Part shown: piece by piece, positions 1 to 64,000 of the stretch
How positions within the stretch are numbered: the first letter of the stretch is position 1
How the letters are laid out: every line of letters starts with the position of its first letter
From: Pseudomonadota bacterium
GTDB lineage: Bacteria; Bdellovibrionota_B; Oligoflexia; Oligoflexales; CAIYRB01
Direction: 5' to 3'
NCBI GenBank assembly: GCA_026390445.1
Contig: JAPLFX010000033.1
Coordinates: 5,731 to 69,730 of the forward strand
Length of the DNA stretch: 64,000 bases
The notes under the pieces: model-generated
Seen by the model: only the letters and a program-made list of their open reading frames with translations
What the model was told of the DNA's origin: nothing
Database searches by the model: none
Made by a program: the position numbers and the translations under genes

Positions 1-2053
1 CGGTCAACCTCGGGGTCACCGCCTGCGCCTTGTCGACTCTACTACCGACATGATCCAAGGGAACGACTGAGTAGTGCCTGTCACTCACTGAGAACTCGCA
101 AATGCCATCGAGCGGATCGACTTTACAATGCGTGACCAACCTACCATGAGGTCCCTCGACGCTGCCTTTGACCTCGAGCCTCCTCGCGTCGAAGCGGTAG
201 AGGCCGTTTGGTCGTTGCCGCGACGCCGGCAACCATTGCGCTAGATAACCTTTGTACCTAGACCAACCGCGGCTTTGCTGTGGCGCCTGGTCGGCAAATT
301 GACAGACGACGTCAAAAAGCAGTGGCAGCCTTGGCAGGGCGACCATGAGATCAAGCAGAGGGTGGTCTCGCGGCCCGCTATAATAGGTAAAGCAGAAATT
401 ACTACCGTAGCGCGAGTGATACAATTTAGCAGGACCGCTTGCAAAGAACATGGTGCCGGTAACGGGATCCAGATGATTTGTCACCTCGGCAAGTGGCGAC
501 TCCAAGGGGCAACGCCCACCTGTGATCGCAAAGCGATCACCCAGCACGAAGCTCATCGTCTTGGCTAAGCTTTCATTCATCGGCGGATTAATGATCGTAT
601 CACCAAGCTGGGGAACGGCGTGCGACTCGAAGACCGCTGAGTCACCCCGATCGTTGATGTAATTCATCAGGTGAAACGCGATGGTTTCGCTTCCTAGGTA
701 GGGTCCCACCTGAACATGGACATGGATATGCGGTTCAGGCGAGTAACCACTGTTGCCACAGCGCCCGATTCCCTGTCCAGACTCGACAAATTGAGATAGT
801 TTACAGCTTATCGATTGATGCTGCAGATGCGCAATCACCACATGTGCGCCATAGGCATCGCGAATGATGACGTAGTTTCCCCATGCATTTTGATTATCCA
901 CAGCGCCAATCACATTATCAGGAAAATGATCGCATACACCGACGACATAACCTGTCGTCGGAGCGGTAATCGGCTGTCCAAAGGCGTAGTAGTCCTCTGG
1001 CGTATGACCAAAGGTTCTAAACGACTGACCACGGTCATCGCGGATGACAAAATCCAAGCTGTGACGCCATACACCCTTGTGGGTCCACGCGCCGTTAAAT
1101 CCCTGATAAACCGCCCATCGCCCGGTAAACGGACAATAAATCCGCGCTTCCCCACTACGAAAGCGCCGCCAACCATGGGCCACAGCGTCGAGCTTATCCT
1201 CTGGCCTGAGATACCATGGCTGATAAAAGGTCGGCTTGGACGACAATAGATAGCCGTATAAGCACGAAGCAGCGCAAGCATTTACCACCATCAGACCTGC
1301 AAGTATGTCGATGTTCGGACCACTTTGAACCTGCAGATAAGTGGTCCAAAGCGATGCCACCGCAGCACCGATCCCAGCCCAAGTGAGCACCGCTAGCGAC
1401 GCCCGATTCGCCGCGACCACGACGATTAAGGAAACCAGAGCCGAGACGGCTATACTCGCCGTATCTCCGCTCGCGTTCATCACAAATGAAACGCCAGCTC
1501 CAAGGCCAATGATCAGCACCGATATCGGCGAATACGCCGCCCACATCGCTAGACCCACCAGGATCACATACCCGCCTACCGACCCTTGCACTTGGTACGC
1601 CTGCACCGGCAGTAAAAGCTTAAAGTACGTCAGGATCTTTAATGTCACGAGCGTCGGCGTCACCAGCACCGGTAGACCACTGAGCCACCACAGTCTCTGG
1701 CACAGGTACACCAACAGAATACACAACGTCACAGCAGCCGCCACTGGGCCGAGCCCATGTCCGTCGTCCGCTCCAGCTGACCACGCAAAGGCTCCGGTCA
1801 GAAACACATTGATCAGAACCACATGGCCCATGGACCGAATATTGATCGATTTTACATCTAGCAGCAGCAGGCCGAGAATACTCCAACTCGCCATGCCAGC
1901 AAGGGCGCTCAGAGGACTTAACAACGCCACAAAGACCACCACCAAGGCGGTTAGTTTCTCCTGTTCTAACAACGGGCGTCGCAACATGGTCCTGAGACGT
2001 TCAGGAACAGGGACAAGCTTCAGGTGCCCAAAAATGGTCGCGGGAATCGCCAT
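1..2053 (-). CDS. Polytopic membrane protein with M23 (LytM-type) zinc metallopeptidase domain; 3' end runs off the left edge (partial)
   Basis: Absent from the supplied ORF track because it has no stop inside the window. My translation of the minus strand from ATG at 2053 is uninterrupted to position 2: MAIPATIFGHLKLVPVPERL... About 270 aa of successive hydrophobic segments are followed by M23 signatures WRHSLDF (HxxxD) and GRCGNSGYSPEPHIHVHV (coded around 711-760). The + strand ORFs 275..568, 815..1249 and 1341..2075 are antisense shadows. Confidence 0.75.
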   Translation of the reverse strand, partial: MAIPATIFGHLKLVPVPERLRTMLRRPLLEQEKLTALVVVFVALLSPLSALAGMASWSILGLLLLDVKSINIRSMGHVVLINVFLTGAFAWSAGADDGHGLGPVAAAVTLCILLVYLCQRLWWLSGLPVLVTPTLVTLKILTYFKLLLPVQAYQVQGSVGGYVILVGLAMWAAYSPISVLIIGLGAGVSFVMNASGDTASIAVSALVSLIVVVAANRASLAVLTWAGIGAAVASLWTTYLQVQSGPNIDILAGLMVVNACAASCLYGYLLSSKPTFYQPWYLRPEDKLDAVAHGWRRFRSGEARIYCPFTGRWAVYQGFNGAWTHKGVWRHSLDFVIRDDRGQSFRTFGHTPEDYYAFGQPITAPTTGYVVGVCDHFPDNVIGAVDNQNAWGNYVIIRDAYGAHVVIAHLQHQSISCKLSQFVESGQGIGRCGNSGYSPEPHIHVHVQVGPYLGSETIAFHLMNYINDRGDSAVFESHAVPQLGDTIINPPMNESLAKTMSFVLGDRFAITGGRCPLESPLAEVTNHLDPVTGTMFFASGPAKLYHSRYGSNFCFTYYSGPRDHPLLDLMVALPRLPLLFDVVCQFADQAPQQSRGWSRYKGYLAQWLPASRQRPNGLYRFDARRLEVKGSVEGPHGRLVTHCKVDPLDGICEFSVSDRHYSVVPLDHVGSRVDKAQAVTPRLT

Positions 2054-2091
2054 TGCAATCGCATTCCGCCGATGAATCAGGTGAATTGACT

Positions 2092-3453
2092 CTACGCGAT
2101 CTCGCGCATCTGTCGCTCGGTCGGCAAGTCCGACTCGGTGCTCTCGACATCAGCGAGGGTTTCCCTGCGCTTAATTTCGATATCCTGTCCGGACTCTAGG
2201 ATCATCACCGCCGCAGGCCTATAGCGTATAAACTGCATCGATTGTGTCATATTGTAGGCACCGACTGGCGATAGGATCAATTGTTGGCCCCTGTCCATGC
2301 GCGGCAACATAATACATTCGTCCACCACATCGATATTCATGCACAGCGGGCCATTGAGTATCGCCGGCTCGAGCATGCCATTCAACGGCGTCGCTGACTC
2401 GACGCAGAACCGGTACCACGACGATGTATAGAGTAGATTGACCCCAGCATCGAGGACATAGGAGCGCCGCCCATCGGGTAGGATTTTATCAGCGACCACT
2501 GAGGTCACCAGATACCCCGACTCATCGACCAAATGCCGCCCAAGCTCCATATACAGCTTCGGTGGATTTAATCGGTCCTTCAGCGGCTTGAGGGGCTCAG
2601 TCAGGCTCTGCGCATATTTTTCGACAGATGGAATAGCAATCTCGGGAGCCTGATAGACCCCCTTTAGACGATTGAGGCTAGCAAAGCCCCCACCTAGGTC
2701 TAGGTACGTGATCGGCAGGCGGGTGATCGCTTCAACCTCATGCATAAACTCCACGACTTTTTCAGCAGCCTTTTTGTATGCCTGATGATCGATAACAAAG
2801 GTCCCGATATGGCTATGGATGCCGGTTAAGTTGAGATGCTGACTGTCATGGATCCTGCGCACAGCGCCAAGGGCATGACCGCTTTCGAGGTTAAAGCCAA
2901 AGCGACTCCAGTGTGGATAGATTCCTGTTTGGCAATTGATGCGGATCCCGATGGAGATCTCTCGACCGAGCTGGCTGGCGATGGCTTCTAAGTCTTCAAT
3001 TTCGCCAAAGTGGTCGATATTGATGATCGCCCCTTCAGTCACCGCCGTGAGCAACGATTCCTTCGTCTTGTAGGGGCCGTTGTAGATGATATCTTTGCCA
3101 GCGATGCCTAGATTTCTTGCCTTCTCGTATTCAAAGTCACTCACCACTTCGGCTAGTGCACCCAGACGGTGAAAGGTTTGGCACACGGCCCTAAGATAAT
3201 TGGTCTTGTAGCTCCAGCCAAACTGAACGTTGCTGTACTGTTCCGACACCGCTTTATAAGCCGCTTGATATTTTTCAATCAAGCTAGCTTGAGAAAAGAC
3301 GAACAGCGGCGAGCCGTATTTTTCGACCAAGTCGCCGATCTTGTGCCCGCAGATGTCCTTACGGATCTGACTGAAATTGTCGAGTGTCATCCCATTTTTT
3401 GAATACATCGGGTTGCCGACCTTAACCATTGTAGGCTTCTCGTAGGCTTTCAT
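2092..3453 (-). CDS. PLP-dependent decarboxylase, Orn/DAP/Arg decarboxylase family (fold type III)
   Basis: 453 aa. Family hallmarks: SPLFVF start of the barrel, PLP-lysine context FGWSYKTN, GIHSHIGT, glycine-rich LDLGGGF, and C-terminal GAYNMTQS. Starts 1 nt after the ATP-grasp stop. Confidence 0.85.
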   Translation of the reverse strand: MKAYEKPTMVKVGNPMYSKNGMTLDNFSQIRKDICGHKIGDLVEKYGSPLFVFSQASLIEKYQAAYKAVSEQYSNVQFGWSYKTNYLRAVCQTFHRLGALAEVVSDFEYEKARNLGIAGKDIIYNGPYKTKESLLTAVTEGAIINIDHFGEIEDLEAIASQLGREISIGIRINCQTGIYPHWSRFGFNLESGHALGAVRRIHDSQHLNLTGIHSHIGTFVIDHQAYKKAAEKVVEFMHEVEAITRLPITYLDLGGGFASLNRLKGVYQAPEIAIPSVEKYAQSLTEPLKPLKDRLNPPKLYMELGRHLVDESGYLVTSVVADKILPDGRRSYVLDAGVNLLYTSSWYRFCVESATPLNGMLEPAILNGPLCMNIDVVDECIMLPRMDRGQQLILSPVGAYNMTQSMQFIRYRPAAVMILESGQDIEIKRRETLADVESTESDLPTERQMREIA

Positions 3454-4500
3454 CTAACTGGCTCCTTGTTGACCGAGTGTGATGAGATCATGAAATAAAT
3501 CCCAGTCGCCGACGCATTCCTGAGTAAACCGTATCAGATGCTTGCTGACCGGATAGGACAAGTCCCGGTTGCAATCACCCGTCAAGATAAAGTCGAGCAT
3601 TCGGTCGGGAAGATTTACGCCGACCGCTGTTGCAAAGTAGACCCAGGCAGGAAATCTCGGGTTGATCTCAATCAGGTAGATCTGCTGTTGATGCCGCATC
3701 GCCTCCAACTCAAAGGGGCCACGCCACTTAGTCGTCTTGCAAAAAGATTTGGCCAGCTCGATCAGCTGTTCGTCACGAATCGTCACCGCGGTCCAAACTT
3801 TGCCGAGGTCGGTTTTTGTCTGCTTTTTTATGCACACACAACCGCACAGTTCACCCTGCCCGTCACCAAGACCGATCAAGTTGATTTCCGGGCCTTCAAT
3901 ATATTTTTGGATCACTAAGGGAAAACCCCATTCAGCGGCGATTTCCGTCGCCTTTTCCACCGCCGAGCTGTGATTGTAAACCTTGTAGGCCTTGTAGTAA
4001 TTGCCTTTGACGACGGCGGGAAAGTCTATTTTCTCAGGAATAATCTTATACAATTCATCGATTGAATAGGCGCACTCGGTCTTCGGGTACTGGCAGCCAA
4101 TTGCATCGGTCAAGACCGCTAGATTCGCCTTGCTGCGTAAGTCGAATTGCTCTTGCGTCGGCAACAGGCAGCGAATGCCCATGATTTTAAGTTCGTTGGC
4201 GTATTTGATATAAAGCGGGAGTTCGACATCGAGATTTGGCAGCAAAAACTCAAAGCCAGTCTCTTGTCTGATCGTCTGTAGGCGCTCCGACACGACCTTC
4301 CAGCCTTTGCTCGGATAGGGCAGCAGGTAGCTCTGGTCGATCCATGACTTTAGATAGTGGCCCGGGTCGTTCGCATCATAGCCAAGACCGATGATGCGCA
4401 CAGGTCGTCCCGACTCCTTCAAACTACGCGCAATCGCCACGCCAGGCCCAGGGTTGTCGGTGGCGTTGATCCCCGAAAGGGCTATGACCAAAGGCTTCAT
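3454..4500 (-). CDS. ATP-grasp family carboxylate-amine ligase
   Basis: 348 aa. ATP-grasp core FPAVVKG..., PLVIQKYIEGPEINL, and LIEINPRFPAW (Mg/ATP loop). The start overlaps the upstream PqqD-like ORF by 4 nt. Confidence 0.8.
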   Translation of the reverse strand: MKPLVIALSGINATDNPGPGVAIARSLKESGRPVRIIGLGYDANDPGHYLKSWIDQSYLLPYPSKGWKVVSERLQTIRQETGFEFLLPNLDVELPLYIKYANELKIMGIRCLLPTQEQFDLRSKANLAVLTDAIGCQYPKTECAYSIDELYKIIPEKIDFPAVVKGNYYKAYKVYNHSSAVEKATEIAAEWGFPLVIQKYIEGPEINLIGLGDGQGELCGCVCIKKQTKTDLGKVWTAVTIRDEQLIELAKSFCKTTKWRGPFELEAMRHQQQIYLIEINPRFPAWVYFATAVGVNLPDRMLDFILTGDCNRDLSYPVSKHLIRFTQECVGDWDLFHDLITLGQQGAS

Positions 4501-4736
4501 GCGGAGAATCCTTGGGAATTGAGCATGGCGGTGAATTCGTAGACGTCGGACAAGGCAGAGCCATAAGCGACGTCAAACTCCCGACTCAGAGCCTCGGCGA
4601 TAAGCTGTGGGCTACGTCCCTCCTGCAAGCCGCGCAGAACCAGGGTCGCGCTCTCATTGAGGCGGTAGCTGTCACCACTTCGAGGGTCCATAGCGACCCC
4701 CCGCCGGCTGATCTGCAAAAGTTGCCAATCTGACAT
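4497..4736 (-). CDS. PqqD-like small protein (possible peptide/carrier-binding chaperone)
   Basis: The track ORF is 4497..4766. I prefer ATG at 4736 (MSDWQLLQISRRGVAMDPRSGDSYRLNESATLVLRGL...), which is preceded by a GGGGG purine run. The pattern 'dp.sg..y.LNesa..i...l.g..s...i...l...f.v' is typical of PqqD/RRE-type domains. Confidence 0.6.
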   Translation of the reverse strand: MSDWQLLQISRRGVAMDPRSGDSYRLNESATLVLRGLQEGRSPQLIAEALSREFDVAYGSALSDVYEFTAMLNSQGFSA

Positions 4737-4858
4737 GTCGACGCCCCCACTCGTTGGGAAACCCAAGTGCTAGTCCCTGAATCTCCGACTTCATAATCTG
4801 TATGGCTGAGATCGGCAGTTGTTCGATTTAGTTTAGCCTGTTGCCCTACAGCAAGCGG

Positions 4859-4877
4859 CGCCCCGCTCTACGGGGCG
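4859..4877 (-). terminator. GC-rich stem-loop downstream of the LpxH-like gene
   Basis: The arms cgccccg / cggggcg form a 7-bp stem with a 5-nt loop, about 88 nt past the stop at 4965. No U-tract follows, so it is only a weak intrinsic-terminator candidate. Confidence 0.3.
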
Positions 4878-4964
4878 GCTACGGCGCGCGCACAAGCAGC
4901 CAACGCGCATAAGAATTTGCCGCTGTCTGCGCTGTCCAACAATTGCTCCACACAGGTAAAATTT

Positions 4965-5759
4965 TTAACTAAACAGAGAGACTACAGGCTCTGCGACAAA
5001 GGGCAGACCAGGCTCCTGCAAGTGCACCCGCTGAAATTGGCCATCGCGGTAGATCAAAGCATTTGGTCGGTCCCAGCTGTCGACGCTAAGAAGCAAACCT
5101 GAACGGCCATGCCGGGGCTCCGCGTAGGGCACATGAAAATGGCCGATGATGCCATGGTCAAACGCACCCTCGTCGACCCAAGCACGAAATGCGTCGAGGA
5201 TCCGCTGATGATTCAACGTCCGGTATCGGTCCTGGGACCTTGAGATCTTGGCGTGCCGAAGGGAATAGGCATCCAGCCATCCCCCAGGGATGTAACCAGC
5301 CGCGCGTCGGGCAAACTGACTCTTGATCAAGCCGCGAAACGCTCGGTAGAGCGGATCCTCGGTGATCAGGTCACCATGGGTGATTTTAATCCGCTCGCCG
5401 CTGCGTAAGGTGAGAGCAAAATCCTTCGCCAGGACAAACTCCACCCCGGACCATCCGCTCCGGTCCATATGGACCTCATGGTTCCCCTCGACAAAGACGA
5501 CGCGAATGCCCCGCTTGGCCGCCGCCTCCAGGGCTTCGCCCAGGGGCCTAAATTTGCGCCGATAGTATGCCGCATCGCCAAAGCAAAAATCAAAGATATC
5601 TCCATTTAAAACAAACACTTCGACTTCCGAGCTGAGGCGCTCGATAAGATCCAACAACAAGCGTCCGCGCCGGTCCGCCATGTGCTGGATATGCACATCA
5701 GAAGCCAAAACCAAGGAGGCGGTTAAGGAATCACCTTGGGCTTGATGGGACGGGGGCAT
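4965..5759 (-). CDS. Calcineurin-like metallophosphoesterase, UDP-2,3-diacylglucosamine hydrolase (LpxH)-like
   Basis: 264 aa. Metallophosphoesterase motifs SDVH, NGDIFDF, EGNHE and GHFH occur in LpxH order. Confidence 0.75.
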   Translation of the reverse strand: MPPSHQAQGDSLTASLVLASDVHIQHMADRRGRLLLDLIERLSSEVEVFVLNGDIFDFCFGDAAYYRRKFRPLGEALEAAAKRGIRVVFVEGNHEVHMDRSGWSGVEFVLAKDFALTLRSGERIKITHGDLITEDPLYRAFRGLIKSQFARRAAGYIPGGWLDAYSLRHAKISRSQDRYRTLNHQRILDAFRAWVDEGAFDHGIIGHFHVPYAEPRHGRSGLLLSVDSWDRPNALIYRDGQFQRVHLQEPGLPFVAEPVVSLFS

Positions 5760-5920
5760 TCGACTCCTCGGGATTGGTCTCGGGGTTCACTTTGCGGCTC
5801 GAACGCCCCCAGTATAGCTGCATAAGCTGGAATGCTCTTGCAAAACCTTCATGATTCTGGTTTTTTAGATCCGCTTCATAGCCTATTAAACCATCGGTTC
5901 CGGTTATCAGGAGGGCATTC

Positions 5921-6163
5921 ATGTCTTTATCGGTTGAAGAAAAGGTTAAGCAGATCGTCGTCAATCAGCTTGGCGTCGAGGAGACCTCGGTCATCGGCAA
6001 AGCCAAATTCATCGAAGACCTGGGCGCAGACTCCCTCGACATCGTCGAACTGGTGATGGCGATGGAAGAAGCCTTCGGCGTCGACATCCCTGATGAAGAA
6101 GCTGAGAACATCCGCACCGTCGATGACGCGGTCTCCTTCATCAAAAAAGCGGAAGATGCTTAA
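5921..6163 (+). CDS. acpP: Acyl carrier protein
   Basis: 80 aa. Phosphopantetheine site [17 protein letters not shown]. Confidence 0.95.
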
Positions 6164-6176
6164 AGGGTAGACGCCG

Positions 6177-6641
6177 ATGGCGAGTAAGATCGGGATCGCC
6201 GCAGACCATGCCGGCAAAGAGCTTAAGCAGCTAGTTGCCGACTTCGTCGGCCTGAAGAATTTTGAAGTGATCGACTACGGCGTCGCCAACGACTCCAATA
6301 AATCTGTCGACTATCCCGACTACGCGGCCATCCTCGCTGCGGATGTCGCCAGCGGCAAGATTGATCGCGGCGTGTTGATCTGTGGCACCGGCATCGGCAT
6401 GTGCATCACAGCCAACAAGTTTCCCGGCGTGCGCGCGGCCCAGGTCTGGGACGAGTTCACGGCGCGGATGAGCCGCGCCCACAATGATGCCAACATCATC
6501 TGCCTTGGTGCGCGCGTGACCAATCACCACCGCGCCGTGGAGCTAGTCAACCTGTGGTTGGACACGCCTTTTGAAGGCAGCCGCCATCAGGCGCGCCTGG
6601 ACAAAATCCGCGAAATCGAAAAAAAGCTCGGCAAGCGCTAA
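6177..6641 (+). CDS. rpiB: Ribose-5-phosphate isomerase B
   Basis: 154 aa. RpiB/LacAB family: IGIAADHAG, LICGTGIGMCITANK, RAHNDANIICLGAR. Confidence 0.93.
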   Translation: MASKIGIAADHAGKELKQLVADFVGLKNFEVIDYGVANDSNKSVDYPDYAAILAADVASGKIDRGVLICGTGIGMCITANKFPGVRAAQVWDEFTARMSRAHNDANIICLGARVTNHHRAVELVNLWLDTPFEGSRHQARLDKIREIEKKLGKR

Positions 6642-6674
6642 GCAAACCGGCTTTACCCTTGAGAGGAGCTACCC

Positions 6675-7937
6675 GTGTTGAAGCCCTGGGACGTATTGGC
6701 GAGTAAAGATCCTGAAGTGTTCCGCTTGATCGAGGCCGAGCTGCATCGCCAGCAAGAGGGCCTAGAGTTGATCGCTTCAGAAAACTTCGCTTCAGCTGAG
6801 GTCATCGCCTGCATGGGCAATGTTCTCGCCAACAAATACGCTGAAGGCCTACCCGGTAAGCGCTACTACGGCGGCTGCGAGGTCGTCGACCAGGTTGAAA
6901 CGATCGCTATTGAGCGCTTAAAGCAGCTGTTCGGCGCCAAGTTCGCCAACGTCCAGCCGCATTCGGGCGCCCAGGCTAACGCCGCCGTTTACCTCGCCCT
7001 CGCTAAGCCAGGCGACCGCATCCTCGGCCTCGATCTGTCGCACGGTGGTCATTTGACCCACGGCTCGAAGGTCAACTTCTCCGGAATCCTCTACGAGTCC
7101 CACTTTTATACCGTGCAGCCCGATAGCAATCTGATCGACTTCGCCTCGGTCCGCAAGCTGGCCCATGAGCTAAAGCCGAAGATCATCGTCGCTGGCGCCA
7201 GCGCTTACCCACGCGCCATCGACTTTGCGGAGTTCCGCCGCATCGCCGACGAGGTCGGTGCCTACCTGTTTGTCGATATGGCCCACATCGCCGGGTTGGT
7301 AGCCGCTGGACTGCATATGAACCCAGTCCAGCATGCTCACGTCGTCACGACCACCACCCACAAGACCCTGCGCGGCCCGCGTGGCGGCGTCATCATGTGG
7401 AACGACGAGGCCCTCACCAAAGAGATCAACAAGGCGGTCTTCCCCGGCACCCAGGGTGGACCTCTCGAGCACGTCATCGCCGCCAAGGCGGTCTGTTTTC
7501 GCGAAGCGCTGCAGCCGGAATATAAGAGCTACCAACTCGAAGTCGTTCGCAATGCTGCCTACCTCGGCGAGGAGCTCATTCGGCAGGGCTTCAAATTGGT
7601 CTCCGGCGGCACCGACAACCATCTCGTCCTGCTCAACCTGTCGGACTCTCCCGTCAGCGGCAAGGATCTCGAAGAGGCGCTCGGCAAAATCGCCATCACC
7701 GTCAACAAAAACACCGTTCCGGGTGAAAAGCGCAGCCCATTCGTCACCAGTGGCGTACGCATTGGCACGCCGGCCGTGACGTCCCGTGGCCTCGGTCGCA
7801 CGGAAATGGCCCAGATCGCCGGTTGGGTGCGCCAAGCCTATGATCATGTGAAGGACGACCAGTACTTGGCCGGCCTCAAGCGCGAAGTCGTGGCACTGGC
7901 GCAGCGCTTCCCACTCTACCCCGGCTGGGCCAACTAG
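6675..7937 (+). CDS. glyA: Serine hydroxymethyltransferase
   Basis: 420 aa. GTG start behind [29 protein letters not shown], and [15 protein letters not shown] (PLP lysine). Confidence 0.97.
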
Positions 7938-7948
7938 GGAGTCCAGCA

Positions 7949-8401
7949 GTGAAATGCCAGGTGTGTGGGTCTGAGGACACAAAAGTGCTGGAGAGCCGCC
8001 TCAGCGATGGCGGCCGCAGCGTTCGGCGCCGCCGTTGTTGTGTCACCTGCAATCACCGCTTTACGACCTATGAAAAGGAGGAGGTGTTTGCCTTCTCCAT
8101 CATTAAAAAAGATCTTCGGGTCGAACCCTACAGCCGCGACAAAGTCTTTCGGTCGATTCAAACCGCTTGCCAAAAGCGGCCGATCACCTATGAACAGATC
8201 GATGCGATGATCTCGCGGCTGGAAAAGACGGTGCAGGACTCTGGCGAGCGTAGCGTCGCCAGCCAAAGACTCGGCGACCTCATCATGGATAGCTTGCACG
8301 GTCTGGATAAAGTGGCTTACGTCCGCTTCGCCTCGGTCTATAAAGACTTTCAAGACCCCAGCGAATTCATGCGCGAGATCGACCGGCTGGACACCGAATA
8401 A
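7949..8401 (+). CDS. nrdR: Transcriptional repressor NrdR
   Basis: 150 aa. N-terminal zinc ribbon MKCQVCG...CVTCNHRFTTYE followed by an ATP-cone. Confidence 0.93.
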   Translation: MKCQVCGSEDTKVLESRLSDGGRSVRRRRCCVTCNHRFTTYEKEEVFAFSIIKKDLRVEPYSRDKVFRSIQTACQKRPITYEQIDAMISRLEKTVQDSGERSVASQRLGDLIMDSLHGLDKVAYVRFASVYKDFQDPSEFMREIDRLDTE

Positions 8402-8424
8402 CGCGCTTTTAAGGACCTAGACCC

Positions 8425-9054
8425 ATGTTTACTGGCATCGTCGAACGCACAGGCCGAATCCTCTCTTTGACGACACCGGCCACCGCCGCGGGAGGAGCCA
8501 TGGGCGCTATCAGCCAGCTCATCATCGACGCCGGCAAGGGTTTTGAGACACGCCCCGGCGATAGTGTGGCGATCAACGGCTGCTGCTTGACCGTCACCAG
8601 CAACAAGGTCCAGCTACTGGCCTTTGACGTCAGTCGGGAAACCCTCGCCCACACCAGTCTTGGCGAGCTCGGCGAAAACAGCGAAGTCAACCTGGAGCGG
8701 GCCCTAAAGCTCGGCGATCGCCTTGGCGGCCACCTCGTCTCCGGTCACATCGATGGTGTCGGCGTCGTCGATCGCATTTTAAAACAGCCCGATGGCTGGG
8801 AGCTGATGCTGCAGATCCCAACATCTCTGGGCCGCTACGTCATCCGCAAGGGCTCCATCTGCCTTGATGGGGTCAGCTTGACGGTCAATGCCCTCGCTGA
8901 CCACGGCCAGACCACAATCATCGGCCTCACCTTGATCCCCACAACGGTTAGTATGACGGCGCTCAAGTCGCTACACGAAGGGCAACGCATCAACGTCGAG
9001 GTCGACACCATTGGTAAGTATGTCGAACGCTTAACTCAGCTCGCCGATACCTGA
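8425..9054 (+). CDS. ribE: Riboflavin synthase (alpha chain)
   Basis: 209 aa. MFTGIVE start and a duplicated lumazine-binding repeat (AINGCCLTV / CLDGVSLTV). Confidence 0.93.
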   Translation: MFTGIVERTGRILSLTTPATAAGGAMGAISQLIIDAGKGFETRPGDSVAINGCCLTVTSNKVQLLAFDVSRETLAHTSLGELGENSEVNLERALKLGDRLGGHLVSGHIDGVGVVDRILKQPDGWELMLQIPTSLGRYVIRKGSICLDGVSLTVNALADHGQTTIIGLTLIPTTVSMTALKSLHEGQRINVEVDTIGKYVERLTQLADT

Positions 9055-9144
9055 CTGTTGACCGGCGGGTGGCATTGGTCCAGTATCGTTTGATCCACGA
9101 AGTCATCGTTGTCGCCACCTGACCAAAACTACGGAGTCTTTAGC

Positions 9145-9444
9145 ATGAACATCAGCAGCAAGGGTCTACTGAACGCAGTCGCCGCATTCGCCATCGTCTC
9201 CTTGTCAGGGTCCGCCATGGCCGTGACCAAGCCCAAGAGCCCGACGGCCGGCATGCACTGCGTCAATAGCCGCAATCAAGAGATCAAAGCCGCGACCAAG
9301 CTATCTGAATGCAAGGCGCCTTACCACTGGGTGAAAGCACCCATCGTCGCGACCAAAGTAAAGACCAAGCCTAACCACGCCCTAGCCCACGCCAAGAAGC
9401 ACAAGGGCCGGGTCGCTTCGACCAAGAAGACCATCAACCAGTAG
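9145..9444 (+). CDS. Small secreted lysine-rich protein, unknown function
   Basis: I prefer ATG at 9145 (SD ACGGAG upstream). It gives the signal peptide MNISSKGLLNAVAAFAIVSLSGSAMA, two Cys, and a basic C-terminus KVKTKPNHALAHAKKHKGRVASTKK. Confidence 0.55.
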   Translation: MNISSKGLLNAVAAFAIVSLSGSAMAVTKPKSPTAGMHCVNSRNQEIKAATKLSECKAPYHWVKAPIVATKVKTKPNHALAHAKKHKGRVASTKKTINQ

Positions 9445-9474
9445 ACCCGCCTCGGCAGGTAACCGTCTCAAAGT

Positions 9475-9497
9475 CCTCGGCAATTCAACTGCCGAGG
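9475..9497 (+). terminator. Stem-loop after the small secreted-protein gene / in the ribBA leader
   Basis: The arms cctcggca / tgccgagg form an 8-bp stem with a 7-nt loop. No U-tract follows. A second copy of cctcggca lies at 9450-9457. Confidence 0.3.
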
Positions 9498-9613
9498 AAG
9501 GCCGTCGCAGCGTCAAAATCCCACCTGATGATCCTGCATTAGACTCTATCTTTGCGTCTTCCGAGCGATTCTGATAAGGTCCGCCGCCTCAGCCCTACTT
9601 GGGAGCCCGCTCT

Positions 9614-10783
9614 ATGACATCTCAGGAAATCGCGCTCGCGCGCGTTGGAACAGCCATTGACGCTATCAAACGCGGCGGCATGGTCATCATGGTCGATGAT
9701 GAAGATCGTGAAAACGAGGGGGACCTCGTCTTTGCCGCAGCTCACGTCACCCCTGAGAAGATCAACTTCATGACCAAAGAGGCTCGCGGCCTCATCTGCC
9801 TGAGCTTGGAAAAGGCCGCCATCGAGCGCCTCCAGCTGCCGATGATGGAAGACTCCGGTCGACGCGGCCCAAGCAAATCGACCGCCTTCACCGTCAGCAT
9901 CGAAGCACGCGAAGGAGTCTCCACCGGGATCTCCGCGGCCGATCGTTCGCACACGGTCAAAGTGGCTGCCAACCCTCATGCCAGGCCAGATGACATTGTC
10001 GTTCCTGGCCATATCTTCCCGCTTAAGGCCCGCACTGGTGGTGTACTGCAGCGCGCCGGCCACACCGAGGGCTCAGTCGATTTGGTCCATCTCGCCGGTT
10101 TCAATGCCGCCGCAGTGATCTGCGAAATCATGAACGACGATGGCACCATGGCGCGCATGCCGGACCTGGAGCAATTCGCCGCCAAGCATGCGATCCCGAT
10201 CGTCACGATCGCCGACATCGTCACCTTCCGCTTGCTGCATGAGTCGTTCATCGAAGTGCAGGCTAGCGGACCGGTTAAAACCGCCTACGGCACCTTTACC
10301 GGTTACCTGTTTAAGAGCCAAATCGACGACCTTTCGCATATGGCTTTGGTCAAGGGCAGAGGCGAGGACGAGCGCTTTGACGACCGCATCGTCGATGTAC
10401 GGGTTCATCGCCAGCGCCCACTCGCGGACGTGTTTAGTGATCCCACCACGGGTAGCCGCCACCGCATCGAGCACGGCTTGAAACTCCTGCAAGAGTCGCC
10501 CGCCGCCGTGCTGATCTACCTGTCGTATCCAGAAGCACAAGCTGGCTTGGCCGACGACTTCCTGACGCTGCTGCCGAAGTCCCAGCGCGAAGAGCGGCCA
10601 AAGCTCGACTGGCTCGAGCCGGACTCCCGCCTACTCGGCGTCGGTGCGCAGATCCTGCGCCACCTCGGCGTGCAAAAGATGCGGGCCCACATGGCGCATC
10701 CGGTCCCGTTGAAGGGACTAGCGGGCTTTGGCCTCGAGGTCGTCGACACCATCTGCCTGCGTCCCGATGCCGTTTCCCCGTGA
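9614..10783 (+). CDS. ribBA: 3,4-dihydroxy-2-butanone-4-phosphate synthase fused to a degenerate GTP cyclohydrolase II-like domain (RibBX-type)
   Basis: The RibB half is canonical (MVDDEDRENEGDLV, HTEGSVDL). The C-terminal half aligns to RibA but lacks all zinc-binding Cys (VRVHRQRPLADVFSDPTTGSRH where RVHSECLTGD...CDCG is expected). ATG at 9614 lies behind GGGAG. Confidence 0.9.
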   Translation: MTSQEIALARVGTAIDAIKRGGMVIMVDDEDRENEGDLVFAAAHVTPEKINFMTKEARGLICLSLEKAAIERLQLPMMEDSGRRGPSKSTAFTVSIEAREGVSTGISAADRSHTVKVAANPHARPDDIVVPGHIFPLKARTGGVLQRAGHTEGSVDLVHLAGFNAAAVICEIMNDDGTMARMPDLEQFAAKHAIPIVTIADIVTFRLLHESFIEVQASGPVKTAYGTFTGYLFKSQIDDLSHMALVKGRGEDERFDDRIVDVRVHRQRPLADVFSDPTTGSRHRIEHGLKLLQESPAAVLIYLSYPEAQAGLADDFLTLLPKSQREERPKLDWLEPDSRLLGVGAQILRHLGVQKMRAHMAHPVPLKGLAGFGLEVVDTICLRPDAVSP

Positions 10784-10819
10784 CCACTTTGTGACCTCTC
10801 ATTGCAAGGGAACCACCGC

Positions 10820-11269
10820 ATGAGCCAACGTTTTTTAATCGTCGCCAGCCGCTTCAATGATCTGATCAGCAAAGCCTTACTCGGTGGAGCCACCGAGGTC
10901 TTTAGCGAGGCCGGTATCGCTGCCAGTCAACTCGACACGCTGTGGGTACCGGGTTGTTTTGAGCTTGCCACCGTTGCCGCTCAAGCCGCACGCAGCAATA
11001 CCTACACGGCAATCGTTTGCCTCGGCGCGGTGATCCGCGGCGATACCCCGCACTTTGACTATGTCTGCGCACAAACAGCGGCTGGATTGCAGCAGGTCGC
11101 CGTCGCCACCGGAACGCCGGTCATCTTCGGCGTGCTCACCACCGATACCATCGAACAAGCCCTGAGCCGGTCTGGCATCAAGGGCGGCAACAAAGGCAAA
11201 GACGCCGCGCACGCCGCTCTCAGTATGGCCAAAACCATGCAACAACTTAAGGAGCTGACCAAGCGGTGA
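10820..11269 (+). CDS. ribH: 6,7-dimethyl-8-ribityllumazine synthase
   Basis: RFLIVASRFN, VPGCFELA, and IVCLGAVIRGDTPHFDYV are typical RibH blocks. I prefer ATG 10820 over TTG 10802. Confidence 0.93.
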   Translation: MSQRFLIVASRFNDLISKALLGGATEVFSEAGIAASQLDTLWVPGCFELATVAAQAARSNTYTAIVCLGAVIRGDTPHFDYVCAQTAAGLQQVAVATGTPVIFGVLTTDTIEQALSRSGIKGGNKGKDAAHAALSMAKTMQQLKELTKR

Positions 11270-11688
11270 GCATCCATCCCAACACCTCGGCGCGTGAATT
11301 CGCCCTGCAGTTTCTCTATCAATGCGAACTGGAAAAGCTCTACTACTATTCGGAGAGCCACTTCACTGACTTTGCCCAGCACCAACAAGTGCCGAGCGAA
11401 CAGATCACCATGTGCCGGGCCATTGCTCGCGGTGCCCTTGAAGATATGCACCGGATTGACGCGCAAATCCAAGAGGCCTCGGCCAGTTGGAAGTTGAGCC
11501 GCATGCCCGTGGTCGACCGCAGCGTGCTGCGCTTGGCGACCTTTGAGCTAGCTCTTGGTGCTGAGCCGGTTCGTGTCATCCTCAACGAAGCGGTTGAGCT
11601 CGCCAAGAAATATGGATCTGAGGACTCCGGCCGCTTCGTCAATGGCCTCCTGGATAAGATCGCTCGCGGCAAGACCGACGCCAAATAG
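11266..11688 (+). CDS. nusB: Transcription antitermination factor NusB
   Basis: 140 aa. AREFALQFLYQ, DRSVLRLATFEL, and INEAVELAKKYG..SGRFVNGLLDK. The GTG start overlaps the ribH stop (GTGA). Confidence 0.93.
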   Translation: MSIHPNTSAREFALQFLYQCELEKLYYYSESHFTDFAQHQQVPSEQITMCRAIARGALEDMHRIDAQIQEASASWKLSRMPVVDRSVLRLATFELALGAEPVRVILNEAVELAKKYGSEDSGRFVNGLLDKIARGKTDAK

Positions 11689-11748
11689 TCGCCAAAACAA
11701 CCACCATCGGTTAACCTTGCTAAAGACCTATGCAGGAGACTTGTACCG

Positions 11749-12360
11749 ATGGATGCGCAGTGCAGCCCTGAGCCGATACCAACTTCTGCACCTGCAGCCC
11801 GTAGTGCAGCCTTGGGTGGGAGCGTTGAGACGACTGGGTCCCTCGCTCGCCAGGTCACCATCTACTTGATTGATGCCGCAGAAAGTTCAGCCTGCCCGTT
11901 TTGGATTGGTTTGGCAGGACCTGGTCCACAAAGTGCTAGCCAGTTACTCGACATTCCGTCCACCGCCGCTCTTCTCCATGCTGCGGCTACCCAGGGGCTC
12001 AACGAAGCGACCCCGATGATGCTGACCGACACGACAGCGAGCCACCTACGCTCCGTGCTGCTCATGCCGCCACCGAGTCGTCACATTGACGCACGAGAAG
12101 ACTGGCTGCGCCAACTCAGTATCGCCTTGCAGCCATGGCACCCGACGTCTGTGGGCGTGTACCTCGCGGCGGACCATCTGCCCTCGCACGAAGGCCTGGA
12201 CCTACTCGGCACGGTCTTGCGCCAGGTCGTGTCCCAGCCGGACACGGCCGAGGTTTACCTGCTCACCGACAGTAAAAACACTCATGCGGTGCTCAATACG
12301 GCATTAAAAATCAAGGCAGACATACCGCAAGACCGCATCAGCCTGTATGTCTTTCACTGA
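11749..12360 (+). CDS. Hypothetical protein
   Basis: 203-aa ORF with coding-like composition and no motif I recognise. Confidence 0.45.
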   Translation: MDAQCSPEPIPTSAPAARSAALGGSVETTGSLARQVTIYLIDAAESSACPFWIGLAGPGPQSASQLLDIPSTAALLHAAATQGLNEATPMMLTDTTASHLRSVLLMPPPSRHIDAREDWLRQLSIALQPWHPTSVGVYLAADHLPSHEGLDLLGTVLRQVVSQPDTAEVYLLTDSKNTHAVLNTALKIKADIPQDRISLYVFH

Positions 12361-12459
12361 TCTGGTCGCCACGCCGAGACTTGCGCAAGGGCCTGATCCT
12401 CTGGTTATATGGGGCCTGCAGCTATCCTGTCGTCCACTAACCGCCCCGGAGCCCAAGCC

Positions 12460-13293
12460 ATGCCGCAGTCGCCTTTTCGCCACGACCTACTCCAAGGTAA
12501 AGTCGCACTCATCACCGGCGGTGGTACCGGGATCTGCTTTGGCATTGCCCAGGAGCTAGCCAGGCACGGTGCCAGCGTCGTCTTAATGGGACGCCGCGAA
12601 GAGGTCCTCAAAGAGGCCGTCGCCGCGCTGCACAAAGAAGGTCTCAAAGCCGCCTTCGTCAGCGGCGACGTGCGCGACTTTGGTCAGGCGGAGAAGGCTG
12701 TTGCCACCACCGTCGCGACCTTTGGCCGCCTGGATATCCTGCTCAACGGCGCCGCCGGAAACTTCCTCTGCCCAACCGATCAGCTCAGCGCCAACGGCTT
12801 CAAAACGGTCATCGACATCGACCTTCTCGGCACCTTCAACATGACCCGTGCGGCCTTCAAAGATCTAAAATCCAGTGGCGACAGCCTTGTCCTCAACATC
12901 TCCGCGACCCTGCACTATCAGGGCACCCTGATGCAGGCGCATGTCATGGCGGCGAAGGCCGGAATCGAGGCCTTGGGTCGTAACCTAGCCTGTGAGTGGG
13001 GGGAACACGGCATCCGCGTGTGCGCCATCGCTCCAGGTGCCATCGGCGACACCGAGGGCATGCGCCGCCTCGCGCCGATGGGCGCGGACAAAAAGATTGC
13101 CGCCGAAGTCCCGCTGCGCCGCCTCGGGTCCATCCAGGATATTGCACATGCAGCGGTGTTTCTTAGCTCCAGCGCAGCTTCGTATATCACCGGCGAAGTG
13201 CTGGTCGTCGATGGCGGTGCCTGGCTGATCAAGCCGGCTTTGGTGACCCGTGAGATGTGGGAAAAACTGGCTGCCAAGTCGCCCCGCGCCTGA
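12460..13293 (+). CDS. Short-chain dehydrogenase/reductase, 2,4-dienoyl-CoA reductase-like
   Basis: ALITGGGTGICFG (TGxxxGxG), NGAAGNF, and the MAAKAGIEAL active-site region. I prefer ATG 12460. Confidence 0.85.
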   Translation: MPQSPFRHDLLQGKVALITGGGTGICFGIAQELARHGASVVLMGRREEVLKEAVAALHKEGLKAAFVSGDVRDFGQAEKAVATTVATFGRLDILLNGAAGNFLCPTDQLSANGFKTVIDIDLLGTFNMTRAAFKDLKSSGDSLVLNISATLHYQGTLMQAHVMAAKAGIEALGRNLACEWGEHGIRVCAIAPGAIGDTEGMRRLAPMGADKKIAAEVPLRRLGSIQDIAHAAVFLSSSAASYITGEVLVVDGGAWLIKPALVTREMWEKLAAKSPRA

Positions 13294-13328
13294 GACTAGA
13301 CCCAACCCGCGACCGAAGGGACAACCCC

Positions 13329-14375
13329 ATGGCGACCAGCCAGCCTAGCGTAGGCGCCTCTCCTCTACTCAGGCTTGGTCGCTACTGGGCGACTTGGCTA
13401 CGCCGCCTGCGCTGGGTGACCCATCCCATCACGATCTTCGTCTTCCTCCAGGTCGTGTGGATTGCGATCACCTTGATCTGGGTCATCTGGTTTGTCGATC
13501 AACAAGCCGGCCTCGCCAAACTCGCACAGCGCTTCGGACAAGAGTATTTTAGCAGTGAAGCCGCTCTTGGCATCCTGGTCATCGGCTGCATCTTACTCGG
13601 CGTGCTGCTGGTCGGAACCATCATGTTGTTCGTCTTTGGCCAACGCCAGAGTGCCGCCATTCGCCAACAACGCACCTTTGTCTCCAGTGTTACCCATGAG
13701 CTCAAGTCGCCTCTGGCCAGCCTACAGCTAGCCTTTGAAACCATGAGTACCCGACAACTAGACGCTACCACCTCCCTGTACATGCATAAGATGATCCAGG
13801 GCGATATCGACCGGCTACGTCGGCTGATCGATCAGATCCTGTTGACCGGTGGGCTGGACCGGGGCGGCATCTTGTTCAATGAAGACCCGCGTACACCCAC
13901 GCCCATGGCGCAAATCATCGCTCAGCTGGTCGAGCGTCTGCAGTACTTGGACACTCATCTTGGCGCGCGCCTGACGATCGAGTGCCCCCCAGGTCTAACG
14001 GTCCCCGCGTCACCGTCTGCACTAAGTCTCATTCTCAACAACCTCCTCGAAAATGCCGTCAAGTATTCACCCCCTGGATCGCCGATTCACCTGGGCGTCG
14101 ACCGCAATGAGCACGAGGTCTTTATCTACGTCAGAGATCAAGGACTTGGCCTAGACAAGCAGGACAAACGGCGGCTTTTCAAGATGTTCCGACGCGGCGA
14201 TACCGCCATCAAAAAAGCCATTCCCGGCACTGGTCTAGGCCTTTACATCATCAAGAGCGCGGTCCGCGTCCTGGGCGGCAGGGTCTGGGCTGTGAGCGAA
14301 GGGCGCGGCAAAGGCGCGACCTTTTATGTATCTCTGCCCGCGCTGGATCAGTATGCTCAGCCGCATATTACGTAG
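13329..14375 (+). CDS. Sensor histidine kinase (two TM segments, HisKA + HATPase_c)
   Basis: H-box SSVTHELKSPLASL, N-box LLENAVKYS, and G-boxes DQGLGL / GTGLGL. Two hydrophobic segments lie near the N-terminus. ATG 13329 lies behind GAAGGGA. Confidence 0.88.
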   Translation: MATSQPSVGASPLLRLGRYWATWLRRLRWVTHPITIFVFLQVVWIAITLIWVIWFVDQQAGLAKLAQRFGQEYFSSEAALGILVIGCILLGVLLVGTIMLFVFGQRQSAAIRQQRTFVSSVTHELKSPLASLQLAFETMSTRQLDATTSLYMHKMIQGDIDRLRRLIDQILLTGGLDRGGILFNEDPRTPTPMAQIIAQLVERLQYLDTHLGARLTIECPPGLTVPASPSALSLILNNLLENAVKYSPPGSPIHLGVDRNEHEVFIYVRDQGLGLDKQDKRRLFKMFRRGDTAIKKAIPGTGLGLYIIKSAVRVLGGRVWAVSEGRGKGATFYVSLPALDQYAQPHIT

Positions 14376-14384
14376 GTAGCACGC

Positions 14385-15098
14385 ATGGCCGAAGCGAAAA
14401 AACGCATCCTGCTGGTCGAAGACGAGCCCAATTTAGCTTTCAATATGAACTTCAACCTGCAGGCTGAGGGCTACGACGTCGTCCCCGCGGTCGACGGCCA
14501 GATTGCGCTGCAGAAATTCGCCAAGGATGGGCCCTTTGATCTGGTCATATTGGATGTGATGCTGCCCGAGGTGAACGGTTTTGATGTCGCTAAGGGCATC
14601 CGCGCGCGCGACGATCAGACGCAGATCCTCATGCTGACTGCGCTTGGCAAAGAAGAAGACCGGTTGCGGGGTTTTGAGGCCGGCGCCGATGACTACGTCA
14701 CCAAGCCCTTTCATCTCCAAGAGTTTCTGCTGCGGGTGAAGCGGATGATCAAACGCTCGCAGTACTTCCATGTCCCGGTCGAGGCCAGCTCCGCCGAAGT
14801 CCTGCGCTACGGCCCCTTCGCGCTAAATACCGAACTGCTGCAGCTGGAGACGCCGACTGGTCAACACGCCTTGACCGCACTGGAAGCCGACGTCCTGCGC
14901 GAATTCATGCAAAACCCAAAGCGCGTCTTGTCGCGCCAGCACCTGCTCGATACCGTCTGGGGGATGAAGGGCGATATTGAGACTAGGACCGTTGACAACT
15001 TTATCGTCCGACTTCGACGGTACCTCGAAGTCGATCCGAGTAAACCCGTCCACCTGGTCAGCGTACGCGGCCGCGGCTACCGCCTGATCGACAGCTGA
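14385..15098 (+). CDS. OmpR/PhoB-family response regulator
   Basis: Receiver motifs (LLVEDE, ILDVMLP, VTKPF) plus a winged-helix C-terminus (VDNFIVRLRRYLE...VRGRGYRL). Confidence 0.93.
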   Translation: MAEAKKRILLVEDEPNLAFNMNFNLQAEGYDVVPAVDGQIALQKFAKDGPFDLVILDVMLPEVNGFDVAKGIRARDDQTQILMLTALGKEEDRLRGFEAGADDYVTKPFHLQEFLLRVKRMIKRSQYFHVPVEASSAEVLRYGPFALNTELLQLETPTGQHALTALEADVLREFMQNPKRVLSRQHLLDTVWGMKGDIETRTVDNFIVRLRRYLEVDPSKPVHLVSVRGRGYRLIDS

Positions 15099-15133
15099 TC
15101 CTCGACGCAAACCCTTGCGGAGACTGACACCAC

Positions 15134-16063
15134 GTGTTTCTACCCTTCGAAAAATGGCATGGCTGCCGCAATGACTTTGTCGTCTTGTGGATCGCAGATA
15201 GCGACGGCGAGCTGGTTTTAAACAGCCTCAAGCGCCAAGCTGTCCGCCTTTGTGACCGCCATAGCGGCATCGGTGCCGACGGACTTTTGGTCCTGTTGAC
15301 CAAACAGCGCGACGATTTGACACCTTACGGACTGGTCATCATCAATAGCGACGGCTCCATTGCCAAGACCTGCGGCAACGGTCTGCGCTGTGCGGCCTCA
15401 AGCGTCCGTAAACGCCACCTCGGCCAGGGCCGTTCCCATGAGCTACCGGAAATGGTTGAGCTGCAAGTCGAGGGTGAGACTCTACTGTGCCGTTTTCTGC
15501 TCGGATCAGTGACCAACCCCTTGGTCGTCGTCGACATGGGGACCCCGGTATTAAACCGCGAGGTACCGTGGTTTGACGCCGCCGCACAAGCCTGCGCCGT
15601 CGTCACCAAAAAGGCGGGGCAGAACGCCAGCGTCGGCGTCTGCACCATCGGCAACCCGCACATCGTCTTAACCAGTGAAGCGGCGAGCCGCGAGCTACTC
15701 CTAAAGCTCGGCCCCGCACTCCAGGACCACCCCTTAAAAGATGGAGTCAACGTCCACTTGGTCCAAACGCGCGATCTCACCGCCAAGGACCAGGCCCGTG
15801 CGGGCCAGGAGCTCGGTCAGAAGCTGAGCGAACTCTACCAAGCCTTTGTCTGGGAACGCGGTGCCGGCGAAACCATGGCTTGTGGCAGCGGCGCCTGCGC
15901 CATCGCCGCACTAGCTTTGGCAACAGGACTACTAGAGCGCGACGCCTGGGTCGGCGTCGACATGCCCGGAGGTCGCCTTTATGTCAAACAAGATGAGGCC
16001 AATGGTCCGCTCCAGCTCGCCGGACCAGCGGTTTTTTGCTATTCAGGACAGGTCGAAGTGTAG
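15134..16063 (+). CDS. dapF: Diaminopimelate epimerase
   Basis: GCRNDFVV, NSDGSIAKTCGNGLRC, and ERGAGETMACGSGACA (both catalytic Cys contexts). Confidence 0.92.
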   Translation: MFLPFEKWHGCRNDFVVLWIADSDGELVLNSLKRQAVRLCDRHSGIGADGLLVLLTKQRDDLTPYGLVIINSDGSIAKTCGNGLRCAASSVRKRHLGQGRSHELPEMVELQVEGETLLCRFLLGSVTNPLVVVDMGTPVLNREVPWFDAAAQACAVVTKKAGQNASVGVCTIGNPHIVLTSEAASRELLLKLGPALQDHPLKDGVNVHLVQTRDLTAKDQARAGQELGQKLSELYQAFVWERGAGETMACGSGACAIAALALATGLLERDAWVGVDMPGGRLYVKQDEANGPLQLAGPAVFCYSGQVEV

Positions 16064-16115
16064 CAGGGAGCTTTTTTTACTGCTTTAGCCGATTCAATCC
16101 TGGTATTTTTAGTCG

Positions 16116-16826
16116 ATGAAACAACACATCCAACGCTTTAAGGGTACCGTTCGCGTCGTCAATGCGATGCGCCTCTACCACCAACACACGGTGCACGGTA
16201 TGGCGGCCGTACCTGAATCCGGTGGCGTGCTGGTCGTCGTCAACCATAGCCTCGCGACCTATGACATCCTCTTACTTGCCGCGGCCATCTATACCGAAAC
16301 CGGCCGCTTAGCTCGACCGCTGCTCGACCGCTTGTTCTTTAAAGTACCCTTGGTCAGGGAGATCACCTCCGGCTACGGTGCCGTCAACGGCAGTCCAGCG
16401 AATGCTCAGGCCCTGCTCGAAGCCGGTGAAATCGTGACCGTCGCTCCCGGAGGCATGCGCGAATCACTTCGCCCGAGAAGTGAGCGTTACCAGATCCAAT
16501 GGGATGGTCGTTTGGGTTTTGTCCGCATTGCCATGAAAAGCGGCGTGCCGATCATCCTCGCTGCGTGCCCAAAGGCCGACGAACTCTATGATGTCTATCC
16601 TTCGTTTACGACCAAGTGGTTCTACCGCACCTTCAAAGTCCCGGTGTTCTTTGCCCGAGGTCTTGGCCTTACAGCACTGCCTCGACCGATCGCCTTGACG
16701 CATCATCTAAGCGAACTTCTTCATCCACCGGCATGGACCGGCGATCCCGAAACCGATGAAGCCAATGTGCAAGCCTTTCACGCCATGCTGGTCAAGCGCA
16801 TGGAGCATTTGATGACCTTGCACTAG
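16116..16826 (+). CDS. Lysophospholipid/glycerolipid acyltransferase (PlsC-like)
   Basis: H(x)4D motif VVNHSLATYD and VAPGGMRE block. Confidence 0.8.
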   Translation: MKQHIQRFKGTVRVVNAMRLYHQHTVHGMAAVPESGGVLVVVNHSLATYDILLLAAAIYTETGRLARPLLDRLFFKVPLVREITSGYGAVNGSPANAQALLEAGEIVTVAPGGMRESLRPRSERYQIQWDGRLGFVRIAMKSGVPIILAACPKADELYDVYPSFTTKWFYRTFKVPVFFARGLGLTALPRPIALTHHLSELLHPPAWTGDPETDEANVQAFHAMLVKRMEHLMTLH

Positions 16827-17677
16827 AACGTCTTCAGGGCTTTTTTATAATGTGGTTTGAGCTTCTCTAGTGCGTCGCGCCAGGCAAACGCCGGATCACC
16901 CATGGCCACAAAAGGTGGATTTTCGAGCCTGCCAGTGCGGTAACTCAAGGGCTCACCGGCAAAATCCAGAATGGCCCCACCTGCCTGCTCCAATACGCAC
17001 TGAGCGGCAGCGGTGTCCCATAAACTGGTCGGTGACGTCCGCACGGAAAAGTCGGCCTCACCGCCGGCTATATAGGCATACTTAAGAGCGCTGCCGACAG
17101 CTTTGCACGTCGCCAAGGGGTAAGCCGCATGTAGGATATCGCCCTCGCCTTGGTGATGCGAGCGACTCACCAAGCAGACAAAGCGCTCCTGATCAGAGCT
17201 GCGCGCTCGCACGGCGTGCCATTGGTCGAGAGCTGCATCCTGCTTCCAGGTTCCTTGGCCCACAGCGGCGACAAAGCACCACCCATAGGCGGGTGCGAGT
17301 ACACAGCCGATGACCGGCTTGGCCTCGACCATCAAGGCAATATTGACACTAAAATCGCCGGTCCCCTTGATGTAGTCGCGAGTCCCATCCAGCGGATCGA
17401 CCAACCAATAGACCGGAGCCGTATCAACCACCGCCTGCAAAGCTGCGCCATCACCTTCTTCAGACACGATCGGCACACCGGGTAAAAGCTGCGCGAGACT
17501 GACTAGCAACGAGCGATGCGCCGCCAGATCAGCCTGCGTCACGGGTGATTGGTCGGCCTTGGCATCGGCATGCAGATCACCGCGCTGGTACCAAAACATG
17601 ATCTCCTCACCTGCCGCGCGCGCAGCAACGCTCAAGGCCGGGAGCGACACCTCGGGTACCTTCACGGTGGCTTTCAA
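16823..17677 (-). CDS. cysQ: 3'(2'),5'-bisphosphate nucleotidase / inositol monophosphatase family
   Basis: SEE..., WLVDPLDGTRDY, and WDTAAAQCVLEQAGG. The stop overlaps the convergent acyltransferase stop (CTAG). Confidence 0.85.
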   Translation of the reverse strand: MKATVKVPEVSLPALSVAARAAGEEIMFWYQRGDLHADAKADQSPVTQADLAAHRSLLVSLAQLLPGVPIVSEEGDGAALQAVVDTAPVYWLVDPLDGTRDYIKGTGDFSVNIALMVEAKPVIGCVLAPAYGWCFVAAVGQGTWKQDAALDQWHAVRARSSDQERFVCLVSRSHHQGEGDILHAAYPLATCKAVGSALKYAYIAGGEADFSVRTSPTSLWDTAAAQCVLEQAGGAILDFAGEPLSYRTGRLENPPFVAMGDPAFAWRDALEKLKPHYKKALKTF

Positions 17678-18558
17678 GAACGTACCGCCCGGGCGCGCAT
17701 AGCCATCGCGCGGCGTGCCGCTTGATCGGACACAAAGGAGGTTAAAAACTCCGTCAACGACACGATCTTATCCTCCGACAGGTGTTCAAAGCTGATCCCG
17801 GCCTGGTCACCGATAATGAAGATACGTCGGACCTTCGCCGAAAGCTTCAAATAGTCACCTTGGACAGACAACATATGTTCTGGAATCGGCACATGCAGCT
17901 TCAGCTGGTCTCCAGGGCGAAAAATACGCCCATCCTCTGCCTTAAGTAGGGCTCCATGCACACTCAAATCGATCAGCCTTCCTTTGTGCATGGCGTCGTC
18001 GGCGAGCAAATAGTATTCGAGTGGAATATCGATCTTATAGCGGCGGCTCTTACGCGCGTTTTTATGGTTTAGACCATGGCGAATCCGGCTGAAAATTTCG
18101 GCCCGCTCGACCTTGACATAGTTGATGTAATCATCCACTTCGTGAAACGGGGCGAGAATCTTATGATAAGAGTCGATGAGATGCGCCGGCTGCCTGGTTA
18201 AGAAAAGCACCGGGACTGGCGCTTGACCACGCCGCCGCTTGAGCTCTCCTAGCAGCTCCAAGCTGCGTTCCAGCGGAATAAATTCATCGTCCAAAATCAG
18301 CAGCATGATTTGCCGGCCAAAATTCTTCTGGAGCTCCTCGGCTGAACGCGGCATCGCCACGGCCATTGCCTTAAAATTAGTCCGCACATATGCCTCGATC
18401 GCCGCACTCAGATCGATCGGCATGGTGCCGCTTGTAGCGATAAGGACGTAGCGCTTGCGCTTTTTTCGTGGTGCCTGGAGATACTCAGCAACCTTGCTAT
18501 TCTTGCCGTCTTTCTTCTCGTCGGTCGTTGCCGGAGCATCCTTCTCAGAGCTTGCCAT
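17674..18558 (-). CDS. PilZ-domain protein with N-terminal degenerate receiver-like region (putative c-di-GMP receptor)
   Basis: PilZ motifs RKSRR (RxxxR) and DLSVHG (DxSxxG). ATG 18558 is preceded by GGAGGAGG and overlaps the upstream SBP gene by 14 nt. The stop overlaps the cysQ start by 4 nt. Confidence 0.75.
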   Translation of the reverse strand: MASSEKDAPATTDEKKDGKNSKVAEYLQAPRKKRKRYVLIATSGTMPIDLSAAIEAYVRTNFKAMAVAMPRSAEELQKNFGRQIMLLILDDEFIPLERSLELLGELKRRRGQAPVPVLFLTRQPAHLIDSYHKILAPFHEVDDYINYVKVERAEIFSRIRHGLNHKNARKSRRYKIDIPLEYYLLADDAMHKGRLIDLSVHGALLKAEDGRIFRPGDQLKLHVPIPEHMLSVQGDYLKLSAKVRRIFIIGDQAGISFEHLSEDKIVSLTEFLTSFVSDQAARRAMAMRARAVRS

Positions 18559-20140
18559 GCGCCTCCTCCAGCTGCCACGCAGCAATATATTTAAAAAAGG
18601 CAAAGGGCTCGACGCGGACGCCGCTCAATCGATTACTATGGGCGGCGTGGTGCGTCAGAGTCCATAGATAGGTATAGGGGGCCTCATCCGCTAGGATGCC
18701 GTGCACCTTGTGATAGATGGCGCGACGCTTGTCAAAGTCATTGCTAGCTTCAGCCTCGGTCAGCAAACTGTCGACCTCTGGACTCCGAAACATGACAAAA
18801 TTGTTGCCCCATGGTTTGGCGCTAGAACTATGAAACAAGCTGGTGATGTTACTAGCGTCATCAAAGCTCCAGGCGGCTATGGTGACGTCGTAGTCATGCT
18901 CCTCTAGGACCTTTTTCTTCCACACCAACCAGTCCATAAACTGCAGCTCAACCTTGATACCGACCGCCTCCAGATAACCTTGGCAGGCTAACACGACGCG
19001 CTTAATCATCTCACTTTCGCCGGCAAGAGGTACGGCGAAGGTGAGGTTCACCGGTTGACCGGAGGCAGTCCGTAGCTGGCCATTGGTCTCCTTTAGACCC
19101 GCCGCACTCAGCAGGGCCTTGGCTTTGGCGACGTCAAATCCCAAGCCTTTCACATCCAAATCATAGGCCCAGGACGTAGGCGGAAACGGCCCGGAAATCA
19201 GTCGCCCCTTGCCCTGAAAAAAAGCCTGAAGCATCTCCTCGCGGTTGATCGCATGGCTGATTGCTTGGCGTACCCGCTTGTCCTTCAACAAGCCCCGACT
19301 GGTATTCATTGCAAAAAACGAGAACGACAGGGCGTCGTATGGCACCAGGCTGAGCTTATTGTCGCCCATGATTTCGCCGAGGTCACGCGGACTCACATAG
19401 GTGATCAAATCGAGGGAATTAAACATCAGCGACTGAGCCATGATATTTTGGTCGGCATACGCCTTCATAACGATCTGAGCGATCGCGGGTTTGCCGCGAA
19501 AATATCCGGGGTTGGCCGTCAGCATCACCTCGCCTAGCGACGTCGCTTTGGTAAAGGCATAAGGTCCGGTACCAATGGGATGCTTGGCGAACTCACTATC
19601 GCGCTTAAGTGCCAAAGCCGAGCCTACGACATGCGCCGGCATGATTTTGAACATCAACACCCGCAGGGGATCAACCATGGCCCGGGACAAGTGCAAGGTG
19701 ACACTGTTGGGACCAGTCTTTTCGGCAATTTTAATCACCCCAAAGCGTTCCCGATTCGGAATCTCGCTTTGCGGCGCCGTTAACAAGCGTACCGTGGCAA
19801 CGACGTCATCGACGCTCAGCAGTGGCCCAGTCCCTGTTGCCGCGTGCCAGTGCACGTCGTCACGCAGGGTAAAGCTCACGTCCATACCGCCGTTTTCGAT
19901 GTGCCAGTTCTTCGCCAACGCAGGGACGTAAGCGCCACTGGGGCCGAGATCGACCAACGAATCAAAAAGCAAATCGGCCAAGCGCTGACCCGATGCCTCA
20001 TGAGCCGTATAGGGATCAAAGGTGTCCAGCCTCGTCGTCTCTCCATAGGTCATGTTGGCGCTGGACGCCGCGCCTGCCCAGGCTGGCGGCGACAAGCCCA
20101 AGGCCAAACCCAGTCCTACCTGCCGAACAAACCTTTGCAT
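18545..20140 (-). CDS. ABC transporter substrate-binding protein, family 5 (peptide/nickel type)
   Basis: 531 aa. Signal peptide, then DTFDPYTAHEASGQRLADLLFDSLV and family-5 length and architecture. Confidence 0.88.
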   Translation of the reverse strand: MQRFVRQVGLGLALGLSPPAWAGAASSANMTYGETTRLDTFDPYTAHEASGQRLADLLFDSLVDLGPSGAYVPALAKNWHIENGGMDVSFTLRDDVHWHAATGTGPLLSVDDVVATVRLLTAPQSEIPNRERFGVIKIAEKTGPNSVTLHLSRAMVDPLRVLMFKIMPAHVVGSALALKRDSEFAKHPIGTGPYAFTKATSLGEVMLTANPGYFRGKPAIAQIVMKAYADQNIMAQSLMFNSLDLITYVSPRDLGEIMGDNKLSLVPYDALSFSFFAMNTSRGLLKDKRVRQAISHAINREEMLQAFFQGKGRLISGPFPPTSWAYDLDVKGLGFDVAKAKALLSAAGLKETNGQLRTASGQPVNLTFAVPLAGESEMIKRVVLACQGYLEAVGIKVELQFMDWLVWKKKVLEEHDYDVTIAAWSFDDASNITSLFHSSSAKPWGNNFVMFRSPEVDSLLTEAEASNDFDKRRAIYHKVHGILADEAPYTYLWTLTHHAAHSNRLSGVRVEPFAFFKYIAAWQLEEAHGKL

Positions 20141-20175
20141 ACATTGCTCCCTATGGCTCGATATTAGCTATGCGC

Positions 20176-21513
20176 TTACATCGCCAAATAATGAATCTTT
20201 GACGGCAGGTGCGGCTGGCTCTGCAGCTGCAGCCCTTGATTAGTCAACGCGACGAACACACGGTCCCACACGCCGACTTGCGCCCGAAAGCTCAAGATGC
20301 CGAGTTTTGACATCAAGATATCGCGGTTCATCCGGGTGTTGGTTTTGAATAGGTAGCTACGCCCCAAAAACAGATCGTAGGCATGGATAGGGTTGGCCAC
20401 AGATGGATCATGTTTGACGTAAAAGATCTTTCGACTATCCGGAGACCAAGCTGGACCGGTATTGAGGTCGATGACCACATCCTTGGCGACGACCATGGTG
20501 CGCAGCTCAGCCTCGCGGTAAGTCCGTCCAGGCTCAAAAGGCACGACGAGGATGTTCCAGCGTCGCGATTCACTCTCAGCCGAGTTGATCGCATCGGTGT
20601 AGAATGCAATAAAGCGCCCATCGGGTGACACCGTTGGGCGCAGATCGTCGTGGCCCCACTGCGTCAAGGGAACGGCTGCGTTCCACACCGCACCGTGATG
20701 ACTCCTGGACACGACATAGAGGCTATGCCGCAAGGCATCACCGCTCGAATAGACGACAGCGTCACCGCTTGGGAACCAGTCAGGAAATAGATCGACCGCA
20801 TCACCTGAGGACAGCTGTGCAAAGCGGTCGCGACTTAGATCCGCGAGATAGATATCACCGTTACCGGTACGCGAGCTGACAAACGCTAGCTCATTAGTGC
20901 ATGGGCTCCAGGTTGCATAGCCATCCTTGCTATGACTGTTGCCAAACGAGGCCTCGGCAGCGCCAATCGCACCGAGATAAATGCTGTAGTCGCCGATACC
21001 GCCGTTTGACATAAAGGCAAAGCGCGTCGAGTCACGCGACCAGCGCAGTCCGGCATTGTAGGACTGCGCTGATTTGATCACCATGCCCTCAAGAAAATCA
21101 CTCTTACCCTTTGGCATGACGCGCAGCTCACGGGAGAAGTTGCCAGCCAGGTCCTTCAACATGATCTTACGAAAGCCATCCGTCACGATCTCGTAGCCAA
21201 GATACACCCCATCAGCCGACCAGCTGAGATTGGCTTCATTAGAGGCCGAAGGCCCATGCTCCAATGGCTTTATTTCGATCAATGTCACCTGGTCACGGGC
21301 TTGGACCAAGCTAGGATAATCGTGGCTAAAGGCATTGCTACCCGGAAAGAAGGCACGGATAAATGGCGGGAAATAACTGCCATTCGTCGCGGTGAATGCC
21401 GTCAGCGGAACGCCTGCCCCAGGCTCACTGGCGTCCTTGTTAAACAGAGCAAGGTGGCATGATGCCATACAGAGGACGAGCACACCGAACAAAAGGCGAA
21501 AGCATAAAGACAT
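20176..21513 (-). CDS. TolB-like beta-propeller lipoprotein (PD40/WD40-like repeats)
   Basis: Lipobox LCMASC. Repeated PD40-type units: WSADGVYLGY, WSRDSTRFAF, WSPCTNELAFVS, VSPDGRFIAF, WSPDSRKIFY. Confidence 0.8.
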   Translation of the reverse strand: MSLCFRLLFGVLVLCMASCHLALFNKDASEPGAGVPLTAFTATNGSYFPPFIRAFFPGSNAFSHDYPSLVQARDQVTLIEIKPLEHGPSASNEANLSWSADGVYLGYEIVTDGFRKIMLKDLAGNFSRELRVMPKGKSDFLEGMVIKSAQSYNAGLRWSRDSTRFAFMSNGGIGDYSIYLGAIGAAEASFGNSHSKDGYATWSPCTNELAFVSSRTGNGDIYLADLSRDRFAQLSSGDAVDLFPDWFPSGDAVVYSSGDALRHSLYVVSRSHHGAVWNAAVPLTQWGHDDLRPTVSPDGRFIAFYTDAINSAESESRRWNILVVPFEPGRTYREAELRTMVVAKDVVIDLNTGPAWSPDSRKIFYVKHDPSVANPIHAYDLFLGRSYLFKTNTRMNRDILMSKLGILSFRAQVGVWDRVFVALTNQGLQLQSQPHLPSKIHYLAM

Positions 21514-21521
21514 CGGTCACC

Positions 21522-24500
21522 TCATTGGCGCGAGACGTTGCGCGCGGCGTTGAGGGATGCTGTGGCTTGTTTGAGATAGACTTGGGCGTTCTCCACATAG
21601 GCTTTGCTCGCTGCGTCAGCAGGCAGCGTCCGGGCGCTGCCGTCGAGATAGCTCTTCCACGTCTTGACCGTATCGACGAGCAGGCGCGGATCCTGCGTCA
21701 ACGTCCACAGTCGGTGCCGACAGAGGGCGCGGTGATAATCAACGTTATGCACGGCCTGAGTGTACTCTCCCGGCGGCACAAAACGCAGGTACGGAATGAC
21801 TCCATCAAGGACTTCCAGCGCCTTACTAAAATGCGCTTGCGCTGCTTCCGGATGTTCCGCGCTCAAGCGTTCGGCGGTTAAAAACAGGGCGATACCTTCG
21901 TCGATGTGCGAGCCGATAAAGCGTTTGTCGACAAATTGCTTGACCGCGGGGTTGGCCGTCACGATGCCAAAAGCCTGGGCAGCCTTGGCCGGCTCGTCGA
22001 GGACCGTCAAATACAGCTCCCCGGCCTCATGCCGAGCCATCAAGTAGTCGCTATGTTCGAGCGGAATCTTGTTCAAAACAGCCAGGGCAGCCTCGGTCTT
22101 TCCCGCTTTGACCAAGCGTTGGGCGATAGCCCGAAAGTCCTGCTCGAGAATCACCGCCGCCTCGCCGGTCAGATCCAAGGTCCCCTGGTCGAGTTCCAGC
22201 ACCGATTTGTATGGCTTATAACCAACCGGTCCCTCGACCTCCATTTTGACAAACCCCGATGGTACCGGAATGGGGGCAGCCAGAGGCGTTTTGCCAAGGA
22301 CCTTGCCCTCGACCTTGACCACGGCGCCAAGCGGGCGCGAGTCGATCCGCAAAAAGGCCGCCTGCCGTTTGATCGTCAGGACCAATGGTTTGTCGACGTC
22401 CTGCCCGAGCTGCACCACCTGCGCCAGATCAACAAATCCCTGTTTAATCACTCGAAGCTTGCCAGAAGCCTTGCCCTCGACATAGAGGCGACCAGTGGTA
22501 TCCGTTGCGCCGATCCAGCTGTTGTTCAGATAAACATTAGCTTGGACCACCGCCGTACGTTTGCCAGCTAGCTCAGTCATCACCAGAAGTGGCGCCGCAC
22601 GCTGATCCTTCAGCTCTTTACGTGGCCTTAGGATCACTAAATCACCGCGTTCGATCGTCGCCCTAGGTACTAGACCAAAGGCTTGAGCTTTGGCCGACTT
22701 TTCCCCGACCTCGCGGATTTTGAGACTGGCGATCTTAGCGTTGACGGAACTCCGACCTAGCTTCGCGGCCTGCTGACCATAGACGTCGAGCACGTCTCCA
22801 ACCTGGACATCACGACCCTGTCCTTGGCCGAGGTTGATCGTGACCTCGTCAGCGGCTTTGCCTAGTACCGCACCCTCAAAGGGAAACACCCGGGCAATCT
22901 TTTTGGCGATCGAGGCTACGGCACGGTCCACCGCACCACGGTCCGTGAGACCGCTCAACTCTTCCTTGGCCGCACTCAGTATCTGGCCGCGGCTACCGAT
23001 GACGCTGAGCTCGAGGGTTGGCGTCGGTCCGGTGACCACGGTCGGTACCAAGACTGCATCCACCACAGTTTTCAACTCCTGGTCCTGCCACCCTGCGCGA
23101 AGGACCTCGCTGGTGGTTTTACCAGCGAGATGCACCGCCTGATCGTAAAGAGCAAACGGGTATTCTTTAAATGCAGAGGTGGCGAAGAGATGCCGTCTAG
23201 CAGCGGCTCGCAGCGACTCGCCGAAGGCACCACTCAACTCACTGAGGGTTTCTTTGTCGACGTTGCCTGCGGGCAAAGGACTGAGCACCGTCATGCGCAC
23301 GCTAGGGGGTAGATCGGGAGTGAAGGCCTTGGTCAGCTGTAGTTCACCGCCGGTCACAAAGTCGGTTTCATAGACCTCGGGTAAAAAACCCTTTGGTTTT
23401 AAACTGACCGTCAACAGATCATCGCTCTTACCGCCAAAAATATAGGAATAGCGGCCAAAGCGGTCGGTTTCACCAACCCGCTTTCCCCCGACTCGGACCT
23501 CGACTCCCGCCAATCCAGGACGATGACCGTAGGCTTGGCTGAGAGCATAGATATCGAGCGAGCGGCCTTCATCCAAGTTGATGCGCAGCTTATCCTTGGA
23601 CTGAATCGGCACGGTGATGACGGCCGTCTTATAGCCCTTTTTCGTCGCCACAAAGGTCACCAAAACCTCGGGCTTGGTTGTGAAGCGGATGACGCAACGG
23701 CCACGTTCATTGGTCGAACACGCGGTTTTGAGGGTACTGGTGTCACCTTCGCCCATCGCCACGTCGACGCCAGCCAGCGGGCTAGCTCCGGAGTAGACAT
23801 GCACGGTGAACACTTGGCTACCGCTGTTTGGATGCGCCAAACCCTTGTACGACAAGGCATCTAGGCTAGGGTCCAGAGACTTATCCACCGACTTATCCAC
23901 AGCTGGACCCGGCCCTTTGCTGGGCGCGGCGACGGCAGCGTCAACGCTGATCGAAGCCACCACTGGAGCTGGGGCCGTCGAGGCGTCATCTCCACCCACT
24001 GGGTCAGTCACCGCAGAGGAGGCAGCCACCTGGGTCAGGATATCCGGTTTAGGCGCCGCAAGCATCGCAGCAGTCGCCACTTTGGGACCTGCTGCAGCGA
24101 CGGCAGCGACGGCAGCGGTGTCGGTGACCGCCTCCGATGCTGTCGCTGGCACCGTCGATGGCACTGCCGCTGGCGTGGATATGGGAGTGTTGACTGTCTC
24201 AGTATTTGTTTCAGCTAGTGCAGCGACCTTCGCCGGCACCGCCGGTGCTGGCTTGGGTACGAAGTACAAAGTCGCAGCGACGGCAAGTTCCTGCGGACCC
24301 GATGGATCGACCTCGAAGGCCTGGTAATAGGGTGCAAAATAGTAGGTGTCGCTGTCTTTATGGATCTCCAAGCGTTTTTTAGCCCCGGCAGGTAGGCTCA
24401 CTTCGCCCTCAAAGCGCCCGGCATTGTTCGTGGCACCAAGCGACTTACCGTCAAGCTGCACCGTCGCGGCATGGACGGGTTCACCCTGGTTCGTCTTGAC

Positions 24501-24593
24501 CGCGACCTTAAGCTGCACCTTGGTCTCTTTTGCAACGCAGGCCCACATGCTGCCGAGCAGCAAGGCAATAGCCAAAGTCCGCATCGCCTTCAT
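21522..24593 (-). CDS. Large secreted multidomain protein (carboxypeptidase-regulatory-like Ig domains, Ala/Pro/Thr/Val-rich linker, PEGA-like domain, C-terminal TPR-like helical region)
   Basis: 1023 aa. Signal peptide MKAMRTLAIALLLGSMWA. Several ...G.PL.G..V.....G.TD..GR... units. A PEGA-like unit reads LRIDSRPLGAVVKVEGKVLGKTP. Low complexity is coded around 23860-24330. Confidence 0.7.
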   Translation of the reverse strand: MKAMRTLAIALLLGSMWACVAKETKVQLKVAVKTNQGEPVHAATVQLDGKSLGATNNAGRFEGEVSLPAGAKKRLEIHKDSDTYYFAPYYQAFEVDPSGPQELAVAATLYFVPKPAPAVPAKVAALAETNTETVNTPISTPAAVPSTVPATASEAVTDTAAVAAVAAAGPKVATAAMLAAPKPDILTQVAASSAVTDPVGGDDASTAPAPVVASISVDAAVAAPSKGPGPAVDKSVDKSLDPSLDALSYKGLAHPNSGSQVFTVHVYSGASPLAGVDVAMGEGDTSTLKTACSTNERGRCVIRFTTKPEVLVTFVATKKGYKTAVITVPIQSKDKLRINLDEGRSLDIYALSQAYGHRPGLAGVEVRVGGKRVGETDRFGRYSYIFGGKSDDLLTVSLKPKGFLPEVYETDFVTGGELQLTKAFTPDLPPSVRMTVLSPLPAGNVDKETLSELSGAFGESLRAAARRHLFATSAFKEYPFALYDQAVHLAGKTTSEVLRAGWQDQELKTVVDAVLVPTVVTGPTPTLELSVIGSRGQILSAAKEELSGLTDRGAVDRAVASIAKKIARVFPFEGAVLGKAADEVTINLGQGQGRDVQVGDVLDVYGQQAAKLGRSSVNAKIASLKIREVGEKSAKAQAFGLVPRATIERGDLVILRPRKELKDQRAAPLLVMTELAGKRTAVVQANVYLNNSWIGATDTTGRLYVEGKASGKLRVIKQGFVDLAQVVQLGQDVDKPLVLTIKRQAAFLRIDSRPLGAVVKVEGKVLGKTPLAAPIPVPSGFVKMEVEGPVGYKPYKSVLELDQGTLDLTGEAAVILEQDFRAIAQRLVKAGKTEAALAVLNKIPLEHSDYLMARHEAGELYLTVLDEPAKAAQAFGIVTANPAVKQFVDKRFIGSHIDEGIALFLTAERLSAEHPEAAQAHFSKALEVLDGVIPYLRFVPPGEYTQAVHNVDYHRALCRHRLWTLTQDPRLLVDTVKTWKSYLDGSARTLPADAASKAYVENAQVYLKQATASLNAARNVSRQ

Positions 24594-24602
24594 CGCGCTC
24601 TC

Positions 24603-25022
24603 CTAAAGACTGGGGGGGGTCAAAGTGGCGCGGCCCGCGCCGCGATCTTCATCGACGTGACTGTTGGTCGAGGTTGCCTGGATCTTGGCCGTTACCACCG
24701 GGGTCAGCGTCAAATCGACGGTTGCCTTGTCGGCAAGATCGACCTTCTTTGACTGCGGGGCGTAGCCAGGAACCAAAGCCTCCACCAAATAATGACCATG
24801 CGGCAGACTCTCGGTGGTGGCGTAGCGACCGCTTTGATCGACCACAGCGACGACCACGTTGTTGACCGCTTGGGCGCCATCGCTTGGCGTATCGAGGCGA
24901 GTGATATTGACCCGCGCCTCGCGGCTAGCGATGATTTCGCCGCTGTTGCCGCGTATCTGACCAGCCAAGCTGGGTGCACATGAGGACAGGACTAGGACAC
25001 TAAAAAGCCATCCCTTGTTCAT
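24603..25022 (-). CDS. Small lipoprotein with carboxypeptidase-regulatory-like fold
   Basis: I prefer ATG 25022 (ATGA overlap with the upstream stop). Lipobox LVLSSCAP. VVDQSGRYATTESLPHGHYLVEALVPGYAP resembles CarboxypepD_reg. Confidence 0.65.
   Translation of the reverse strand: MNKGWLFSVLVLSSCAPSLAGQIRGNSGEIIASREARVNITRLDTPSDGAQAVNNVVVAVVDQSGRYATTESLPHGHYLVEALVPGYAPQSKKVDLADKATVDLTLTPVVTAKIQATSTNSHVDEDRGAGRATLTPPSL
24612..24619. repeat. G8/C8 homopolymer tract
   Basis: tggggggggt on the + strand. It codes the Pro-Pro of the last six codons of the 24603..25022 gene and lies just upstream of the AGGAGAG ribosome-binding site of the 1023-aa gene. Confidence 0.9.
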
Positions 25023-25639
25023 TGCACATCCCTTCGTGACAGCCATATCGCCGAGTTAGTCTGGGCCAACCAAACCAATGATGCCGCCGCCTCACGGCGT
25101 AGTTCGCGAAACTGGATACCGCGCGGTATAGACACCGCCAGTGGCTCCTTCTGGGTGAACCCCCGAGCCACGTTAACCGGGCGGATGACCAGCACCATCG
25201 GCAGTTGTGCCATCGCCACGCGCACGACGTTACCGCGAGGCTGACTAACGGCAAGTGTTTGCTGATGCACCCAGCCGTGTTGCCAGGTACCTAGCACCAA
25301 AACCTTACGCCAAACGCCATGGCTCGCCGTTTCGATGACCTGCTTACCTTGGACCAAGACGACATCGGCAAGTTCATAGGCGCTACCGGGTCCCGTCCTG
25401 ACTTCAGCCCTCGGACGCACCACCTCACGTAATTGCAGCATCACCGTTGGCACCGCCAGATCGCCTGCCGGCTCGACGTCGAGCTGATTGTGAAACTCCT
25501 TCGGTATCACCGACTGCATTTGCAACTGCACTTGCGCCGGTGCCGGTGCCGTTTCAGGCGTTTCAGGCAATGAGACGCAGGCGCTTAATAGCGCTAGTCC
25601 GACGTAGCAATAGCAAAGCAAAGGCGAAGTTTGGGCCAT
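25019..25639 (-). CDS. SH3b-domain lipoprotein
   Basis: Lipobox LALLSACVS. The bacterial SH3-like segment is RAEVRTGPGSAYELADVVLVQGKQVIETASHGVWRKVLV. Confidence 0.65.
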   Translation of the reverse strand: MAQTSPLLCYCYVGLALLSACVSLPETPETAPAPAQVQLQMQSVIPKEFHNQLDVEPAGDLAVPTVMLQLREVVRPRAEVRTGPGSAYELADVVLVQGKQVIETASHGVWRKVLVLGTWQHGWVHQQTLAVSQPRGNVVRVAMAQLPMVLVIRPVNVARGFTQKEPLAVSIPRGIQFRELRREAAASLVWLAQTNSAIWLSRRDVQ

Positions 25640-25645
25640 GGCGGA

Positions 25646-26587
25646 TCATCCAGGTTTCGGAGCACCGGTTTTGGCCACACGGCTTTGTTCCAATGGTAGG
25701 CTCGGCGCGCTTGGCACGGGCAGCACATAACCGGAGCGGCTGGCGTCGTTGCGGCCAAAAAGCTCCACGCGAACGTTGGCAAAAGCCCCCTGTTTGCCCG
25801 CCGGGATCGCGAAGGAAAAGCGCTTGCCGGTGAAGCGGCGAATACCAAATAATTCCGCTTTGTGGGGATTGACCACCACGCCGGCGGCGTCGAACATGAG
25901 ATCTTTCGGCGAACTGATGAACAGATGCTCACCCGATGCTGAGATGAATTCGGCGACGGCATAGATGTAACCCTCGACCCGCTTGCTACTACTCTTATTG
26001 GTCAGCTCAAGCCGAAGTTCCAAGCCCTCCGGGGTTGGCTCAAACCGTGCTTTACCGAGCCGGACCTCGACCGGAATCGGCGGCTGTGCTTGAGAGTGTG
26101 GCTTCACCGAATCAACCGGCTTCAGCACAGGCGTCGCATTCGCCAAGGCTGGCACTCCATGCTGTTCGCTTTGCTTGGTGGCAACCGACACAGCCGTAAG
26201 CTCAGCCGCTGGCAGCGGCTTTCCTGCAGCCACACTCGCCGATGGCCCAGGCGCTTGGCCAAGGGCCGCGACCGTTTGGACCTTGGCAGGCTGCGGATAG
26301 GCCAGGTCAAAGACATGCTCGTCGCGGACCTCGTAGTCAAAGATGCTGTTCAATGCCAGCTTTAAGCGCCCCTCTAGCTGCACCTTAGCGCTGACCAAGT
26401 GGACGGTCAGAAAGACACTACCGAGAGACCACAGGAACAGACCAACCAAACCTGCAATCACTAGGCGCAAGCGCCCCACGGAAATCGTCAAAGTGCGCAT
26501 CCGCGCTGAGTCGATAAAATAGATGATGCTCATCTGGCGAGGTCTTGGCCGATGAGCCTTGGACGCATCTGGGTGGGACTTGCCCAT
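25646..26587 (-). CDS. Membrane-anchored protein, unknown function (start uncertain)
   Basis: The track ORF extends to 26779. One strong TM (LRLVIAGLVGLFLWSLGSVFLTVHLV) follows the internal Met codons. I chose ATG 26587, but 26779 and other internal starts are possible. Confidence 0.55.
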   Translation of the reverse strand: MGKSHPDASKAHRPRPRQMSIIYFIDSARMRTLTISVGRLRLVIAGLVGLFLWSLGSVFLTVHLVSAKVQLEGRLKLALNSIFDYEVRDEHVFDLAYPQPAKVQTVAALGQAPGPSASVAAGKPLPAAELTAVSVATKQSEQHGVPALANATPVLKPVDSVKPHSQAQPPIPVEVRLGKARFEPTPEGLELRLELTNKSSSKRVEGYIYAVAEFISASGEHLFISSPKDLMFDAAGVVVNPHKAELFGIRRFTGKRFSFAIPAGKQGAFANVRVELFGRNDASRSGYVLPVPSAPSLPLEQSRVAKTGAPKPG

Positions 26588-26808
26588 GATACCCCGTTCA
26601 TGCAACTCTTTTATTTGGAAGCGCTGGTAATATTGGGAGTTTATGCGGACTTGAAGGCAAACGCAACCGACCTGTGCTAGGAATGGGCCGTTGGGGGCGC
26701 CCTGGCAAGCCGCCATGAATCTGGATAACCCAGCACGGTCACTAGTCAATCTCTGCCCCTTTTGCATTAGCGCAGGCATCCGTTAGACTACCTGGAAAAG
26801 GGACGTGC

Positions 26809-28026
26809 ATGCTCACTCCATCTTCTTCGCCACCGCTTTTGCGCCTCGCCATCTACCGCGCGTCAAGCCTCGGCGATGTCATCCTTGCCACTGCTTGCCT
26901 TGACCTCCTGCAACACCTGCAGGTACCGACTGAAATCACTTGGGTCGGCCGTGGTCCGGCCTTGGACGTCATCGCCTTGTCGTGGCCCAATGTCCGCACC
27001 CTGACCGTCAATCGCACCGATTCGGTGATCGAGCTGCAGCGGACCATCGATCAATTGCGGCAAAACCACCTCTTTATCGATCTCCAATGCAATCTACGTT
27101 CTGGATGGTTAGCAAGAAATCTCAAGACGATGCACGGCGTACCGTATTTTAGTGCGGAGAAGGCGCAGCTGGCGCGCAGCCGCTTGCTGGTCGAAGCACG
27201 CGTACGTGGCCGCAGACGACCGCTTCCAGAAAAGTCACTGATCCCGCAACGCCTCCAGTATGACTTGATGTGCGATGCCTTAAAGCTAGGTCTAAAGCAC
27301 CACTTGCCCGCTGATATGCTCGACGGGTTACACACGATCGCCGTCAGGCCGCGCCTGCCGATCCCAGCGGACTACGACCGACCGTGGCGCAAGGAACTAC
27401 GTTTTGGTTCATGGTTAGGCGTTGCACCAGGAGCCGCCCACCCAACCAAACAGGCGCCGCTCACGGCCATGCAGGGGATTCTCGACCATGTGCTGGCCAC
27501 CAACGAAAGAGACGGCGGGCTAGGCCCTGGTCCGCTTGGCTTGGTCTTTTACGGCGACGACAACGATCGTCAGACCGCTCGGCAACTGCTCGACCAACTG
27601 CGCTGGGAGGGACCGGTGTTGAATCTTGCCGGCCGGCTATCGCTATGGGAAACCGCGGTCGCGCTCAGCGAAACGGCATGCTTGCTCGCCAACGACTCAT
27701 CACTTGGTCACATTGCCGAGGCCGTCGATACTCCGACCGCCATTCTGTTTGGGCCGACGGTGGAAGCCTTCGGCTTTGCGCCGCGCATGAAGCAAAGCCG
27801 CGCCTTTTCGACCTTGCTCGGCTGCCGGCCTTGCTCTAAGCATGGCAAGGTGAGCTGCCGTTACGACGACAAGTTGTGTTTTTCGGCGCTCCATCTCGAC
27901 AACGTCGGCTCGCACCTCCTTGGGCTGCTGCGAAATCCCGGCTCCGGTCGGGTTGTTACGCTGCCAAGCTCACCGTCGCTCAGCAGCTGGGCGGTACCGC
28001 CCCCTATATCATTAATGCCGCGCTAG
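26809..28026 (+). CDS. Glycosyltransferase family 9 (ADP-heptose:LPS heptosyltransferase-like)
   Basis: N-terminal LRLAIYRASSLGDVILATACLDLL and C-terminal LLANDSSLGHIAEAVDTPTAILFGPT are GT9 signatures. Confidence 0.85.
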   Translation: MLTPSSSPPLLRLAIYRASSLGDVILATACLDLLQHLQVPTEITWVGRGPALDVIALSWPNVRTLTVNRTDSVIELQRTIDQLRQNHLFIDLQCNLRSGWLARNLKTMHGVPYFSAEKAQLARSRLLVEARVRGRRRPLPEKSLIPQRLQYDLMCDALKLGLKHHLPADMLDGLHTIAVRPRLPIPADYDRPWRKELRFGSWLGVAPGAAHPTKQAPLTAMQGILDHVLATNERDGGLGPGPLGLVFYGDDNDRQTARQLLDQLRWEGPVLNLAGRLSLWETAVALSETACLLANDSSLGHIAEAVDTPTAILFGPTVEAFGFAPRMKQSRAFSTLLGCRPCSKHGKVSCRYDDKLCFSALHLDNVGSHLLGLLRNPGSGRVVTLPSSPSLSSWAVPPPISLMPR

Positions 28027-28046
28027 CCGGTTGGAGAGTCGTCCTC

Positions 28047-29369
28047 TTGTTTCGTCGCACCATGCACTCACTTCTGCTGCATACCTATGCTCTGCTCGTT
28101 ACTCTGGTGGCCATGATGTTGCGTCTGCTGGCGCCGCTTAATCGCCGCCTGGCGGCTCAGCTCAAAGCACGCAGTGGCGTCGCGCAACTCGCGCCAAGCT
28201 TAGCGCAAGAAAGAGCGCGATTTCGCCACTGTGTCGTGTTTTTTTGTAGCTCGGCAGGGGAGTTCGAGCAGGCCAAGCCGTTGATCGCCAGGCTGACGAC
28301 GTCTGGTTCCGTGTTTGTTCACGTCATCTTCTTTTCGCAGTCCGGGCTGGCTTTTGCTCAGGCACGAAACGAGACCATCTCTTGTTGCCTAAGTCCACTA
28401 ACTGATACGGCTTCGGCCTGGGGTTGGTTGTTCTCGGCCTTACGCCCGACGATCACCTGCGTCGTTCGTCATGAGCTTTGGCCGGGATTTCTCACGGCGG
28501 CCCGGCGCTTTGGCCACCTGTACCTAATCGATGCTAGTTGTAGCCAAGGCGAACGCCGCGGCGCCCAAAAGCGCCGACTTCGTTCCTACCTGCTGCGGAT
28601 GTTCCACGGCATTTACACGGTGAATCCGAGTGATTCGGCGTATTTTCGCAGCACCTATGGCATCGCTGCAGAGCGCCTTAGCTGTGTTGGTGACAGCAAA
28701 TACGACCGGGTCCTCGAAAGGGCCAAGGAGAGGACCAGCCAAGTCGCTGAGTATCGCGCTCTTTTGGCACTCTGGTCACCCAAACCAGAAGTCAAGCGAC
28801 TGGTCCTAGGCAGCGCCTATGCTGAAGAAGTGTCCCTTTGGCTCGCCGCCCGGGCCTTACGCCAGGCTGAAGACCCGCTTTGGCAGATCGTCATAGCGCC
28901 GCATCATGTCACCGCGGAATTCCTCGACGACATCGAACACTCCTGTCAAAAACAAGGCCTTAGCACGGTCCGTATGAGCGCCATGCAGCAAGGCTTAACG
29001 CCAGGTCCGCAGGGTGCGATGGTCGTCCTCATCGACTCAATGGGTATCCTCAGCGAGGTCTACGGCACCGCCACGGCAGCACTGGTCGGCGGCGCCCTCC
29101 ATCACCAAGTCCACAACGTGTTAGAGCCGGCCTGCCACGGTCTTGCCTTGGCATTTGGGCCGGCCTATAAGAACAGTCAGGAAGCTATCCACTTAGTCGA
29201 TCTCGGCCTGGCTACAGTCGTCACAACGGCGGCGGACCTGACCGCTTGGTGGCGCCAACTGGACCACCAAAGTCACAGCATGTCTCAGAATGTCCAGGCG
29301 GCCGTCGTCGGTCTCGCTGGTGCCAGTGACCGCATCTTGACCACCTGGCGGGCGCATTTAGGAAGTTAA
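28047..29369 (+). CDS. waaA: 3-deoxy-D-manno-octulosonic acid (Kdo) transferase-like
   Basis: N-terminal TM, a CSSAGEFEQAKPLIARL block (the WxHxxSxGE-type position of the Glycos_transf_N domain), and a GT-B C-terminal half. TTG 28047 lies behind GGAGAG; ATG 28062 is the alternative. Confidence 0.72.
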   Translation: MFRRTMHSLLLHTYALLVTLVAMMLRLLAPLNRRLAAQLKARSGVAQLAPSLAQERARFRHCVVFFCSSAGEFEQAKPLIARLTTSGSVFVHVIFFSQSGLAFAQARNETISCCLSPLTDTASAWGWLFSALRPTITCVVRHELWPGFLTAARRFGHLYLIDASCSQGERRGAQKRRLRSYLLRMFHGIYTVNPSDSAYFRSTYGIAAERLSCVGDSKYDRVLERAKERTSQVAEYRALLALWSPKPEVKRLVLGSAYAEEVSLWLAARALRQAEDPLWQIVIAPHHVTAEFLDDIEHSCQKQGLSTVRMSAMQQGLTPGPQGAMVVLIDSMGILSEVYGTATAALVGGALHHQVHNVLEPACHGLALAFGPAYKNSQEAIHLVDLGLATVVTTAADLTAWWRQLDHQSHSMSQNVQAAVVGLAGASDRILTTWRAHLGS

Positions 29370-29371
29370 TC

Positions 29372-30901
29372 TTGGACAAGCAACTGATCATCAACACCAA
29401 CCCGGCCGAAACCCGCGTCGCTCTACTCGAGAAAGAACGCCTGGCTGAGTTATTTATCGAGCGCAGGCGCGAGCGCGGCCTAGTTGGCAACATCTATCTC
29501 GGCACGGTGATGCGCGTCCTGCCGGGTATGCAGGCCGCATTTATCAATATCGGCGTGGACCGCACGGCTTTTTTATACGGCGGCGACGTCCTAGACCCAG
29601 ACACTCTACGTGAACAGAAGCTTGAATCCGGCAAAGGCCTCGAAGACCTAAGTCCTGAGGAACTCAAAGAGCGCAATTATAAGCAACGCAAGCCGATTGA
29701 AAAGCTCATCCGTGAAGGACAACAGATCGTCGTCCAGGTCGCCAAAGAGCCGCTTGGCACCAAGGGCGCCAGGGTGACGATGTTTCTTTCGGTTCCCGGA
29801 CGCTATTTGGTGATGATGCCGGACTTCACCCACATTGGGATCTCGCGGCGTATCGACAATCCAGAGCAGCGACAGAATCTCACCGCACTGGTTAAAGAAA
29901 TCAAACCAGACACCGTCGGAGTCATCGTCAGGACAGCGGCGGCACAGGTGGACCCAGTTCTGCTGCAAAAAGATCTGAAGTTCCTCCTTAAGATCTGGAG
30001 ACTTGTCGAGGCGACACGAAGGCGAGCATCCTCACCAGCACTGCTCTACCGTGATCTCGACCTGATCCTAAAAACAACCCGAGATCTATATGCCGACGAC
30101 GTCGACAAGATCGTCATCGACGATGCCACCGCCTTTGAGGAGCTGAAGCGCTTTCTCGTGGCAACAATTCCCGGCGCAGCCAAAAAGCTCGAGCTCTATC
30201 AAGACGCCACACCGATCTTTGACGTCTATGGCGTCGAAATGGACATCGGTAAAGCCCTGAGCTCACGCATCGAGCTACCTTCAGGCGGCTATCTCATCAT
30301 CGATCAGACCGAAGCCTTGACCTCATTCGATGTCAACACCGGTAAATATGTCGGTCAAGCGAGTGCCCAAGACACGATTCTCAAGACGAATTTGGAGGCC
30401 GTGAGCAAGGTCGTCAGCCAACTCCGTCTGCGTAATATCGGCGGCATCATTGTCATCGACCTCATCGACATGGAACGACCCGAAGACAAAGAGCGAGTTT
30501 ATATCGCGCTGCAAGAAGAATTAAAGGTTGATAAGGCGCGCACCAATGTGCTTCGAATCAGCGAACTCGGCCTCGTGCAGATGACGCGAAAGCGCACCAG
30601 CGAATCTCTCGAACGCCAACTCATGGAGCCCTGCCCTTGCTGCGAGGGTCGCGGCCACATTCGCAGCACCGAGACCGAGGCCTATGATCTGCTGCGCGAA
30701 ATACGCAGGCACACCCTGCAAACCGGCCTGAAAGCCATCACCGTCAAGGTGCGAGACGATATCCGCCACTGGATCGAGGTCGAGGAGCGAGAGCTCTTTC
30801 AAAATCTAGTGCGCGAGTTTCAGCTGAAAGTCGAATTTAAATCGACAGAACTGACGACGAAGGCCCTGCAGCAAGCACCGTATGAAGTTGAATCAAACTG
30901 A
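29372..30901 (+). CDS. rng: Ribonuclease G/E family endoribonuclease
   Basis: S1 domain GNIYLGTVMRVLPGMQAAFINIG, catalytic core LTSFDVNTGK, IIVIDLIDM, and zinc-link CPCCEGRG. TTG start. Confidence 0.9.
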   Translation: MDKQLIINTNPAETRVALLEKERLAELFIERRRERGLVGNIYLGTVMRVLPGMQAAFINIGVDRTAFLYGGDVLDPDTLREQKLESGKGLEDLSPEELKERNYKQRKPIEKLIREGQQIVVQVAKEPLGTKGARVTMFLSVPGRYLVMMPDFTHIGISRRIDNPEQRQNLTALVKEIKPDTVGVIVRTAAAQVDPVLLQKDLKFLLKIWRLVEATRRRASSPALLYRDLDLILKTTRDLYADDVDKIVIDDATAFEELKRFLVATIPGAAKKLELYQDATPIFDVYGVEMDIGKALSSRIELPSGGYLIIDQTEALTSFDVNTGKYVGQASAQDTILKTNLEAVSKVVSQLRLRNIGGIIVIDLIDMERPEDKERVYIALQEELKVDKARTNVLRISELGLVQMTRKRTSESLERQLMEPCPCCEGRGHIRSTETEAYDLLREIRRHTLQTGLKAITVKVRDDIRHWIEVEERELFQNLVREFQLKVEFKSTELTTKALQQAPYEVESN

Positions 30902-30928
30902 TGTCGCAGGAACGGCGATATCGGGCCG

Positions 30929-33607
30929 TCAATGCTTCGCCTCGCCACTGCCCTGCGCAAATCCTGCAACCATTTCAATCAGCTTCTCAACTTCAAATGG
31001 TTTAGAAATCATATCAAAATTTGGATCAGTCCTATCGCCCAAAACCGCCTGCTTGGTCAACAACTCTCCTGTCGCCATGACAAAAGGCGTTGTTAGGTGC
31101 AACTGGCGAAACTCTAGGTAGAAGGCCATGCCGTCCATCCCATTCATCCGAAGGTCAGAAATCACCAGATCAAATCTCCGCTGATCACGGCGAAGCAAAT
31201 CAAGTGCTGCCTCTCCACCATCGACACTTTCGACTGTGGCAAAATATTCCAAGAGCAATTCAGTAAAGGTTTCGCGCAGGTCACCATCATCCTCGACATA
31301 TAGGACCGATGCCTGGCGCATATCCCGCGGTTTGTGATACACGCCTTTGCCCACGGTGCTGTCTGTTTGGAGCTGATGTTGCTTAGGGATCTTTTGTTTT
31401 GGCAAGGAAAGGGTAAACGTCGATCCCTGATCCAGTTTTGATTGCACGCTGACATCGCCACCGTGACTTCTCACGATTTGGCGGACGTTGGCCAGTCCTA
31501 GTCCAGTGCCAGCATTGGCCTTCTTGGTGGAGAAAAAAAGATCAAAAATCCGCTCGAGGTGCTGCGGATCGATTCCAGTACCCTGATCTTTCACCGAAAA
31601 TAATACCAACTCGCGTGCGTTATCTTCTGCCATGGTGATTTCAATCACACCACTTCTACCAATTTGGGCGTCTTTAGCGTTGTTGATCAGATTCAATAGG
31701 CATTGCAGAATCTCGTTGCCGTTACCAACGATGAGGAGTTGTCCCGGTGCCGTATGATCACGAATCTCGAAGTTGAACTGACGTCCTTCCATGGTATGAA
31801 CAAAAGCCGTAAGATCGTTCAATATGGACCGGCAGTCGGCAAAGGTATAGTCCGCTGCATCGGCGCGAGAATGGCGCAGCAGGCCCTGAACTAAGATGGC
31901 ACCTCGTTCGCAGAACATCTTGATGCGACCGACAGCTGACTCAATTTTTTTACCATCGGACGTGCCAGAGATCAGCTGCGCACCGCCTTGAATGCCAAGC
32001 AAGATATTATTAAAATCATGGGCAATTCCCGTCGATAGTTGGCCAAGCGAGCTAAGTCGTTCGAGTTGTGAGATTCTTACTTGAGCCCGGTGGCTCAACA
32101 TGCGAAAATCTTCAAGAGCCGAATCGACGATATGTAAGTTAAATCTGGCAACAGTCGTCAGGACTTCTTCGGGCCAGGGGATCGACCGATTCTTCCTGAT
32201 TCCCTTCCACTTTTCGAAGGACGACCTTGGCGACAGAACGGATCCGGCCGCATTGGTGTTGACGGCCTTTTCCGGATTGCCAGCCCAGTAGATCGTTTCG
32301 ATCTGCTCGGGCTGAAACCAAAGGAGAAAGCAGTTCTTCGACGTATTTGAGAAATTGACAGGCAACCTAATGGCGATCATGCCACTCGCCGTATCCTTGA
32401 TCGCTTCGGCATCTTCATAGTCGCGCTTCAAATGGTTGGTCTGATACAGCTTTTGATCGGTTAAAATGCTGCCAATCCAGCGACCCAATTTGTGGATGTC
32501 ACTCAGACTTGGGCACACTCCCCAGGTCGTCACCGTTTCATGCTCGATCAAACACAGGCCGCGTGCCCCGGCCGCAAGGAGCAGGGACTCATGGTGGATC
32601 GCTAACGATTCGGCTACGGAGCGATTCCGTTTTAAGTCGGCGATGAACTTTTCTGCGATCAACCCGTTGGTGAACATCCGAACCCTGCGGTGTAGCTCCT
32701 TCCAAGACCCAATTGCAAACGAAGCAACCGCTCCAACTGAGATGCACATTTGCCGACAACTCGGGTCCAAATACCGCGGCCCCTGATAGTGATGGCAAGC
32801 GATGAGGCCCCAAAGCTCGCCATCAGCGATCAAAGAGACGACCAAGGTCGCGCTCACCAGCATATTCTTGAGATACTGAACGTGCATGGGTGAAATGCTA
32901 CGCAAATGACTCATCGTCAGGTCCAGCGGTCCCAAATTTGCTGCAGAAACAACCGCGACCGGCGCATAGTTTACATCGGAAATCATACGAATTAAATTTT
33001 GTTTGTACAGGGCCCTCGCCTGAACCGGAATATCGGTAGCCGGGTAATGCAGTCCAAGCAGTGGTTCAAGGTCTTCATTTTTAGCTTCGGCAACGACGGC
33101 ACCATGGGCATCTTCCTCAAACTGATAGACCATGACGCGGTCATATCCAGTCAACTCTTTGACCAAGCCAGGTAAGCAACTCACGACTTCGTCCAACGAC
33201 TGTTGCCGACCGATGTCCAGTATGCTCTGATGGAACGTCTTTAGCATCGAGGGGGTAGCCGCTTCGTCCTGCGGCTGCAGTTCGACGACCCACTCGTCGT
33301 TGGCTTTAAAGCATCGCCCAACCAAAGAGCGCCCTCTCAGACGAACCTTCTTATCGACGTCGCCAGGATTTTTCGCGACGTCGCGCAACTGCGGATCGAT
33401 CACCGCGATGTCTTGATTGAGTAAGTCCGCTCCCCGCATTCCGATAATCTCGCACAGATTCTCGGAAATCCTCGTAATCCTGCCGATCGCATTCACCGCC
33501 ACGAGGTAGCCAAAGGGCTGAATCAGTCCGGGAATATGAATGGCTTCATGGTCGCAGCTCGTCCCATCAATCGGGGTTGCAGCGACAAGATATTCGGCTT
33601 GATTCAC
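30929..33607 (-). CDS. bphP: Bacteriophytochrome-type hybrid sensor histidine kinase (PAS-GAF-PHY, HisKA, HATPase_c, C-terminal receiver)
   Basis: Chromophore-Cys context TSCDHEAIHIPGLIQPFGYLV, GAF motifs YPATDIPVQARALY and SPMHVQYLKNM, H-box GIAHDFNNIL, GTGLGLA, and receiver VLYVEDD...ISDLRMNGMDG. I prefer GTG at 33607 (GGAGGA 6 nt upstream); the track start is 33658. Confidence 0.9.
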   Translation of the reverse strand: MNQAEYLVAATPIDGTSCDHEAIHIPGLIQPFGYLVAVNAIGRITRISENLCEIIGMRGADLLNQDIAVIDPQLRDVAKNPGDVDKKVRLRGRSLVGRCFKANDEWVVELQPQDEAATPSMLKTFHQSILDIGRQQSLDEVVSCLPGLVKELTGYDRVMVYQFEEDAHGAVVAEAKNEDLEPLLGLHYPATDIPVQARALYKQNLIRMISDVNYAPVAVVSAANLGPLDLTMSHLRSISPMHVQYLKNMLVSATLVVSLIADGELWGLIACHHYQGPRYLDPSCRQMCISVGAVASFAIGSWKELHRRVRMFTNGLIAEKFIADLKRNRSVAESLAIHHESLLLAAGARGLCLIEHETVTTWGVCPSLSDIHKLGRWIGSILTDQKLYQTNHLKRDYEDAEAIKDTASGMIAIRLPVNFSNTSKNCFLLWFQPEQIETIYWAGNPEKAVNTNAAGSVLSPRSSFEKWKGIRKNRSIPWPEEVLTTVARFNLHIVDSALEDFRMLSHRAQVRISQLERLSSLGQLSTGIAHDFNNILLGIQGGAQLISGTSDGKKIESAVGRIKMFCERGAILVQGLLRHSRADAADYTFADCRSILNDLTAFVHTMEGRQFNFEIRDHTAPGQLLIVGNGNEILQCLLNLINNAKDAQIGRSGVIEITMAEDNARELVLFSVKDQGTGIDPQHLERIFDLFFSTKKANAGTGLGLANVRQIVRSHGGDVSVQSKLDQGSTFTLSLPKQKIPKQHQLQTDSTVGKGVYHKPRDMRQASVLYVEDDGDLRETFTELLLEYFATVESVDGGEAALDLLRRDQRRFDLVISDLRMNGMDGMAFYLEFRQLHLTTPFVMATGELLTKQAVLGDRTDPNFDMISKPFEVEKLIEMVAGFAQGSGEAKH

Positions 33608-33842
33608 GACTATTCCTCCAAGTCCGCCAATGAAAGCGAACCAGTGACTACCTGCCACATGGCGGCCGCGCAGCGCGCGGCTGGACGGGAGCTTGGATCA
33701 TAGATCCGCCTCCCCAAACCAGCAAGCGCCGGATGTTAAGCCCTAAATAGGAAAACGCGTGAACCTCAGGCTCAGCTGAGCATCCACGCGCCTAAGTCTA
33801 GTGACCTTGGCCTGCGGCATCATGCCGCGCCGGACCGGCTTA

Positions 33843-34499
33843 TTACTGCAGCAGCGACCCAGGAGCCGGGACAATGACTTCACCTTCTTTGGTACCGGGC
33901 TTGAAAAAGATGCTGTCATTTTTCTTAATGCCTTTGATGTCGCCCTTGACCTTCACTTTGTCGCCGCTTTTAACCTGAGGTGTCTTAGAGTCCATGGCCT
34001 TGGCCAAAATGACACCGCCTTCCGACTTGATCACCAAGGCTTTGACTTCGCCTGCACCGGCAGGCCGTTCGGTCTTTTTAGCGCGAATGCTGCCTTCAGA
34101 AGTCGAGCTCTCCAACGCCAATGCCACATCCTGACCAGCGCGAATCTTAGTCTTTGCGACCTGTGCCAGAAAAGCCTTTTCGTCGCCTGTGAAGACCACG
34201 CTGACCGCCGCCGCACCCTTAGCGGACACCTTCACACCAAAGGTCGCACCGAGCTTCGATTCAAGACTCGACTTGACCGCGTCTGGTGTCACCATCACGC
34301 CTTTACCTAGATCTCCGGCCGGATCAAGCTGGAAGGAATACTCACCAGCCTTCACCTTCGACCATGAAGTCGCCAGTCCCGGCTTGGGCGTGTCACCATC
34401 GAGCTCGATCAGGGTTTTCGCCGCCGCGAACACCTGTTGCGCCGCAAACAAACTCAGACTTGCCAACATCACTCGTACCCACATTGCCGCAACCTTCAT
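33843..34499 (-). CDS. Secreted protein, unknown function
   Basis: ATG 34499 lies behind GGAGG. Signal peptide MKVAAMWVRVMLASLSLFAAQQVFAA. Lys/Gly/Val-rich C-terminal half. Confidence 0.55.
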   Translation of the reverse strand: MKVAAMWVRVMLASLSLFAAQQVFAAAKTLIELDGDTPKPGLATSWSKVKAGEYSFQLDPAGDLGKGVMVTPDAVKSSLESKLGATFGVKVSAKGAAAVSVVFTGDEKAFLAQVAKTKIRAGQDVALALESSTSEGSIRAKKTERPAGAGEVKALVIKSEGGVILAKAMDSKTPQVKSGDKVKVKGDIKGIKKNDSIFFKPGTKEGEVIVPAPGSLLQ

Positions 34500-34569
34500 C
34501 TTCAACCTCCGAAGTGGCACAAACCTGCGCCTGTTCAACAAAGCTCTGGTAGTCCCAGACTCTACTACC

Positions 34570-35121
34570 TTAAGGAAATGCCTGATAGGTGATCACGACC
34601 TTGACATCCGACTTTACCGCAGCAGCGTCCTTGACCGCTGTCCCCGTCACAGGCTTGGCTGCAAGGGCGGGGTCCTCTGGTGACTTACCGTCGACGATGA
34701 CTTTTTTGCCAACCAATTTCTTAAGTCCAGGCGGAACATCGCTAAGGGTGATGACCTTGCCACCTTCGCCGCTAACGGAATAAACGCCGTCCTTGACGGC
34801 CAGGCTACCAACCAGGGCATCGCGGCCGCTCGACATCCTTAAGACTTTAACATCGTCGGCAACAAAGCATTCCCGCTGACCGCCCTTTTTCGTTTGCCAC
34901 CGACCTGAAACCTTGACGACCAGTGGCGTCAAGTGGCGAATGCGCTGCTCCACATCCGAGCCGCAAAGCTGCGGCCCCAACGTCTCCTTCTCCGGTGTAA
35001 TCAAGGTCTGAGCATCAAAGGAGCGCCCCACCACACGAACCAAGCCTTCGATCTCATCGGCCCAAGCCGGACCTGCAAAACCAGAGACCAGCAAGGTGAG
35101 GAGCCATGGACGAATGTTCAT
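34570..35121 (-). CDS. Secreted 2-Cys protein, paralog A of an uncharacterised family
   Basis: Signal peptide ending AWA. Shares GPxLC, RIRHL, GxWQ, GGxxxCFxA, VLRMxxGRxAxVGxL, GxxGK, GxxVIxDxK and a terminal VVxxYxxxP with ORF 37037..37552. Confidence 0.65.
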   Translation of the reverse strand: MNIRPWLLTLLVSGFAGPAWADEIEGLVRVVGRSFDAQTLITPEKETLGPQLCGSDVEQRIRHLTPLVVKVSGRWQTKKGGQRECFVADDVKVLRMSSGRDALVGSLAVKDGVYSVSGEGGKVITLSDVPPGLKKLVGKKVIVDGKSPEDPALAAKPVTGTAVKDAAAVKSDVKVVITYQAFP

Positions 35122-35136
35122 AGTCTTGCGCCCTCG

Positions 35137-36963
35137 CTATTTAATTTGGACGACCGCTACGGCCGTATTTGGCAAGGTATCTTTAGTCTTAAAGCCGACT
35201 TTCAGAGTGCTATCAGTTACCGTGTATAGGTAAGGACAAGTCGCATAGTATTGCAGCTCCGGTGTGGTCACCGCATCCTTAGCAACCTCCGTCCAGGTGT
35301 GCGCCTTTGGTAAGCCGGAAAAGTTATTGTAGTGCATGCCGTAAGAGCGATCAGCCTCGCCGACCAGGTTAGTGGCCTTTTGCGGGTCCTGAACCGTGTA
35401 TTTAGCGTCCGTGTCGCTAATACCTGATCCATCGATCGCCAGAGCACCAAAATAATTGCTGATGGCATCAGTCCAAGCACCGCCAAACTTCTCAGCTAAG
35501 TTCTGCGGTCCGACATGAGTCGCGCTCTTGACGACATCGGCAAGGTACTTCAGCCCGTCACCTCCCGTCGCCACCCCATTGGTAAAGGTCACGCCACCCT
35601 TTTGGCTGATCAAGTAATAGATGAGAGTCTGTGCAGCGCCCCGGTTTAAGGCCAAGTCATCCGCTGCGGAAAGCACCGGATTGACGAGATCCTTATCGTA
35701 CCAGGTGGTCAAAAAGGTTTTGGCAAAGTCATCGAAGTTTTCTCCGCCATGCCCGAACAAGTCCTCGGTATAGTGCGCAATTCCCTCATCGACCTCCGGA
35801 GTCTCCAGGGTCCATTTCTTAGGATCGGCCGATACCTTGCGCGCGCGGAAGTAATTCATAATCGCATGCTGCATCTCATGGGCAATCGTGCCATGCCACA
35901 AGCGCTTATTTTTCGCCGCGTCAACGGCTGCCCCGACGTTTTTACCGACCTTACTGATGTCGGACGCCATGTATATCATCGGCATGTTCGTGCCAACGGT
36001 ATCAGCCGTATCATCCGACATCTTTGCGATAAAGGCCCCCGACACCTGCAGCGCGGCGAGGTTTGGCCACAGTTTGGTGTCGGAAAAGTCGACGATCGTA
36101 AAAATCGGTTTAAAGGTATAGCCATTCACCACGGCAAAGGGATCCTTATAAATCACCTCTTTGTAGCGACGAATCACCTCCTTGATCGAGGCCTCGATCG
36201 TCGCCTTGTCGCCTCCGGTGACAGGATTCGATAGGTAAACGATGCAGTAGTCGGCGGTGCTGACCACCGAGCTTGCGGCCGCAGGAATGACTTTGTCGGT
36301 CGGCACCAAGGAGGCGTTAGGCACCGCGACGGTGCCTCCAGCACTTGGGCAGCTGCTGCTGGCGAGGTTAAAACGAGCGGACCCCAACTTAGGCCGCGTC
36401 GCCTCCGAACTGACCGCACTGCGGTACATCGATTCGACCTCTCCAGGACCATCCGCCGCGGCAAAGCCCGGAGCGTCCTCTGCGTCCACACGCTTCGCCA
36501 AGCGCCAAAACTCATCGCCCTGCGCTGCCCCGAGGCGAGGCTCAAAGCGATTGAGAAGGGTCCTAAGCGCGTCGTCTTTTTGCCGCCAGTTCATGGTCGG
36601 TATCGACCCCGTAGCCGTTGCCACGGACGCTGGCACCTCCGGTTGGGAGTTTAGTAGCTTGGAGCTAGCGGCCGCCGCAGCCACGGACAGCGTTAGGGTA
36701 AACTTCTGAGCACCTGCGCCGGTGACGGTTGCCACATCACCTAAAATCACCGGCATCAGAACAAACTGCGAACCGACGGCAGCCGCAGAGAAATCGATCG
36801 ACGCCAGGCCGCTAACTGCAGTCGTTACCGACCCTTTGCCAGCCACAGCCGTCGGAGACGTGGTCGTCGGTTCCTTATCCTTTTTATCGGTTGTGCCGCA
36901 AGCATGCAGAGCGCCGCCTAGGGCCAGCAACGTCGCGACTCGACTCATTCTCAGTCCATGCAT
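35137..36963 (-). CDS. Lipoprotein with HEXXH zinc-metalloprotease motif (gluzincin-like; possibly M30/hyicolysin-like)
   Basis: ATG 36963 lies behind AAGGAG. Lipobox LALGGALHACG. HEMQH is coded at 35866-35880 within WHGTIAHEMQHAIMNYF, followed by VDEGIAHYTED (candidate third ligand Glu). Confidence 0.7.
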   Translation of the reverse strand: MHGLRMSRVATLLALGGALHACGTTDKKDKEPTTTSPTAVAGKGSVTTAVSGLASIDFSAAAVGSQFVLMPVILGDVATVTGAGAQKFTLTLSVAAAAASSKLLNSQPEVPASVATATGSIPTMNWRQKDDALRTLLNRFEPRLGAAQGDEFWRLAKRVDAEDAPGFAAADGPGEVESMYRSAVSSEATRPKLGSARFNLASSSCPSAGGTVAVPNASLVPTDKVIPAAASSVVSTADYCIVYLSNPVTGGDKATIEASIKEVIRRYKEVIYKDPFAVVNGYTFKPIFTIVDFSDTKLWPNLAALQVSGAFIAKMSDDTADTVGTNMPMIYMASDISKVGKNVGAAVDAAKNKRLWHGTIAHEMQHAIMNYFRARKVSADPKKWTLETPEVDEGIAHYTEDLFGHGGENFDDFAKTFLTTWYDKDLVNPVLSAADDLALNRGAAQTLIYYLISQKGGVTFTNGVATGGDGLKYLADVVKSATHVGPQNLAEKFGGAWTDAISNYFGALAIDGSGISDTDAKYTVQDPQKATNLVGEADRSYGMHYNNFSGLPKAHTWTEVAKDAVTTPELQYYATCPYLYTVTDSTLKVGFKTKDTLPNTAVAVVQIK

Positions 36964-37015
36964 GCCAACTCCTTTGTTCTGACCAAACAGATTGCTCACC
37001 ACCAAATGATGGACC

Positions 37016-37037
37016 AATTGACGCTAAGACGTCAATT
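37016..37037. repeat. Perfect 8-bp inverted repeat (aattgacg-N6-cgtcaatt) in an intergenic junction
   Basis: Read directly from the sequence. It spans the end of paralog B and the spacer before the HEXXH lipoprotein gene. Confidence 0.6.
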
Positions 37038-37552
37038 CAGGGATAGCGACGGTAGCTTACGACGACCTTATTAACATCCATGATCGCCGGATTGGCCATT
37101 GGCTTGAGATCGAGGATCACTTGTTCCCCCATCATCTGCCGCAGACGCGGCGTCAGATCCGCTAGGCGTTCGATTTTGCCGTCGTCCCCGGTGAGCAGAT
37201 AGCCACCACCGCTTTCAGAGGCGCTGAGCCGACCCACCGCTGCCTCGCGGCCACCTACCATGCGCAGAACCTGGAACGACGATGCTGCAAAGCAGTCTTT
37301 AACCCCGCCCTGACGCAACTGCCAGGTGCCCACAGTTCGCACCTGTAGCTGACTCAGGTGGCGAATCCGGTAGCCGATCTCTCCCGGGCACAATCTAGGG
37401 CCGTGGTGACTCTTATCAATATCGATATGCGTCTCGGTATGAAGATCGCCGCCGCTGACGTAAACCACCCCGACTAGGTCCTCGGCTTGAAGCGGCGTCG
37501 CACAGCAAAGCCAGAGCCACAACCAGGACCACGGAGACTTGATCCAACTCAC
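37037..37552 (-). CDS. Secreted 2-Cys protein, paralog B of the same uncharacterised family
   Basis: Trp-rich signal peptide MSWIKSPWSWLWLWLCCATPLQA. Conserved blocks are shared with 34570..35121. The start overlaps the upstream stop by 4 nt. Confidence 0.65.
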   Translation of the reverse strand: MSWIKSPWSWLWLWLCCATPLQAEDLVGVVYVSGGDLHTETHIDIDKSHHGPRLCPGEIGYRIRHLSQLQVRTVGTWQLRQGGVKDCFAASSFQVLRMVGGREAAVGRLSASESGGGYLLTGDDGKIERLADLTPRLRQMMGEQVILDLKPMANPAIMDVNKVVVSYRRYP

Positions 37553-38196
37553 TTTGCCGCTCCATTTAAAGGGGACGTCGATGCCGGCACCGCCGGCGGT
37601 GTGTGCGGGGCCGGCACCTGAGCGCTACAGGTGATGGCAGTTAGCCTTTCTGGGTCTAGATTGCGCCTGCAGGCTTCCTTATTCAACTTGGCCTTAGCCT
37701 CGCACTCGCTGGCCCCAGCTGCTTTGACAGCCAAATCAGGATTTAGATGCTGGCTGCCGTAGGCATCCGCACGGCACTTGGTCGGCTGACCATGCGCCTG
37801 ACACACCGCGCTTGCCGGTGGACAATGGCCGTTGCTAGCGTCCGGGACGCACTGGACTTCACCGAGCTTAGACGGCAAAAGGCCTGCAGCACATATTTGG
37901 CGATGCAGGTTTAGTTTCGCAGCGCAGCCATTGGGCCCCCAAGCGATCGACTGCTCGGCAACAGACTGGGCCTTACCAGCATAGGCTGCGGCGGAACAAA
38001 CCATCGGGTTGTAATCCATCGTGCAAACGGTGTTGCGAATCGGACATTCGGCGACAGAGGGCACATCTGCTACTGCAGGCGCCGTTGCTTTGGCCACGGG
38101 AGCAGCAACAGTCGCTGGGACTGGTACCACCGTTGGAGTTGTGCACGCTGCGACCATCAGCAGACTACAGCAAACATAAATGCGCATAGATCCCAT
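37549..38196 (-). CDS. Cys-rich lipoprotein with a tandem 6-Cys repeat
   Basis: Lipobox LLMVAAC. Two repeats (residues 51-116 and 125-190) have identical spacing C-x6-C-x8-C-x23-C-x10-C-x13-C. The ATG shares one nucleotide with the flgD stop (TGATG). Confidence 0.65.
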   Translation of the reverse strand: MGSMRIYVCCSLLMVAACTTPTVVPVPATVAAPVAKATAPAVADVPSVAECPIRNTVCTMDYNPMVCSAAAYAGKAQSVAEQSIAWGPNGCAAKLNLHRQICAAGLLPSKLGEVQCVPDASNGHCPPASAVCQAHGQPTKCRADAYGSQHLNPDLAVKAAGASECEAKAKLNKEACRRNLDPERLTAITCSAQVPAPHTPPAVPASTSPLNGAAK

Positions 38197-39404
38197 CAGG
38201 CCTTCTGGGCTTTAGCTGACGCTAGTTTATCGGATTTAACGGGGACCGGAGAGGGCTTTTCGACCTTCACAGCAGGGACTTGCGCCGCCGGAACTGGTCC
38301 AGGAACCGAGATCGGCAGCCGGACCGCAGTCTGCTCGCCAGAGCTGCCGTTGTTTAGACCAGTCGAGGCGGCGCCGGCACGCTTAGGCTCGGGTGTCTGC
38401 GCGTTTTGCTGCGCTGCTACCGCCACCGTTTTGGCCGGCGCCGGCGACCCTTCAGCGACGGCATCGCCAGCTAATGGTGGCACAAGATTTTCAACACTTG
38501 CCGGCCGAACCTTGCTATAGCCTTGCGAACCCACGGACGCCACCTCGCGCACACCAACCTTACCAACTGCGGTGTAAAACGAACCGCCGCCGTCGTGCAG
38601 ATCAACCCCAGTGACCTGGAGGGTGCTGGACACAGGTGCCGCTAAAGTCTGACCCTGCATATCCGTGGCTTGAATGCTAAAGGTGTAGGCACCGTCCGAC
38701 AGCGGTTTACCATTCTTATTGCCGCCGCTCCATTCCAGCTTGGTTTCCCCCGGCGCCACGTGGCCTAAGTCCTTGCTGGCAACAACCACCCCGGCACCGT
38801 CACGCACTTCAAGAATGGTCTTCACCGACTCGCTGTCGAGTTTGAAGCTCGCGTCCGTGGCCACTTTGCCACCCTCGACCATCAACTTGCCGTTATCCAG
38901 CTTGATGTCCTTACCGACAAAGTTGAGCAGGGTGACGGCTCGGCCAAGGGCCTCGTCGTTCTGCATCTTCTCGAGGTTTTTATTGACATTCATCATCTGC
39001 TCTAGACCGTGGAACTGCGCCAATTGCGCGGCCATCTGCGAGCTGTTGTCGGGGCTCATGGGATCCTGGTTGCGCATCTGCGTTACGAACAGTTTCAAAA
39101 AGGCGTCCTTGTCCAACTCGTTTTGCGGTTTACGCGTCACGCCTTGGTTTGCCTTGGCGGCCATCATCTTGGCAAACTCATCATCGGACTTAGCCATGCG
39201 CAGTTGATCGCCGTTTTTCTGTGCGACGCGCTCGCGGGCGGTATCATCATTCGAGTTCAGCAGAATATCGCGAAAGCTAGCTTTATCAGGCGCTCCGCCG
39301 TCCACCGCTTTCGCCGCGTCCGGCGCATTCACCTTGACATCGCTGAAGTCGCGCGTCGCGGGTGACTCGAAGGGCTTAAATTTGGCTTCCGTCGCTGCAT
39401 TCAT
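38196..39404 (-). CDS. flgD: Flagellar hook assembly/capping protein FlgD
   Basis: N-terminal FlgD block DKDAFLKLFVTQMRNQDPMSPDNSSQMAAQLAQFHGLEQ. FlgD Ig-like region LEWSGGNKNGKPLSDGAYTFSIQATD. Extended Pro/Ala-rich C-terminus. Confidence 0.88.
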   Translation of the reverse strand: MNAATEAKFKPFESPATRDFSDVKVNAPDAAKAVDGGAPDKASFRDILLNSNDDTARERVAQKNGDQLRMAKSDDEFAKMMAAKANQGVTRKPQNELDKDAFLKLFVTQMRNQDPMSPDNSSQMAAQLAQFHGLEQMMNVNKNLEKMQNDEALGRAVTLLNFVGKDIKLDNGKLMVEGGKVATDASFKLDSESVKTILEVRDGAGVVVASKDLGHVAPGETKLEWSGGNKNGKPLSDGAYTFSIQATDMQGQTLAAPVSSTLQVTGVDLHDGGGSFYTAVGKVGVREVASVGSQGYSKVRPASVENLVPPLAGDAVAEGSPAPAKTVAVAAQQNAQTPEPKRAGAASTGLNNGSSGEQTAVRLPISVPGPVPAAQVPAVKVEKPSPVPVKSDKLASAKAQKA

Positions 39405-39437
39405 AGCTGTTCATCCTTATCGTCAACTAATGCCGAG

Positions 39438-41819
39438 TCAGGCACGGACTGCGATCCTACCTTGATCGTTGACTTGACCTTGCAGCATTGCGGCCGGTAC
39501 CCGCGGCCGTGCGATCGTACTCACAGGGTTGACCTGAGGTGTGCGGACTTGTCCCCGCCATTCATCCTGCGACCGACCACCCATTTGTTGCCCGCCGCCC
39601 TGCTGGTTCATCCCAGTGAATTGCTGCTGGGACTGCGGCTGCCGGCCACTCACGCCGACCTCGACCTTGCCGAGCTGGACGTTTTGGATCGCTAAGGCGC
39701 CTTTCAATTGGTTCAGGTCGGCGGCGATGGCATCACGAGCGCGGTCAGATCCGGCGAGTACGCGCAGATCGATCTTGTCTTTGTTCATATTTAGGGCCAA
39801 CTCAAGCGGTCCGAACTCAGGTGAACTCAAGTCGAGTCGCACCGTACCGCCACCCTGCTTTACCAACATCGTCGCGTGGTTGACCACCTTCTGCATCAAA
39901 TCGAAGCGATTCTGCACGTTTAGTGGCTCAGTAGTGGCGGCGGCCGACGTTGCAAAGCTAGTCGTATGCGTTTGCTGGGTCTGCGGTTGGTGTAGACTCA
40001 GGCCTAGCTCGCGGAGGCCTTTACCGTGGTCCGATTGCTGACCAGGATCACGGCTTGGCTGCTCGCCGCCCGAAGAGTTGCGGTCGCCACTCTTCTCCTC
40101 AGAGGTCATCATGAGCATCGGTGACTGCAGGCGAAGGTCCTGCATCGGCTGCGCTGAGCTTTGCGGCGCATCGAACCTAATCGTTTCCACCTTGGTCAGG
40201 CCAAAGACATCGGAGTTATTTTGCATCAGGTCACGGAGAAGCGCCTTTTGATCGAGAGCCTCAAAACGAGCGCCCTGGGAGGAGGCTGAGGCCGGCATCA
40301 CCGTCGCGACCTCCGTGGTTTTAACCTGCATCATCACCACGCCTGGGTCATTGGCTCGCCCCTTAAGCAACGCAAAGGCTGCCTCGGGTTTACCTGATAC
40401 ATCGAGGCCACGGCTAAGTATCTGTTCGTTGAGAAAAGGGTCAAAGGACACTGCTCGCTGCGTCGGCTCAGGGTCTGCTAGCACCACCGTATCAGCAGCC
40501 CGCATCTTGGCGCCGAGCTGAGCAAACGCATCAAAAGAAGCTTTGTTTAATGTTGCTGGCTGGTCAAAGTCGTTCCTCGGGCGTGCCAGTGGGGCATCTT
40601 GCAGCGTCAAGACATCGAGAGAACCATCTGGATTGGCTCTAGCGATGACGGCTTCGAGAGAGTCATCGACGCCATTCGGTGCCCTGAGCATTGAAGCGGC
40701 GACGACCACGCGCTCGTCCGCGGGAGCCAATGGAGTCGCCTTAAGCAGGTCAGAGATTGGCCGTTGCGTTCTCGGCAATCCCTGCATAGCTGCCATCAGA
40801 GCTTGCGGCGACAGCTCATCGGACTGGCTAGGCCGCTCAGGTAACGCTTCGGCCGGTATCTGCAAGCCAGGGTTTAATCCGTTTAGCCCGTTTAATCCAG
40901 GATAAGGCTTGGGCTCCAACGGTGTTGGAGATAGCGTGTTCGGCTTGGCAACCCAGGCAAAGCCGATCGGATCCACATCGGCGACTAATGGGATGGTCGG
41001 AGTCACCGGCGTTGGCCCTGGCATCTGCTGCTGGCCTAACTGACCCAGCCGGTCCGCCTGAATTGGCTGCACCGGCTGTGGCTGCAGGGCAACAGGCGCA
41101 ACCAGGTCGGCAGTCGTGGGGTTCAGCGCCTGCGCCCGATTGATATAGGGCGCCAAGCCTTCAAGCGGCAGATTAGCCTTCAGTTGCGTCAGCTCAGCCA
41201 TCACCCTTTGCGGGTCAATGCCCATGGCCTTGAGAAAGGCGTTTGGCGTGAGCTTTTGCCCAGGATCCAACCCGACGGCCTGAACCTGCTGGAGCATTTG
41301 AGGCGGTAGTCCAAGATCATTAACAAGGTCGGCAACAGCTGCCGGCTTGTTTAGGTACTCGGGAATCTCATCGGTCGATAGCGCGTCATTGATGAATTTA
41401 TTGCCCGTCACCAGAGCTGGAATGTCGGTTGCAGGAACCCTATCGAGTTTCCCGGTTAACATAGCGACTGCGGGAGATTTATCGACGTCATGTTTGACTG
41501 CCGCCGAAGTCCTTTTCGGCGCCTGACCAGCCGTCGTCGACGAGTCATTGACCTGTGCGTCTTGTGTACCCCTGGTGGGAGTTGGCCTGGCCGCCGTGCC
41601 TGCAGCCGCAGCTGAGGTAGCTTGGCTACCACTGGGAGCCGCGCTCGGCTTCATCAGCTCATCGCTAAAACTCCGCCCGCTGCCCGCCTTAGCTGCCGGC
41701 ACGACAGACGGCTGATTGACACGCGTGCCCTCCGGCGCTGGCGCCGCGGTCATCGGCATGGGGTTTTGCGAGGTGAGGAGACTGGCGGCCACTAAAGTTT
41801 TCTCCGTTGAATCCGACAA
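39438..41819 (-). CDS. fliK: Flagellar hook-length control protein FliK
   Basis: Long Pro/Gln/Ala-rich low-complexity body. C-terminal FliK domain GGGTVRLDLSSPEFGPLELALNMNKDKIDLRVLAGSDRARDAI...LKGAL. The track start is TTG 41819; GTG 41792 (GGAG upstream) is an alternative. Confidence 0.8.
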   Translation of the reverse strand: MSDSTEKTLVAASLLTSQNPMPMTAAPAPEGTRVNQPSVVPAAKAGSGRSFSDELMKPSAAPSGSQATSAAAAGTAARPTPTRGTQDAQVNDSSTTAGQAPKRTSAAVKHDVDKSPAVAMLTGKLDRVPATDIPALVTGNKFINDALSTDEIPEYLNKPAAVADLVNDLGLPPQMLQQVQAVGLDPGQKLTPNAFLKAMGIDPQRVMAELTQLKANLPLEGLAPYINRAQALNPTTADLVAPVALQPQPVQPIQADRLGQLGQQQMPGPTPVTPTIPLVADVDPIGFAWVAKPNTLSPTPLEPKPYPGLNGLNGLNPGLQIPAEALPERPSQSDELSPQALMAAMQGLPRTQRPISDLLKATPLAPADERVVVAASMLRAPNGVDDSLEAVIARANPDGSLDVLTLQDAPLARPRNDFDQPATLNKASFDAFAQLGAKMRAADTVVLADPEPTQRAVSFDPFLNEQILSRGLDVSGKPEAAFALLKGRANDPGVVMMQVKTTEVATVMPASASSQGARFEALDQKALLRDLMQNNSDVFGLTKVETIRFDAPQSSAQPMQDLRLQSPMLMMTSEEKSGDRNSSGGEQPSRDPGQQSDHGKGLRELGLSLHQPQTQQTHTTSFATSAAATTEPLNVQNRFDLMQKVVNHATMLVKQGGGTVRLDLSSPEFGPLELALNMNKDKIDLRVLAGSDRARDAIAADLNQLKGALAIQNVQLGKVEVGVSGRQPQSQQQFTGMNQQGGGQQMGGRSQDEWRGQVRTPQVNPVSTIARPRVPAAMLQGQVNDQGRIAVRA

Positions 41820-41869
41820 GGACTAGAAGCGCGTCGATCTCGGTAAATAGAACGACTCGTATCTACCTA

Positions 41870-41885
41870 AGCAGGAAGCGTGCCA
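41870..41885 (-). promoter_or_regulatory. Sigma-54 (-24/-12) type promoter upstream of fliK
   Basis: The minus strand reads TGGCACGCTTCCTGCT. Against the consensus TGGCAC-N5-TTGCW there is one mismatch and correct GG/GC spacing. It lies about 50-80 nt upstream of the candidate fliK starts. Confidence 0.5.
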
Positions 41886-42019
41886 CCGCCTCGCGCAATA
41901 GAACTCAATGGGTTATCGCCGGGGGGAGGGCTCCGGCTAGGCGAAGTCGACCCGTCTACCGGCAGAACTTTCCCAGCCACCAGCGGCGGCGTCAGCGGCG
42001 TTCGCGAAGAAGGTCTTGC

Positions 42020-42826
42020 TTAGCCGCGCAACCAGTCGGCTACGGCCTGAGACAGTTCCTTCGGCCGATCCAAGCTGATTTCATGGCCAGCTTGAGCAAT
42101 CGGCTGCAATCTGGCGCAAGGCAGAAGCTGCGCCAGCTTCTCACTATTGGTATTAGGCACGAACCGATCGTCGGTACCGTAGAGGACCAAGGTTGGCACC
42201 TGCATCTGTTGTAAATCTTTTTTGACTAAAAACCGTGCCGCCGCAACGAGTTGCTTTAACACCATCCAAAAGTAAAGACCTTCGTCCTTGGCGATGGCAG
42301 CGTACTCACGGGTGAACTTCGCCTTTGCGACAGGCAGACAAGACGGCGAGACCAATACATCGACCAAACGAGCGTGAAACCGCTCATCACGAAACCGCGC
42401 CGCCTGCGCCAAAGTCACCACGGCGCGCGGCGACAAGCGCAGCACCCGCTGACCGGCGATACTGGTATTCATCACGATCAACGAACGACACCTGGCCGGA
42501 AATTTAATACCGAGCGCCAGCGTCACCATCCCGCCAAGCGACACTCCCATGATGTGCGCTTTGTCGATCTTCAGGTGGTCCAAGACGGCCGTGACGTCAT
42601 CAGCATGCGCAAAGATCGATTGACTCCACTTGGCCGTTGCCGTCGACCGTCCCATGCCGCGCAAGTCGATCGTAATCACCTGCACCCCGGCCTGCTCGGC
42701 CAAGTCTTTTTCGTAACCAAGCCAATGACGCACGGTACGGCCCAGGCCGCGAAGAAGGACGAGCGGGGGGCCCTGGCCGTTGACTTCATAATAGATATCA
42801 CCAGACGTCGTCTTCAGTATCGGCAT
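42020..42826 (-). CDS. Alpha/beta-fold hydrolase
   Basis: 268 aa. PPLVLLRGLG (oxyanion region), nucleophile elbow MGVSLGG, and C-terminal AGHEISLD. Confidence 0.85.
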   Translation of the reverse strand: MPILKTTSGDIYYEVNGQGPPLVLLRGLGRTVRHWLGYEKDLAEQAGVQVITIDLRGMGRSTATAKWSQSIFAHADDVTAVLDHLKIDKAHIMGVSLGGMVTLALGIKFPARCRSLIVMNTSIAGQRVLRLSPRAVVTLAQAARFRDERFHARLVDVLVSPSCLPVAKAKFTREYAAIAKDEGLYFWMVLKQLVAAARFLVKKDLQQMQVPTLVLYGTDDRFVPNTNSEKLAQLLPCARLQPIAQAGHEISLDRPKELSQAVADWLRG

Positions 42827-42828
42827 GA

Positions 42829-45372
42829 TCAGCGGCCTTTATCTTCGAGGTCTTGTAGCCTTTCGTTTAGCGCTCTGAGCTTAGTTTGCAAGGTATTGAC
42901 CTGTTCTTCCAGGGCTTTCAACGGAGTTGCGGCGCTGCTACGCAGGCCTTTGAGCAGCGGATCGATGGCCACCTGCTCCTGCAACGGCACGCGTAGCCTA
43001 TAGGCCTCAAGCGCTGCTATTTCACCGGTCGCCCTGGCCGCGCTCAGCGCCTTGGCGGCCTCTTTGCGCACACTGGCTTCAGGGTCGCGCAGTAGGTCGA
43101 CACAGCGCTCGATGATTTGGGCCTGAAGGCCGCGCTCAACATAGGGTGCGATCGCCGCTAGTCCACGCAAGGCGCCACCACGGGCACGGTACGGGGTTTC
43201 ACCTGGTGCCGTGGCCGCCAGGAGCTGCGGCACCACTTCGGGGCGCCGGGTTTGACCGAGTGCGGCCAAGGCCGTCGCTTGTTCGACCCCATGTCGCGGG
43301 TGGGTGATCTTCGCCGCCGCCTGCAACAAGTCCAGCGGGGCACGATCGCGCTGCTTACCTAAGGCGCTGTAAAGCGACGCCTGCGCCTTGGGACCGAGGC
43401 CACCTCGAGCATGCCGCTGAACCAAAGCCGCCTGAATCCGCTCATCACGAAGGAGCCCAGCCTGGCTGAAAACAGTTGGCAAAACCAAGGGGTCTTCTTC
43501 GCTTGCGATGATTCCGACCAATGCGGCTATACCCTCTTCCGATTTACTACTCGCTAGTGCTTTGATCATCTCACAACGAACGCCCCAAAATGTCTCCCCG
43601 CCGTATGCTGCCTGAACCGCCCGGAGATCCGCTCGCTTGCCGGTCTTCACGAGCTGCTGCGCGGCATGGATGCGCCCGGGGACATCCTTAGCCTTGCTCA
43701 GCTGCTCCTTGAGCTTTGCTGAGCCGGGATCAAAATCAAGCGAATGCAGAACCTTCCAGGATGGGTCAAAGCGAACCTGCTCAGGATCTTGCGACATCGC
43801 GACCTGGAAGGTGTGCCGGGCTTCCGTCAAAGCGATCTTTTGACTGAAGTCTTCGCCACCGATCGTCCAAGCAATCTCCGTATTCAGCTCGAAGGCGGGA
43901 ATCCGCGCCTTCTCGTCTACCTGCTTTTGCTCGATCGTAAAGGAGCCTACGTGTCTTTCCGCATCATAGCTAAAGGCGACCTTCAACTGCGGATAGCTCG
44001 CCGTGTAAATCCACTGGTCAAACAGCTTTTGCAAGGACCTGCCAGCATGCTTCTCCAGCATGCGCTGAAAGTCATGGGTCTCCACAACCTGATCACGAAA
44101 GGTCTGCAGGTATTCCGTCACCGCTTGCCAAAACAGCACGTCGCCGATTTCGTGGCGCAAGGTGTGCAGTCGGCAACCTCCGCCTGGATACAAATGCCGA
44201 TCGTACATCTGCCATGATGAGGTAAAAGTACGCGTCACCAAGGGCCTGGCGTAGCTATCTTGAACCTCCTCGATATAGCGCTGAGCATTTGAATAAAGGT
44301 CATAGAGTTGTTCGTCGCTGCCCTTACTGTCTTCAAGCCAGCAAGTCTCCATATAGGTTGCCCAAGACTCCTTTAGCCACGCATGGGCGAAGTCTCGGCA
44401 CACCACCAGGTCGCCGAAATAGGAATGGGCCATCTCATGGATATTCACCTGATCGGTCAACCAGCCGCCTTCGGCAATGCTGCGTTGGTCGCAGACCAGG
44501 TCATCGTTCCAGCTAACCAGGGAGATGTTCTCCATGGCGCCGCCGTAATCCGGCAAGGCAAACTGATAATATTTAGGAAAGGGAAAAGGCACACCCAGGC
44601 GCCTGGTGATCCAGCTGAGCATCGCCTTGGTGCGGCCAAAACTCAGTTCCAGGTCCTGTGGGCTAAAATCTCTGCAGCCAAAATAGGCGACCTCCAGCGT
44701 GTCGAAAGTGCCGTCATCAAAGCGGGTAAAATCCCCCACCGCAAAGCACACCAAATAACTTGGGCAACGTTGATCTAGACGCCAATGCGCGGTTTTCGTG
44801 CCGTCGCCATGGACCTCTTCGGACTCCAACCTGCCGTTGGCCAAAATACTCAGCGATTCCGCCGCAGTGATATGAAACGCCAGGGTCGTGCGGACGTTGG
44901 GCTGGTCGATGCAGGCGAGCCAGTAGCGGGCCAGCTCGGTTTCGTGGTCCGTCGCCACCGCTAGCGGCTTGGCTGGATCCGCGGCGCTCGGAGCCTTGAA
45001 AAACATCCCTGATATCGGGTGCTCAACACGGTAACTCAAAGCGACCGAGCGCTGCTCACCGTGCGCAAAAGGTCTGGCCCACGTCAGCACGATTTTCTTG
45101 CCATCGTAAGTCAAATGCGGTGCATCCACCTCCGCCACGACGACTAGCCCAAGAAAATCGATCCCATCTAAAACCAAGGTCTTAGTGCCGGCCTTTCGCG
45201 CTACCACCGTGGTCCGTACCAGCACCTTGGCAGTCTCCGCCTCAATCGCCAAAGACAGCGAAATATCTAGATGAACCGGCTCAATCTCGAGGTTTGGTGG
45301 ATAATGGGGCGTCGGCAGCTCGCCGCCAAAGGAATGGTTCGGTGCGTCGCGCCGGCATCTGCAAGTGGCCAT
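42829..45372 (-). CDS. M1-family aminopeptidase (aminopeptidase N-like) with C-terminal HEAT-like repeats
   Basis: GAMEN exopeptidase motif (YGGAMENIS). HEMAHSYFGDLV...WLKESWATY (HEXXH-x18-E). Confidence 0.9.
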   Translation of the reverse strand: MATCRCRRDAPNHSFGGELPTPHYPPNLEIEPVHLDISLSLAIEAETAKVLVRTTVVARKAGTKTLVLDGIDFLGLVVVAEVDAPHLTYDGKKIVLTWARPFAHGEQRSVALSYRVEHPISGMFFKAPSAADPAKPLAVATDHETELARYWLACIDQPNVRTTLAFHITAAESLSILANGRLESEEVHGDGTKTAHWRLDQRCPSYLVCFAVGDFTRFDDGTFDTLEVAYFGCRDFSPQDLELSFGRTKAMLSWITRRLGVPFPFPKYYQFALPDYGGAMENISLVSWNDDLVCDQRSIAEGGWLTDQVNIHEMAHSYFGDLVVCRDFAHAWLKESWATYMETCWLEDSKGSDEQLYDLYSNAQRYIEEVQDSYARPLVTRTFTSSWQMYDRHLYPGGGCRLHTLRHEIGDVLFWQAVTEYLQTFRDQVVETHDFQRMLEKHAGRSLQKLFDQWIYTASYPQLKVAFSYDAERHVGSFTIEQKQVDEKARIPAFELNTEIAWTIGGEDFSQKIALTEARHTFQVAMSQDPEQVRFDPSWKVLHSLDFDPGSAKLKEQLSKAKDVPGRIHAAQQLVKTGKRADLRAVQAAYGGETFWGVRCEMIKALASSKSEEGIAALVGIIASEEDPLVLPTVFSQAGLLRDERIQAALVQRHARGGLGPKAQASLYSALGKQRDRAPLDLLQAAAKITHPRHGVEQATALAALGQTRRPEVVPQLLAATAPGETPYRARGGALRGLAAIAPYVERGLQAQIIERCVDLLRDPEASVRKEAAKALSAARATGEIAALEAYRLRVPLQEQVAIDPLLKGLRSSAATPLKALEEQVNTLQTKLRALNERLQDLEDKGR

Positions 45373-45492
45373 CTTTCGAAACTCTCCGTCCGCTCTAAGA
45401 TCATATTAGGAATAAGAACCTGTTATTCATAGCCGTCTGAGCGTCGGTCTGTCCATCGCCTCGCGCCTAGCCTAAACAAAGCTCCTTTCCGG

Positions 45493-45521
45493 TTGACAGA
45501 TGGGATCGGTTCGACCACTAT
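45493..45521 (+). promoter_or_regulatory. Candidate sigma-70 promoter for rplU-rpmA
   Basis: TTGACA (45493-45498), a 17-nt spacer, then CACTAT. It lies about 45 nt upstream of the rplU start. The -10 element is weak. Confidence 0.3.
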
Positions 45522-45565
45522 GGGGCCCTCGCAAAGAGGTATCCAGTTTCGGAGGAAGTCTCAAG

Positions 45566-45874
45566 ATGTACGCGGTGATACGGGCCGGCTCTCGGCAGTT
45601 CAAAGTAGCCCAAGGCGAAACCCTAACGATTGACCGGGTTCCCGGCAACGTCGGTGATAAATTTACGTTCGACCAAGTGCTTTTGGTTGGCGGCTCGACG
45701 ATTAAGGTGGGGGCTCCAACAGTAGCCGGCGCCTCGGTCAGCGCCACGATCAAGAGCCAAGAAAAAGCGGACAAAATCACGGTGTTTAAATACAAACGCC
45801 GCAAGAATTACAAGCGCACGTACGGCCATCGTCAACCGATCACCGTGCTCGAAATCGGCGCTATCAACGCCTAA
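45566..45874 (+). CDS. rplU: 50S ribosomal protein L21
   Basis: MYAVIRAGSRQFKV... behind GGAGGA. The longer track ORF (45500) is an upstream extension. Confidence 0.95.
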   Translation: MYAVIRAGSRQFKVAQGETLTIDRVPGNVGDKFTFDQVLLVGGSTIKVGAPTVAGASVSATIKSQEKADKITVFKYKRRKNYKRTYGHRQPITVLEIGAINA

Positions 45875-45892
45875 AACAGAAGGTCCAAGACC

Positions 45893-46150
45893 ATGGCACA
45901 CAAGAAAGCAGGCGGCAGTAGTCGAAACGGTCGGGATTCAAACCCCCAGTACCGTGGCGTTAAAGTCTACGGCGGCCAATCCGTTACTGCGGGCAGCATC
46001 CTGGTTCGTCAAGTTGGCGGTACCGTCAAGAATGGCACCAACGTCGGCTTAGGCCGCGATTTCACGTTGTTTGCATTGGTCGATGGCGTGGTCTCCTACG
46101 AGACGACCGCTGGCAACCGCAAACGCGTCAGTGTTCAGCCCTTAGCTTAA
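45893..46150 (+). CDS. rpmA: 50S ribosomal protein L27
   Basis: [24 protein letters not shown]... Confidence 0.96.
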
Positions 46151-46310
46151 TCCACCTCCCCGCGAGGCAGGTTAAGCAGCAGTCAGCCTGGGATCTTGTG
46201 GTTCCGGGCTTTTCCCTTAAAAGTACGACTTCCCCTTTCCCTCTGCCTTGGCCTTGACCCTTTTTCCTGCCGCTAGCTCGTCCCATTTCTCTCACACAGA
46301 TGGCGTTCAC

Positions 46311-47390
46311 ATGAAGTTTATCGACAGCATCGAGATCTTGGTCAAGGCTGGCCGCGGCGGCCACGGTATCGTCAGCTTTATGGCTGCCAAGGGTCGAGCC
46401 AAACTCGGGCCTGACGGTGGCGACGGCGGCACCGGTGGCAGCGTTAAACTGCTTGGAACGAACCGCCTGAATACTTTAAGTTCGCTACGTTACCGTGCCA
46501 TCTATGGTGCTGAGGATGGCGTTCGAGGCGGTAGCAACAAATGCCGCGGCGCCTGCGGCGAAGACCTCATCATCCCGGTACCGGTCGGCACCGTGGTGGT
46601 CGATGCAGTGACCGGCGAGACCTTGGGCGAACTATTATGCGACGGTGACCTCCTGCAGGTCGCAAAAGGCGGCCGACATGGCCTTGGCAACACTCACTGG
46701 GTCAAGCCGACGCACCAGGCTCCGGAGGAGTTTCGACCAGGTGGGCCCGGCGAAGAACGCGAACTGAAGCTTGAGCTTAAGCTGCTCGCCGACGTCGGAC
46801 TGGCTGGTTTTCCCAACGCCGGCAAATCGACCTTGCTAAGCCGAGTCAGCGCTGCAAGACCGAAGATTGCAGACTATCCCTTCACCACGCTAGTGCCGAA
46901 TTTAGGCGTCGTCGAAATCGACGATGGCGACTATGTGACGCGCTCGGTGGTGATGGCGGACGTACCGGGCTTGCTTGAAGGGGCTAGTGAGGGCCGTGGC
47001 CTTGGCCTGCAATTCCTCAAGCATCTTGAGCGGACTAGTTTGATCGCCTATGTGATCGACGCGTTTTCCGAAGAGCGCACCCCGATCGAAGCACTCGAAA
47101 TCCTCAAGGTCGAGCTGGCGAACTTCAGTTCGGAGCTAGCGGGCAAACGCTCCGTCGTGATTCTGAATAAGTCCGACTTAGTCTGCGCACAAACGTTGGC
47201 GGACGCCATGCTGCCCATCGTGGCTGCGGGCTATGAAGTGATGGCGATTTCCGCCGTGTCCGGGCAAGGCTTACTCGCGTTAAAGCGCCGCCTCTATGAC
47301 CTCGTGACCGAGGAGAAAGCGGCTTTAGCGGCAGCGGACGAAGCATCGAGCCCTATGATCGTGAGTCGCCGTGCCGATCACCACGCCTAA
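46311..47390 (+). CDS. obg: GTPase Obg/CgtA
   Basis: MKFIDSIEILVKAGRGGHG (Obg fold). G-domain motifs GFPNAGKST, DVPGL and NKSD. Confidence 0.95.
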   Translation: MKFIDSIEILVKAGRGGHGIVSFMAAKGRAKLGPDGGDGGTGGSVKLLGTNRLNTLSSLRYRAIYGAEDGVRGGSNKCRGACGEDLIIPVPVGTVVVDAVTGETLGELLCDGDLLQVAKGGRHGLGNTHWVKPTHQAPEEFRPGGPGEERELKLELKLLADVGLAGFPNAGKSTLLSRVSAARPKIADYPFTTLVPNLGVVEIDDGDYVTRSVVMADVPGLLEGASEGRGLGLQFLKHLERTSLIAYVIDAFSEERTPIEALEILKVELANFSSELAGKRSVVILNKSDLVCAQTLADAMLPIVAAGYEVMAISAVSGQGLLALKRRLYDLVTEEKAALAAADEASSPMIVSRRADHHA

Positions 47391-48081
47391 TGAACCCACG
47401 CTCATCGTTTTCGGCGGGACCTTTGATCCCCCGCATGATGGCCACATCGGTTGTGTCGAGCAGGCACTGCTGCGCTTTCCTAAGGCCAGAGTTTATGTGC
47501 TTCCAGCGGCACAGCCGCCCGCAACCGGGGAGCACCTTAAAACGGTGACCACTAGCTTTGATCACCGCATGGCGATGGCGCAACTTGCTTTTAGCCACCT
47601 AGCTCAACGAGTCGAAGTGTTACCCTTGGAGCAAGATCTCCCCAGGCCAAGCTTCACCAGCAACACTCTACGCCACTTGGCCGCGGCCTTGCCAAACGAA
47701 CGACTTGGCTTTTTACTCGGCCAAGATCAATGGGCGGCATTACCCAAGTGGCATGAACCACGGCAAATCCTGCAGCGAGCCCATTTGGTCGTCGTCTCTC
47801 GAGCAGGCTCTACGAGCCTAACCGAAGCCACAGAGCAAACCGCCGCCGCTCTCGGCCTTGAGCTCACCTGGAATCCAGACGATGCATCAGCCAGCCTCGG
47901 CGCCGATTCACAGCGCACCTACTTCATCACCGCGGCCGTCAGTGCCGCTGCAAGCAGCAGCGCGCGGCAAGCATTGGCGCAGCACACTATTGGTGGCACC
48001 ACTGCGGCCTGGCTGCCACCGGCCGTTACGTCCTACATCAAGCATCATCAACTTTATTCGCTACCAAAGGACCAGCTATGA
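47371..48081 (+). CDS. nadD: Nicotinate-nucleotide adenylyltransferase
   Basis: VFGGTFDPPHDGH (HxGH motif) and an ISSxxxR-type region (AAVSAAASSSARQA). Confidence 0.85.
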   Translation: MPITTPNEPTLIVFGGTFDPPHDGHIGCVEQALLRFPKARVYVLPAAQPPATGEHLKTVTTSFDHRMAMAQLAFSHLAQRVEVLPLEQDLPRPSFTSNTLRHLAAALPNERLGFLLGQDQWAALPKWHEPRQILQRAHLVVVSRAGSTSLTEATEQTAAALGLELTWNPDDASASLGADSQRTYFITAAVSAAASSSARQALAQHTIGGTTAAWLPPAVTSYIKHHQLYSLPKDQL

Positions 48082-48449
48082 CTCCCTTAGACATCGCTCG
48101 TGAAGCCGTACTCGCCGCTGCCGACAAAAAGGCCGTGCGTTGCATCGTGCAAGACCTACGCGGACTGTCCGACCTGTGCGACTACCAACTGGTTTGCTCG
48201 GGTGAAAACGAACGCCAGACCAGGGCTATTGCCGACTCGATTGAAGAGCGTTGCCGCCGCGTCTTTAATGTCCGTCCGGTCGCCGTCGAAGGCAAGCAGT
48301 CAGGCAACTGGATCATGATCGACTTTGGCTCGACGTTGATCCACATCTTCTACGACGCTGTACGCAATTACTACGCCTTGGAAAGCCTGTGGCCAAAGGC
48401 CAAGCTGGTGCCGATCGGTGCTAGTGATGAGGCGAAGGCGGACGCTTGA
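48078..48449 (+). CDS. rsfS: Ribosomal silencing factor RsfS
   Basis: 123 aa. DYQLVCSGENERQTRAIADSI...GNWIMIDFGSTLIHIF. Confidence 0.9.
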   Translation: MTPLDIAREAVLAAADKKAVRCIVQDLRGLSDLCDYQLVCSGENERQTRAIADSIEERCRRVFNVRPVAVEGKQSGNWIMIDFGSTLIHIFYDAVRNYYALESLWPKAKLVPIGASDEAKADA

Positions 48450-48892
48450 GGATCCGCGTCATCAAGCTCGGGCGGATTGCCTACCCAGAGATCCGCTCCC
48501 TTGCGTCGATGTACACCGAGCGCCTGTTGCCGCTAGCCAGGCCGATGCATATTGAGAGCCACGAACTCAAAGACGACAGCGGGCTTGAACGCCTTCTGTT
48601 AAAGCCCGCAAGCGACCATCTTCTGATCGCACTAGACGAGCGCGGTCAGGAATGGACGTCGCCCCAGCTTGCAAGCCACTTGCAAAAGCATTGCGACAAC
48701 CCGGCGATCAAATCTCTGACCTTTCTCATCGGCGGGCCGCTCGGACTCAACCCAGCGCAACGCCAGCAGGCGCAATTGACCTGGTGCTTATCTAAGGCGA
48801 CGTTGACCAGTGACATGGCTTGGCTGCTGCTTTGGGAGCAGCTCTATAGAGCGGTCAACATCCTCAAGGGGACTAGCTACCACCATGTTTAG
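48446..48892 (+). CDS. rlmH: 23S rRNA (pseudouridine1915-N3)-methyltransferase RlmH
   Basis: SPOUT fold. LIALDERGQEWTS, FLIGGPLGL, and LSKATLTSDMAWLLLWEQLYRA. The TTG start overlaps the rsfS stop. Confidence 0.88.
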   Translation: MRIRVIKLGRIAYPEIRSLASMYTERLLPLARPMHIESHELKDDSGLERLLLKPASDHLLIALDERGQEWTSPQLASHLQKHCDNPAIKSLTFLIGGPLGLNPAQRQQAQLTWCLSKATLTSDMAWLLLWEQLYRAVNILKGTSYHHV

Positions 48893-49008
48893 TCCAGGAC
48901 TTTGACCCCGCTGATCGATCTTGGCCGCCGGCTTTAACTGCCGAACCCGCCACCATATTGCAGCTCCTTTAGGACAACGACACAAACACGGGCGTCGCCA
49001 CCGGTGCA

Positions 49009-49035
49009 TAAAGATCGGCATGGGGTAGCCGATAG
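49009..49035 (+). promoter_or_regulatory. Sigma-28 (FliA)-type promoter
   Basis: TAAAGATC-N11-GCCGATAG against the enterobacterial consensus TAAAGTTT-N11-GCCGATAA. The spacing is exact. It lies about 97 nt upstream of the response-regulator ATG at 49132. Confidence 0.55.
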
Positions 49036-49131
49036 ACTCCCGTGGCGGTTCTCAGCGCTTTTTGCTTCTGGGCTGCCAACGGACCCGGACCATGTACCAC
49101 CTTGTTACCTGTTCTCCGCAAAGGATCCCCC

Positions 49132-49665
49132 ATGACAGCGACAACGCAACTTCGCCGCCACCTGGTCATCATTGAAGACGAGGACGATACCAGAGAGCTG
49201 CTAGTCTCTGCTGTCTCGCACCTAGGCTATGATGTTACCTCGTATCGCCATCCGCTTGAGTTCTTGCCCAGCCTAGCTCAAACAACGGCGGCCGCGCCCC
49301 ATGCGATACTATCTGACATCAATATGCCACATATGAACGGCATTGAGATGCTCACTAAACTACGAGCCGCTGGAAACAACACCCCGGTAATTTTTCTAAC
49401 CGGCTATGGGTCGATTGAAACCGTCATCGGCGCCGTCCGACTCGGAGCCTGTGATTTTCTTATGAAGCCCTGCGAAATGAACGAAATCGACATGGTCGTC
49501 ACTCGAGCTCTCGAGATTGGCTTTCGCCAGCTACAAGCGAGCAATATCATCGCAAGCCTCAAAGCGAACCATCCAGATGCCGTACCGGCCTTGGAAAAAC
49601 TCGATCAGCTCCAGCGCAACCAAATCCTGATGAAAGCGATGAACACGCTTCGGCGCGTATCCTAG
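49132..49665 (+). CDS. Stand-alone receiver-domain response regulator with about 50-aa helical C-terminal extension
   Basis: ATG 49132 lies behind AAGGA. Receiver residues: IIEDEDD, ILSDINMP (phospho-Asp), IFLTGYG, FLMKP. Confidence 0.85.
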   Translation: MTATTQLRRHLVIIEDEDDTRELLVSAVSHLGYDVTSYRHPLEFLPSLAQTTAAAPHAILSDINMPHMNGIEMLTKLRAAGNNTPVIFLTGYGSIETVIGAVRLGACDFLMKPCEMNEIDMVVTRALEIGFRQLQASNIIASLKANHPDAVPALEKLDQLQRNQILMKAMNTLRRVS

Positions 49666-49680
49666 GATGGGAGGTGGTCT

Positions 49681-50577
49681 TTGCTCGCAATGAAAGGATA
49701 CTCTTATATGCGGATAGTCGAGGCTAAGACCTTTGCTATCATTTCTACAATCATGACTACGTGCATTGGCCTCGCCGTCCTGCTGTTTGAACCTCGGGCG
49801 ATGGCTGAGACAACACCGGAAGCCACCCAAGAGGTGTTGACAGGTTTAGCCACGGTCAGCTTGCTGGATCATGCTCAGGAATATTTCGCTCTGGCCGTGG
49901 CCCGCCAACGCAAAGCTAAGCTCATCAATGAAGCCACCGCAAACCAACTCCTAGGATTCAGTAAGCGCATGTATTCAGGTGCCAACCTCTATCCGGTATT
50001 CAAGCGGGCCTACGCCAAATACAGCAACCAACAAGATGTTGCGACCGTGCAAGCTTGGTTAGGCAGCCCCCCTGGCGTCAAGTACCACCAAAGCGTCAGC
50101 GCTGCGCTGCAGGCGAGCGAATCAACGCTCACCGCCTACTTTGATCAACACGCTGCACAAATCCTGCGCCCGAATCGCAAAAATGCGCTGGCCACCTTTA
50201 ATAAGGCTTGGCGGCACACGGATCTCTATCAAAGCTTTCGTCTAGGCATGGACTTCACCGTGCTGCTGGCGGCGAAACAGCTAGGACAGGATCAAGAAAG
50301 CAATGCGCAGTTAAAGGAGCGGGTGAGCAAAACCAAGTTCGAATTCGACCACGATGCGGCGGACCACTTCAAGGCCTACGACTTTTATCTGTGCAAGGAA
50401 TATAAAAATGAAGAGATCGACGAGCTGTCGAAGTTCGCCTTTACACTGCCGACAATAGCCCACTTGAAAGCCTACATCAAAGCCTTAGACAGCACCCTCG
50501 AAAGCGCCGCATTGACCCTTCAAGCCCAGGTTGTTAAGGCAAATGCGCGCGGCAAGAAGCCAGATGCGCGGCCATGA
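49681..50577 (+). CDS. Secreted protein, unknown function (two-part helical repeat)
   Basis: TTG 49681 lies 6 nt after GGGAGG and 15 nt after the regulator stop. Signal/TM segment FAIISTIMTTCIGLAVLLF...AMA. Confidence 0.55.
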   Translation: MLAMKGYSYMRIVEAKTFAIISTIMTTCIGLAVLLFEPRAMAETTPEATQEVLTGLATVSLLDHAQEYFALAVARQRKAKLINEATANQLLGFSKRMYSGANLYPVFKRAYAKYSNQQDVATVQAWLGSPPGVKYHQSVSAALQASESTLTAYFDQHAAQILRPNRKNALATFNKAWRHTDLYQSFRLGMDFTVLLAAKQLGQDQESNAQLKERVSKTKFEFDHDAADHFKAYDFYLCKEYKNEEIDELSKFAFTLPTIAHLKAYIKALDSTLESAALTLQAQVVKANARGKKPDARP

Positions 50578-51367
50578 ATTCCTTGACGCGCTTGGGATCG
50601 ACCGGATTGACCGATATCCCATCTTGCTTCAAAGCCGTCCCGACGATAAAACCATCGGCATAGGGCGCTAATTCGGCAAGAGAAGCTGCCGTGGCACCGC
50701 TGCCGATTAAGACCGGGCGACCTTGAGCAGCTTCCTTAACCGTTTTTAGTTTAGCAATAGACACTGGCTGACCCGTGCCGCTTCCAGAGACGATGACCGC
50801 GTCTGCAAGACCGCGCAGCAACAAATCCTTGACCTCGTCGCCGAGATCTCGTGCCGCCAGCGGAGCTGCATGTTTGACATCCGCATCGGCCAAGATGCGC
50901 ACCCCGGTAGCGCCAAGCTGTGCCTTGTCGCGCAGCAGGTCGTGAGCGATGCCTTGGATGAGACCCTGGTCGGTCACGCGAGCACCGCTCAGTACATTCA
51001 CCCGAATAAACTCAGCGCCAGACCCAATCGCCACGGCCAAAGCACTCTGCCCATCGTTGCGCAGCACGTTAATGCCTAAGGGCAACGGTGTCTGACGCCG
51101 CACCGCAGCGGCGATCGCCGTCATCGCCGCCACCACGACCGCGGGAACACGACCGGGATAAAATGGCACATCACCGAAATTTTCCATCATCAAGGCGTGG
51201 CAACCGCCTGCTGCCAAAGCGGCGGCGTCACTCAAGGCTCGTTCGGTGATTGCCGCAAGGCTCTGACTTGCCTGAGGCGACCCGGGCAATGGCGCAAGGT
51301 GAAGCATGCCGATGACCGGTTTTACCCGAGTCCATTCGTCAAAACGCAGGGCAGGTCGCTGGTGCAT
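50534..51367 (-). CDS. BtpA/SgcQ-family TIM-barrel protein
   Basis: KPVIGMLHLAPLPGSP and ALMMENFGDVPF are BtpA-family blocks. ATG 51367 lies behind GGAG. Confidence 0.8.
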   Translation of the reverse strand: MHQRPALRFDEWTRVKPVIGMLHLAPLPGSPQASQSLAAITERALSDAAALAAGGCHALMMENFGDVPFYPGRVPAVVVAAMTAIAAAVRRQTPLPLGINVLRNDGQSALAVAIGSGAEFIRVNVLSGARVTDQGLIQGIAHDLLRDKAQLGATGVRILADADVKHAAPLAARDLGDEVKDLLLRGLADAVIVSGSGTGQPVSIAKLKTVKEAAQGRPVLIGSGATAASLAELAPYADGFIVGTALKQDGISVNPVDPKRVKEFMAAHLASCRAHLP

Positions 51368-51533
51368 CGCTAAGCTCCGTCGGAAGGGGAGGGGGGCGGT
51401 CGGTTCATCTAGCACAGGTCAGGCTCGACCCAGTGCATGTCGGTGTAAAACAAAAGGGGACCGGAGTAAAGCAAGGTGTCGCATGCGTGCTTTCATCGCA
51501 TCGAGCACAGGACTTTGGACAAGGGAGGCGCCG

Positions 51534-52205
51534 ATGCTTTGGCGAGTGTGTGTCGGCTGCTTCTCGCAGCGGGACTTAGTGTCGGTTTTAGGGACCAGTT
51601 TGCTCTGTCGCCTTTGCAGCGATGAACTAGCCGAGCTTCGCTGCGGCGCCGCGCAAATCTCGCTGGGTGGCCCTCCACTCATTGATATCACCGCCCTTTA
51701 CCGCTACCAGGGGCTCATTCGCCGGCTGATCATCCGGGCTAAAGTGGGCGGCGATCTACCAGCGCTCCGCCTCCTGATCGCCCTGGTCCAAGCGCACCCA
51801 ACGCTGCCCGGCCTGACGTCCTGGAGCCAGGCTTTGATGCCCTGTGCCTCCAGCCTATGGGGCCGAGTACGAGGACGCATCGATATCGCCAGCCAGATCT
51901 CCAAAGAGCAAGCTCATGGGCCCCTTCAGGTTCTGACAGCGCCCTTGCATCTGCATTGGCGTTGGCGCAAGCACGCACTACTGGGCAGGCACCAACGCAA
52001 CCGCAGCGAACAAGACATGCCGGAATGGTTCAAGGGGCTTAGCCTCCGCCTTTGCAGTCGAACCCTGGCTGCTGCCAAGGTCGAAGCGCTGCTTTTGATC
52101 GACGACGTCATCACCAGTGGGGACACCATGCGCCGCACTGCCGCCGCGGTCCATGCGGCCGATCCATGGATGTTTATTCGCGGGCTTGCGCTCGCGGTTT
52201 CCTAA
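51534..52205 (+). CDS. ComF-family phosphoribosyltransferase-domain protein
   Basis: N-terminal Cys pairs CVGC...CRLC. C-terminal PRTase motif LLIDDVITSGDT. ATG 51534 lies behind AGGGAGG. Confidence 0.8.
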   Translation: MLWRVCVGCFSQRDLVSVLGTSLLCRLCSDELAELRCGAAQISLGGPPLIDITALYRYQGLIRRLIIRAKVGGDLPALRLLIALVQAHPTLPGLTSWSQALMPCASSLWGRVRGRIDIASQISKEQAHGPLQVLTAPLHLHWRWRKHALLGRHQRNRSEQDMPEWFKGLSLRLCSRTLAAAKVEALLLIDDVITSGDTMRRTAAAVHAADPWMFIRGLALAVS

Positions 52206-52296
52206 GAATGGATGTTCTTGGGAATATAGGCCCAGGTTTGCTAGAGTCCTGCGAGCTGTTGAAATTGTCCTACGCCTTTGCCAGCGAGACCTTTGC

Positions 52297-55047
52297 ATGA
52301 CCTTTCCGACGCCCGATGAAGTCGCAGCCATGACTCCGATGATGCGCCAATACTGGGACCTCAAGCGTCGCTGCGGCGATGCCATTCTATTTTTTCGCAT
52401 GGGCGACTTCTTTGAGATCTTCGGCCCCGACGCTGAGCTAGTGGCGCCGCTGCTTGAACTCACTTTGACCAGCCGCGAGCGCGGCGATGAGGCGCGCATT
52501 CCATTCTGCGGTGTGCCTCATCACAGCGCCCGCAACTACTGGCTTAAGCTCCTGCGTAAAGGCTTTAAAGTGGCCTTCGCCGATCAGATCGAGGATCCCG
52601 CTGAGGCTAAGGGTTTAGTCAAACGCGACATCACCCGCACCCTGACGCCGGGATGCGTCGATGATCCCGAGGCCTTGGATCGCGATGCGCCAAATTACGT
52701 CGCCGCCGCCCACGAGGAACCAGGAAGCGGCAAATGGGCCGTGGCCGTAGCCGACTTATCCACCGGTGAGCTACGTCTTGGAAATGTCGCCTCACTCTCG
52801 GAAGTCGTTGAGGTTATAGCGACTTTTCGACCCAGAGAGGTGCTGACCAGAGGCTTTTTCCACAGCGAGCTTACAGCGTTATTGCAGCCCCTGCGCGAGG
52901 AACAATCGCTGCTCTTAGAGTCCCTCGCCGAAGCGCCCTTGCGCGATAAGACCGAGCAAAAACAGGTCCTCAGCGAGGTGTTTGGCAAACAGGATCTTGC
53001 CTCTCAACCCTGTGGCGCCGTCGTCGGTGGCGAGCCTCTGATCACCGCGCTACTCATCCACTTCCGGTCGCTACAAGCGAGCGTCAGCCAGTTTCTCTCG
53101 GTGCGACCTCTGCATGAGCCACAGACGATGATCCTCGATGAAACCGCGGTGCGTGACCTCGAACTGTTTGAAACCGCGCGCAGGCGTGACAGCGAAGGCA
53201 GTTTGCTCAAGGAAATAAATCGCACCCTATCGCCGATGGGCGCTCGCCTCTTGCGCTACTTTCTCGGCCACCCATTGATCGATTCACAGCAGATCCGCGG
53301 CCGCCATGCCGCCGTTCGCAGCCTTCTGGGAATAGGCGAAAGCCGCCTGACTGAAGCCCGCGCGCAACTCAAGAACATTCCTGATCTGGAGCGCCTCTCG
53401 ACCAGGGTTTTCGCGACGACAGCGAATCCCGCGGATTTAGCCAAGATCGCTCAGGCCCTGGCAAAAGCCCAGTGGTTGCTCGACAATCTCACCGGTGAGA
53501 AAGGTGAGCACCTGCCCGAAGATCTCTACAAGGCGGTCGCGACCGGACTTAAATTCTATAAGAGCCCGCTTAAAATCCTGACACATGCCCTTCAGCCAGA
53601 ACCGCAGGGGCTGGGCTTTGGCAACGGCGTTTTTGCCACGGGATTTGACCCCGACCTAGACCAGCTCAATGAACTGGCCCGTAGCGGCGAAACACAGGTC
53701 GAGGCCTATCAAGAGCAGCTGCGCGCGGCGACCGGTATCGGCAGCTTGAAGATCAAAAACCACAAATCCTACGGTCTGTTAATCGAAGTCACACGCACCC
53801 ATACCGCCAAGGTGCCGACAGACTTTATCCGCCGCCAGACGATGGTCAACGGCGACCGCTTTCTCACCGTCGCGCTACAAGAGCTCGGCGAAGCACTGGC
53901 CTCGGCGCAAGACAAAGCTGTCGCTAAAGAAGCCGAGCTGTATCAACGATTGCTTATTGAACTAGCGAAGTTCCGTGTCGACCTACGCTCGGTCGCTCAG
54001 GCCCTGGCAAGCTTCGATCTCCTCCAATCCTTTGCGTGGCAAGCGCTCAAATTCGGTTATTGCGAACCTCGCCTAGCCGACGACGACCGCCTCGAACTCA
54101 AAGCCTCGCGCCATCCGGTCGTGGAGCGCTATGTGGGCCGCCACAAGTACTGCGCCAACGACATCACCATGACGCCGCAGCAAAAGCACCTACTGATCAC
54201 CGGTCCGAACATGGCTGGCAAATCAACCATCATGCGGCAAACGGCATTGACCGCAATCCTCTGCCAAATCGGCAGCTATGTACCGGCGAAGACTGCGCGA
54301 TTGCCGGTATTTGACCGCATTTTTACCCGCGTCGGTGCCAGCGATGATCTCGCTAAGGGACAATCAACCTTCATGGTGGAAATGTCGGAAGCGGCGCACA
54401 TGCTTCGCCATGCAACACAAAAAAGCCTCGTCATCCTCGACGAAGTCGGCCGCGGCACATCGACACGCGATGGCCTAGCGATCGCCGCTGCCATCTTGCA
54501 GGAGTTAGCGCTGAGGATCCGCTGCTATTCGCTATTTGCCACGCACTACCACGAATTGATTCCGGTCGCCGCGACACTGCCTTCGGTGCGGCCGATGCAG
54601 ACCGAGGTCGTCGAGCAAGATAGCCAAATTATCTTCACGCACCGCCTCAAAGACGGCGCCGTCGATAACTCGTATGGACTTGAAGTGGCCCGCCTAGCTG
54701 GCATTCCTGATTCAGTGTTGAAGCGGGCAACGACGTACCTATTGCAACATGCGACTCCAGTGGCCGCTTCTCAGGAAAGCCTGGAGCGTTCGGTTCAAGG
54801 CGCCTCGGCACTTCCGTCCACAAGCGCAACTAGTGGCGGCCTCCCACCGCTAGAACGCCTTGGCCTGACGCCAGCGCCGAGCCAAGCGGTGCGCAAGCTG
54901 AACGACGGGCACATCGTCCTGGAGCGCTTATCAAGGCTCCAGGTCAACCGCTTGTCGCCTCTGCAAGCGTTGAATATTCTTTCTGAATTGCAAGGCGCCC
55001 TGGAGAGAACCAGCGAGGCCGGACTGTTCCCTGAAGAATCTTGCTAA
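52297..55047 (+). CDS. mutS: DNA mismatch repair protein MutS
   Basis: MTPMMRQYWDLKRRCGDAILFFRMGDFFEIF. Walker A ITGPNMAGKST. STFMVEMSE and DEVGRGTST. Confidence 0.96.
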   Translation: MTFPTPDEVAAMTPMMRQYWDLKRRCGDAILFFRMGDFFEIFGPDAELVAPLLELTLTSRERGDEARIPFCGVPHHSARNYWLKLLRKGFKVAFADQIEDPAEAKGLVKRDITRTLTPGCVDDPEALDRDAPNYVAAAHEEPGSGKWAVAVADLSTGELRLGNVASLSEVVEVIATFRPREVLTRGFFHSELTALLQPLREEQSLLLESLAEAPLRDKTEQKQVLSEVFGKQDLASQPCGAVVGGEPLITALLIHFRSLQASVSQFLSVRPLHEPQTMILDETAVRDLELFETARRRDSEGSLLKEINRTLSPMGARLLRYFLGHPLIDSQQIRGRHAAVRSLLGIGESRLTEARAQLKNIPDLERLSTRVFATTANPADLAKIAQALAKAQWLLDNLTGEKGEHLPEDLYKAVATGLKFYKSPLKILTHALQPEPQGLGFGNGVFATGFDPDLDQLNELARSGETQVEAYQEQLRAATGIGSLKIKNHKSYGLLIEVTRTHTAKVPTDFIRRQTMVNGDRFLTVALQELGEALASAQDKAVAKEAELYQRLLIELAKFRVDLRSVAQALASFDLLQSFAWQALKFGYCEPRLADDDRLELKASRHPVVERYVGRHKYCANDITMTPQQKHLLITGPNMAGKSTIMRQTALTAILCQIGSYVPAKTARLPVFDRIFTRVGASDDLAKGQSTFMVEMSEAAHMLRHATQKSLVILDEVGRGTSTRDGLAIAAAILQELALRIRCYSLFATHYHELIPVAATLPSVRPMQTEVVEQDSQIIFTHRLKDGAVDNSYGLEVARLAGIPDSVLKRATTYLLQHATPVAASQESLERSVQGASALPSTSATSGGLPPLERLGLTPAPSQAVRKLNDGHIVLERLSRLQVNRLSPLQALNILSELQGALERTSEAGLFPEESC

Positions 55048-55183
55048 ATTAGCGGTTTACCGATAAAAGTGGGGCCTTGTGTTTTCCCGGTGCTGTTCTT
55101 ATACTCGGCCCCATTATTGACACTGCACACAACAAAAATGGGAGCCTGGTCACAGTGGGTTCCGCGAGCCGAAGGGTAAGCCA

Positions 55184-56077
55184 ATGTCCAAACCAACTTC
55201 TAGTAAAAACTTGAAGCGCCCAGCCGTTAAGACGGCCGCTGTCAAGAAGGCGGCCAATGTGACTAAAAGCAAGAAAGCTCCGAAGAAAACCACGAGCAAA
55301 GCCGTCGCGAAGAAACCCGCTCCTGCGAAAAAGCCACCGGCAAAAGTCGCAGCCGCCCCAGCGGCAAAAGCCAAGACCCCCGAGAAGAAAATCGCACCCG
55401 TTAAAAAAGCGACAGCGGCTCCCGTCCCTCCAGCAAAGGACAGCAAAAAGGCGCCGCCCGCTCCACCAGCTGCCGCTAAAGGCAGCGCTAAGAAAGAGAT
55501 TGAGGAAAAGGTCGTGCGTGGATCTGCAGCGGTTAGCAAGAAGTCGAATCAATCAGCAAGTGACGGCCGCCCAGGCGCCGTTGCCACAGCCGCCGCCAAG
55601 CCTGTGCTGCCACCCCTGCGCGTCGAGCCGAAAATCATCGAAACGCCGCAACCGGAATTCGTGCAGCGCTCGCCAGACGAAACCTTGTTTACGACGGAAG
55701 AGCTCGATAACTTCCGCGTTCAGCTGTTCACTGAGCGCAACAAGATCCTGCAGAAGGCCCGCAAGGCCATGGAGCAGGGCAACATCCAAATCGACAAAAA
55801 CGAAATGATGGACGAAGTCGATCAGGCTTCGGCTATGGTCGAGCAAAACCTAACCTTCCGCCTTCTCGACCGCGACAGAAAATTGCTCAGCGAAATCGAT
55901 CACGCCCTGGCCAAAATCGACAGCGGCGACTACGGCTACTGCGAAGGCACGGGCGAGCCGATTCCTAAGCGTCGCCTCGACCTGCGTCCGTGGTGCCGTC
56001 ACAGCGTGAAATACAAAGAAAAGCTGGAGAGGATGAAGAAATCAGGTCGGGGCGTCGTCGACGAGGACGAAGTCTAA
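55184..56077 (+). CDS. DksA/TraR-family protein with about 110-aa N-terminal Lys/Ala/Pro-rich (histone H1-like) extension
   Basis: The C-terminal 150 aa align to DksA: DEVDQAS (DxxDxA tip) and GDYGYCEGTGEPIPKRRLDLRPWCRHS. The N-terminus is KKAANVTKSKKAPKKTTSKAVAKKPAPAKKPPAKVAAAPAAKAKTPEKK... Confidence 0.85.
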   Translation: MSKPTSSKNLKRPAVKTAAVKKAANVTKSKKAPKKTTSKAVAKKPAPAKKPPAKVAAAPAAKAKTPEKKIAPVKKATAAPVPPAKDSKKAPPAPPAAAKGSAKKEIEEKVVRGSAAVSKKSNQSASDGRPGAVATAAAKPVLPPLRVEPKIIETPQPEFVQRSPDETLFTTEELDNFRVQLFTERNKILQKARKAMEQGNIQIDKNEMMDEVDQASAMVEQNLTFRLLDRDRKLLSEIDHALAKIDSGDYGYCEGTGEPIPKRRLDLRPWCRHSVKYKEKLERMKKSGRGVVDEDEV

Positions 56078-56086
56078 ACTTAAGCG

Positions 56087-57445
56087 CTAGGAACAGGCCT
56101 TCACCGTCGTTGTCGCACTCGGCGGTGAGCCTGCGTTTAGCTTAGCATACGAATCACACATCGCCTGAATCTGCGCCTTGGATGCTGTCTTATCGACTCC
56201 GCTCGCCGCCGCCTTATCCGATGCCGCCTGGATTTGCGAGCCGATATTCTTCGATAGATTTTGAATCATCTGGGCCTTAAACCCGGCGGTGTTGTTGACG
56301 ACATTGGCCGCGCCGAGTTCTTTGCCCAGACCCGAGATGGTGTTAAAAGCTTTGGTAATGCTGTCTTGCAGCTTTGGCGGGATACCTGCCAATCGACCAA
56401 AGCCGAGCGAAACGGCATTTAAATCCTGCAGCGTCGCCTGCACCATGGAGCCAGTTTCTGTCGTGTTGAAGACTTTACCCACAGCATTCTTGACCTCAAG
56501 AACCTGGCCGGCAAATGCTTTAAACTCATCAACCGTCGTCAAGGACTTGGTGTTTATCGACGTACTGACCGCTGTCAAACTTGGCGAGCCCTTTTTTGCC
56601 GCGTTTGCCGGCGTCGTATACAGGATCACCGGCTGAAAAACCAGGGCCTCAGAGAGGTGGGCTAGGACCCAAAGAAAGTGTGCCTTCGCAGCATTTTCTC
56701 TTGGGAATGGCGTCGCGGTGCAATCAGCCCCACTCTCACGCGCTTCGGTTTTGACCTTCACGTCGTCATCGACAAAGCGACAGACATCTTTGATCGCCGT
56801 GTTGATCGTGTTGAGAACCGCAATCTTAGAGCGCAGATCATCGTTGACCAAAGCCGGAACAACTAGTGCATTGTCAGTGACAAAAAGCTGTGGCGCGACA
56901 TCGCCGTTATCACTTTTACCAAAAATATGTGCGTTAAGAAGCGCCTTATCCGCGTCGCTGACCGTCACCAACGAACTCATACTCGCGAGAATACCCGCAG
57001 CATCGGACGCCGACGCCGCTGCGGTCGTATCTGGCTCCGCGGCTGTGGTCGCCGCTGCCGCTAAATTCGTACTAGTGGTGCCCGAAGCTTTAGTCGTAGG
57101 CGACAGGGCAACCAACTTGCGAGCGATCGTAAACGCGTCGACGCCACCTTGCGACAAATGGATAAAACCAAGCAAGATCGCAGCACTTTCGTTTTCAGGA
57201 TTGCGCTCCGTGAGTTTACGCGCAAGTGATTCGGCGCGGGCAAAATCTCCCGCGTCGAAGGCCGCTTGACTCTCGACCATAAGAGAATCGCCGCCATTGT
57301 CTTCCTTGCCCCAAATCTTGTTGACGTTGCTCCCGCTGCCACAAGCATACGAGCCAATGACGGTCGCGAGTAACACCAAGGCTCGAACTGACTTCGACGA
57401 AACCAACAACTGATTCTTTGCGCTATCCAACATGGGAAACCTCAT
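56087..57445 (-). CDS. Lipoprotein, unknown function (one TPR-like segment)
   Basis: Lipobox VIGSYACGS. 452 aa, Ala/Thr/Ser-rich. The region AFDAGDFARAESLARKLTERNPEN is TPR-like. Confidence 0.6.
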   Translation of the reverse strand: MRFPMLDSAKNQLLVSSKSVRALVLLATVIGSYACGSGSNVNKIWGKEDNGGDSLMVESQAAFDAGDFARAESLARKLTERNPENESAAILLGFIHLSQGGVDAFTIARKLVALSPTTKASGTTSTNLAAAATTAAEPDTTAAASASDAAGILASMSSLVTVSDADKALLNAHIFGKSDNGDVAPQLFVTDNALVVPALVNDDLRSKIAVLNTINTAIKDVCRFVDDDVKVKTEARESGADCTATPFPRENAAKAHFLWVLAHLSEALVFQPVILYTTPANAAKKGSPSLTAVSTSINTKSLTTVDEFKAFAGQVLEVKNAVGKVFNTTETGSMVQATLQDLNAVSLGFGRLAGIPPKLQDSITKAFNTISGLGKELGAANVVNNTAGFKAQMIQNLSKNIGSQIQAASDKAAASGVDKTASKAQIQAMCDSYAKLNAGSPPSATTTVKACS

Positions 57446-57472
57446 CTAAATACACTTTAGTGAATAGATCGT

Positions 57473-57766
57473 TCAGTCGGTAAAAAAGATAATGTCCTCA
57501 TCTGGCTCGGTGACGTGATACTTGTCGCGAAGCACCTTCTTTGCGTAGCTGGGTGATTTACGGATTCTCTCAATCTCACCCGCGAGTTCATCGTTTTCCT
57601 GGCGCAGGCCCGCAACGGTTTGACTCAGGACCTGGTGACTCTTCTTCAGGTCGAAGTACCCGCCAATTGAGCTACCACCGCGCAGGATCCCCGAGACGAC
57701 CACGCCGAATCCCGCCGTCAGCAGCAAGACGAGGACGCCATGGTGAACATGTAGCCGAAAGGCCAT
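57473..57766 (-). CDS. ftsB: Septum formation initiator (FtsB/DivIC family)
   Basis: 97 aa. An N-terminal TM is followed by the coiled coil LRQENDELAGEIERIRKSPSYAKKVLRDKYHV. Confidence 0.75.
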   Translation of the reverse strand: MAFRLHVHHGVLVLLLTAGFGVVVSGILRGGSSIGGYFDLKKSHQVLSQTVAGLRQENDELAGEIERIRKSPSYAKKVLRDKYHVTEPDEDIIFFTD

Positions 57767-57860
57767 CGCAATGATCCCGGAATTGTTTCGGTGGAGTTTA
57801 AAAAAACTGGAGGGGTCTTAGCATATTATAACACAGCCAAAGCCTTTGGCGAGGGGGCCC

Positions 57861-57888
57861 TAAAGTTTTACCGGGATTGTGCCGATAA
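57861..57888 (+). promoter_or_regulatory. Sigma-28 (FliA)-type promoter, near-perfect consensus
   Basis: TAAAGTTT (57861-57868), a 12-nt spacer, then GCCGATAA (57881-57888). Both boxes match the consensus 8/8; the spacer is 1 nt longer than the N11 optimum. It lies about 27 nt upstream of the ORF start at 57915. Confidence 0.65.
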
Positions 57889-57914
57889 GGTCCTAAGGGC
57901 GAGAGCAACGCAAA

Positions 57915-58604
57915 ATGCCGCGATGGACTCAGGTGAAGCTCGTGAAAAACAAACTATTTTTGAATTTTTTATTAGTAGTGCCCGTGATCACGGCCATTGG
58001 TTGCGCCGGTAGTTCACCTAGGGCGGTGCCGGTTGGTCCGGTACCAAATGCCAATGGCGTGCCGGCGACTGGAGATCAGACGCTAGGCAAGGGTAAAAGC
58101 CCGGCGGACGATTCTGACCCGTTTAGCAGCACAGGTGGCGCCGGAGATCCAGGCACCAAAACCATAAAGACGGGGTCAGACCCCGCAACGTCCGCAGCAT
58201 CAACTGGGACACAGCCCCCACCTGCTGGGACGAAGACAACGACAACAGGTACCCCAGCCGGGCCAGCAACACCGCCAGCAACACCGCCAGCAACATCGCC
58301 AGCGACGCCGCCAGCGACACCGCCAGCGACGCCTCCGGCGGCGCCCGCCAATTGCACGGCAAACTATGCTCTTGGCTATGGCGACCCCTATCAAAGCAAT
58401 GGCACCGGCCCTTGGCTGGCTAAAAACAAAAGCGACTATACCGAGCCTTGCCTCATCAATGCCCCTACTTGTACGGCGCAAGACGGCTTAGGCTATGGCA
58501 CGAAGTTCGCCCACGGTAAACTCTGGCTAGCGAAGCTGACCGATGCCAACAAGGGCATCGAAGACGTCTGCATCATCACCAAGCTGACCGGCACTAGTGG
58601 GTGA
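57915..58604 (+). CDS. Lipoprotein with (P-A-T-P)n linker and duplicated Cys-containing C-terminal motif
   Basis: Lipobox VITAIGCAG. PATPPATPPATSPATPPATPPATPPAAP linker. Two C-terminal repeats: ALGYGDPYQSNGTGPWLAKNKSDYTEPCLI and GLGYGTKFAHGKLWLAKLTDANKGIEDVCII. GTG 57933 is an alternative start. Confidence 0.65.
   Translation: MPRWTQVKLVKNKLFLNFLLVVPVITAIGCAGSSPRAVPVGPVPNANGVPATGDQTLGKGKSPADDSDPFSSTGGAGDPGTKTIKTGSDPATSAASTGTQPPPAGTKTTTTGTPAGPATPPATPPATSPATPPATPPATPPAAPANCTANYALGYGDPYQSNGTGPWLAKNKSDYTEPCLINAPTCTAQDGLGYGTKFAHGKLWLAKLTDANKGIEDVCIITKLTGTSG
58263..58334. repeat. Six tandem copies of a 12-bp unit (ccagcRacRccg)
   Basis: Counted directly: 58263, 58275, 58287, 58299, 58311 and 58323 each start a ccagc(a/g)ac(a/g)(c/t)c(g/t) unit. 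It is in-frame and encodes PATP repeats. Confidence 0.9.
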
Positions 58605-60777
58605 TATGGCGAGCCGTGACCTTGCGTAGGCCGAACTCCTGAAAGCGCACGACGGCCTTAAGCACGGTATGTTCGATCACTAATTCTTCGACGGTGCCTC
58701 TACCGTAGGTCGGATGCCCAACCCACTGGCCGACTGCGACCTGCGTAACGGGCTGGCTATGTTCCGGAGCCGCATCGTATTCATAGCGCAGGCTTTGATC
58801 ACCGTCGTAGCCGTAGGCAGCCGAATGCGCTACATGGCTCGCTTCGGCGGCTGTGACTGGCGCGAAGTGCTGATGCGGAATTTCGGTGAGAAAGCGCGAC
58901 GGACGATTCGCCGCCCAGGTATTAAACGTCCGCCGCCTATGGGCTCCAACGAGCGACAACTTCTCCTTTGCCCGAGTCATGCCGACATAAAACAAGCGGC
59001 GCTCCTCCTCAAGCCCCGCAGTGTCGTCGCTACTACTGCGATGCGGCAGTAGACCCTCCTCCAATCCGACGATAAAGACCCGCGGGAACTCCAGGCCTTT
59101 GGCCGAGTGCAAGGTCATCATCGACACTCCGCCTTTAGCTTCGACCTCGGAGCTGACTAAGGTCACCGACTGCAACCACTCCGCCAAACTCGCCTCAGGA
59201 TTCCCACCGGCAAAGTCGGCGAGCGCCGCGCCAAGCTCATGGATGTTTTCCATTTTGTCTTGCGCCTGTTCCGCATGCTTCTTCTCAACGTAGGCGACAT
59301 AACTCGTCGCCTTTAAGAGACGCTCGAGCACGACTTCAACTGGGGCACTCAGCAGCTCGGTCCGTAGGCGCGCGATTAATCCCGCAAAGCCCGCGAGTTT
59401 AGCCGCTTGCTTATTACCTTCTTTGACCAAGGCCTCGATTGTCGCAAAAAGTGGGAGGCCACGCTTGCTGGCCTCAGCCTCCAGAGTCGACTCGGCCTTT
59501 TTGCCGATGCCGCGAGTCGGGACATTTAAGATCCGCTTGACGCTGACATCGTCGCTTGGATTGATCAAAACGCGGATATAGGCCAGCAGGTCTTTGATTT
59601 CAGCACGATCATAGAACCGTACCGTACCGTAGATTTGATACGGGATATTTTCCCGTCGCAGCGCATCCTCAAGCAGACGTGACTGGCTATTGGTCCGGTA
59701 GAAGATCGCGACATCGGCAAAGGCAAAGCGTGGCTTTTCGTCCTTGATGCAGTCGACCACCCACCAAGCTTCGATTTCATTGTCGGTCTCCAGGCGATAA
59801 TCGATCAGATCACCTGGATCTCTATCCGTAAAGAGCCGTTTACTGACCCGCACCTTGTTATGACTGACCATCGCACTTGCGGCGTCGACAATATGGCCGG
59901 AGCAGCGATAGTTCTGCTCCATGGTGATCCGCTTGGCGCGAGGATAGACCTTGTTGAAGTCGATGATGTTTGACGGGACCGCACCACGCCAGCTGTAGAT
60001 CGACTGGTCATCATCACCGACGACGAACAGATTTTCCCGCTTCTCGGCGAGGCGCGCAATCAATTCAAACTGGGTACGATTGGTATCCTGATACTCGTCC
60101 ACCAAGATGTACTGATAGCGTCGCTGCAAGGTCAGCCGCACCGACTCGTTACGACGTAGCAGCAGCAGCACATTCATCAGCAGGTCGCTGAAGTCCATGG
60201 CATTGCATTTAGCCAAGTATTCCTGGTAGCGCTTATAGACCTCAACCCCGACCGGAGGCATCTGATCGCCGTATTCATGGGACAAGCGCTCATCGCTTGG
60301 CAGCATTGCCATGGTCTTGACGCGGTTGATAGCGGCACGGTAATCCTGAGCCGTATTCTTTTCGTCGAGCTTGATGTTTAACTCGGTCAAGATCGCCTTG
60401 ATCGCAACGAGCTGATCGGAATCATCGTAGATGGTAAAGTCGGCGGTAAAGCCCAGCTCCGGAGCAAACTCGCGCAGCCACCTGGCGCACGCGGAGTGAA
60501 AGGTCGAGATCAAGCAGCGGCCAGCCAAAGGCGTCAATGCCTCAACCCGGTGGCGCATCTCTAACGCCGCCTTATTGGTAAAGGTCACCGCCAGAATCTC
60601 CCAAGGCTTCACGCCTTGTTCGATCAGCCAGGCGATGCGGTGCGTGATGATGCGCGTCTTACCGCTACCGGCACCAGCAAACACCACCAAAGGCCCATCC
60701 AGATGACTCGCGGCCTGCCTTTGCACGTCGTTAAGTCCACTTAGAATCTGTTCGGCCCGCGTCTGTTTAAGTGCCAC
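58594..60777 (-). CDS. uvrD: ATP-dependent DNA helicase, UvrD/PcrA/Rep family
   Basis: Motif I AGAGSGKT, motif II VDEYQDTN, YRC, and the TLHSAKGLEF and VGMTRA motifs. Confidence 0.93.
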   Translation of the reverse strand: MALKQTRAEQILSGLNDVQRQAASHLDGPLVVFAGAGSGKTRIITHRIAWLIEQGVKPWEILAVTFTNKAALEMRHRVEALTPLAGRCLISTFHSACARWLREFAPELGFTADFTIYDDSDQLVAIKAILTELNIKLDEKNTAQDYRAAINRVKTMAMLPSDERLSHEYGDQMPPVGVEVYKRYQEYLAKCNAMDFSDLLMNVLLLLRRNESVRLTLQRRYQYILVDEYQDTNRTQFELIARLAEKRENLFVVGDDDQSIYSWRGAVPSNIIDFNKVYPRAKRITMEQNYRCSGHIVDAASAMVSHNKVRVSKRLFTDRDPGDLIDYRLETDNEIEAWWVVDCIKDEKPRFAFADVAIFYRTNSQSRLLEDALRRENIPYQIYGTVRFYDRAEIKDLLAYIRVLINPSDDVSVKRILNVPTRGIGKKAESTLEAEASKRGLPLFATIEALVKEGNKQAAKLAGFAGLIARLRTELLSAPVEVVLERLLKATSYVAYVEKKHAEQAQDKMENIHELGAALADFAGGNPEASLAEWLQSVTLVSSEVEAKGGVSMMTLHSAKGLEFPRVFIVGLEEGLLPHRSSSDDTAGLEEERRLFYVGMTRAKEKLSLVGAHRRRTFNTWAANRPSRFLTEIPHQHFAPVTAAEASHVAHSAAYGYDGDQSLRYEYDAAPEHSQPVTQVAVGQWVGHPTYGRGTVEELVIEHTVLKAVVRFQEFGLRKVTARHITH

Positions 60778-60819
60778 TGCTCGCCTATCTTCGCCGTCGC
60801 GCCGTACGCCGCCCAGGCT

Positions 60820-62652
60820 TTATTCGACCGTCACCGATTTTGCCAAGTTGCGCGGTTGATCGACGTCTGTGCCGCGCTTCACAGCTATGTAATAAGCTAA
60901 AAGCTGCAAAGGGACCACCGAAAGGATGGCCTGCAAGCCAGGGTCCTCACTGCTCGGACATGCAATAAAGTCGCGTGACAATCGCCGCAACTGGGCGTCA
61001 TCGACGCTGCCAACGCCGATGATCTGGCCCTGGCGCGCCTTGACCTCCTCGATGTTGGACAGCATCTTCTCGTGGTAGGGCCCTTGCGGCGCAATCGCCA
61101 CGACCGGCATGTGTCGATCGATCAACGCGATCGGCCCATGTTTGAGTTCGCCGCCCGCATAGCCTTCGGCGTGAATATAGGAAATCTCCTTGAGCTTAAG
61201 CGCACCTTCTAGAGCGACGGCGTAGCTGGTGCCACGGCCCATAAAAATAAAGTTGTTGGCCTCATAATATTTGTCGGCAAGGGCCTCGATCGCCACTTTG
61301 CCGTCCAGCGCATGATCCATACGCGCTGGGAGCTCACGCATCAAATCACAGGCTAGACGTGCCTGGGCCCGACTTACGAGGCCCTTTTTAACGCCAAAGG
61401 CCAATCCGAACAGATGGTGGGCCAGAAGCATCGCCGTGAAGGCCTTGGTCGAAGCGACGCCGATCTCTGGCCCTGCATCCATATGCAAGGTGACGTGCGC
61501 TTCGCGAGCGATCGACGACATTTTGACATTGCATACCGCCATAATCTGACAGCCAGCCTGCTTGGCTTGCTTGACGGTGGCCAGGGTGTCAGCGGTTTCC
61601 CCGGATTGAGACACGGCTATAAACAGCGTATTTTTGCTAATCCACGGCTTTCGGTAACGGAATTCACTGGCCAGCTCGACGTTGACCGGCAGCTGGACGG
61701 CCGGCTCGATCAGATACTTGCCCAGCAGCGCTGAGTAATAAGCGGTCCCGCACGCGACCATGCAAATCGAGTCGATGCGCCCGAGGTCCAGGGCATTTAA
61801 GCCAAGCTCCTGGTCATTGAAAGTCGCCTTTTCGATATCCACTAAGCGCTTGAGCATGCTGGCCATGACGCGAGGTTGCTCGTGCACCTCTTTCAGCATG
61901 TAGTGCTTAAAGCCCTGCTTTTCCGTGCTTGAGCTGGAAATATCCAATTCGACAAAATCGGGTTCCACGCGTTGTCCCGCAAAGTTCCAGATTTCCACAG
62001 TGTCTGCGGTGATCCGAGCAATCTCACCGTCGTTAAGAAAATGGGCGCGGCTAGTGTGACTCACCAGTGCCATAGCGTCGCTGGCAAAGAAGTATTCCCC
62101 TTTGCCCGCCCCGATCACCAGCGGGGATCCCTGCTTAACAGCATAAATGGCATCGGGCTCCTGGCCCAGGATGATACCCAAGGAAAAGGCCCCGCGTAGT
62201 TGCGGAATCATCGCTAGCACCGCCTTGAACGGATGCTGCAACCGCGCCAGTTCGCGCACGAATAGCTGCAGCACAACCTCGGTATCGGTCTCCGAGGCAA
62301 ACACCACGCCCTCAGATTGGAGCTGCTGTTTCAGCGGCAGATAATTTTCAATGATGCCGTTATGCACGAGGGCGACGTTGGCATGGGTGTGGGGGTGGGC
62401 ATTGACGGTGTTCGGCACGCCATGGGTCGCCCACCGCGTATGACCAATGCCCCGGCTTGCCCCCGGAGGTAACTGGCTCAGCTTGGACTTCAGCTGCACT
62501 AACTTGCCTTCGGCCTTAACGACATGGACCTGGCCATGGTCGGAGACGGCAATACCCGCCGAATCGTAGCCCCGATACTCTAAGCGTGCCAACCCGTCGT
62601 ATAGGATCGGAACGCAATCTTGTTTACCAATATAACCGACGATGCCGCACAT
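60820..62652 (-). CDS. glmS: Glutamine--fructose-6-phosphate aminotransferase
   Basis: MCGIVGYIG (Ntn Cys), two SIS domains, and C-terminal LAKSVTVE. Confidence 0.97.
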   Translation of the reverse strand: MCGIVGYIGKQDCVPILYDGLARLEYRGYDSAGIAVSDHGQVHVVKAEGKLVQLKSKLSQLPPGASRGIGHTRWATHGVPNTVNAHPHTHANVALVHNGIIENYLPLKQQLQSEGVVFASETDTEVVLQLFVRELARLQHPFKAVLAMIPQLRGAFSLGIILGQEPDAIYAVKQGSPLVIGAGKGEYFFASDAMALVSHTSRAHFLNDGEIARITADTVEIWNFAGQRVEPDFVELDISSSSTEKQGFKHYMLKEVHEQPRVMASMLKRLVDIEKATFNDQELGLNALDLGRIDSICMVACGTAYYSALLGKYLIEPAVQLPVNVELASEFRYRKPWISKNTLFIAVSQSGETADTLATVKQAKQAGCQIMAVCNVKMSSIAREAHVTLHMDAGPEIGVASTKAFTAMLLAHHLFGLAFGVKKGLVSRAQARLACDLMRELPARMDHALDGKVAIEALADKYYEANNFIFMGRGTSYAVALEGALKLKEISYIHAEGYAGGELKHGPIALIDRHMPVVAIAPQGPYHEKMLSNIEEVKARQGQIIGVGSVDDAQLRRLSRDFIACPSSEDPGLQAILSVVPLQLLAYYIAVKRGTDVDQPRNLAKSVTVE

Positions 62653-62655
62653 AGT

Positions 62656-63714
62656 TTAGGCCTCCGCCTGGATCCGCACCGTATGGGGAGGCACATGCTC
62701 ACCGGATGGGACCACGATATTTTTGAGGATCGACCCAGCACCGATCACACAGCCACTGCCGATCCGGGTGGCCCCCGAAAGGTGGCAGCCCGCAGCCACC
62801 AAGGTGTCGCTGCCAACCTCGACGCCCGGCTCGACATAGATCGTTTCGGGCAGCTGCAGGCCAACCCCGGCGGCGAGCAGGGCCTGACGTTTCCGTTGGA
62901 TCATATTGGCTTCCACTGCTGCCAGCTGCGCCCGATCATTGATGCCGGCAAACTGCTCGCTCTGGCTAGCTACGTGCGCCAGCACTCGATGCCCCTGCGA
63001 CCTGGCAAGTTTGACGCAGTCGGTCAGATAATACTCAGCCTGGGCATTCTGGGGCTGTAGGCCCGGCAGCAGGGCAAAGAGCAGCTGCTTGTCGACAAGG
63101 TAAATGCCGGTATTGCATATATCGATGCTCCGCGTCGCCGCGTCAGCATCCTTCTCTTCGGTAATGTCCAGCAGCTCGCCGCCACTGATGCGCATGCGGC
63201 CGTAGCCCGTCGGGTCGACCATCTGCATGCCGAGAACCGCCATGGGCACAGCGCTGGCCTTCGCGGCCGCAATAAACGCCCGCAGCGAGGCCGCTTGAAC
63301 TCCTGGGACATCGCCGGCCATGATCAGCACATAAGAACACTCGACCGGCTGCCCTTGCGCAGCATATCCAGCCGCGAACGGTGGTGGCTGGACTCCAGCA
63401 AAGGACCACGCGGCTGCGGCCACGGCGTCGCCGGTGCCCTGCCGGTTGCGCTGCACCGCTACGTTGAGATCCGGCCAGGTCGCCAAAAACGGTGCAAAGC
63501 CGTCTCTATCCTCGCTTAAAACCAGGCAAACTCTGGCGATACCGGCGTCATCCAGACAGCGCAGCGTCCATTCCAGCATCGGCCGACCTGCGACCTCATG
63601 CAGCACCTTCGGCAAGGCGCTGCGCATCCGCGTGCCTTTACCCGCTGCCAGGACTAAACCGGCCACACTACTGGCAGCCGCATGTGTTCGTGCACTGCTC
63701 ACGACGCCCCTCAA
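62656..63714 (-). CDS. glmU: GlmU-like N-acetylglucosamine-1-phosphate uridyltransferase with truncated left-handed beta-helix domain
   Basis: LVLAAGKGTRMRSALPKVLH, QGTGDAV, GYGR and EYYLTD match the GlmU N-domain. Only about 60 aa of hexapeptide repeats follow the linker helix before the stop, 3 nt before glmS. Confidence 0.85.
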   Translation of the reverse strand: MRGVVSSARTHAAASSVAGLVLAAGKGTRMRSALPKVLHEVAGRPMLEWTLRCLDDAGIARVCLVLSEDRDGFAPFLATWPDLNVAVQRNRQGTGDAVAAAAWSFAGVQPPPFAAGYAAQGQPVECSYVLIMAGDVPGVQAASLRAFIAAAKASAVPMAVLGMQMVDPTGYGRMRISGGELLDITEEKDADAATRSIDICNTGIYLVDKQLLFALLPGLQPQNAQAEYYLTDCVKLARSQGHRVLAHVASQSEQFAGINDRAQLAAVEANMIQRKRQALLAAGVGLQLPETIYVEPGVEVGSDTLVAAGCHLSGATRIGSGCVIGAGSILKNIVVPSGEHVPPHTVRIQAEA

Positions 63715-63855
63715 TCTTGTTGCTCAACCTCAAGTACTAACACATCTGGGTCCTTGCAGCGAGTCCGTGCCAGACCTCCGAGAAAATCCTTTGCAGGGCC
63801 TATCGATGCGACTAGAGTGAAGCGGGCTTCTGCGACGAAGGATGAGGGATAAAGC

Positions 63856-64000
63856 GTGGGTTTATTTAGCAAGTTTAAAGATTTCCGGCAGCAGCGCGAC
63901 GACAAAAAGATCGCCAAGGCGCTGGCGACCATCAAGAATCCAAAGGCCATCAAAGAAGACCGCCAGGGTGCGATCGAGTACTTTAAAGACCTTGGCGACG
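63856..64000 (+). CDS. Hypothetical protein, 5' fragment (runs off the right edge)
   Basis: My translation from GTG 63856 (GAGGGA upstream) reads VGLFSKFKDFRQQRDDKKIAKALATIKNPKAIKEDRQGAIEYFKDLGD, open to the window end. It is not in the ORF track. Confidence 0.4.
   Translation, partial: MGLFSKFKDFRQQRDDKKIAKALATIKNPKAIKEDRQGAIEYFKDLGD

Follow-up and report, generated by a model that had tools for sequence, protein, structure and literature searches.

What product is made by four tightly packed minus-strand genes that combine a PqqD-like protein, an ATP-grasp ligase, a PLP decarboxylase and a membrane protein with an M23 peptidase domain (UT-M23)? The question is raised by one end of a 64,000-nt stretch of DNA (the window; GCA_026390445.1, contig JAPLFX010000033.1, positions 5,731–69,730 of the forward strand) from a host classified in GTDB as Bacteria; Bdellovibrionota_B; Oligoflexia; Oligoflexales; CAIYRB01. 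In gene order, the first two ORFs overlap by 4 nt, the second and third abut with 0 nt between them, and 38 nt separate the third from the fourth, in agreement with a preliminary description of this DNA, and the identity which that description gave to each gene was borne out by Pfam matches above curated cut-offs. The cassette is a real operon without earlier characterisation, no description of it having been found in the literature searched, and its probable output is a small amine or amide that is made and then released.

Table 1 Features of the cassette, in window coordinates
Feature	Position	Strand	Remarks
Upstream intergenic region, 228 nt	4737..4964	-	upstream of the PqqD gene
PqqD-like RiPP-recognition-element (RRE) protein	4497..4736	-	79 aa from ATG at 4736; start as called in metagenomes
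ATP-grasp carboxylate-amine ligase, 348 aa	3454..4500	-	start overlaps the PqqD stop by 4 nt
Alanine-racemase-fold PLP decarboxylase, 453 aa	2092..3453	-	0-nt gap after the ATP-grasp gene
Lasso-leader-like N-terminal tail MKAYEKPTMVKVGNPMYSKNGMTL	3382..3453	-	decarboxylase codons 1–24; conserved, predicted flexible
UT-M23 fusion protein	1..2053	-	684 of 687 aa inside the window; last 3 codons and stop beyond base 1
Ten-helix membrane domain, UT fold	1238..1972	-	~residues 28–272; Foldseek and AF2
M23 zinc-peptidase domain	704..1156	-	~residues 300–450; Pfam and Foldseek
Beta-rich C-terminal domain	2..691	-	residues 455–684; family-specific

The cassette is conserved across diderm bacteria

Eighty loci carrying the cassette were fetched from many phyla for comparison. 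Gene order and strand were kept in essentially every informative locus, and the recurrence of the order PqqD, ATP-grasp, decarboxylase, UT-M23 in nearly all 80 argues for more than chance. The synteny search that had been proposed thus upholds the earlier view of the four genes as a functional unit. A PqqD homologue was present in 78 of the 80 loci, the remaining two being cut at a contig edge, and its stop codon fell within ~12 nt of the ATP-grasp start in most loci; ORF clustering recovered the ATP-grasp gene in 74 loci, the decarboxylase in 70, UT-M23 in 58 and an OMP/TPR group in 46. Distant UT-M23 proteins were encoded in the same gene context. The hosts, mostly aquatic, include Pseudomonadota, Campylobacterota, Aquificota, PVC phyla, Cyanobacteria, Elusimicrobia and Francisella, and the cassette was confined to diderm (double-membraned) bacteria, in which its enzymes share about 46–60% identity across phyla.

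The PqqD-like protein and the ATP-grasp ligase

The PqqD-like protein, whose ORF is open upstream to a TTG at 4766 (span 4497–4766), matches Pfam PqqD (E = 8.6e-12, above the curated cut-off), and its best NCBIfam match is lasso_PqqD_Strm (45.7 bits, below the cut-off of 70). Its alignment displays a typical RRE pattern, and neither Pfam nor the alignment revealed a PP-binding domain, conserved Cys or Lys, an acidic C terminus or an invariant attachment residue. The protein therefore looks like an ordinary RRE, and the carrier role first proposed for it is not supported. To our knowledge, all characterised PqqD-type RREs bind peptides.

The ATP-grasp ligase matches Pfam ATPgrasp_Ter (E = 2.1e-9) and ATP-grasp_3 (E = 1.9e-7), both above curated cut-offs, while NCBIfam returned only sub-threshold “CPSase-like” models. 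Homologues are numerous (2976 at E < 1e-5), with 46–72% full-length identity across phyla and an invariant residue set that includes K165, E278, N280 and R282. The nearest solved structure is the uncharacterised 2pn1, followed by PylC and CPS. Judged by sequence, the ligase belongs to a distinct, uncharacterised family.

The decarboxylase belongs to a group acting on tethered amino acids

The catalytic body of the decarboxylase matches Pfam Orn_Arg_deC_N (9e-30) and Orn_DAP_Arg_deC (1.1e-8), both above curated cut-offs, and conserves an invariant catalytic set that includes K83, H215, G254–256, E303, R306, C371 and Y400. The leading PDB match was FigC (7kh2, 2.7e-64), ahead of DAPDC (7.7e-39) and BtrK (3e-16). 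Three specific assignments were rejected: LysA, as the lysA model scored 208.5 bits (E = 1.2e-61) against a cut-off of 297.9 and no DAPDC comes close to FigC as a match; FslC, at 258.8 bits against an NCBIfam cut-off of 500; and BtrK orthology, given its E value beside those of FigC and of DAP decarboxylases (~1e-39). The possibility of an ordinary LysA or SpeC with unlinked genes, raised at the outset, is ruled out by these family cut-offs together with the synteny.

On these matches, the decarboxylase belongs to the AR-fold group of FigC, SbnH, AcsE, MccE and BtrK, characterised members of which act on side-chain-tethered amino acids (PMC7857480). The citrate-binding residues of FigC, H357 and R387 (PMC7857480), align to Ile and Gln and are thus absent here. 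BtrK itself, a distant relative, acts on a carrier-bound residue. Of the butirosin-type BtrI/BtrJ/BtrK logic invoked in the preliminary description, the membership of the decarboxylase in a tethered-substrate group stands, while the PqqD protein is not carrier-like and BtrK is remote.

An invariant, leader-like tail on the decarboxylase

The preliminary description had found no convincing precursor peptide gene, and the comparison of loci agrees. When small ORFs were compared all against all in two screens, and the sequence upstream of the PqqD gene was scanned by eye, only PqqD itself emerged, and within about −6 to +10 kb of the cassette no small ORF was conserved among the 80 loci, even at a relaxed threshold. 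The 228 nt upstream contain no conserved small ORF, Rfam match, or clear promoter or terminator; a 40-aa ORF at 4672–4794 occurs in near-identical genomes only.

The peptide element overlooked in the preliminary description is likely the decarboxylase's own N-terminal tail. Alignments to FigC and M. jannaschii DAPDC start at residues 30–34, downstream of this tail of ~23 residues, in which all 69 orthologues share Y4, P7 and K19. In the same 69 sequences, I/M/F fills position 9 and L/I/V position 12 without exception (100%), K6 and a K/R at position 11 each occur in 91%, position 20 has F/Y/H in 90%, and position 21 is occupied by G (87%) or A (13%). Despite this conservation the tail is predicted to be disordered: in an AF2 model built from a 40-sequence alignment, residues 1–28 have pLDDT 38–56 and no secondary structure, as compared to >90 for most of the body.

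Weak, sub-threshold matches connect the tail with lasso peptide leaders, namely NCBIfam lasso_leader_L3 (residues 4–14, E = 0.028) and Pfam DUF5972 (E about 0.001, in 4/26 tails); nine other orthologous tails had no NCBIfam match, and a tail-profile search of the PDB did not find a lasso leader. The element recognised by lasso B1 RREs is YxxPxL at −17 to −12 (PMC10368454), and the tail motif and its spacing correspond to lasso leader positions −17, −14, −12, −2 and +1 (PMC10368454). Lys19 thereby sits at the “−2” position, at which lasso leaders have Thr.

UT-M23 combines a channel fold with a peptidase

The M23 ORF was reported to exit the window, and its completion on longer contigs (L001–L006) gave 687 aa, so that only three codons lie outside. 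In place of the ~8 hydrophobic segments counted earlier, the AlphaFold model (pLDDT 82.8, pTM 0.74) contains 10 membrane helices in a urea-transporter (UT) fold, which Foldseek aligned to bovine UT-B (4ezc_B; E = 5.8e-5, 301 columns). NCBI gives orthologues the name “urea transporter”, and both Pfam UT and Peptidase_M23 match them, with UT matches of 1e-35 to 4e-61 in three (P0128, P0132 and P0142); the window protein had no Pfam UT match even at E <= 10. Most orthologues retain the canonical pore motifs “LPVLSLPF” and “LPVxTLPFN”, whereas in the clade of the window the first is “LPVLVTPT” and the second is lost, consistent with a degenerate pore (alignment A2).

The M23 domain matches Pfam Peptidase_M23 (46.4 bits, E = 4.7e-12; cut-off 28.7) and, by Foldseek, DipM, lysostaphin, Csd1/2 and ShyA. 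Its GNSG..PHIH motif had been read correctly, but the supposed HxxxD is R-H-S-L-D (HxxD), and its His is Tyr in most orthologues. Invariant in 30 sequences are H325, D334, H409, H442 and H444; the H(x8)D spacing is unusual. UT termini are cytoplasmic, Lys/Arg-rich segments flank the membrane domain on both sides, and no signal peptide was found in UT-M23, from which the M23 domain is probably cytoplasmic. This topology argues against modification of the envelope by UT-M23, the alternative role first offered for it. The C-terminal domain had no Pfam or PDB sequence match, and a phmmer search of 1.84 billion representative proteins found only 36, all of UT-M23 length with the match at the C terminus, or fragments; by this search, the domain is found only in the UT-M23 family.

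Genes for an outer-membrane barrel and a periplasmic TPR protein, both with signal peptides, usually follow the cassette; in cyanobacteria, a non-orthologous SLH-OprB porin occupies the barrel position. An ABC-2 exporter (NodIJ/DrrAB-like) lies beside the cassette only in the clade with the degenerate UT pore. These neighbours fit the release or export role that had been suggested for the membrane protein.

A tentative model and its alternatives

Our best model, which is tentative, is that the cassette constitutes a self-contained pathway with RiPP-type addressing, in which a small product is made in the cytoplasm and taken as far as the outer membrane. The RRE, translationally coupled to the ATP-grasp ligase, would bind the tail motif Y-x-K-P-x-I/M-x-K-hydrophobic and so put the invariant Lys19 into the ligase active site, where a free amino acid would be joined to it through a carboxylate at the expense of ATP; this amino acid might be Glu or Asp, attached by its side-chain carboxylate, or diaminopimelate, attached at one end. 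The AR-fold domain would then act on the tethered residue, decarboxylating it at its free alpha-amino-acid end, within the same chain or across the dimer, a chemistry that follows the BtrJ/BtrK logic of butirosin with the enzyme's own tail in place of a separate carrier. The cytoplasmic M23 domain, fused under the UT-type channel, would cut the (iso)peptide bond, freeing a small amine or amide at the channel mouth. The product might leave through the UT pore, probably replaced by the ABC-2 exporter in the clade of the window, where the pore motifs have decayed, and would cross the outer membrane through the dedicated beta-barrel, helped by the TPR protein. Several points count against this model: the tail resembles lasso-leader families only below threshold, the H(x8)D spacing of the M23 domain is unusual, the UT pore is very narrow, such that charged products (GABA, lysine) are unlikely to pass, and we know of no close precedent for an enzyme that carries its substrate on its own tail. 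By analogy with Thr(−2) of lasso leaders, Lys19 might, instead of accepting an amino acid, serve in recognition by a protease.

A rather unlikely alternative is a free small-molecule pathway in which the ligase couples a soluble acid with the side chain of Orn, Lys, Dap, Ser, Glu or another free amino acid and the decarboxylase removes the alpha-carboxylate, as in FigC, SbnH, AcsE and vibrioferrin PvsA/PvsE; contact between RRE and tail would merely dock both enzymes into a channelling complex, and M23 would trim or activate the product, to be secreted, or regulate the channel. Vibrioferrin biosynthesis pairs an ATP-grasp enzyme with an AR-fold decarboxylase, very high cross-phylum conservation (~50–60% identity) suggests one fixed chemistry, and passive channels (UT, porin) suit a small soluble compound. 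The best matches of the decarboxylase are likewise siderophore-type conjugate decarboxylases (PMC7857480), but the FigC citrate-binding residues are missing, and the cassette neighbourhoods have no recurrent genes for a NIS synthetase, a TonB receptor or iron regulation. Nor does this alternative explain invariant Lys19, Gly21 and the aromatic position 20 beyond the RRE-binding motif, or a peptidase as an obligatory fused component. The peptide-binding habit of characterised PqqD-type RREs also speaks against it.

It is unlikely that the tail is a true lasso-type leader through which the RRE brings the decarboxylase to the membrane-anchored M23 for cutting between aromatic residue 20 and Gly21, the lasso −1/+1 position. 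The cut would activate or localise the enzyme, or free a 20-residue peptide for modification at its new C terminus by the ligase and decarboxylase, resembling a borosin-type enzyme-fused precursor. The coincidence of conserved tail positions with those of lasso leaders favours this reading, as do the predicted flexibility and the G or A at position 21 in 100% of tails, M23 enzymes typically cutting next to Gly; RRE, protease and ATP-dependent amide ligase would also mirror the lasso B1/B2/C trio with non-homologous enzymes. However, a yield of one product per enzyme molecule is an expense hard to square with retention of the system in so many lineages, the tail alignment has no conserved acidic residue 7–9 positions after Gly21 for a lasso-like ring, a peptide would not fit through the UT pore, and the role of the ligase is left vague.

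A conventional RiPP cluster is quite doubtful. Its precursor would be encoded elsewhere or be too short or variable to detect, bound by the RRE, modified by ligase and decarboxylase and relieved of its leader by M23. RRE, ATP-grasp, peptidase and exporter are standard RiPP gene content, and a precursor as tiny as PqqA easily escapes detection; yet precursors almost always cluster with their RRE and the screens of the 80 loci recovered none, enzyme identity at the cross-phylum level seen here is atypical of RiPP tailoring enzymes, and the invariant decarboxylase tail is left unexplained.

Uptake is improbable, in which a urea-like small amide would enter through the outer-membrane barrel and UT channel and be processed or trapped by a cytoplasmic M23-type hydrolase, the ligase and the decarboxylase. 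Transport through UT channels and porins is passive and can run in either direction, the pore motifs are canonical in most orthologues, which also match Pfam UT over its full length, and urea-type nitrogen sources matter to the aquatic bacteria that predominate among the hosts. Against this, ATP-grasp, amino-acid decarboxylase and RRE follow a biosynthetic rather than catabolic logic, the clade of the window has an exporter-type ABC-2 system instead of the pore motifs, and no urease or allophanate hydrolase genes recur near the cassette.

Envelope modification is very improbable: a decarboxylated diamino acid (a polyamine-like group) would be attached to peptidoglycan precursors or envelope proteins, with M23, barrel and TPR protein acting on or binding the modified wall. 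Peptidoglycan hydrolysis is the classical activity of M23 enzymes, Selenomonas has cadaverine-linked peptidoglycan, the cassette occurs in diderms alone and is linked to outer-membrane and TPR genes, and one orthologue is fused to a beta-lactamase/DD-peptidase-fold domain. Nevertheless, M23 follows a complete UT domain with a probably cytoplasmic C terminus and no signal peptide, the RRE and leader-like tail are given no role, and genes for Mur enzymes, flippases or transpeptidases are not a recurrent feature of the neighbourhoods.

Finally, there is next to no chance that the decarboxylase is a housekeeping LysA or SpeC in fortuitous adjacency, as source annotations of orthologues (“diaminopimelate decarboxylase” or “alanine racemase”) and the E value of the lysA model might suggest, given the sub-cut-off lysA score and better FigC match, the invariant tail upstream of the aligned region, and linkage to the ATP-grasp gene in 70/80 loci across phyla.

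Organization and conservation of the cassette

Genes for a PqqD-like protein of the RRE type, an ATP-grasp ligase, a PLP decarboxylase and a membrane protein with an M23 peptidase domain (UT-M23) lie on the minus strand at the left end of the window (table of coordinates). The four genes named in the preliminary description were borne out as minus-strand ORFs whose products all exceed curated Pfam thresholds (PqqD, E = 8.6e-12; ATPgrasp_Ter, 2.1e-9; Orn_Arg_deC_N, 9e-30, and Orn_DAP_Arg_deC, 1.1e-8, for the decarboxylase; Peptidase_M23, 4.7e-12), and the ORF coordinates give the same spacing that it had reported, a 4-nt overlap followed by gaps of 0 and 38 nt. Longer metagenome contigs with the same locus, identified by exact-sequence look-up, encode a fourth protein of 687 aa, so the window stops three codons short of this gene. 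Three further genes follow the cassette on the same strand of the 136-kb contig L001. The first encodes a 396-aa protein that carries a signal peptide, is TPR-like in its N-terminal part and ends in a beta-barrel-like region (...LSLNW); the other two encode an ABC ATPase similar to NodI and DrrA and an ABC-2 permease similar to NodJ and DrrB.

Coordinates of the cassette, its parts and the neighboring or related features
Feature	Sequence	Position	Strand	Length	Remark
PqqD-like gene	window	4497-4766 from TTG, or from ATG at 4736	-	79 aa from ATG	
ATP-grasp gene	window	3454-4500	-	348 aa	
PLP decarboxylase gene	window	2092-3453	-	453 aa	
Decarboxylase N-terminal tail	window	3382-3453	-		residues 1-24
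Membrane M23 gene (UT-M23)	window	2053 to 1, leaves window	-	684 aa inside window	
UT-M23 membrane domain	window	1238-1972	-		
UT-M23 M23 domain	window	704-1156	-		
ATG ORF overlapping PqqD-like gene	window	4672-4794	-	40 aa	overlaps 5' end of PqqD frame in another frame
LpxH-like metallophosphoesterase gene	window	4965-5759	-	264 aa	directly upstream of cassette
Housekeeping block	window	5921-9054	+		acpP-like, rpiB, glyA, nrdR, riboflavin synthase/rib genes
acpP-like gene	window	5921-6163	+	80 aa	within housekeeping block
ABC-2 exporter pair	L001	15794-17462			
SLH-OprB porin gene	L083	14962-16509			cyanobacterial, directly after UT-M23
SLH-OprB porin gene	L056	14690-16288			cyanobacterial, directly after UT-M23
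SLH-OprB porin gene	L063	14547-16094			cyanobacterial, directly after UT-M23
UT-M23 fused to PF00144 domain (P0141)	L087	6193-9531		1112 aa	
Tandem partial duplication	L067	4670-6885			
Broken cassette	L034	6902-9633			Aquificales MAG

The remaining surroundings in the window appear incidental to the cassette: the LpxH-like gene, whose product scores under the NCBIfam LpxH cut-offs, exhibits no linkage to the cassette in other genomes, and the genes of the housekeeping block are not conserved as its neighbors elsewhere. The acpP-like carrier protein is encoded outside the cassette, on the opposite strand. Rfam searches of window bases 1-6500 (E ≤ 1) and of seven orthologous loci returned no match, promoter and terminator scans yielded background levels only, and a PADLOC search for anti-phage defence recovered only generic ABC ATPase matches.

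To define the distribution of the cassette, 2976 homologues of the ATP-grasp protein were collected at E < 1e-5 from a database clustered at 90% identity, the best 120 of which are all ~348 aa long and 49-99% identical. When one genome was scanned for each species, at least 600 stretches matched, at least 571 of them encoding a relative, and the best 80 loci were examined. By record name, the hosts comprise Pseudomonadota (including Thiomargarita, Polynucleobacter-like organisms and Francisella), Bdellovibrionota/Oligoflexia, Campylobacterota, Aquificota, Planctomycetota, Verrucomicrobiota, Lentisphaerae, Cyanobacteria, Elusimicrobia and Ignavibacteria/Melioribacter. Several MAG records (L016, L046, L048 and L078) carry names implausible for such gene content, among them 'Klebsiella pneumoniae', 'Rickettsia typhi' and 'Aquifex aeolicus', as well as 'Actinomycetota' for a contig whose sequences are of cyanobacterial type. 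Faulty binning or labelling is the probable cause, and the taxonomic spread is therefore best taken at the phylum level only. On sufficiently long contigs the PqqD, ATP-grasp, decarboxylase and M23 genes occur in fixed order on one strand, as judged by tblastn and ORF clustering. Clustering recovered the ATP-grasp gene in 74, the decarboxylase gene in 70 and the M23 gene in 58 of the best 80 loci, and a PqqD profile detected the small gene in 78, the other two loci ending at a contig edge; in most of the 80, the PqqD stop codon lies within ~12 nt of the ATP-grasp start. This synteny across phyla rules out both chance adjacency and the possibility that the decarboxylase is an ordinary, unlinked LysA. 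No paper describing the operon was found in the literature searched, no NCBIfam model names any of the four proteins, and the one match in a plasmid collection was a fusion protein from Streptomyces, 30% identical and set among unrelated genes.

The ATP-grasp ligase and the decarboxylase

In NCBIfam, the ATP-grasp protein exhibited only sub-threshold matches to 'CPSase-like' models, and when the PDB was searched with the sequence and with a profile, the nearest structure was the unannotated 2pn1, followed by PylC, pyruvate carboxylase and CPS; the protein constitutes a family of its own. The decarboxylase, in which the PLP-lysine and the remaining catalytic residues are invariant, scored below cut-off against both the lysA model TIGR01048 (208.5 bits; cut-off 297.9) and the FslC model NF041039 (258.8 bits, E = 7.9e-77; cut-off 500). 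Its PDB ranking is headed by FigC/FslC (7kh2, 2.7e-64), with DAP decarboxylases at ~1e-39 and BtrK (2j66/7ru7, 3e-16) only the 25th to 26th match, so that FigC is far closer and the enzyme is not a BtrK orthologue. The closest characterized sequence relatives are FigC/FslC, SbnH and AcsE, which with MccE, BtrK, DAPDC and D-ODC form one clade unrelated to polyamine synthesis, and several members of this clade use amino acids already joined to another moiety (PMC7857480). Residues H357 and R387 of FigC, implicated in citrate binding (PMC7857480), align with Ile and Gln in the window decarboxylase. The substrate is therefore not N-citrylornithine, and the loss of both residues together with the sub-cut-off score rules out an FslC/FigC-type N-citrylornithine decarboxylase.

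The relatives bear on a main rival to the scheme proposed below, namely a pathway to a free small-molecule conjugate in which the RRE and the decarboxylase N terminus merely assemble the complex. Siderophore conjugate decarboxylases likewise act on amino acids that have been conjugated beforehand (PMC7857480); in those pathways, however, the partner is an NIS synthetase rather than an ATP-grasp enzyme, and siderophore uptake genes are lacking here.

A leader-like tail on the decarboxylase

An N-terminal extension of ~23 residues precedes the region of the decarboxylase that can be aligned with FigC and DAPDC (from ~residue 30). This tail is kept in every phylum, with the consensus M-x-x-Y-E-K-P-x-I-x-K-(L/I/V)-x-x-x-(L/M)-x-x-K-(F/Y/H)-G and several invariant positions (table of tail conservation). 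In an AlphaFold2 model from a 40-sequence alignment, residues 1-28 were unstructured (pLDDT 38-56) and most of the enzyme body exceeded 90; a segment predicted to be flexible yet invariant in sequence is what would be expected of a partner-binding peptide. The invariant YxKPx(I/M) stretch of the tail is a candidate leader-type sequence for recognition by the RRE.

Conservation of the decarboxylase tail among 69 orthologues
Tail position	Residue	Conservation
4	Y	100%
6	K	91%
7	P	100%
9	I/M/F	100%
11	K/R	91%
12	L/I/V	100%
19	K	100%
20	F/Y/H	90%
21	G or A	87% / 13%

Y-x-x-P-x-(L/I/M) is the lasso-leader element at positions -17 to -12 that is needed for recognition by B1, a PqqD-type protein (PMC10368454). 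All 69 tails exhibited Y4, P7 and I/M9 with G/A21 at Y+17, the motif being borne by an enzyme and not by a peptide. When Y4 is set to -17, Lys19 falls at -2 and Gly/Ala21 at +1, which are the other two key positions of lasso precursors. The window tail matched NCBIfam lasso_leader_L3 under its cut-off (E = 0.028) and Pfam DUF5972 at E ~0.001, the latter model matching 4 of 26 tails; in one DUF5972 scan, only the true, unpadded window sequence was counted. Nine other orthologous tails had no NCBIfam match, PDB searches with the tail and with a tail profile found no lasso leader, and no mention of DUF5972 was found in the literature searched. At the family level, these sequence matches weakly suggest a likeness to lasso leaders.

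The wider resemblance to lasso systems extends to the trio of an RRE, a protease and an ATP-dependent amide-forming enzyme, and to a tail with Y, P and I/M at lasso spacing and conserved -2 and +1 residues. In contrast to lasso systems, the M23 domain and the ATP-grasp protein stand in for the transglutaminase-like protease B2 and the asparagine-synthetase-like cyclase C, both of which are absent from the cassette and its recurrent neighbors; the 'leader' is joined to an enzyme of 430 residues; Lys takes the place of Thr, Ile or Val at position -2; an acidic ring-closing residue after +1 is lacking; and family scores are sub-threshold. Formation of a lasso-like macrolactam on the processed enzyme is rejected, since no Asp or Glu is conserved 7-9 residues after Gly21.

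Precedents outside the lasso systems include 3-thiaglutamate/pearlin, mycofactocin and PQQ biosynthesis, in which an RRE or a peptide guides reactions at the end or on a side chain of a peptide before a peptidase frees a small product, and borosins, whose modifying enzyme contains its own substrate peptide. A second main rival is pro-enzyme or borosin-like processing, in which the M23 enzyme would cleave at 20|21, directly ahead of the conserved Gly/Ala. The precedents differ from the cassette in that the chemistry there is that of PEARL, rSAM or methyltransferase enzymes and here that of an ATP-grasp enzyme and a PLP decarboxylase. In the scheme favored here, the scaffold would be the N terminus of the decarboxylase and release would fall to a channel-fused M23 domain; the precedent systems are without UT, outer-membrane barrel or TPR components.

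The PqqD-like protein and the search for a precursor gene

The small protein scored 45.7 bits against Pfam PqqD (cut-off 23.4), and its alignment exhibited the typical RRE sequence pattern and no candidate attachment residue. Its best NCBIfam match was the lasso PqqD model, below threshold. A LysW- or ACP-like carrier role is rejected, since a conserved C-terminal acid, Cys or Lys, an acidic tail, a PP-binding match and a conserved attachment residue are all missing.

Two clustering screens, combined with inspection, found no separate precursor-peptide gene conserved near the RRE in the best 80 loci. The first, covering ORFs of 15-110 aa from -5 to +9.5 kb (blastp, 1e-4), returned only PqqD and out-of-frame shadows of conserved genes; the second, covering intergenic ORFs of 12-69 aa (blastp-short, 0.05), returned low-complexity noise only, and the 450 nt upstream of each PqqD gene share no motif. 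In the window, a 40-aa ATG ORF (MKSEIQGLALGFPNEW...) overlaps the start of the PqqD-like gene; it was found only in near-identical genomes (L001 and L007), which makes a precursor role unlikely. A third main rival is a RiPP with a precursor gene at another site in the genome. Graspetides are rejected, since no precursor was found in the best 80 loci and the tail contains no conserved acidic residue; a survey of graspetide ATP-grasp loci mentions neither decarboxylase, M23 nor urea (PMC8939145).

The preliminary description had interpreted the cassette by analogy with butirosin side-chain assembly (BtrI/BtrJ/BtrK), with the PqqD-like protein as a possible carrier. The ligase and decarboxylase part of this logic is retained: in both systems an ATP-grasp enzyme is followed by an AR-fold PLP decarboxylase with a small partner protein encoded alongside, and in the butirosin pathway the decarboxylase works on an amino acid whose side chain is tethered to a protein or peptide. 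The carrier role, in contrast, would shift from the PqqD-like protein to the decarboxylase tail. The small protein here has a PqqD/RRE fold, whereas that of butirosin is an acyl carrier protein, and no phosphopantetheinylated acyl carrier protein was found in the cassette (no PP-binding match); the linkage proposed here would be an amide on the enzyme's own tail instead of a thioester; and the UT-M23 fusion and the outer-membrane components are without counterpart in the butirosin cluster.

The UT-M23 protein

Homologues of the membrane protein are named 'urea transporter' by NCBI and contain Pfam UT and Peptidase_M23 domains. Orthologues from Bdellovibrio, Caminibacter and Fluviicoccus match Pfam UT (PF03253) at E values of 1e-35 to 4e-61 and orthologues score 118 against the Yut equivalog TIGR03441 (cut-off 274.6), while the window membrane domain had no Pfam UT match even at E ≤ 10. 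An AlphaFold2 model from 30 sequences (pLDDT 82.8, pTM 0.74) placed ten helices in the membrane (residues 30-271), followed by an amphipathic helix, the M23 domain (~300-450) and a beta-rich domain (455-667). In Foldseek the membrane part matched bovine UT-B (4ezc_B) at E = 5.8e-5 over 301 columns, so that the ten-helix domain of the model has the UT fold. A survey of urea transporters from 2026 (Biol Direct 21:32, PMC12998343) lists the architecture of an N-terminal UT and a C-terminal M23 domain in bacteria but gives neither a function nor partner enzymes, operon context or an argument on topology; the window UT domain has diverged too far to be recognized by the Pfam model used there.

The UT pore motifs LPVLSLPF and LPVxTLPFN are kept in most orthologues of the UT-M23 alignment. 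In the clade of the window protein, the first is altered to LPVLVTPT and the second is lost, and among the best 80 loci an ABC-2 exporter pair was found only in this clade. Because pore decay and exporter genes coincide, it is suggested that the exporter took over from the decayed channel, with the domain retained as an anchor. Uptake of a urea-like amide, a fourth main rival, would be in keeping with the UT fold and the pore motifs of most orthologues; the window clade, with its decayed pore, would have to be set against it.

The M23 domain of the window protein scored 46.4 bits against Pfam Peptidase_M23 (cut-off 28.7), and its modeled structure retrieved DipM, lysostaphin, Csd1/2 and ShyA in Foldseek. 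H325, D334, H409, H442 and H444 are invariant among UT-M23 proteins. The canonical zinc-binding motif HxxxD is absent, the invariant pair H325...D334 having H(x8)D spacing; the 'HxxxD' previously read in this protein is in fact RHSLD (HxxD), the His of which is Tyr in most orthologues. The domain also contains an insertion of ~25 residues (335-360) between the conserved D-F and the 'G-x-P-V-x-A-P' strand, and a nearly invariant Cys in 'CGNSGYSPEPH'. The Pfam match begins at residue 359 and covers neither the insertion nor this Cys.

In UT proteins both termini are cytoplasmic. Segments rich in Lys and Arg flank the UT-M23 membrane domain on both sides, no signal peptide is present and the M23 domain follows a complete UT domain, from which the M23 and C-terminal domains are predicted to be cytoplasmic, beside the other three enzymes. 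The C-terminal domain had no Pfam match and no relative in a PDB profile search, and phmmer against 1.84 billion representative proteins returned nothing outside the UT-M23 family. At one locus (L087), a domain of the beta-lactamase/DD-peptidase fold (PF00144) is fused after the UT-M23 region, with a second PF00144 gene nearby; this fusion hints that the hydrolytic step may act on unusual or D-configured amide bonds.

Outer-membrane and periplasmic neighbors

The gene after UT-M23 encodes, in 46 of the best 80 loci, a beta-barrel protein (~285-330 aa) that carries a signal peptide, ends in an aromatic residue and has only a weak OmpG-like match in Pfam. The next gene encodes a ~200-aa TPR protein with a signal peptide, and the pair is sometimes fused or reordered. 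In cyanobacteria an SLH-OprB porin directly follows UT-M23 (L083, L056 and L063), a non-orthologous outer-membrane channel in the slot of the barrel. Together, these neighbors suggest a route across both membranes from the cytoplasm to the outside for a small hydrophilic compound. Modification of the envelope is a fifth main rival, with which the envelope neighbors and the M23 fold would agree; the predicted cytoplasmic position of the M23 domain speaks against it.

Proposed mechanism and implications

By the features that define each, the cassette is not LysA, FslC, the BtrIJK pathway, a lasso system or a graspetide system, and what it shares with known systems is only generic: features common to RRE-dependent pathways, a UT fold and an M23 fold. 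We propose that the RRE, coupled to the ATP-grasp enzyme, would bind the decarboxylase tail and so present Lys19, to which the ligase would attach an amino acid via its carboxylate. The AR-fold domain would then decarboxylate the free alpha-amino-acid end of the tethered residue, and the cytoplasmic M23 domain would cut the (iso)peptide bond to free the product beneath the UT channel. Exit would be through this channel, whose part the ABC-2 exporter would take in the window clade, and next through the outer-membrane barrel. The narrow UT pore argues for a small neutral product, which simple hydrolysis products would not be. With the carrier on the enzyme's own tail, the missing precursor gene would thereby be explained. 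The mechanism as a whole, from loading of Lys19 to export, is tentative: we regard it as more likely than any of its rivals, though more probably wrong than right. A similar, slightly lower probability is given to its core, in which the tail is an RRE-addressed 'swinging arm' that is loaded at Lys19, decarboxylated by its own enzyme and unloaded by M23 into a dual-membrane route; the proposal is directly testable with four recombinant proteins and mass spectrometry.

The cassette is akin to RRE-guided and carrier-tethered amino-acid chemistry, with a substantial chance of being categorically new should an enzyme-borne leader and carrier be confirmed. If true, the proposal would define a new class of scaffolded small-molecule biosynthesis spanning many bacterial phyla, provide the first function for UT-M23 fusion proteins, and constitute the first reuse of leader/RRE recognition for enzyme-borne catalysis, extending such recognition beyond peptides. 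RRE-based RiPP mining presumes a nearby precursor, whereas here the sole conserved leader-like sequence is on an enzyme. The family is large (at least 571 loci among species-representative genomes) and mislabeled in databases, where its members appear as 'diaminopimelate decarboxylase', 'alanine racemase', 'carbamoyl-phosphate synthase' and 'urea transporter'; identification of the M23 substrate would give a function to an entire UT subfamily. Hosts include vent Campylobacterota, Aquificota, cyanobacteria, freshwater PVC bacteria, predatory Bdellovibrionota and aquatic Francisella, and a common secreted metabolite in such organisms could matter ecologically.

Atypical loci

Two loci depart from the usual arrangement. 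In an Aquificales MAG (L034), the cassette breaks off after the ATP-grasp gene, with no decarboxylase or UT-M23 gene within 10 kb, and PqqD is preceded by a 473-aa ORF whose N-terminal sequence is transposon-like in appearance, which suggests a rearrangement. L067 contains a tandem partial duplication, in which PqqD occurs in two identical copies and the intact ATP-grasp gene is preceded by a 5' fragment of 127 aa, reflecting either an assembly artefact or a recent duplication.

What the first reader, a model, noticed from the sequence alone, without database searches (positions are those of the whole stretch)
33843..41885. fliK-flgD operon continues, with overlapping stop/start codons, into five uncharacterised exported proteins instead of a hook gene
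Seen in the sequence:
- A sigma-54-type promoter (41870-41885) precedes fliK and flgD.
- The flgD stop shares a nucleotide with the ATG of a Cys-rich lipoprotein (TGATG at 38194-38198).
- That gene's stop overlaps the next start by 4 nt (37549-37552).
- Three more same-strand genes follow with gaps of only about 15-75 nt.
- All five products carry signal peptides or lipoboxes.

Established knowledge: flgD is normally followed by the hook gene flgE, or sits among rod/hook genes. No flgE is present in this window.

Inference: the five genes form a periplasmic or outer-envelope module co-expressed with hook assembly. One possibility is a protease with partner proteins acting at the site of rod/hook penetration. 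I recognise no described flagellar accessory system with this composition.
Basis: partly seen in the sequence, partly recalled or inferred. Interest (0 to 1): 0.78.

Follow-up and report, generated by a model that had tools for sequence, protein, structure and literature searches.

The report
Hook-gene operon carrying an exported metalloprotease module
In a deep, uncultured branch of Bdellovibrionota, the two "disposable" flagellar hook-assembly genes fliK and flgD are always followed, tightly packed on the same strand, by genes for an outer-membrane zinc protease and its small exported partners. This is a conserved but functionally untested add-on to a flagellar operon.

Summary
A sigma-54-type promoter (41885-41870) precedes fliK and flgD. 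flgD overlaps a Cys-rich lipoprotein gene (TGATG), which overlaps the next gene (GTGA). Three more exported-protein genes follow. No flgE or other flagellar gene is in the window.

The five genes:
- g1: lipoprotein with two copies of a new 6-Cys domain.
- g2 and g4: paralogous small periplasmic proteins with a DUF5818-like C-terminus.
- g3: 608-aa lipoprotein with invariant HExxH...E. It is a gluzincin in no Pfam family and only remotely linked to M30.
- g5: periplasmic protein whose first ~60 residues resemble the N-terminus of family-5 solute-binding proteins.

Fifteen independent loci keep the order fliK-flgD-[g1]-[g2]-g3-[g4]-g5. Across them RNase G identity to the window falls to 41% and g3 identity to about 25%. 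Insertions occur only before fliK or after g5.

The core is older than the link. g1-g3-g4 stands alone in one relative, and protease plus g4-like pairs occur without flagellar genes in two outgroup loci.

Verdict: a real, conserved, clade-specific operon extension. A role in hook assembly is plausible but unproven.

The parts
41870..41885 (-). sigma-54-type promoter (TGGCACG-N4-CTGCT) upstream of fliK
   Evidence: Read. It is the only match in the window. Equivalent sites lie upstream of fliK in 7 related loci.
39438..41792 (-). fliK, hook-length control protein (about 784 aa from the conserved GTG; the ORF extends to the TTG at 41819)
   Evidence: Pfam Flg_hook 1.5e-12, 47.6 bits against a cut-off of 29.8. 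NCBIfam FliK 7e-6. The GTG start behind GGAG is conserved in relatives.
38196..39404 (-). flgD, hook cap/scaffold protein (402 aa, with N-terminal and Pro/Ala-rich C-terminal extensions)
   Evidence: Pfam FlgD 1.1e-19 and FlgD_ig 3.4e-14. NCBIfam FlgD 1.8e-36. GenBank labels it 'hypothetical protein' MCX6108912.1.
37549..38196 (-). g1: lipoprotein with two tandem copies of a 6-Cys domain (C-6-C-8-C-23-C-10-C-13-C); its start overlaps the flgD stop
   Evidence: Cys spacing. Alignments A5/A6 show the Cys invariant or nearly so. AF2 pLDDT is above 90 over the repeats. No Pfam, PDB-sequence or Foldseek match. The family has only 14 clusters. Relatives carry 1-3 repeats.
37037..37552 (-). g2: periplasmic protein, paralog of g4; the GTG start overlaps the g1 stop by 4 nt
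   Evidence: 35% identity to g4, E 8e-37. Weak DUF5818 hit, 0.01. This extra copy is present only in the window, L001, L011 and L013.
35137..36963 (-). g3: 608-aa lipoprotein zinc metalloprotease (gluzincin, remotely M30-like)
   Evidence: H362, E363, H366 and E393 are invariant in 70 homologs. AF2 pLDDT 82.6, pTM 0.84. Best PDB folds are M1 aminopeptidases, E 2.7e-3. No Pfam family reaches significance for any of 70 members. Distant relatives score marginally on Peptidase_M30 and Peptidase_MA_2.
34570..35121 (-). g4: periplasmic partner protein with two conserved Cys and a DUF5818-like C-terminus
   Evidence: Alignment A4. DUF5818 is hit by 8 of 15 family members, best 2.6e-5. It follows the protease also in the non-flagellar loci L005, L015 and L020.
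34545..34559 (-). weak terminator-like hairpin in the g4-g5 gap
   Evidence: Terminator-like sites in the region are no more frequent than in shuffles, so this is only a flag.
33843..34499 (-). g5: periplasmic 218-aa protein, the best conserved of the five (47-56% identity in most related loci, 32-37% in the deepest, against 24-44% for g3)
   Evidence: Alignment A3. Identity table. Residues ~25-86 match the N-terminal segment of family-5 solute-binding proteins (NikA/OppA; PDB profile search 6.5e-5). Absent from the free-standing module in L005.

Best explanation
This is a clade-specific, conserved transcription unit of an uncultured Bdellovibrionota lineage. The sigma-54-driven hook-assembly genes fliK and flgD are co-expressed with a Sec/Lol-exported zinc-metalloprotease module.

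Shown:
- g3 is a lipoprotein gluzincin with an intact catalytic motif.
- g4 (duplicated here as g2) is its ancient small periplasmic partner.
- g1 (a new disulfide-rich lipoprotein) and g5 (with a solute-binding-protein-like N-terminus) are later, clade-specific additions.
- The run fliK-flgD-...-g5 is kept intact and tightly packed over deep divergence.

Inferred:
- The protease is anchored to the periplasmic face of the outer membrane (no Asp at position +2).
- It is held in check or targeted by g4/g2 and g1.
- It is made at the same time as FliK and FlgD. These are the two hook-stage proteins that are exported and then discarded.
- The protease therefore most likely degrades or processes exported flagellar proteins, or remodels the envelope, during hook assembly.

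The operon link is the firm part. The substrate is a guess.
For: Gene identities.

Conserved order in 15 independent loci: the window, L001, L002, L003/4, L006, L007, L008, L009, L014, L031, L032, L033, L034, L035 and a JGI contig.

Depth of the clade: RNase G identity to the window falls to 41%, FlgD to 33-35% and g3 to ~25%. GC content ranges from 39% to 57%.

Tight junctions:
- flgD-g1: overlap of 1 nt in the window and L001, 6 nt gap in L031, 18 nt gap in L008.
- flgD-g3: overlap of 20 nt in L034, 13 nt gap in L035.
- g3-g4: overlapping in L014, L034 and L035.

Rearrangements sit only at the two ends. They are a phytochrome gene in the window; TOBE, a response regulator and a small ORF in L008; RCC1 and a three-gene block with a fatty-acid hydroxylase in the JGI contig; a four-gene block with GmrSD and HEPN genes in L009; LysR instead of M1 peptidase in L006; and extra genes in L033 and L035. 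None lies inside the run.

The sigma-54-type site upstream of fliK is conserved in 8 loci counting the window, and none lies in the flgD-g1 gaps that were scanned.

The catalytic residues are invariant, so the protease is probably active.
Against: - The g1-g3-g4 trio in L005 has no flagellar gene within 10 kb.
- Protease plus g4-like pairs in L015 and L020 have no flagellar neighbours.
- The neighbouring housekeeping blocks (L21-L27-Obg and RNase G-KdtA-heptosyltransferase) are also syntenic. Adjacency alone is therefore weak evidence.
- Gaps of 60-150 nt separate flgD and g1 in seven loci. L007 has an 11-bp-stem terminator-like hairpin there, and L009 a sigma-70-like site.
- None of the five proteins resembles a known flagellar component.
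- There are no expression or phenotype data; the organisms are uncultured MAGs.
Confidence: 0.45

Rival explanations
1. The module is a general envelope, nutritional or predation-related protease system: a lipoprotein gluzincin plus a cognate periplasmic partner or inhibitor. It has nothing to do with the flagellum mechanistically. It landed downstream of flgD in an ancestor and has stayed there, perhaps only to share the timing of a motile or attack-phase promoter.
For: - The protease plus g4-like pair predates the link and occurs in unrelated contexts. In L005 and L015 it sits divergently next to a YdbH/AsmA-like gene, and in L020 it lies beside a DUF4388 gene.
- The wider protease family has 453 representatives at E<=1e-3, most matching only the catalytic region.
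- The whole neighbourhood is syntenic, including non-flagellar blocks.
- Some relatives have intergenic gaps and a terminator-like hairpin between flgD and g1.
Against: - 15 of 16 loci with full-length orthologs and enough flank keep the module directly behind flgD.
- Codons overlap in the deepest branches.
- No insertion has ever split flgD from the module, although at least six indels hit the flanks.
- g5, the best conserved member, is found only in the flagellar-linked arrangement.
Confidence: 0.4
2. The five proteins are new structural parts of the flagellar motor (a periplasmic disk, cage or collar, as with FlgP/FlgT/PflA in other lineages). On this reading the protease fold serves as a scaffold rather than as an enzyme.
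For: - All are exported and two are lipoproteins.
- They are encoded in a flagellar operon.
- Lineage-specific periplasmic motor additions are common (my own knowledge; compare the complex-motor preprint listed).
Against: - The zinc ligands and catalytic Glu are invariant in 70 homologs, which argues for catalysis.
- The composition varies: g1 is missing in L033-L035, g4 is missing in L031, and g2 is extra in four loci.
- The core also exists without flagellar genes.
- There is no similarity to known motor components.
Confidence: 0.08
3. Chance adjacency or ORF-calling artefact: the downstream ORFs are not real genes, or the overlaps are meaningless.
For: None beyond the fact that ORF lists are mechanical.
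Against: - All five have homologs with conserved motifs, signal peptides and Shine-Dalgarno sites.
- Two gave confident AF2 models.
- The order recurs in 15 loci.
Confidence: 0.02

Closest known systems
Peptidase family M30 (hyicolysin) / MA-clan gluzincins such as M1 aminopeptidases
   Same: - HExxH followed ~27 residues later by the motif DEGxAHxxED, which supplies a Glu.
- The predicted thermolysin-like catalytic domain superposes best on M1 enzymes (F3, APN, ERAP1).
- Distant relatives of g3 score marginally on Pfam Peptidase_M30 and Peptidase_MA_2.
   Different: - g3 and 69 full-length homologs hit no Pfam family at significance.
- No solved structure is close; the best Foldseek E-value is 2.7e-3 with TM 0.27.
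- g3 is a lipoprotein with its own N-terminal beta domain, a conserved helical DHxxRxLxNRFDP region and a C-terminal beta domain.
- It has a dedicated operon partner.
Protease plus adjacent small periplasmic inhibitor operons (serralysin AprA/AprI-Inh; protealysin/emfourin); from my own knowledge
   Same: A secreted or exported metalloprotease gene is directly followed, often with overlapping codons, by a gene for a small Sec-exported protein. This pairing is conserved over long evolutionary distance (g3-g4 in L005, L015 and L020).
   Different: - No sequence or fold similarity of g4 or g1 to these inhibitors was found or could be tested (no model of g4 was made).
- Inhibition is only an inference.
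- Here there are up to three partner proteins, and the whole set sits in a flagellar operon.
Sec-exported accessory proteins encoded in flagellar operons (e.g. FlhE in flhBAE of enterics; FlgA, FlgP, FlgT)
   Same: These are periplasmic, non-T3SS-exported proteins co-transcribed with flagellar assembly genes. FlhE acts at the rod-to-hook transition (PMC13344023, as read).
   Different: - No homology to any of them.
- None of those is a protease.
- The present module has an autonomous, non-flagellar ancestry.
Flagellinolysin (NCBIfam NF033876), a protease domain embedded in clostridial flagellin
   Same: It is a zinc metalloprotease genetically tied to the flagellum. It is the only named family hit for g3 in NCBIfam (E 0.017).
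   Different: - The hit covers only the HExxH region (60 residues, 14.6 bits against a cut-off of 205).
- Flagellinolysin is part of the filament and exported by the T3SS. g3 is a Sec-exported lipoprotein.

Membership tests
FlgD (hook cap/scaffold) | N-terminal FlgD domain plus Ig-like domain, above Pfam gathering scores | tested here: met
   PF03963 70.8 bits (cut-off 27) and PF13860 53 bits (cut-off 27). NCBIfam FlgD models reach 1.8e-36 but stay below the equivalog cut-offs.
FliK (hook-length control) | C-terminal Flg_hook switch domain | tested here: met
   PF02120 47.6 bits (cut-off 29.8) at residues 650-728.
sigma-54-dependent promoter | -24 GG and -12 GC elements with TGGCAC-N5-TTGC spacing, upstream of the gene; dependence on RpoN and an enhancer-binding protein | tested here: inconclusive
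   The sequence match is present and conserved in 7 related loci. A single match in 64 kb is not rare by chance (37 of 100 shuffles). RpoN dependence cannot be tested here.
MA-clan gluzincin metalloprotease | HExxH zinc-binding/catalytic motif plus a downstream Glu as third ligand, on a thermolysin-like fold | tested here: met
   H362, E363, H366 and E393 are invariant in 70 sequences. The model has helices at 349-375 and 389-402 carrying them. Best folds are M1 aminopeptidases, probability 1.00, E 2.7e-3. Activity itself was not tested.
Peptidase M30 (hyicolysin, PF10460) | Score at or above the Pfam gathering threshold over the M30 domain | tested here: not met
   No hit for g3 or for any of 70 full-length homologs. 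Only more distant relatives reach 18-25.8 bits against the cut-off of 25.8.
Bacterial lipoproteins (g1, g3) | Signal peptide ending in a lipobox [LVI][ASTVI][GAS]C with a conserved Cys | tested here: met
   g1 has VAAC (Cys18) and g3 has LHAC (Cys22). The Cys is at least 90% conserved in orthologs. Lipidation and outer-membrane sorting are not testable here.
DUF5818 (PF19135), for g2 and g4 | Score above the Pfam gathering threshold (27 bits) | tested here: inconclusive
   g2 scores 15.8 bits (E 0.01) and g4 12.7 bits (E 0.093). Eight of 15 family members hit it, best 2.6e-5. This is probably a remote relationship, and the family has no known function.
Family-5 solute-binding proteins (SBP_bac_5), for g5 | Two-lobed ~500-aa binding protein covering the PF00496 domain | tested here: not met
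   Only residues ~25-86 align with the N-terminal segment of NikA/OppA-type proteins (6.5e-5). One of 12 members hits PF00496 weakly, at 0.0011. g5 is 218 aa, so it cannot form the binding fold.
Kazal-type or other known Cys-rich protease inhibitors, for g1 | Kazal disulfide pattern and fold, or a fold match to a solved inhibitor | tested here: not met
   The Cys spacing 6-8-23-10-13 does not fit the Kazal signature. The confident AF2 model has no meaningful Foldseek match in the PDB; the best hits are ribosomal proteins at rmsd above 14 A. No Pfam hit.
Known periplasmic flagellar accessory proteins (FlgA, FlgH, FlgI, FlgP, FlgT, FlhE, MotX/Y) | Match to the corresponding Pfam or NCBIfam model | tested here: not met
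   No such hit for g1-g5 at E<=0.1, nor among their orthologs.

The most novel reading that the evidence does not exclude
The module is a dedicated periplasmic disposal or processing system for the two throw-away hook-assembly proteins. An outer-membrane-anchored gluzincin, guided or restrained by g4/g2, g1 and g5, would degrade or trim FlgD caps and FliK rulers that are released into the periplasm (or into a flagellar sheath) during hook assembly. That would explain why precisely fliK and flgD, and no other flagellar gene, share its operon. It would be the first described protease system built into a flagellar assembly operon.
Probability: 0.15. Interest if true: 0.8.

Novelty: new variant of a known kind. 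Interest (0 to 1): 0.55.

Why it matters
If the link is functional, it would add a proteolytic step to flagellar hook assembly, such as clearance or maturation of exported scaffold and ruler proteins. No such step is part of the textbook pathway. It would also give a first function to three protein families that currently have no annotation:
- the g3 gluzincin family, with about 70 full-length representatives and hundreds of remote ones;
- the new 6-Cys domain of g1;
- the DUF5818-like partner.

Even if the link is only regulatory, the locus defines a widespread 'lipoprotein metalloprotease plus small periplasmic partner' pair and a clean synteny marker for a deep, uncultured Bdellovibrionota lineage. 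All five genes, and even flgD, are deposited as 'hypothetical protein'.

Tried and rejected
- **Kazal-like inhibitor idea for g1.** The motif 'C-x3-Y-x-P-x2-C ... N-x-C ... A-C' looked Kazal-like by eye. The spacing does not fit, and the confident AF2 model found no inhibitor fold in the PDB. Rejected.
- **g3 as a member of M30 or flagellinolysin.** Only motif-level or transitive similarity. Not filed as a member.
- **g5 as a solute-binding protein.** Only a 60-residue N-terminal segment matches. Rejected as a member.
- **PDB sequence searches with profiles of g1, g3 and g4.** Nothing meaningful. The Pcc1 hit for g4 is a 22-residue low-information stretch.
- **Second word-indexed protein search with the alignment.** It returned the same 24 proteins. 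The exhaustive profile search was what opened up the family.
- **Extra promoters in the flgD-g1 gaps.** No sigma-54 or sigma-28 pattern in the gaps scanned. The simple sigma-70 and terminator scans gave isolated, non-conserved hits.
- **Rfam and tRNA scans of the window.** Nothing.
- **Literature.** No paper on DUF5818, on M30 lipoproteins in flagellar operons, or on fliK-flgD-protease operons.

Full report
**1. What is in the sequence**

On the minus strand between 41885 and 33843 lie seven genes in one direction.

Pfam places the first two genes above its gathering scores:
- The first is FliK (Flg_hook, 1.5e-12).
- The second is FlgD (FlgD N-terminal domain 1.1e-19; Ig-like domain 3.4e-14).

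NCBIfam agrees.

Upstream of fliK sits TGGCACGCTTCCTGCT (41885-41870), one base off the sigma-54 consensus. It is the only match to TGGCAC-N5-YTGC in the window. One match somewhere in 64 kb is not unusual by chance (37 of 100 shuffles). A comparable site, however, lies 45-164 nt upstream of fliK in L001, L003, L006, L007, L008, L009 and L014.

flgD and g1 share a base (TGATG, 38198-38194), and g1 and g2 overlap by four bases (GTGA, 37552-37549). The remaining gaps, measured from starts that have good Shine-Dalgarno sites, are 73, 15 and 70 nt.

All five downstream products begin with export signals. Two are lipoboxes whose Cys is conserved in orthologs. Three are type-I signal peptides, judged by eye.

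Pfam scans of 20 of the window's larger ORFs outside the finding found only housekeeping families and no flagellar gene. The M1 peptidase, RNase G and a phytochrome-like kinase were recognised by synteny or by eye. Rfam and tRNA scans of the window were empty.

The only correction is that fliK most likely starts at the conserved GTG at 41792.

**2. Where the window comes from**

The exact proteins are in GenBank on a 74-kb MAG contig labelled 'Proteobacteria/Pseudomonadota bacterium', with locus tags NTZ90_04795 (g5) to NTZ90_04820 (flgD). All are deposited as 'hypothetical protein'. A more distant ortholog of g3 comes from a MAG labelled 'Bdellovibrionota bacterium'. I therefore treat the clade as an uncultured Bdellovibrionota lineage. 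Its exact rank is unknown.

**3. What the five proteins are**

*g3 (35137-36963, 608 aa)* is the anchor.
- A first search found only 24 relatives among 5.8 billion clusters. An exhaustive profile search found 453 representatives at E<=1e-3 and 76 at E<=1e-30, of which about 70 are full length.
- In an alignment of 70 full-length sequences, H362, E363, H366 and E393 are invariant. The motif DEGxAHxxED is nearly so. This is the gluzincin signature.
- The AlphaFold model is confident (pLDDT 82.6, pTM 0.84). Its best PDB matches are M1 aminopeptidases (F3, APN, ERAP1). The match is weak (E 2.7e-3, TM 0.27), so no close solved structure exists.
- Neither g3 nor any of the 70 homologs reaches a Pfam family.
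- More remote relatives match the g3 profile only over the catalytic region. They score marginally on Peptidase_M30 and Peptidase_MA_2.
- I file g3 as an MA-clan gluzincin that is remotely M30-like but not a member of M30.

*g4 (34570-35121) and g2 (37037-37552)* are paralogs (35% identity, E 8e-37). Each has two conserved Cys and a C-terminus remotely related to DUF5818 (8 of 15 family members hit it, best 2.6e-5).

*g1 (37549-38196)* is a lipoprotein with two copies of a 6-Cys unit of fixed spacing, C-6-C-8-C-23-C-10-C-13-C.
- Relatives carry one to three copies.
- The family has only 14 clusters.
- The AF2 model is confident over the repeats (pLDDT above 90). It has no meaningful match in the PDB and no Pfam hit.
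- My initial idea that it is Kazal-like is not supported.

*g5 (33843-34499)* is the best conserved of the five. It is 47-56% identical in most related loci and 32-37% in the deepest, where g3 is 24-44%. Its residues ~25-86 match the N-terminal segment of family-5 solute-binding proteins (NikA/OppA, 6.5e-5). The protein is far too short to be one.

**4. Comparative genomics: is the link to fliK-flgD conserved?**

I recovered the neighbourhood of g3 orthologs from the following sources:
- genome contigs;
- metagenome contigs;
- exact look-ups.

I assigned genes by BLASTP and by profile HMMs.

Fifteen independent loci have the order fliK-flgD-[g1]-[g2]-g3-[g4]-g5 on one strand. They are the window, L001, L002, L003/4, L006, L007, L008, L009, L014, L031, L032, L033, L034, L035 and a JGI contig. 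L010-L013 are cut off upstream and are uninformative.

The clade is deep. RNase G, the convergent neighbour, falls from 99% to 41% identity to the window. FlgD falls to 33-35% and g3 to ~25%. GC content ranges from 39% to 57%.

The composition varies:
- g1 is absent in L033, L034 and L035.
- g4 is absent in L031.
- The extra g2 is present only in the window, L001, L011 and L013.

In the deep branches that lack g1 the genes are packed very tightly. In L034 flgD and g3 overlap by 20 nt and g3 and g4 by 4 nt. L035 has a 13-nt gap, then abutting genes. Where g1 is present, the flgD-g1 distance ranges from a 1-nt overlap to a 148-nt gap.

The flanking blocks are also syntenic: L21-L27-Obg and an alpha/beta hydrolase upstream, and RNase G-KdtA-heptosyltransferase downstream. 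Adjacency alone is therefore not proof of a functional link.

Every rearrangement I saw, however, lies before fliK or after g5:
- a phytochrome kinase in the window;
- TOBE, a response regulator and a small ORF in L008;
- an RCC1 protein and a three-gene block with a fatty-acid hydroxylase in the JGI contig;
- a four-gene block with GmrSD and HEPN genes in L009;
- LysR in place of the M1 peptidase in L006;
- extra genes in L033 and L035.

None splits flgD from the module or splits the module itself. That pattern, together with the overlapping codons, is what one expects of a selected transcription unit.

**5. Evidence that the module is older than the link**

L005 carries the g3 ortholog that is 33% identical to the window's. 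There a one-repeat g1, g3 and g4 stand alone, with no flagellar gene within 10 kb. They are transcribed divergently from a YdbH/AsmA-like gene plus DUF1318.

Two remote proteases are also followed directly by a g4-like protein:
- L015: hmmsearch E 6e-8, again next to an AsmA-like gene.
- L020: hhalign probability 72%, E 3.3e-5, with overlapping stop and start codons.

The protease plus g4 pair is therefore an old, autonomous unit. g1 and g5 are additions inside the clade, and g5 occurs only in the flagellar-linked arrangement.

Further points against strict co-transcription in all members:
- an 11-bp-stem terminator-like hairpin between flgD and g1 in L007;
- a sigma-70-like site in the same gap in L009;
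- a weak hairpin in the window's g4-g5 gap.

**6. Most likely mechanism**

Shown:
- An intact zinc-protease active site on a lipoprotein.
- A conserved small exported partner.
- A conserved operon-like union with fliK and flgD behind a sigma-54-type promoter.

Inferred:
- The protease is tethered to the periplasmic face of the outer membrane. Position +2 is Gly or Thr, not Asp, under the E. coli sorting rule, which may not hold here.
- g4/g2, and perhaps g1, control or target the protease. This is by analogy with protease-inhibitor operons such as AprA/AprI or protealysin/emfourin (my own knowledge; not tested).
- The protease is produced when FliK and FlgD are produced.

FliK and FlgD are the two hook-stage proteins that are exported and then discarded. 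In Salmonella, early substrates including FliK are known to enter the periplasm before the rod breaches the outer membrane (PMC13344023). The reading I find most attractive is a clearance or processing protease for these proteins. It rests only on gene association, so I give it about 0.15.

I give about 0.45 to the broader statement, a conserved co-expressed protease module with a role tied to the hook-assembly stage. I give about 0.40 to the rival that it is a general envelope or predation protease that merely shares the locus or its timing. A purely structural role is unlikely because the catalytic residues are invariant.

**7. Novelty and score**

No profile library and no paper I could search describes this combination. 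The parts belong to known kinds: a flagellar operon with Sec-exported accessories, and a gluzincin with an operon partner. The union, the g1 domain and the g3 family are new.

I rate it a new variant of a known kind, with interest 0.55. It is a robust and unexpected genomic association in a deep lineage. It is held back by the lack of any functional evidence and by the autonomous ancestry of the core.

Noticed in passing
window 30929-33658 (minus strand); compare L001 13118-13220: A 909-aa ORF that by eye looks like a bacteriophytochrome-type histidine kinase with a C-terminal receiver (not scanned against Pfam) follows g5 on the same strand after 185 nt. In the ~92-93% identical relative L001, window 31002-33844 is missing. 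The last ~70 nt of this gene (encoding ...PFEVEKLIEMVAGFAQGSGE.KH*) sit directly after the g5 stop. This is a strain-level deletion, or possibly an assembly artefact, rather than an insertion in the window. The gene's GC content is 51%, against 57% for the window.
   Followed up: partly
L005 12433-13449 (minus strand): A bacterial 338-aa exported protein has four Pacifastin_I inhibitor domains (1.2e-18, 67 bits against a cut-off of 27.9) plus VWC and TILa hits. It lies convergent to the free-standing g1-g3-g4 module. Pacifastin domains are known mainly from arthropods (my own knowledge).
   Followed up: no
L005 4963-9351 and L015 2208-6374: In both non-flagellar occurrences with enough flank, the protease plus g4-like pair is transcribed divergently from a large AsmA/DUF748 (YdbH-like) gene. 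L005 also has a DUF1318 (YdbL-like) gene. This may hint at an envelope or outer-membrane-lipid context for the ancestral pair.
   Followed up: partly
window 38196-39404: FlgD is deposited in GenBank as 'hypothetical protein' (MCX6108912.1) despite clear FlgD and FlgD_ig domains. It is unusually long (402 aa), with an ~80-aa N-terminal extension and a ~100-aa Pro/Ala-rich C-terminal tail. Clade relatives share this feature (351-462 aa).
   Followed up: partly
L033 about 130 nt and L035 about 75 nt upstream of fliK: The two deep-branching loci lack a canonical sigma-54 site. They share a similar element upstream of fliK: CGTGCAAACTCTGCC in L033 and TGTGCAAAGTCTGCA in L035. This could be a degenerate -24/-12 promoter or a different conserved site.
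   Followed up: no
window 17674-26779 and related loci: A conserved neighbourhood on the far side of RNase G-KdtA-heptosyltransferase includes two or three proteins without Pfam hits and a ~1000-aa PEGA-domain protein (window 21522-24593). It recurs in L003, L006, L007, L032 and L033. The window additionally has a PilZ-domain protein (17674-18603) and a full-length SBP_bac_5 protein (18545-20140).
   Followed up: no

Follow-up and report, generated by a model that had tools for sequence, protein, structure and literature searches.

In the 64,000-nucleotide stretch of DNA analysed here (the window), a predicted lipoprotein metallopeptidase distantly related to peptidase family M30 is encoded together with two small secreted paralogs, parA and parB. 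The pairing of such a protease with such a partner spans at least two bacterial phyla: the partner gene lies directly downstream of the protease gene in about 24 loci from the Oligoflexia, the Myxococcota, and unassigned metagenome contigs, and the downstream position is the one conserved across phyla. The partner gene has been duplicated in the window genome, and therefore copies are present on both sides of the protease gene. Our tentative reading is that the partner may be a dedicated binding subunit of its cognate protease, with an inhibitor or latency factor as the likeliest role.

The preliminary description had placed a protease gene between two paralogs, and all of its elements were found at the given positions on the minus strand (Table 1). 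The stop codon of the protease gene is separated from parA by 15 nt, a 4-nt overlap joins the GTG start codon of parB to the stop codon of the gene before it, and the ATG of the gene for the Cys-rich lipoprotein shares 1 nt with the TGA of flgD. The conserved secreted protein has the Shine-Dalgarno sequence GGAGG before its ATG. The cassette is apparently co-transcribed with fliK-flgD; a promoter and terminator scan of positions 33500–42300 gave nothing exceeding the shuffled expectation. The Cys-rich lipoprotein, the conserved secreted protein, and the translational coupling to flgD had not been mentioned previously. Pfam and NCBIfam scans of the five cassette proteins returned nothing significant, with motif-level resemblance to astacin and flagellinolysin at HEXXH and a sub-threshold similarity to DUF5818.

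Table 1 Features of the protease-partner locus in the window.
Feature	Position	Strand	Remarks
Conserved secreted protein (218 aa from ATG at 34499)	33843..34499	-	
parA, downstream partner (183 aa, pI 9.3)	34570..35121	-	Secreted, basic; modelled as tandem OB-like beta-barrels
Lipoprotein zinc metallopeptidase (divergent M30-like gluzincin, 608 aa)	35137..36963	-	
DEGIAH (residues 410-415)	35773..35790	-	E411, presumed third zinc ligand
HEMQH (H380-H384)	35866..35880	-	Zinc-binding and catalytic motif
Protease signal peptide and lipobox (..LGGALHA/CG)	36898..36963	-	Direct sequence reading
parB, upstream partner paralog (171 aa, pI 8.0)	37037..37552	-	Lineage-restricted second copy
Cys-rich lipoprotein (215 aa)	37549..38196	-	Two ~75-aa repeats, six Cys each
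flgD	38196..39404	-	Pfam FlgD, FlgD_ig
fliK	39438..41819	-	Pfam Flg_hook

The true start of the protease is most likely the ATG at 36963, which is preceded at a distance of 5 nt by the Shine-Dalgarno sequence AAGGAG and yields a protein of 608 residues, not 626; the mechanically called reading frame reaches a TTG at 37017. The lipoprotein signal, MHGLRMSRVATLLALGGALHA directly followed by CG, supports the earlier prediction of a lipoprotein, although His at position -2 is atypical. The Cys-Gly pair is retained in every full-length homolog of the protease, with L/V/I-x-A/G/S before it and an Asp/Lys-rich linker after it. Residues H380, E381, Q383, H384, D410, E411, A414, and H415 do not vary among 21 sequences, and thus the proposed HEMQH motif with its downstream Glu is conserved in homologs as HExQH and DEGxAH. 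E411 is positioned 26 residues past H384, within the gluzincin (clan MA(E)) pattern of HEXXH with a Glu zinc ligand at least 18 residues downstream. The invariant motifs, together with the fold matches of the AF2 model (pLDDT 77.5, pTM 0.83), which after lugdulysin are to the M1 and M61 gluzincins, bear out the predicted class of gluzincin-type HEXXH...E metallopeptidases. None of 20 protease homologs has a Pfam match. Assignment to flagellinolysin (NF033876) was rejected, because the score of 14.6 bits (E 0.017) is confined to the HEXXH region and compares with an NCBIfam cutoff of 205 bits.

The guess that the protease belongs to family M30 proved right at the level of remote homology, on the basis of a structural match and transitive sequence homology. 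The best PDB match of the protease model in Foldseek is the M30 enzyme lugdulysin (7bb8; E 1e-7, probability 1.0), and the catalytic domain is predicted to share its fold. The profile of the window family of proteases (A1) does not have lugdulysin among its PDB matches, and the homology is transitive only: the profile of the sister, Myxococcota-type subfamily (A6) matches 7bb8 with an E of 3.4e-9 over 220 residues spanning both zinc motifs, and A1 matches A6 in hhalign with a probability of 99.9% and an E of 1.2e-34. A search of PDB with the protease sequence gave nothing significant, and the Pfam M30 model PF10460 (gathering threshold 25.8 bits) does not match the window protease even at E ≤ 1. 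Sub-threshold matches to PF10460 were obtained for 13 of 60 distant relatives (best E 5e-6; the one bit score given is 24.0, with an E of 1.8e-5). Through the A6 profile, HEMQH is aligned with AHEYQH of lugdulysin and DEGIAH with WLNEALS. Tyr315 of lugdulysin, presumably the catalytic tyrosine mutated in 7bb9, is aligned at low local confidence with an invariant Arg (A6 R405, window R459), and an invariant Tyr (Y468) is located nine residues beyond R459. The protease branch comprises 475 cluster representatives at E ≤ 1e-3 (76 at E ≤ 1e-30) and was found in Bdellovibrionota, Myxococcota, and Gemmatimonadota.

The proposed paralogy of parA and parB is far beyond chance in a formal BLASTP alignment, which covers the whole mature length with 35% identity, 56% positives, and an E of 8e-37. 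The blocks GPxLC, RIRHL, GxWQ, GGxxxCF, VLRMxxGRxAxVGxL, and the C-terminal VVxxYxxxP described before are all seen in it, and type-I signal peptides in both proteins (..PAWA/DE and ..PLQA/ED) agree with their description as secreted. The mature partners start with D-E-I-E-G and E-D-L-V-G in the window and with D or E in most homologs; in several clades the partner carries its own lipobox in place of the type-I signal peptide. The mature parts of parA and of parB contain exactly two Cys residues, which are invariant across 17 Oligoflexia homologs. A Cys pair is present in most partners but in different domains between the two branches; the label "2-Cys" given to the family is therefore valid for the Oligoflexia branch and not for Myxococcota-type partners, in which the pair is mostly in the other domain. 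The partner of locus L025 has zero Cys. The Cys pair, which probably forms a disulfide, fits a stable periplasmic binding protein. The residues conserved in partners across phyla are mostly structural Gly and a G-R/Q-x-P linker, and the Myxococcota-type partners have Lys/Arg-rich tails.

In the AF2 model of parA (pLDDT 83, pTM 0.72), the partner is predicted to consist of two OB-like beta-barrels in tandem. Comparison of the model with PDB structures gave only weak OB-fold matches, and the partner profile has no match among PDB sequences. Each barrel weakly matches the model of DUF5818 (PF19135, 57 positions), a domain with no known function: scores of 12.7 and 15.8 bits, with E values from 0.01 to 0.09, were obtained for the two window paralogs, and the partner of locus L128 scores 19.8 bits (E 6e-4). 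Membership in DUF5818 was rejected, since all of these scores are under the gathering cutoff of 27 bits. The possibility that the paralogs belong to a known unrelated family, raised in the preliminary description, yielded nothing beyond this similarity.

The adjacency of protease and partner was observed in the Oligoflexia (L001-L010, L012, L081-L083), the Myxococcota (L013, L025), and metagenome loci (L084-87, L089, L097, L101, L124, L128). The identity of the proteases in paired loci decreases to about 25–30%, and the surrounding genes are wholly different; the gap between the two genes is 9–15 nt in L013 and L025. Among all open reading frames searched in 163 loci, every partner homolog was on the same strand as the protease and directly beside it, except in L077, where it is about 2.6 kb upstream. 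The recurrence of the adjacency in distant lineages upholds a functional tie between partner and protease; of the proposed three-part unit, however, the protease-partner pair is conserved and the sandwich is not, as two genes, the protease and then one partner, are usual. The protease followed by one partner is the ancestral and common arrangement. A second copy, upstream of the protease gene, is confined to the window, the closely related L001, and the clade of L006 and L007. In neighbour-joining trees of partners and of proteases, proteases with two partner copies fall into two distinct clades, and upstream and downstream copies do not cluster separately, which fits either one ancient duplication followed by losses or two independent duplications; either may have occurred. 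No partner is present beside the proteases of L011, the Gemmatimonadota type, and the Micromonospora type, and with many related proteases lacking one, the partner is not a general requirement of the protease fold. Both proteins have predicted export signals, the protease always as a lipoprotein and the partner with a type-I signal peptide or a lipobox. The pI of the protease is 4.6–5.6 in 10 of 11 loci (9.3 in L085), and that of the partner is 8–11.8, also in 10 of 11 (6.5 in L128). P0023, an apparent fusion of TldD/PmbA with a partner, was rejected as an assembly chimera because the two parts join midway through barrel 1 and the k-mer contig that carries them is 1.5 kb long.

In the Oligoflexia, the order fliK-flgD before the cassette is found in all loci with upstream sequence (L001, L003, L005-L008, L010, L011, L081, L083). 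Homologs of the Cys-rich lipoprotein, which matches nothing in Pfam or NCBIfam, lie between flgD and the protease gene in L001-L011 and are missing in the L081/L083 clade, and thus occur in the majority of Oligoflexia loci. The gene for the conserved secreted protein comes after that of the partner in almost every Oligoflexia locus with the downstream flank recovered; tblastn matches were found in L001-L008, L010, and L012 and none in L009 and L011, and the L081 homolog is 45% identical. Its N-terminus weakly resembles SBP_bac_5 (NCBIfam E 0.0036). A secreted protein of about 160 residues encoded by the third gene of Myxococcota loci was rejected as its homolog (BLASTP E 0.11, not significant).

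According to the tentative reading of the partner as an inhibitor or latency factor, the cassette would encode first an acidic, membrane-anchored, M30-like gluzincin and then, in the next gene downstream, a small, basic, disulfide-containing extracytoplasmic protein with two OB-like (DUF5818-like) barrels. The partner would form a 1:1 complex with the protease, either at the membrane or in the periplasm, and would hold the enzyme inactive or restrained until the site of action is reached. In the window genome, the duplicated partner, diverged to 35% identity, would provide two alternative partners for one protease. We infer the physical binding, the inhibition, the stoichiometry, and the disulfide. 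Inhibition is suggested by the adjacency far beyond one clade, the tight spacing, the export of both proteins, and the Cys pair, by the acidic protease and basic partner in most pairs and, by analogy, by precedents of adjacent protease and inhibitor genes and the OB-fold N-domain of TIMPs. It is weakened by the lack of a sequence or specific fold match with known inhibitor families, and by a mature N-terminus (Asp/Glu) that runs straight into strand 1 and has neither the Cys1 of TIMPs nor the free trunk of AprI. Two diverged inhibitors per protease are not the most economical view of the duplication, which fits a diversified specificity, as both copies have been kept. It is conceivable, if rather unlikely, that the partner is instead a targeting or substrate-adaptor subunit, in which basic tandem OB barrels bring the lipoprotein protease to an anionic polymer or substrate protein (lipopolysaccharide or another polysaccharide, peptidoglycan, extracellular DNA, or the prey envelope), the two paralogs representing two specificities. 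The OB-like fold class binds oligosaccharides and oligonucleotides, the partners are strongly basic with pI up to 11.8 and Lys/Arg-rich tails in the Myxococcota type, and several are themselves lipoproteins, which suggests a stable membrane complex. However, no ligand-binding motif was recognised in the partners, conservation across phyla mostly concerns the structural Gly and the linker, and binding to an acidic protease explains the basic charge equally well.

A dedicated periplasmic chaperone, a foldase acting in trans that the protease needs to mature or to reach the surface, would account for the strict adjacency and co-export, and no classical propeptide family was detected in the protease in Pfam or NCBIfam. 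In the model, about 200 N-terminal residues of the protease could serve as a prodomain, which speaks against inhibition. Related proteases without a partner (L011, Gemmatimonadota and Micromonospora types) count against an inhibitor, and those among them with intact catalytic motifs, both close and distant (L011, Gemmatimonadota type), make a chaperone quite unlikely, as does the second diverged copy, which it hardly explains. That the genes are neighbours by descent alone, with no functional coupling, would agree with the high general synteny inside the Oligoflexia; this is very unlikely, because the two genes keep their adjacency, order, and strand in Myxococcota and metagenome lineages where all other neighbours differ, and because partner homologs in the 163-locus search are, but for L077, directly beside the protease. 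Least probable is a link of the Oligoflexia cassette with the flagellum, as a module co-expressed with fliK-flgD that would have a role, for example, in processing or clearing exported hook-assembly proteins or in remodelling the envelope around the hook and rod. It is favoured by the constant fliK-flgD-cassette order, by the 1-nt and then 4-nt overlaps at successive junctions, and by the absence of flgE after flgD. By contrast, flagellar genes are absent from the Myxococcota loci, where the pair persists, and the match to flagellinolysin is limited to the motif (14.6 bits, cutoff 205). Synteny across the Oligoflexia extends over the entire neighbourhood, from an alpha/beta hydrolase to RNase G, and inheritance alone may therefore explain the flagellar linkage.

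The locus brings to light a large unannotated lipoprotein branch of M30-like peptidases, one sub-branch of which carries a dedicated and equally unannotated partner. If the partner is an inhibitor, it represents a new inhibitor family for gluzincins and provides a function for DUF5818-like domains; if it is an adaptor, predatory or social bacteria would have a new means of targeting a surface protease. In both cases, a run of four genes without Pfam annotation becomes one testable unit.

To our knowledge, family M30 is poorly studied and known essentially from two staphylococcal exoenzymes, hyicolysin of Staphylococcus hyicus and lugdulysin of S. lugdunensis, and we know of no partner gene described for them; a literature search on lugdulysin, hyicolysin, M30 with Bdellovibrio, and DUF5818 found nothing relevant. 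The window protease shares with M30 (PF10460) the HExQH motif and the downstream Glu in (N/D)E(G/A)(L/I). However, it has about 600 residues and not about 400, is predicted to be lipid-anchored in a diderm and not secreted by a staphylococcus, and in the model has additional parts, namely a helical region and a beta domain at either terminus. Adjacent genes encode serralysin and AprI/Inh, staphopain and staphostatin, and PopC and PopD. In the operons of MEROPS inhibitor family I38 (AprA/AprI of Pseudomonas; Inh of Erwinia/Dickeya), as in the window, a gene for a small periplasmic disulfide-containing beta-barrel protein lies beside that of a zinc metalloprotease, and AprI/Inh-type inhibitors are thought to protect the periplasm. 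Serralysin, an M10B metzincin, is, however, of another clan than the window protease, an M30-like gluzincin; I38 inhibitors are single eight-stranded barrels that insert an N-terminal trunk, whereas the partner is modelled with two OB-like barrels and no free trunk. Membership in I38 was rejected, as there is no Pfam or PDB sequence match and none among the fold matches, the operon logic alone being in common. The inhibitory N-domain of TIMPs (I35) is a disulfide-bonded OB fold, and a disulfide-bonded OB-fold domain as a metalloprotease-binding module is what TIMPs and the partners would share. Unlike the partners, TIMPs are eukaryotic and inhibit metzincins via the alpha-amino group of Cys1. 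This zinc-chelating residue is absent from the partner, whose mature N-terminus is Asp or Glu, and membership was rejected; TIMPs are not among its top 50 fold matches. We consider it unlikely, as a whole, but worth stating that tandem OB-like (DUF5818-like) proteins may form an unrecognised bacterial family dedicated to M30-like gluzincins as inhibitors or regulatory subunits, built in the Oligoflexia into the fliK-flgD operon such that a regulated envelope protease would be made together with hook-assembly proteins, and that they may be the prokaryotic, convergent counterpart of the OB-fold TIMPs.

A search of 5.8 billion clustered proteins retrieved just 20 relatives of the HEXXH lipoprotein, all of them unannotated. 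Residues H380, E381, Q383, H384, D410, E411, A414, and H415 are invariant in the alignment of the protease family, and the N-terminal lipobox Cys-Gly is conserved; the HEMQH and DEGIAH motifs were placed correctly in the preliminary description. The AF2 model of the protease is good (pLDDT 77.5, pTM 0.83), and its top match in the PDB is lugdulysin, an M30 peptidase of Staphylococcus lugdunensis (E 1e-7, probability 1.0), followed by M1 and M61 gluzincins. Direct sequence searches of Pfam and the PDB with the window protease did not reach M30. An exhaustive profile search retrieved 475 cluster representatives at E ≤ 1e-3. The 76 of them at E ≤ 1e-30 form a closer, mostly full-length family; the weaker matches have mainly the catalytic region in common, and 13 of 60 distant representatives have sub-threshold matches to PF10460. 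The profile of the window family (A1) aligns in hhalign with that of a Myxococcota-type sister subfamily (A6) over 335 columns (probability 99.9%, E 1.2e-34), and A6 matches lugdulysin (E 3.4e-9) across 220 residues, AHEYQH and WLNEALS among them. From this chain of profiles and the fold match, we therefore conclude that the protease represents a divergent, M30-related branch of lipoproteins, as had been guessed, and that it lies outside M30 by Pfam's own PF10460 threshold. A C-terminal strand of the form h-x-V-h-(K/R)-h-(K/R)-COOH (VVQIK, VIKIK, VLRVR; window protease residues 620–626) is conserved across the whole superfamily, and its last Lys is invariant in the 21-sequence protease alignment. 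The strand may have a structural role or be a sorting signal.

A genome scan identified 12 loci with near-full-length matches (L001–L012). Their informative labels are Oligoflexales, Bdellovibrionota, or Pseudobacteriovorax (lineage checked); the remaining labels are generic proteobacterial, and L012 is binned as Polynucleobacter. A partner gene directly follows the protease gene in 10 of the 12 loci (L001–L010) and follows a split protease gene in L012; L011 has no partner. In L012 (190–1987) the protease is divided into 454-aa and 135-aa ORFs, with the partner and third gene intact. The split points to a frameshift or an assembly error, or else to a protease that has become a pseudogene. This locus is clearly Oligoflexia-like, and the contig may be mis-binned. 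An HMM search covering every ORF in 80 loci detected partner homologs immediately downstream of distant protease homologs in the Myxococcota loci L013 and L025, among unrelated, non-flagellar genes; the only further match was a single case in Longimicrobium (L077), 2.6 kb upstream. A metagenome scan with A6 added nine loci in which the partner gene comes immediately after the protease gene (L084–87, L089, L097, L101, L124, and L128). Lookups of divergent partners revealed a further Oligoflexia clade with the order fliK-flgD-protease-partner-third gene, in which the Cys-rich gene is absent and the protease is 31% identical to that of the window. The pair thus recurs in about 24 loci; it was not found in Gemmatimonadota-type and Micromonospora-type relatives.

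From this distribution, the conserved unit is a protease followed by one partner, and not the three-part unit proposed initially. The second, upstream copy is real but a lineage-specific duplication, which the window shares with L001 (its 93%-identical relative), L006, and L007 alone. The sandwich, found in two separate protease clades, is a restricted elaboration of the two-gene unit; the partner tree leaves its history ambiguous.

In Oligoflexia, the pair belongs to a larger cassette that lies behind fliK-flgD and encodes four unannotated exported proteins. The five cassette proteins of the window have nothing above threshold in either Pfam or NCBIfam.

Genes of the cassette and its surroundings, in order of transcription
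Feature	Position	Strand	Remark
fliK	39438–41819	minus	Pfam-confirmed
flgD	38196–39404	minus	Pfam-confirmed
Cys-rich lipoprotein, 215 aa	37549–38196	minus	two ~75-aa repeats
Paralog B	37037–37552	minus	paralogous to A
HEXXH lipoprotein ORF	35137–37017	minus	HEMQH, DEGIAH
Paralog A	34570–35121	minus	paralogous to B
Secreted protein ORF	33843–34541	minus	218 aa from ATG at 34499
Bacteriophytochrome histidine kinase, 909 aa	30929–33658	minus	with receiver domain

The gene junctions look like those of a single operon. The TGA of flgD and the ATG of the Cys-rich gene overlap by 1 nt, the GTG start of paralog B overlaps the end of the Cys-rich gene by 4 nt, and 15 nt separate the protease stop codon from the start of paralog A. 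The protease most likely starts at the ATG at 36963, which is preceded by AAGGAG-N5; its true length would therefore be 608 aa, in agreement with close homologs of 608–610 aa. The last cassette gene has GGAGG ahead of its ATG. Between the paralog B stop and the protease Shine-Dalgarno (37017–37036) lies a perfect 7-bp inverted repeat, ATTGACG-TCTTAG-CGTCAAT, which could form an intra-operon regulatory hairpin; it overlaps a chance-level sigma-70-like match (37035–37006).

The Cys-rich lipoprotein, whose gene is translationally coupled to both neighbours, has six conserved Cys per repeat (ECP..VC..P..C...AWG.N.C.A..L...AC..L.PS.L..V.C.PD), and two or three such repeats occur in its homologs. 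The lipoprotein has no match in Pfam, NCBIfam, or the PDB and could be a further protease-interacting or inhibitor-like protein. Where the downstream flank of an Oligoflexia locus was recovered, the partner is nearly always followed by the 218-aa secreted protein; L009 and L011 gave no match. The N-terminus of this protein (PGLATSWSKV..YSFQLD) is similar to a family-5 solute-binding signature (NCBIfam Opp5A/NikA, E 0.0036), and the protein has less than half the length of a solute-binding protein. Myxococcota L013 and L084 have a different secreted third protein instead (~160 aa, 67% identical to each other). The bacteriophytochrome kinase gene sits between the cassette and the plus-strand RNase G gene; L001 retains a 21-aa C-terminal remnant (9180–9242), and other loci lack the gene at this position, which points to its recent loss from L001 or to its insertion into the window. 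The GC content is 0.52–0.53 across 30–34 kb, versus ~0.58 in the flanks. The fliK-flgD pair is isolated, with neither flgE nor another flagellar gene after it. Upstream are an alpha/beta hydrolase (42020–42826) and an M1 aminopeptidase with HEAT repeats (42829–45372); the hydrolase-fliK-flgD order is kept across Oligoflexia loci.

An alignment that spans the whole mature length (35% identity, E 8e-37) shows that the two small proteins are true paralogs, as first described. The AF2 model of the partner is all-beta with two barrels (pLDDT 83, pTM 0.72). Foldseek returned OB-fold proteins alone, weakly (best E 8e-3), each barrel has a below-threshold likeness to DUF5818, and the partner profile had no match in the PDB. 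In Oligoflexia partners the two Cys are invariant and lie in barrel 1 (C53 and C85); in most Myxococcota-type partners a Cys pair lies in barrel 2 instead (GCK(V/I)W ... FGWLxC), and the L025 partner has no Cys. A single probable disulfide, whose position differs between the two branches, is consistent with an extracytoplasmic binding protein. Structural glycines, a G-(R/Q)-x-P-x-V-G linker, and a terminal Y-x-x-h-P are conserved across phyla, and in several clades the partner is itself a lipoprotein. In a 298-aa ORF (P0023; L164, 118–1014), an N-terminal TldD/PmbA domain with a Tat signal is fused to the last two-thirds of a partner homolog. The fusion point falls within barrel 1, the metagenome contig is 1.5 kb long, and an assembly chimera is the most likely explanation.

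The system comprises a metalloprotease and a cognate small partner, made of unannotated families. Both are exported; most of the proteases are acidic (pI 4.6–5.6) and most of the partners basic (pI 8–11.8), with a protease of pI 9.3 in L085 and a partner of pI 6.5 in L128 as exceptions. Because of this export, opposite charge, and tight gene coupling, a physical complex is likely. A flagellar role of the cassette, to which the operon coupling to flgD points, is very improbable, since the Myxococcota context is non-flagellar and the synteny is general across Oligoflexia. That the partner is a chaperone is unlikely, because partner-less protease relatives exist with intact motifs. An adaptor is a somewhat better prospect, if still a doubtful one, given the OB fold, the very basic partner tails, and the retention of a duplicate copy. 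We tentatively favour a partner that would bind the protease and act as an inhibitor or latency factor. This reading draws on analogy: some other protease-inhibitor systems are encoded as adjacent gene pairs, and the N-domain of TIMP is an OB fold.
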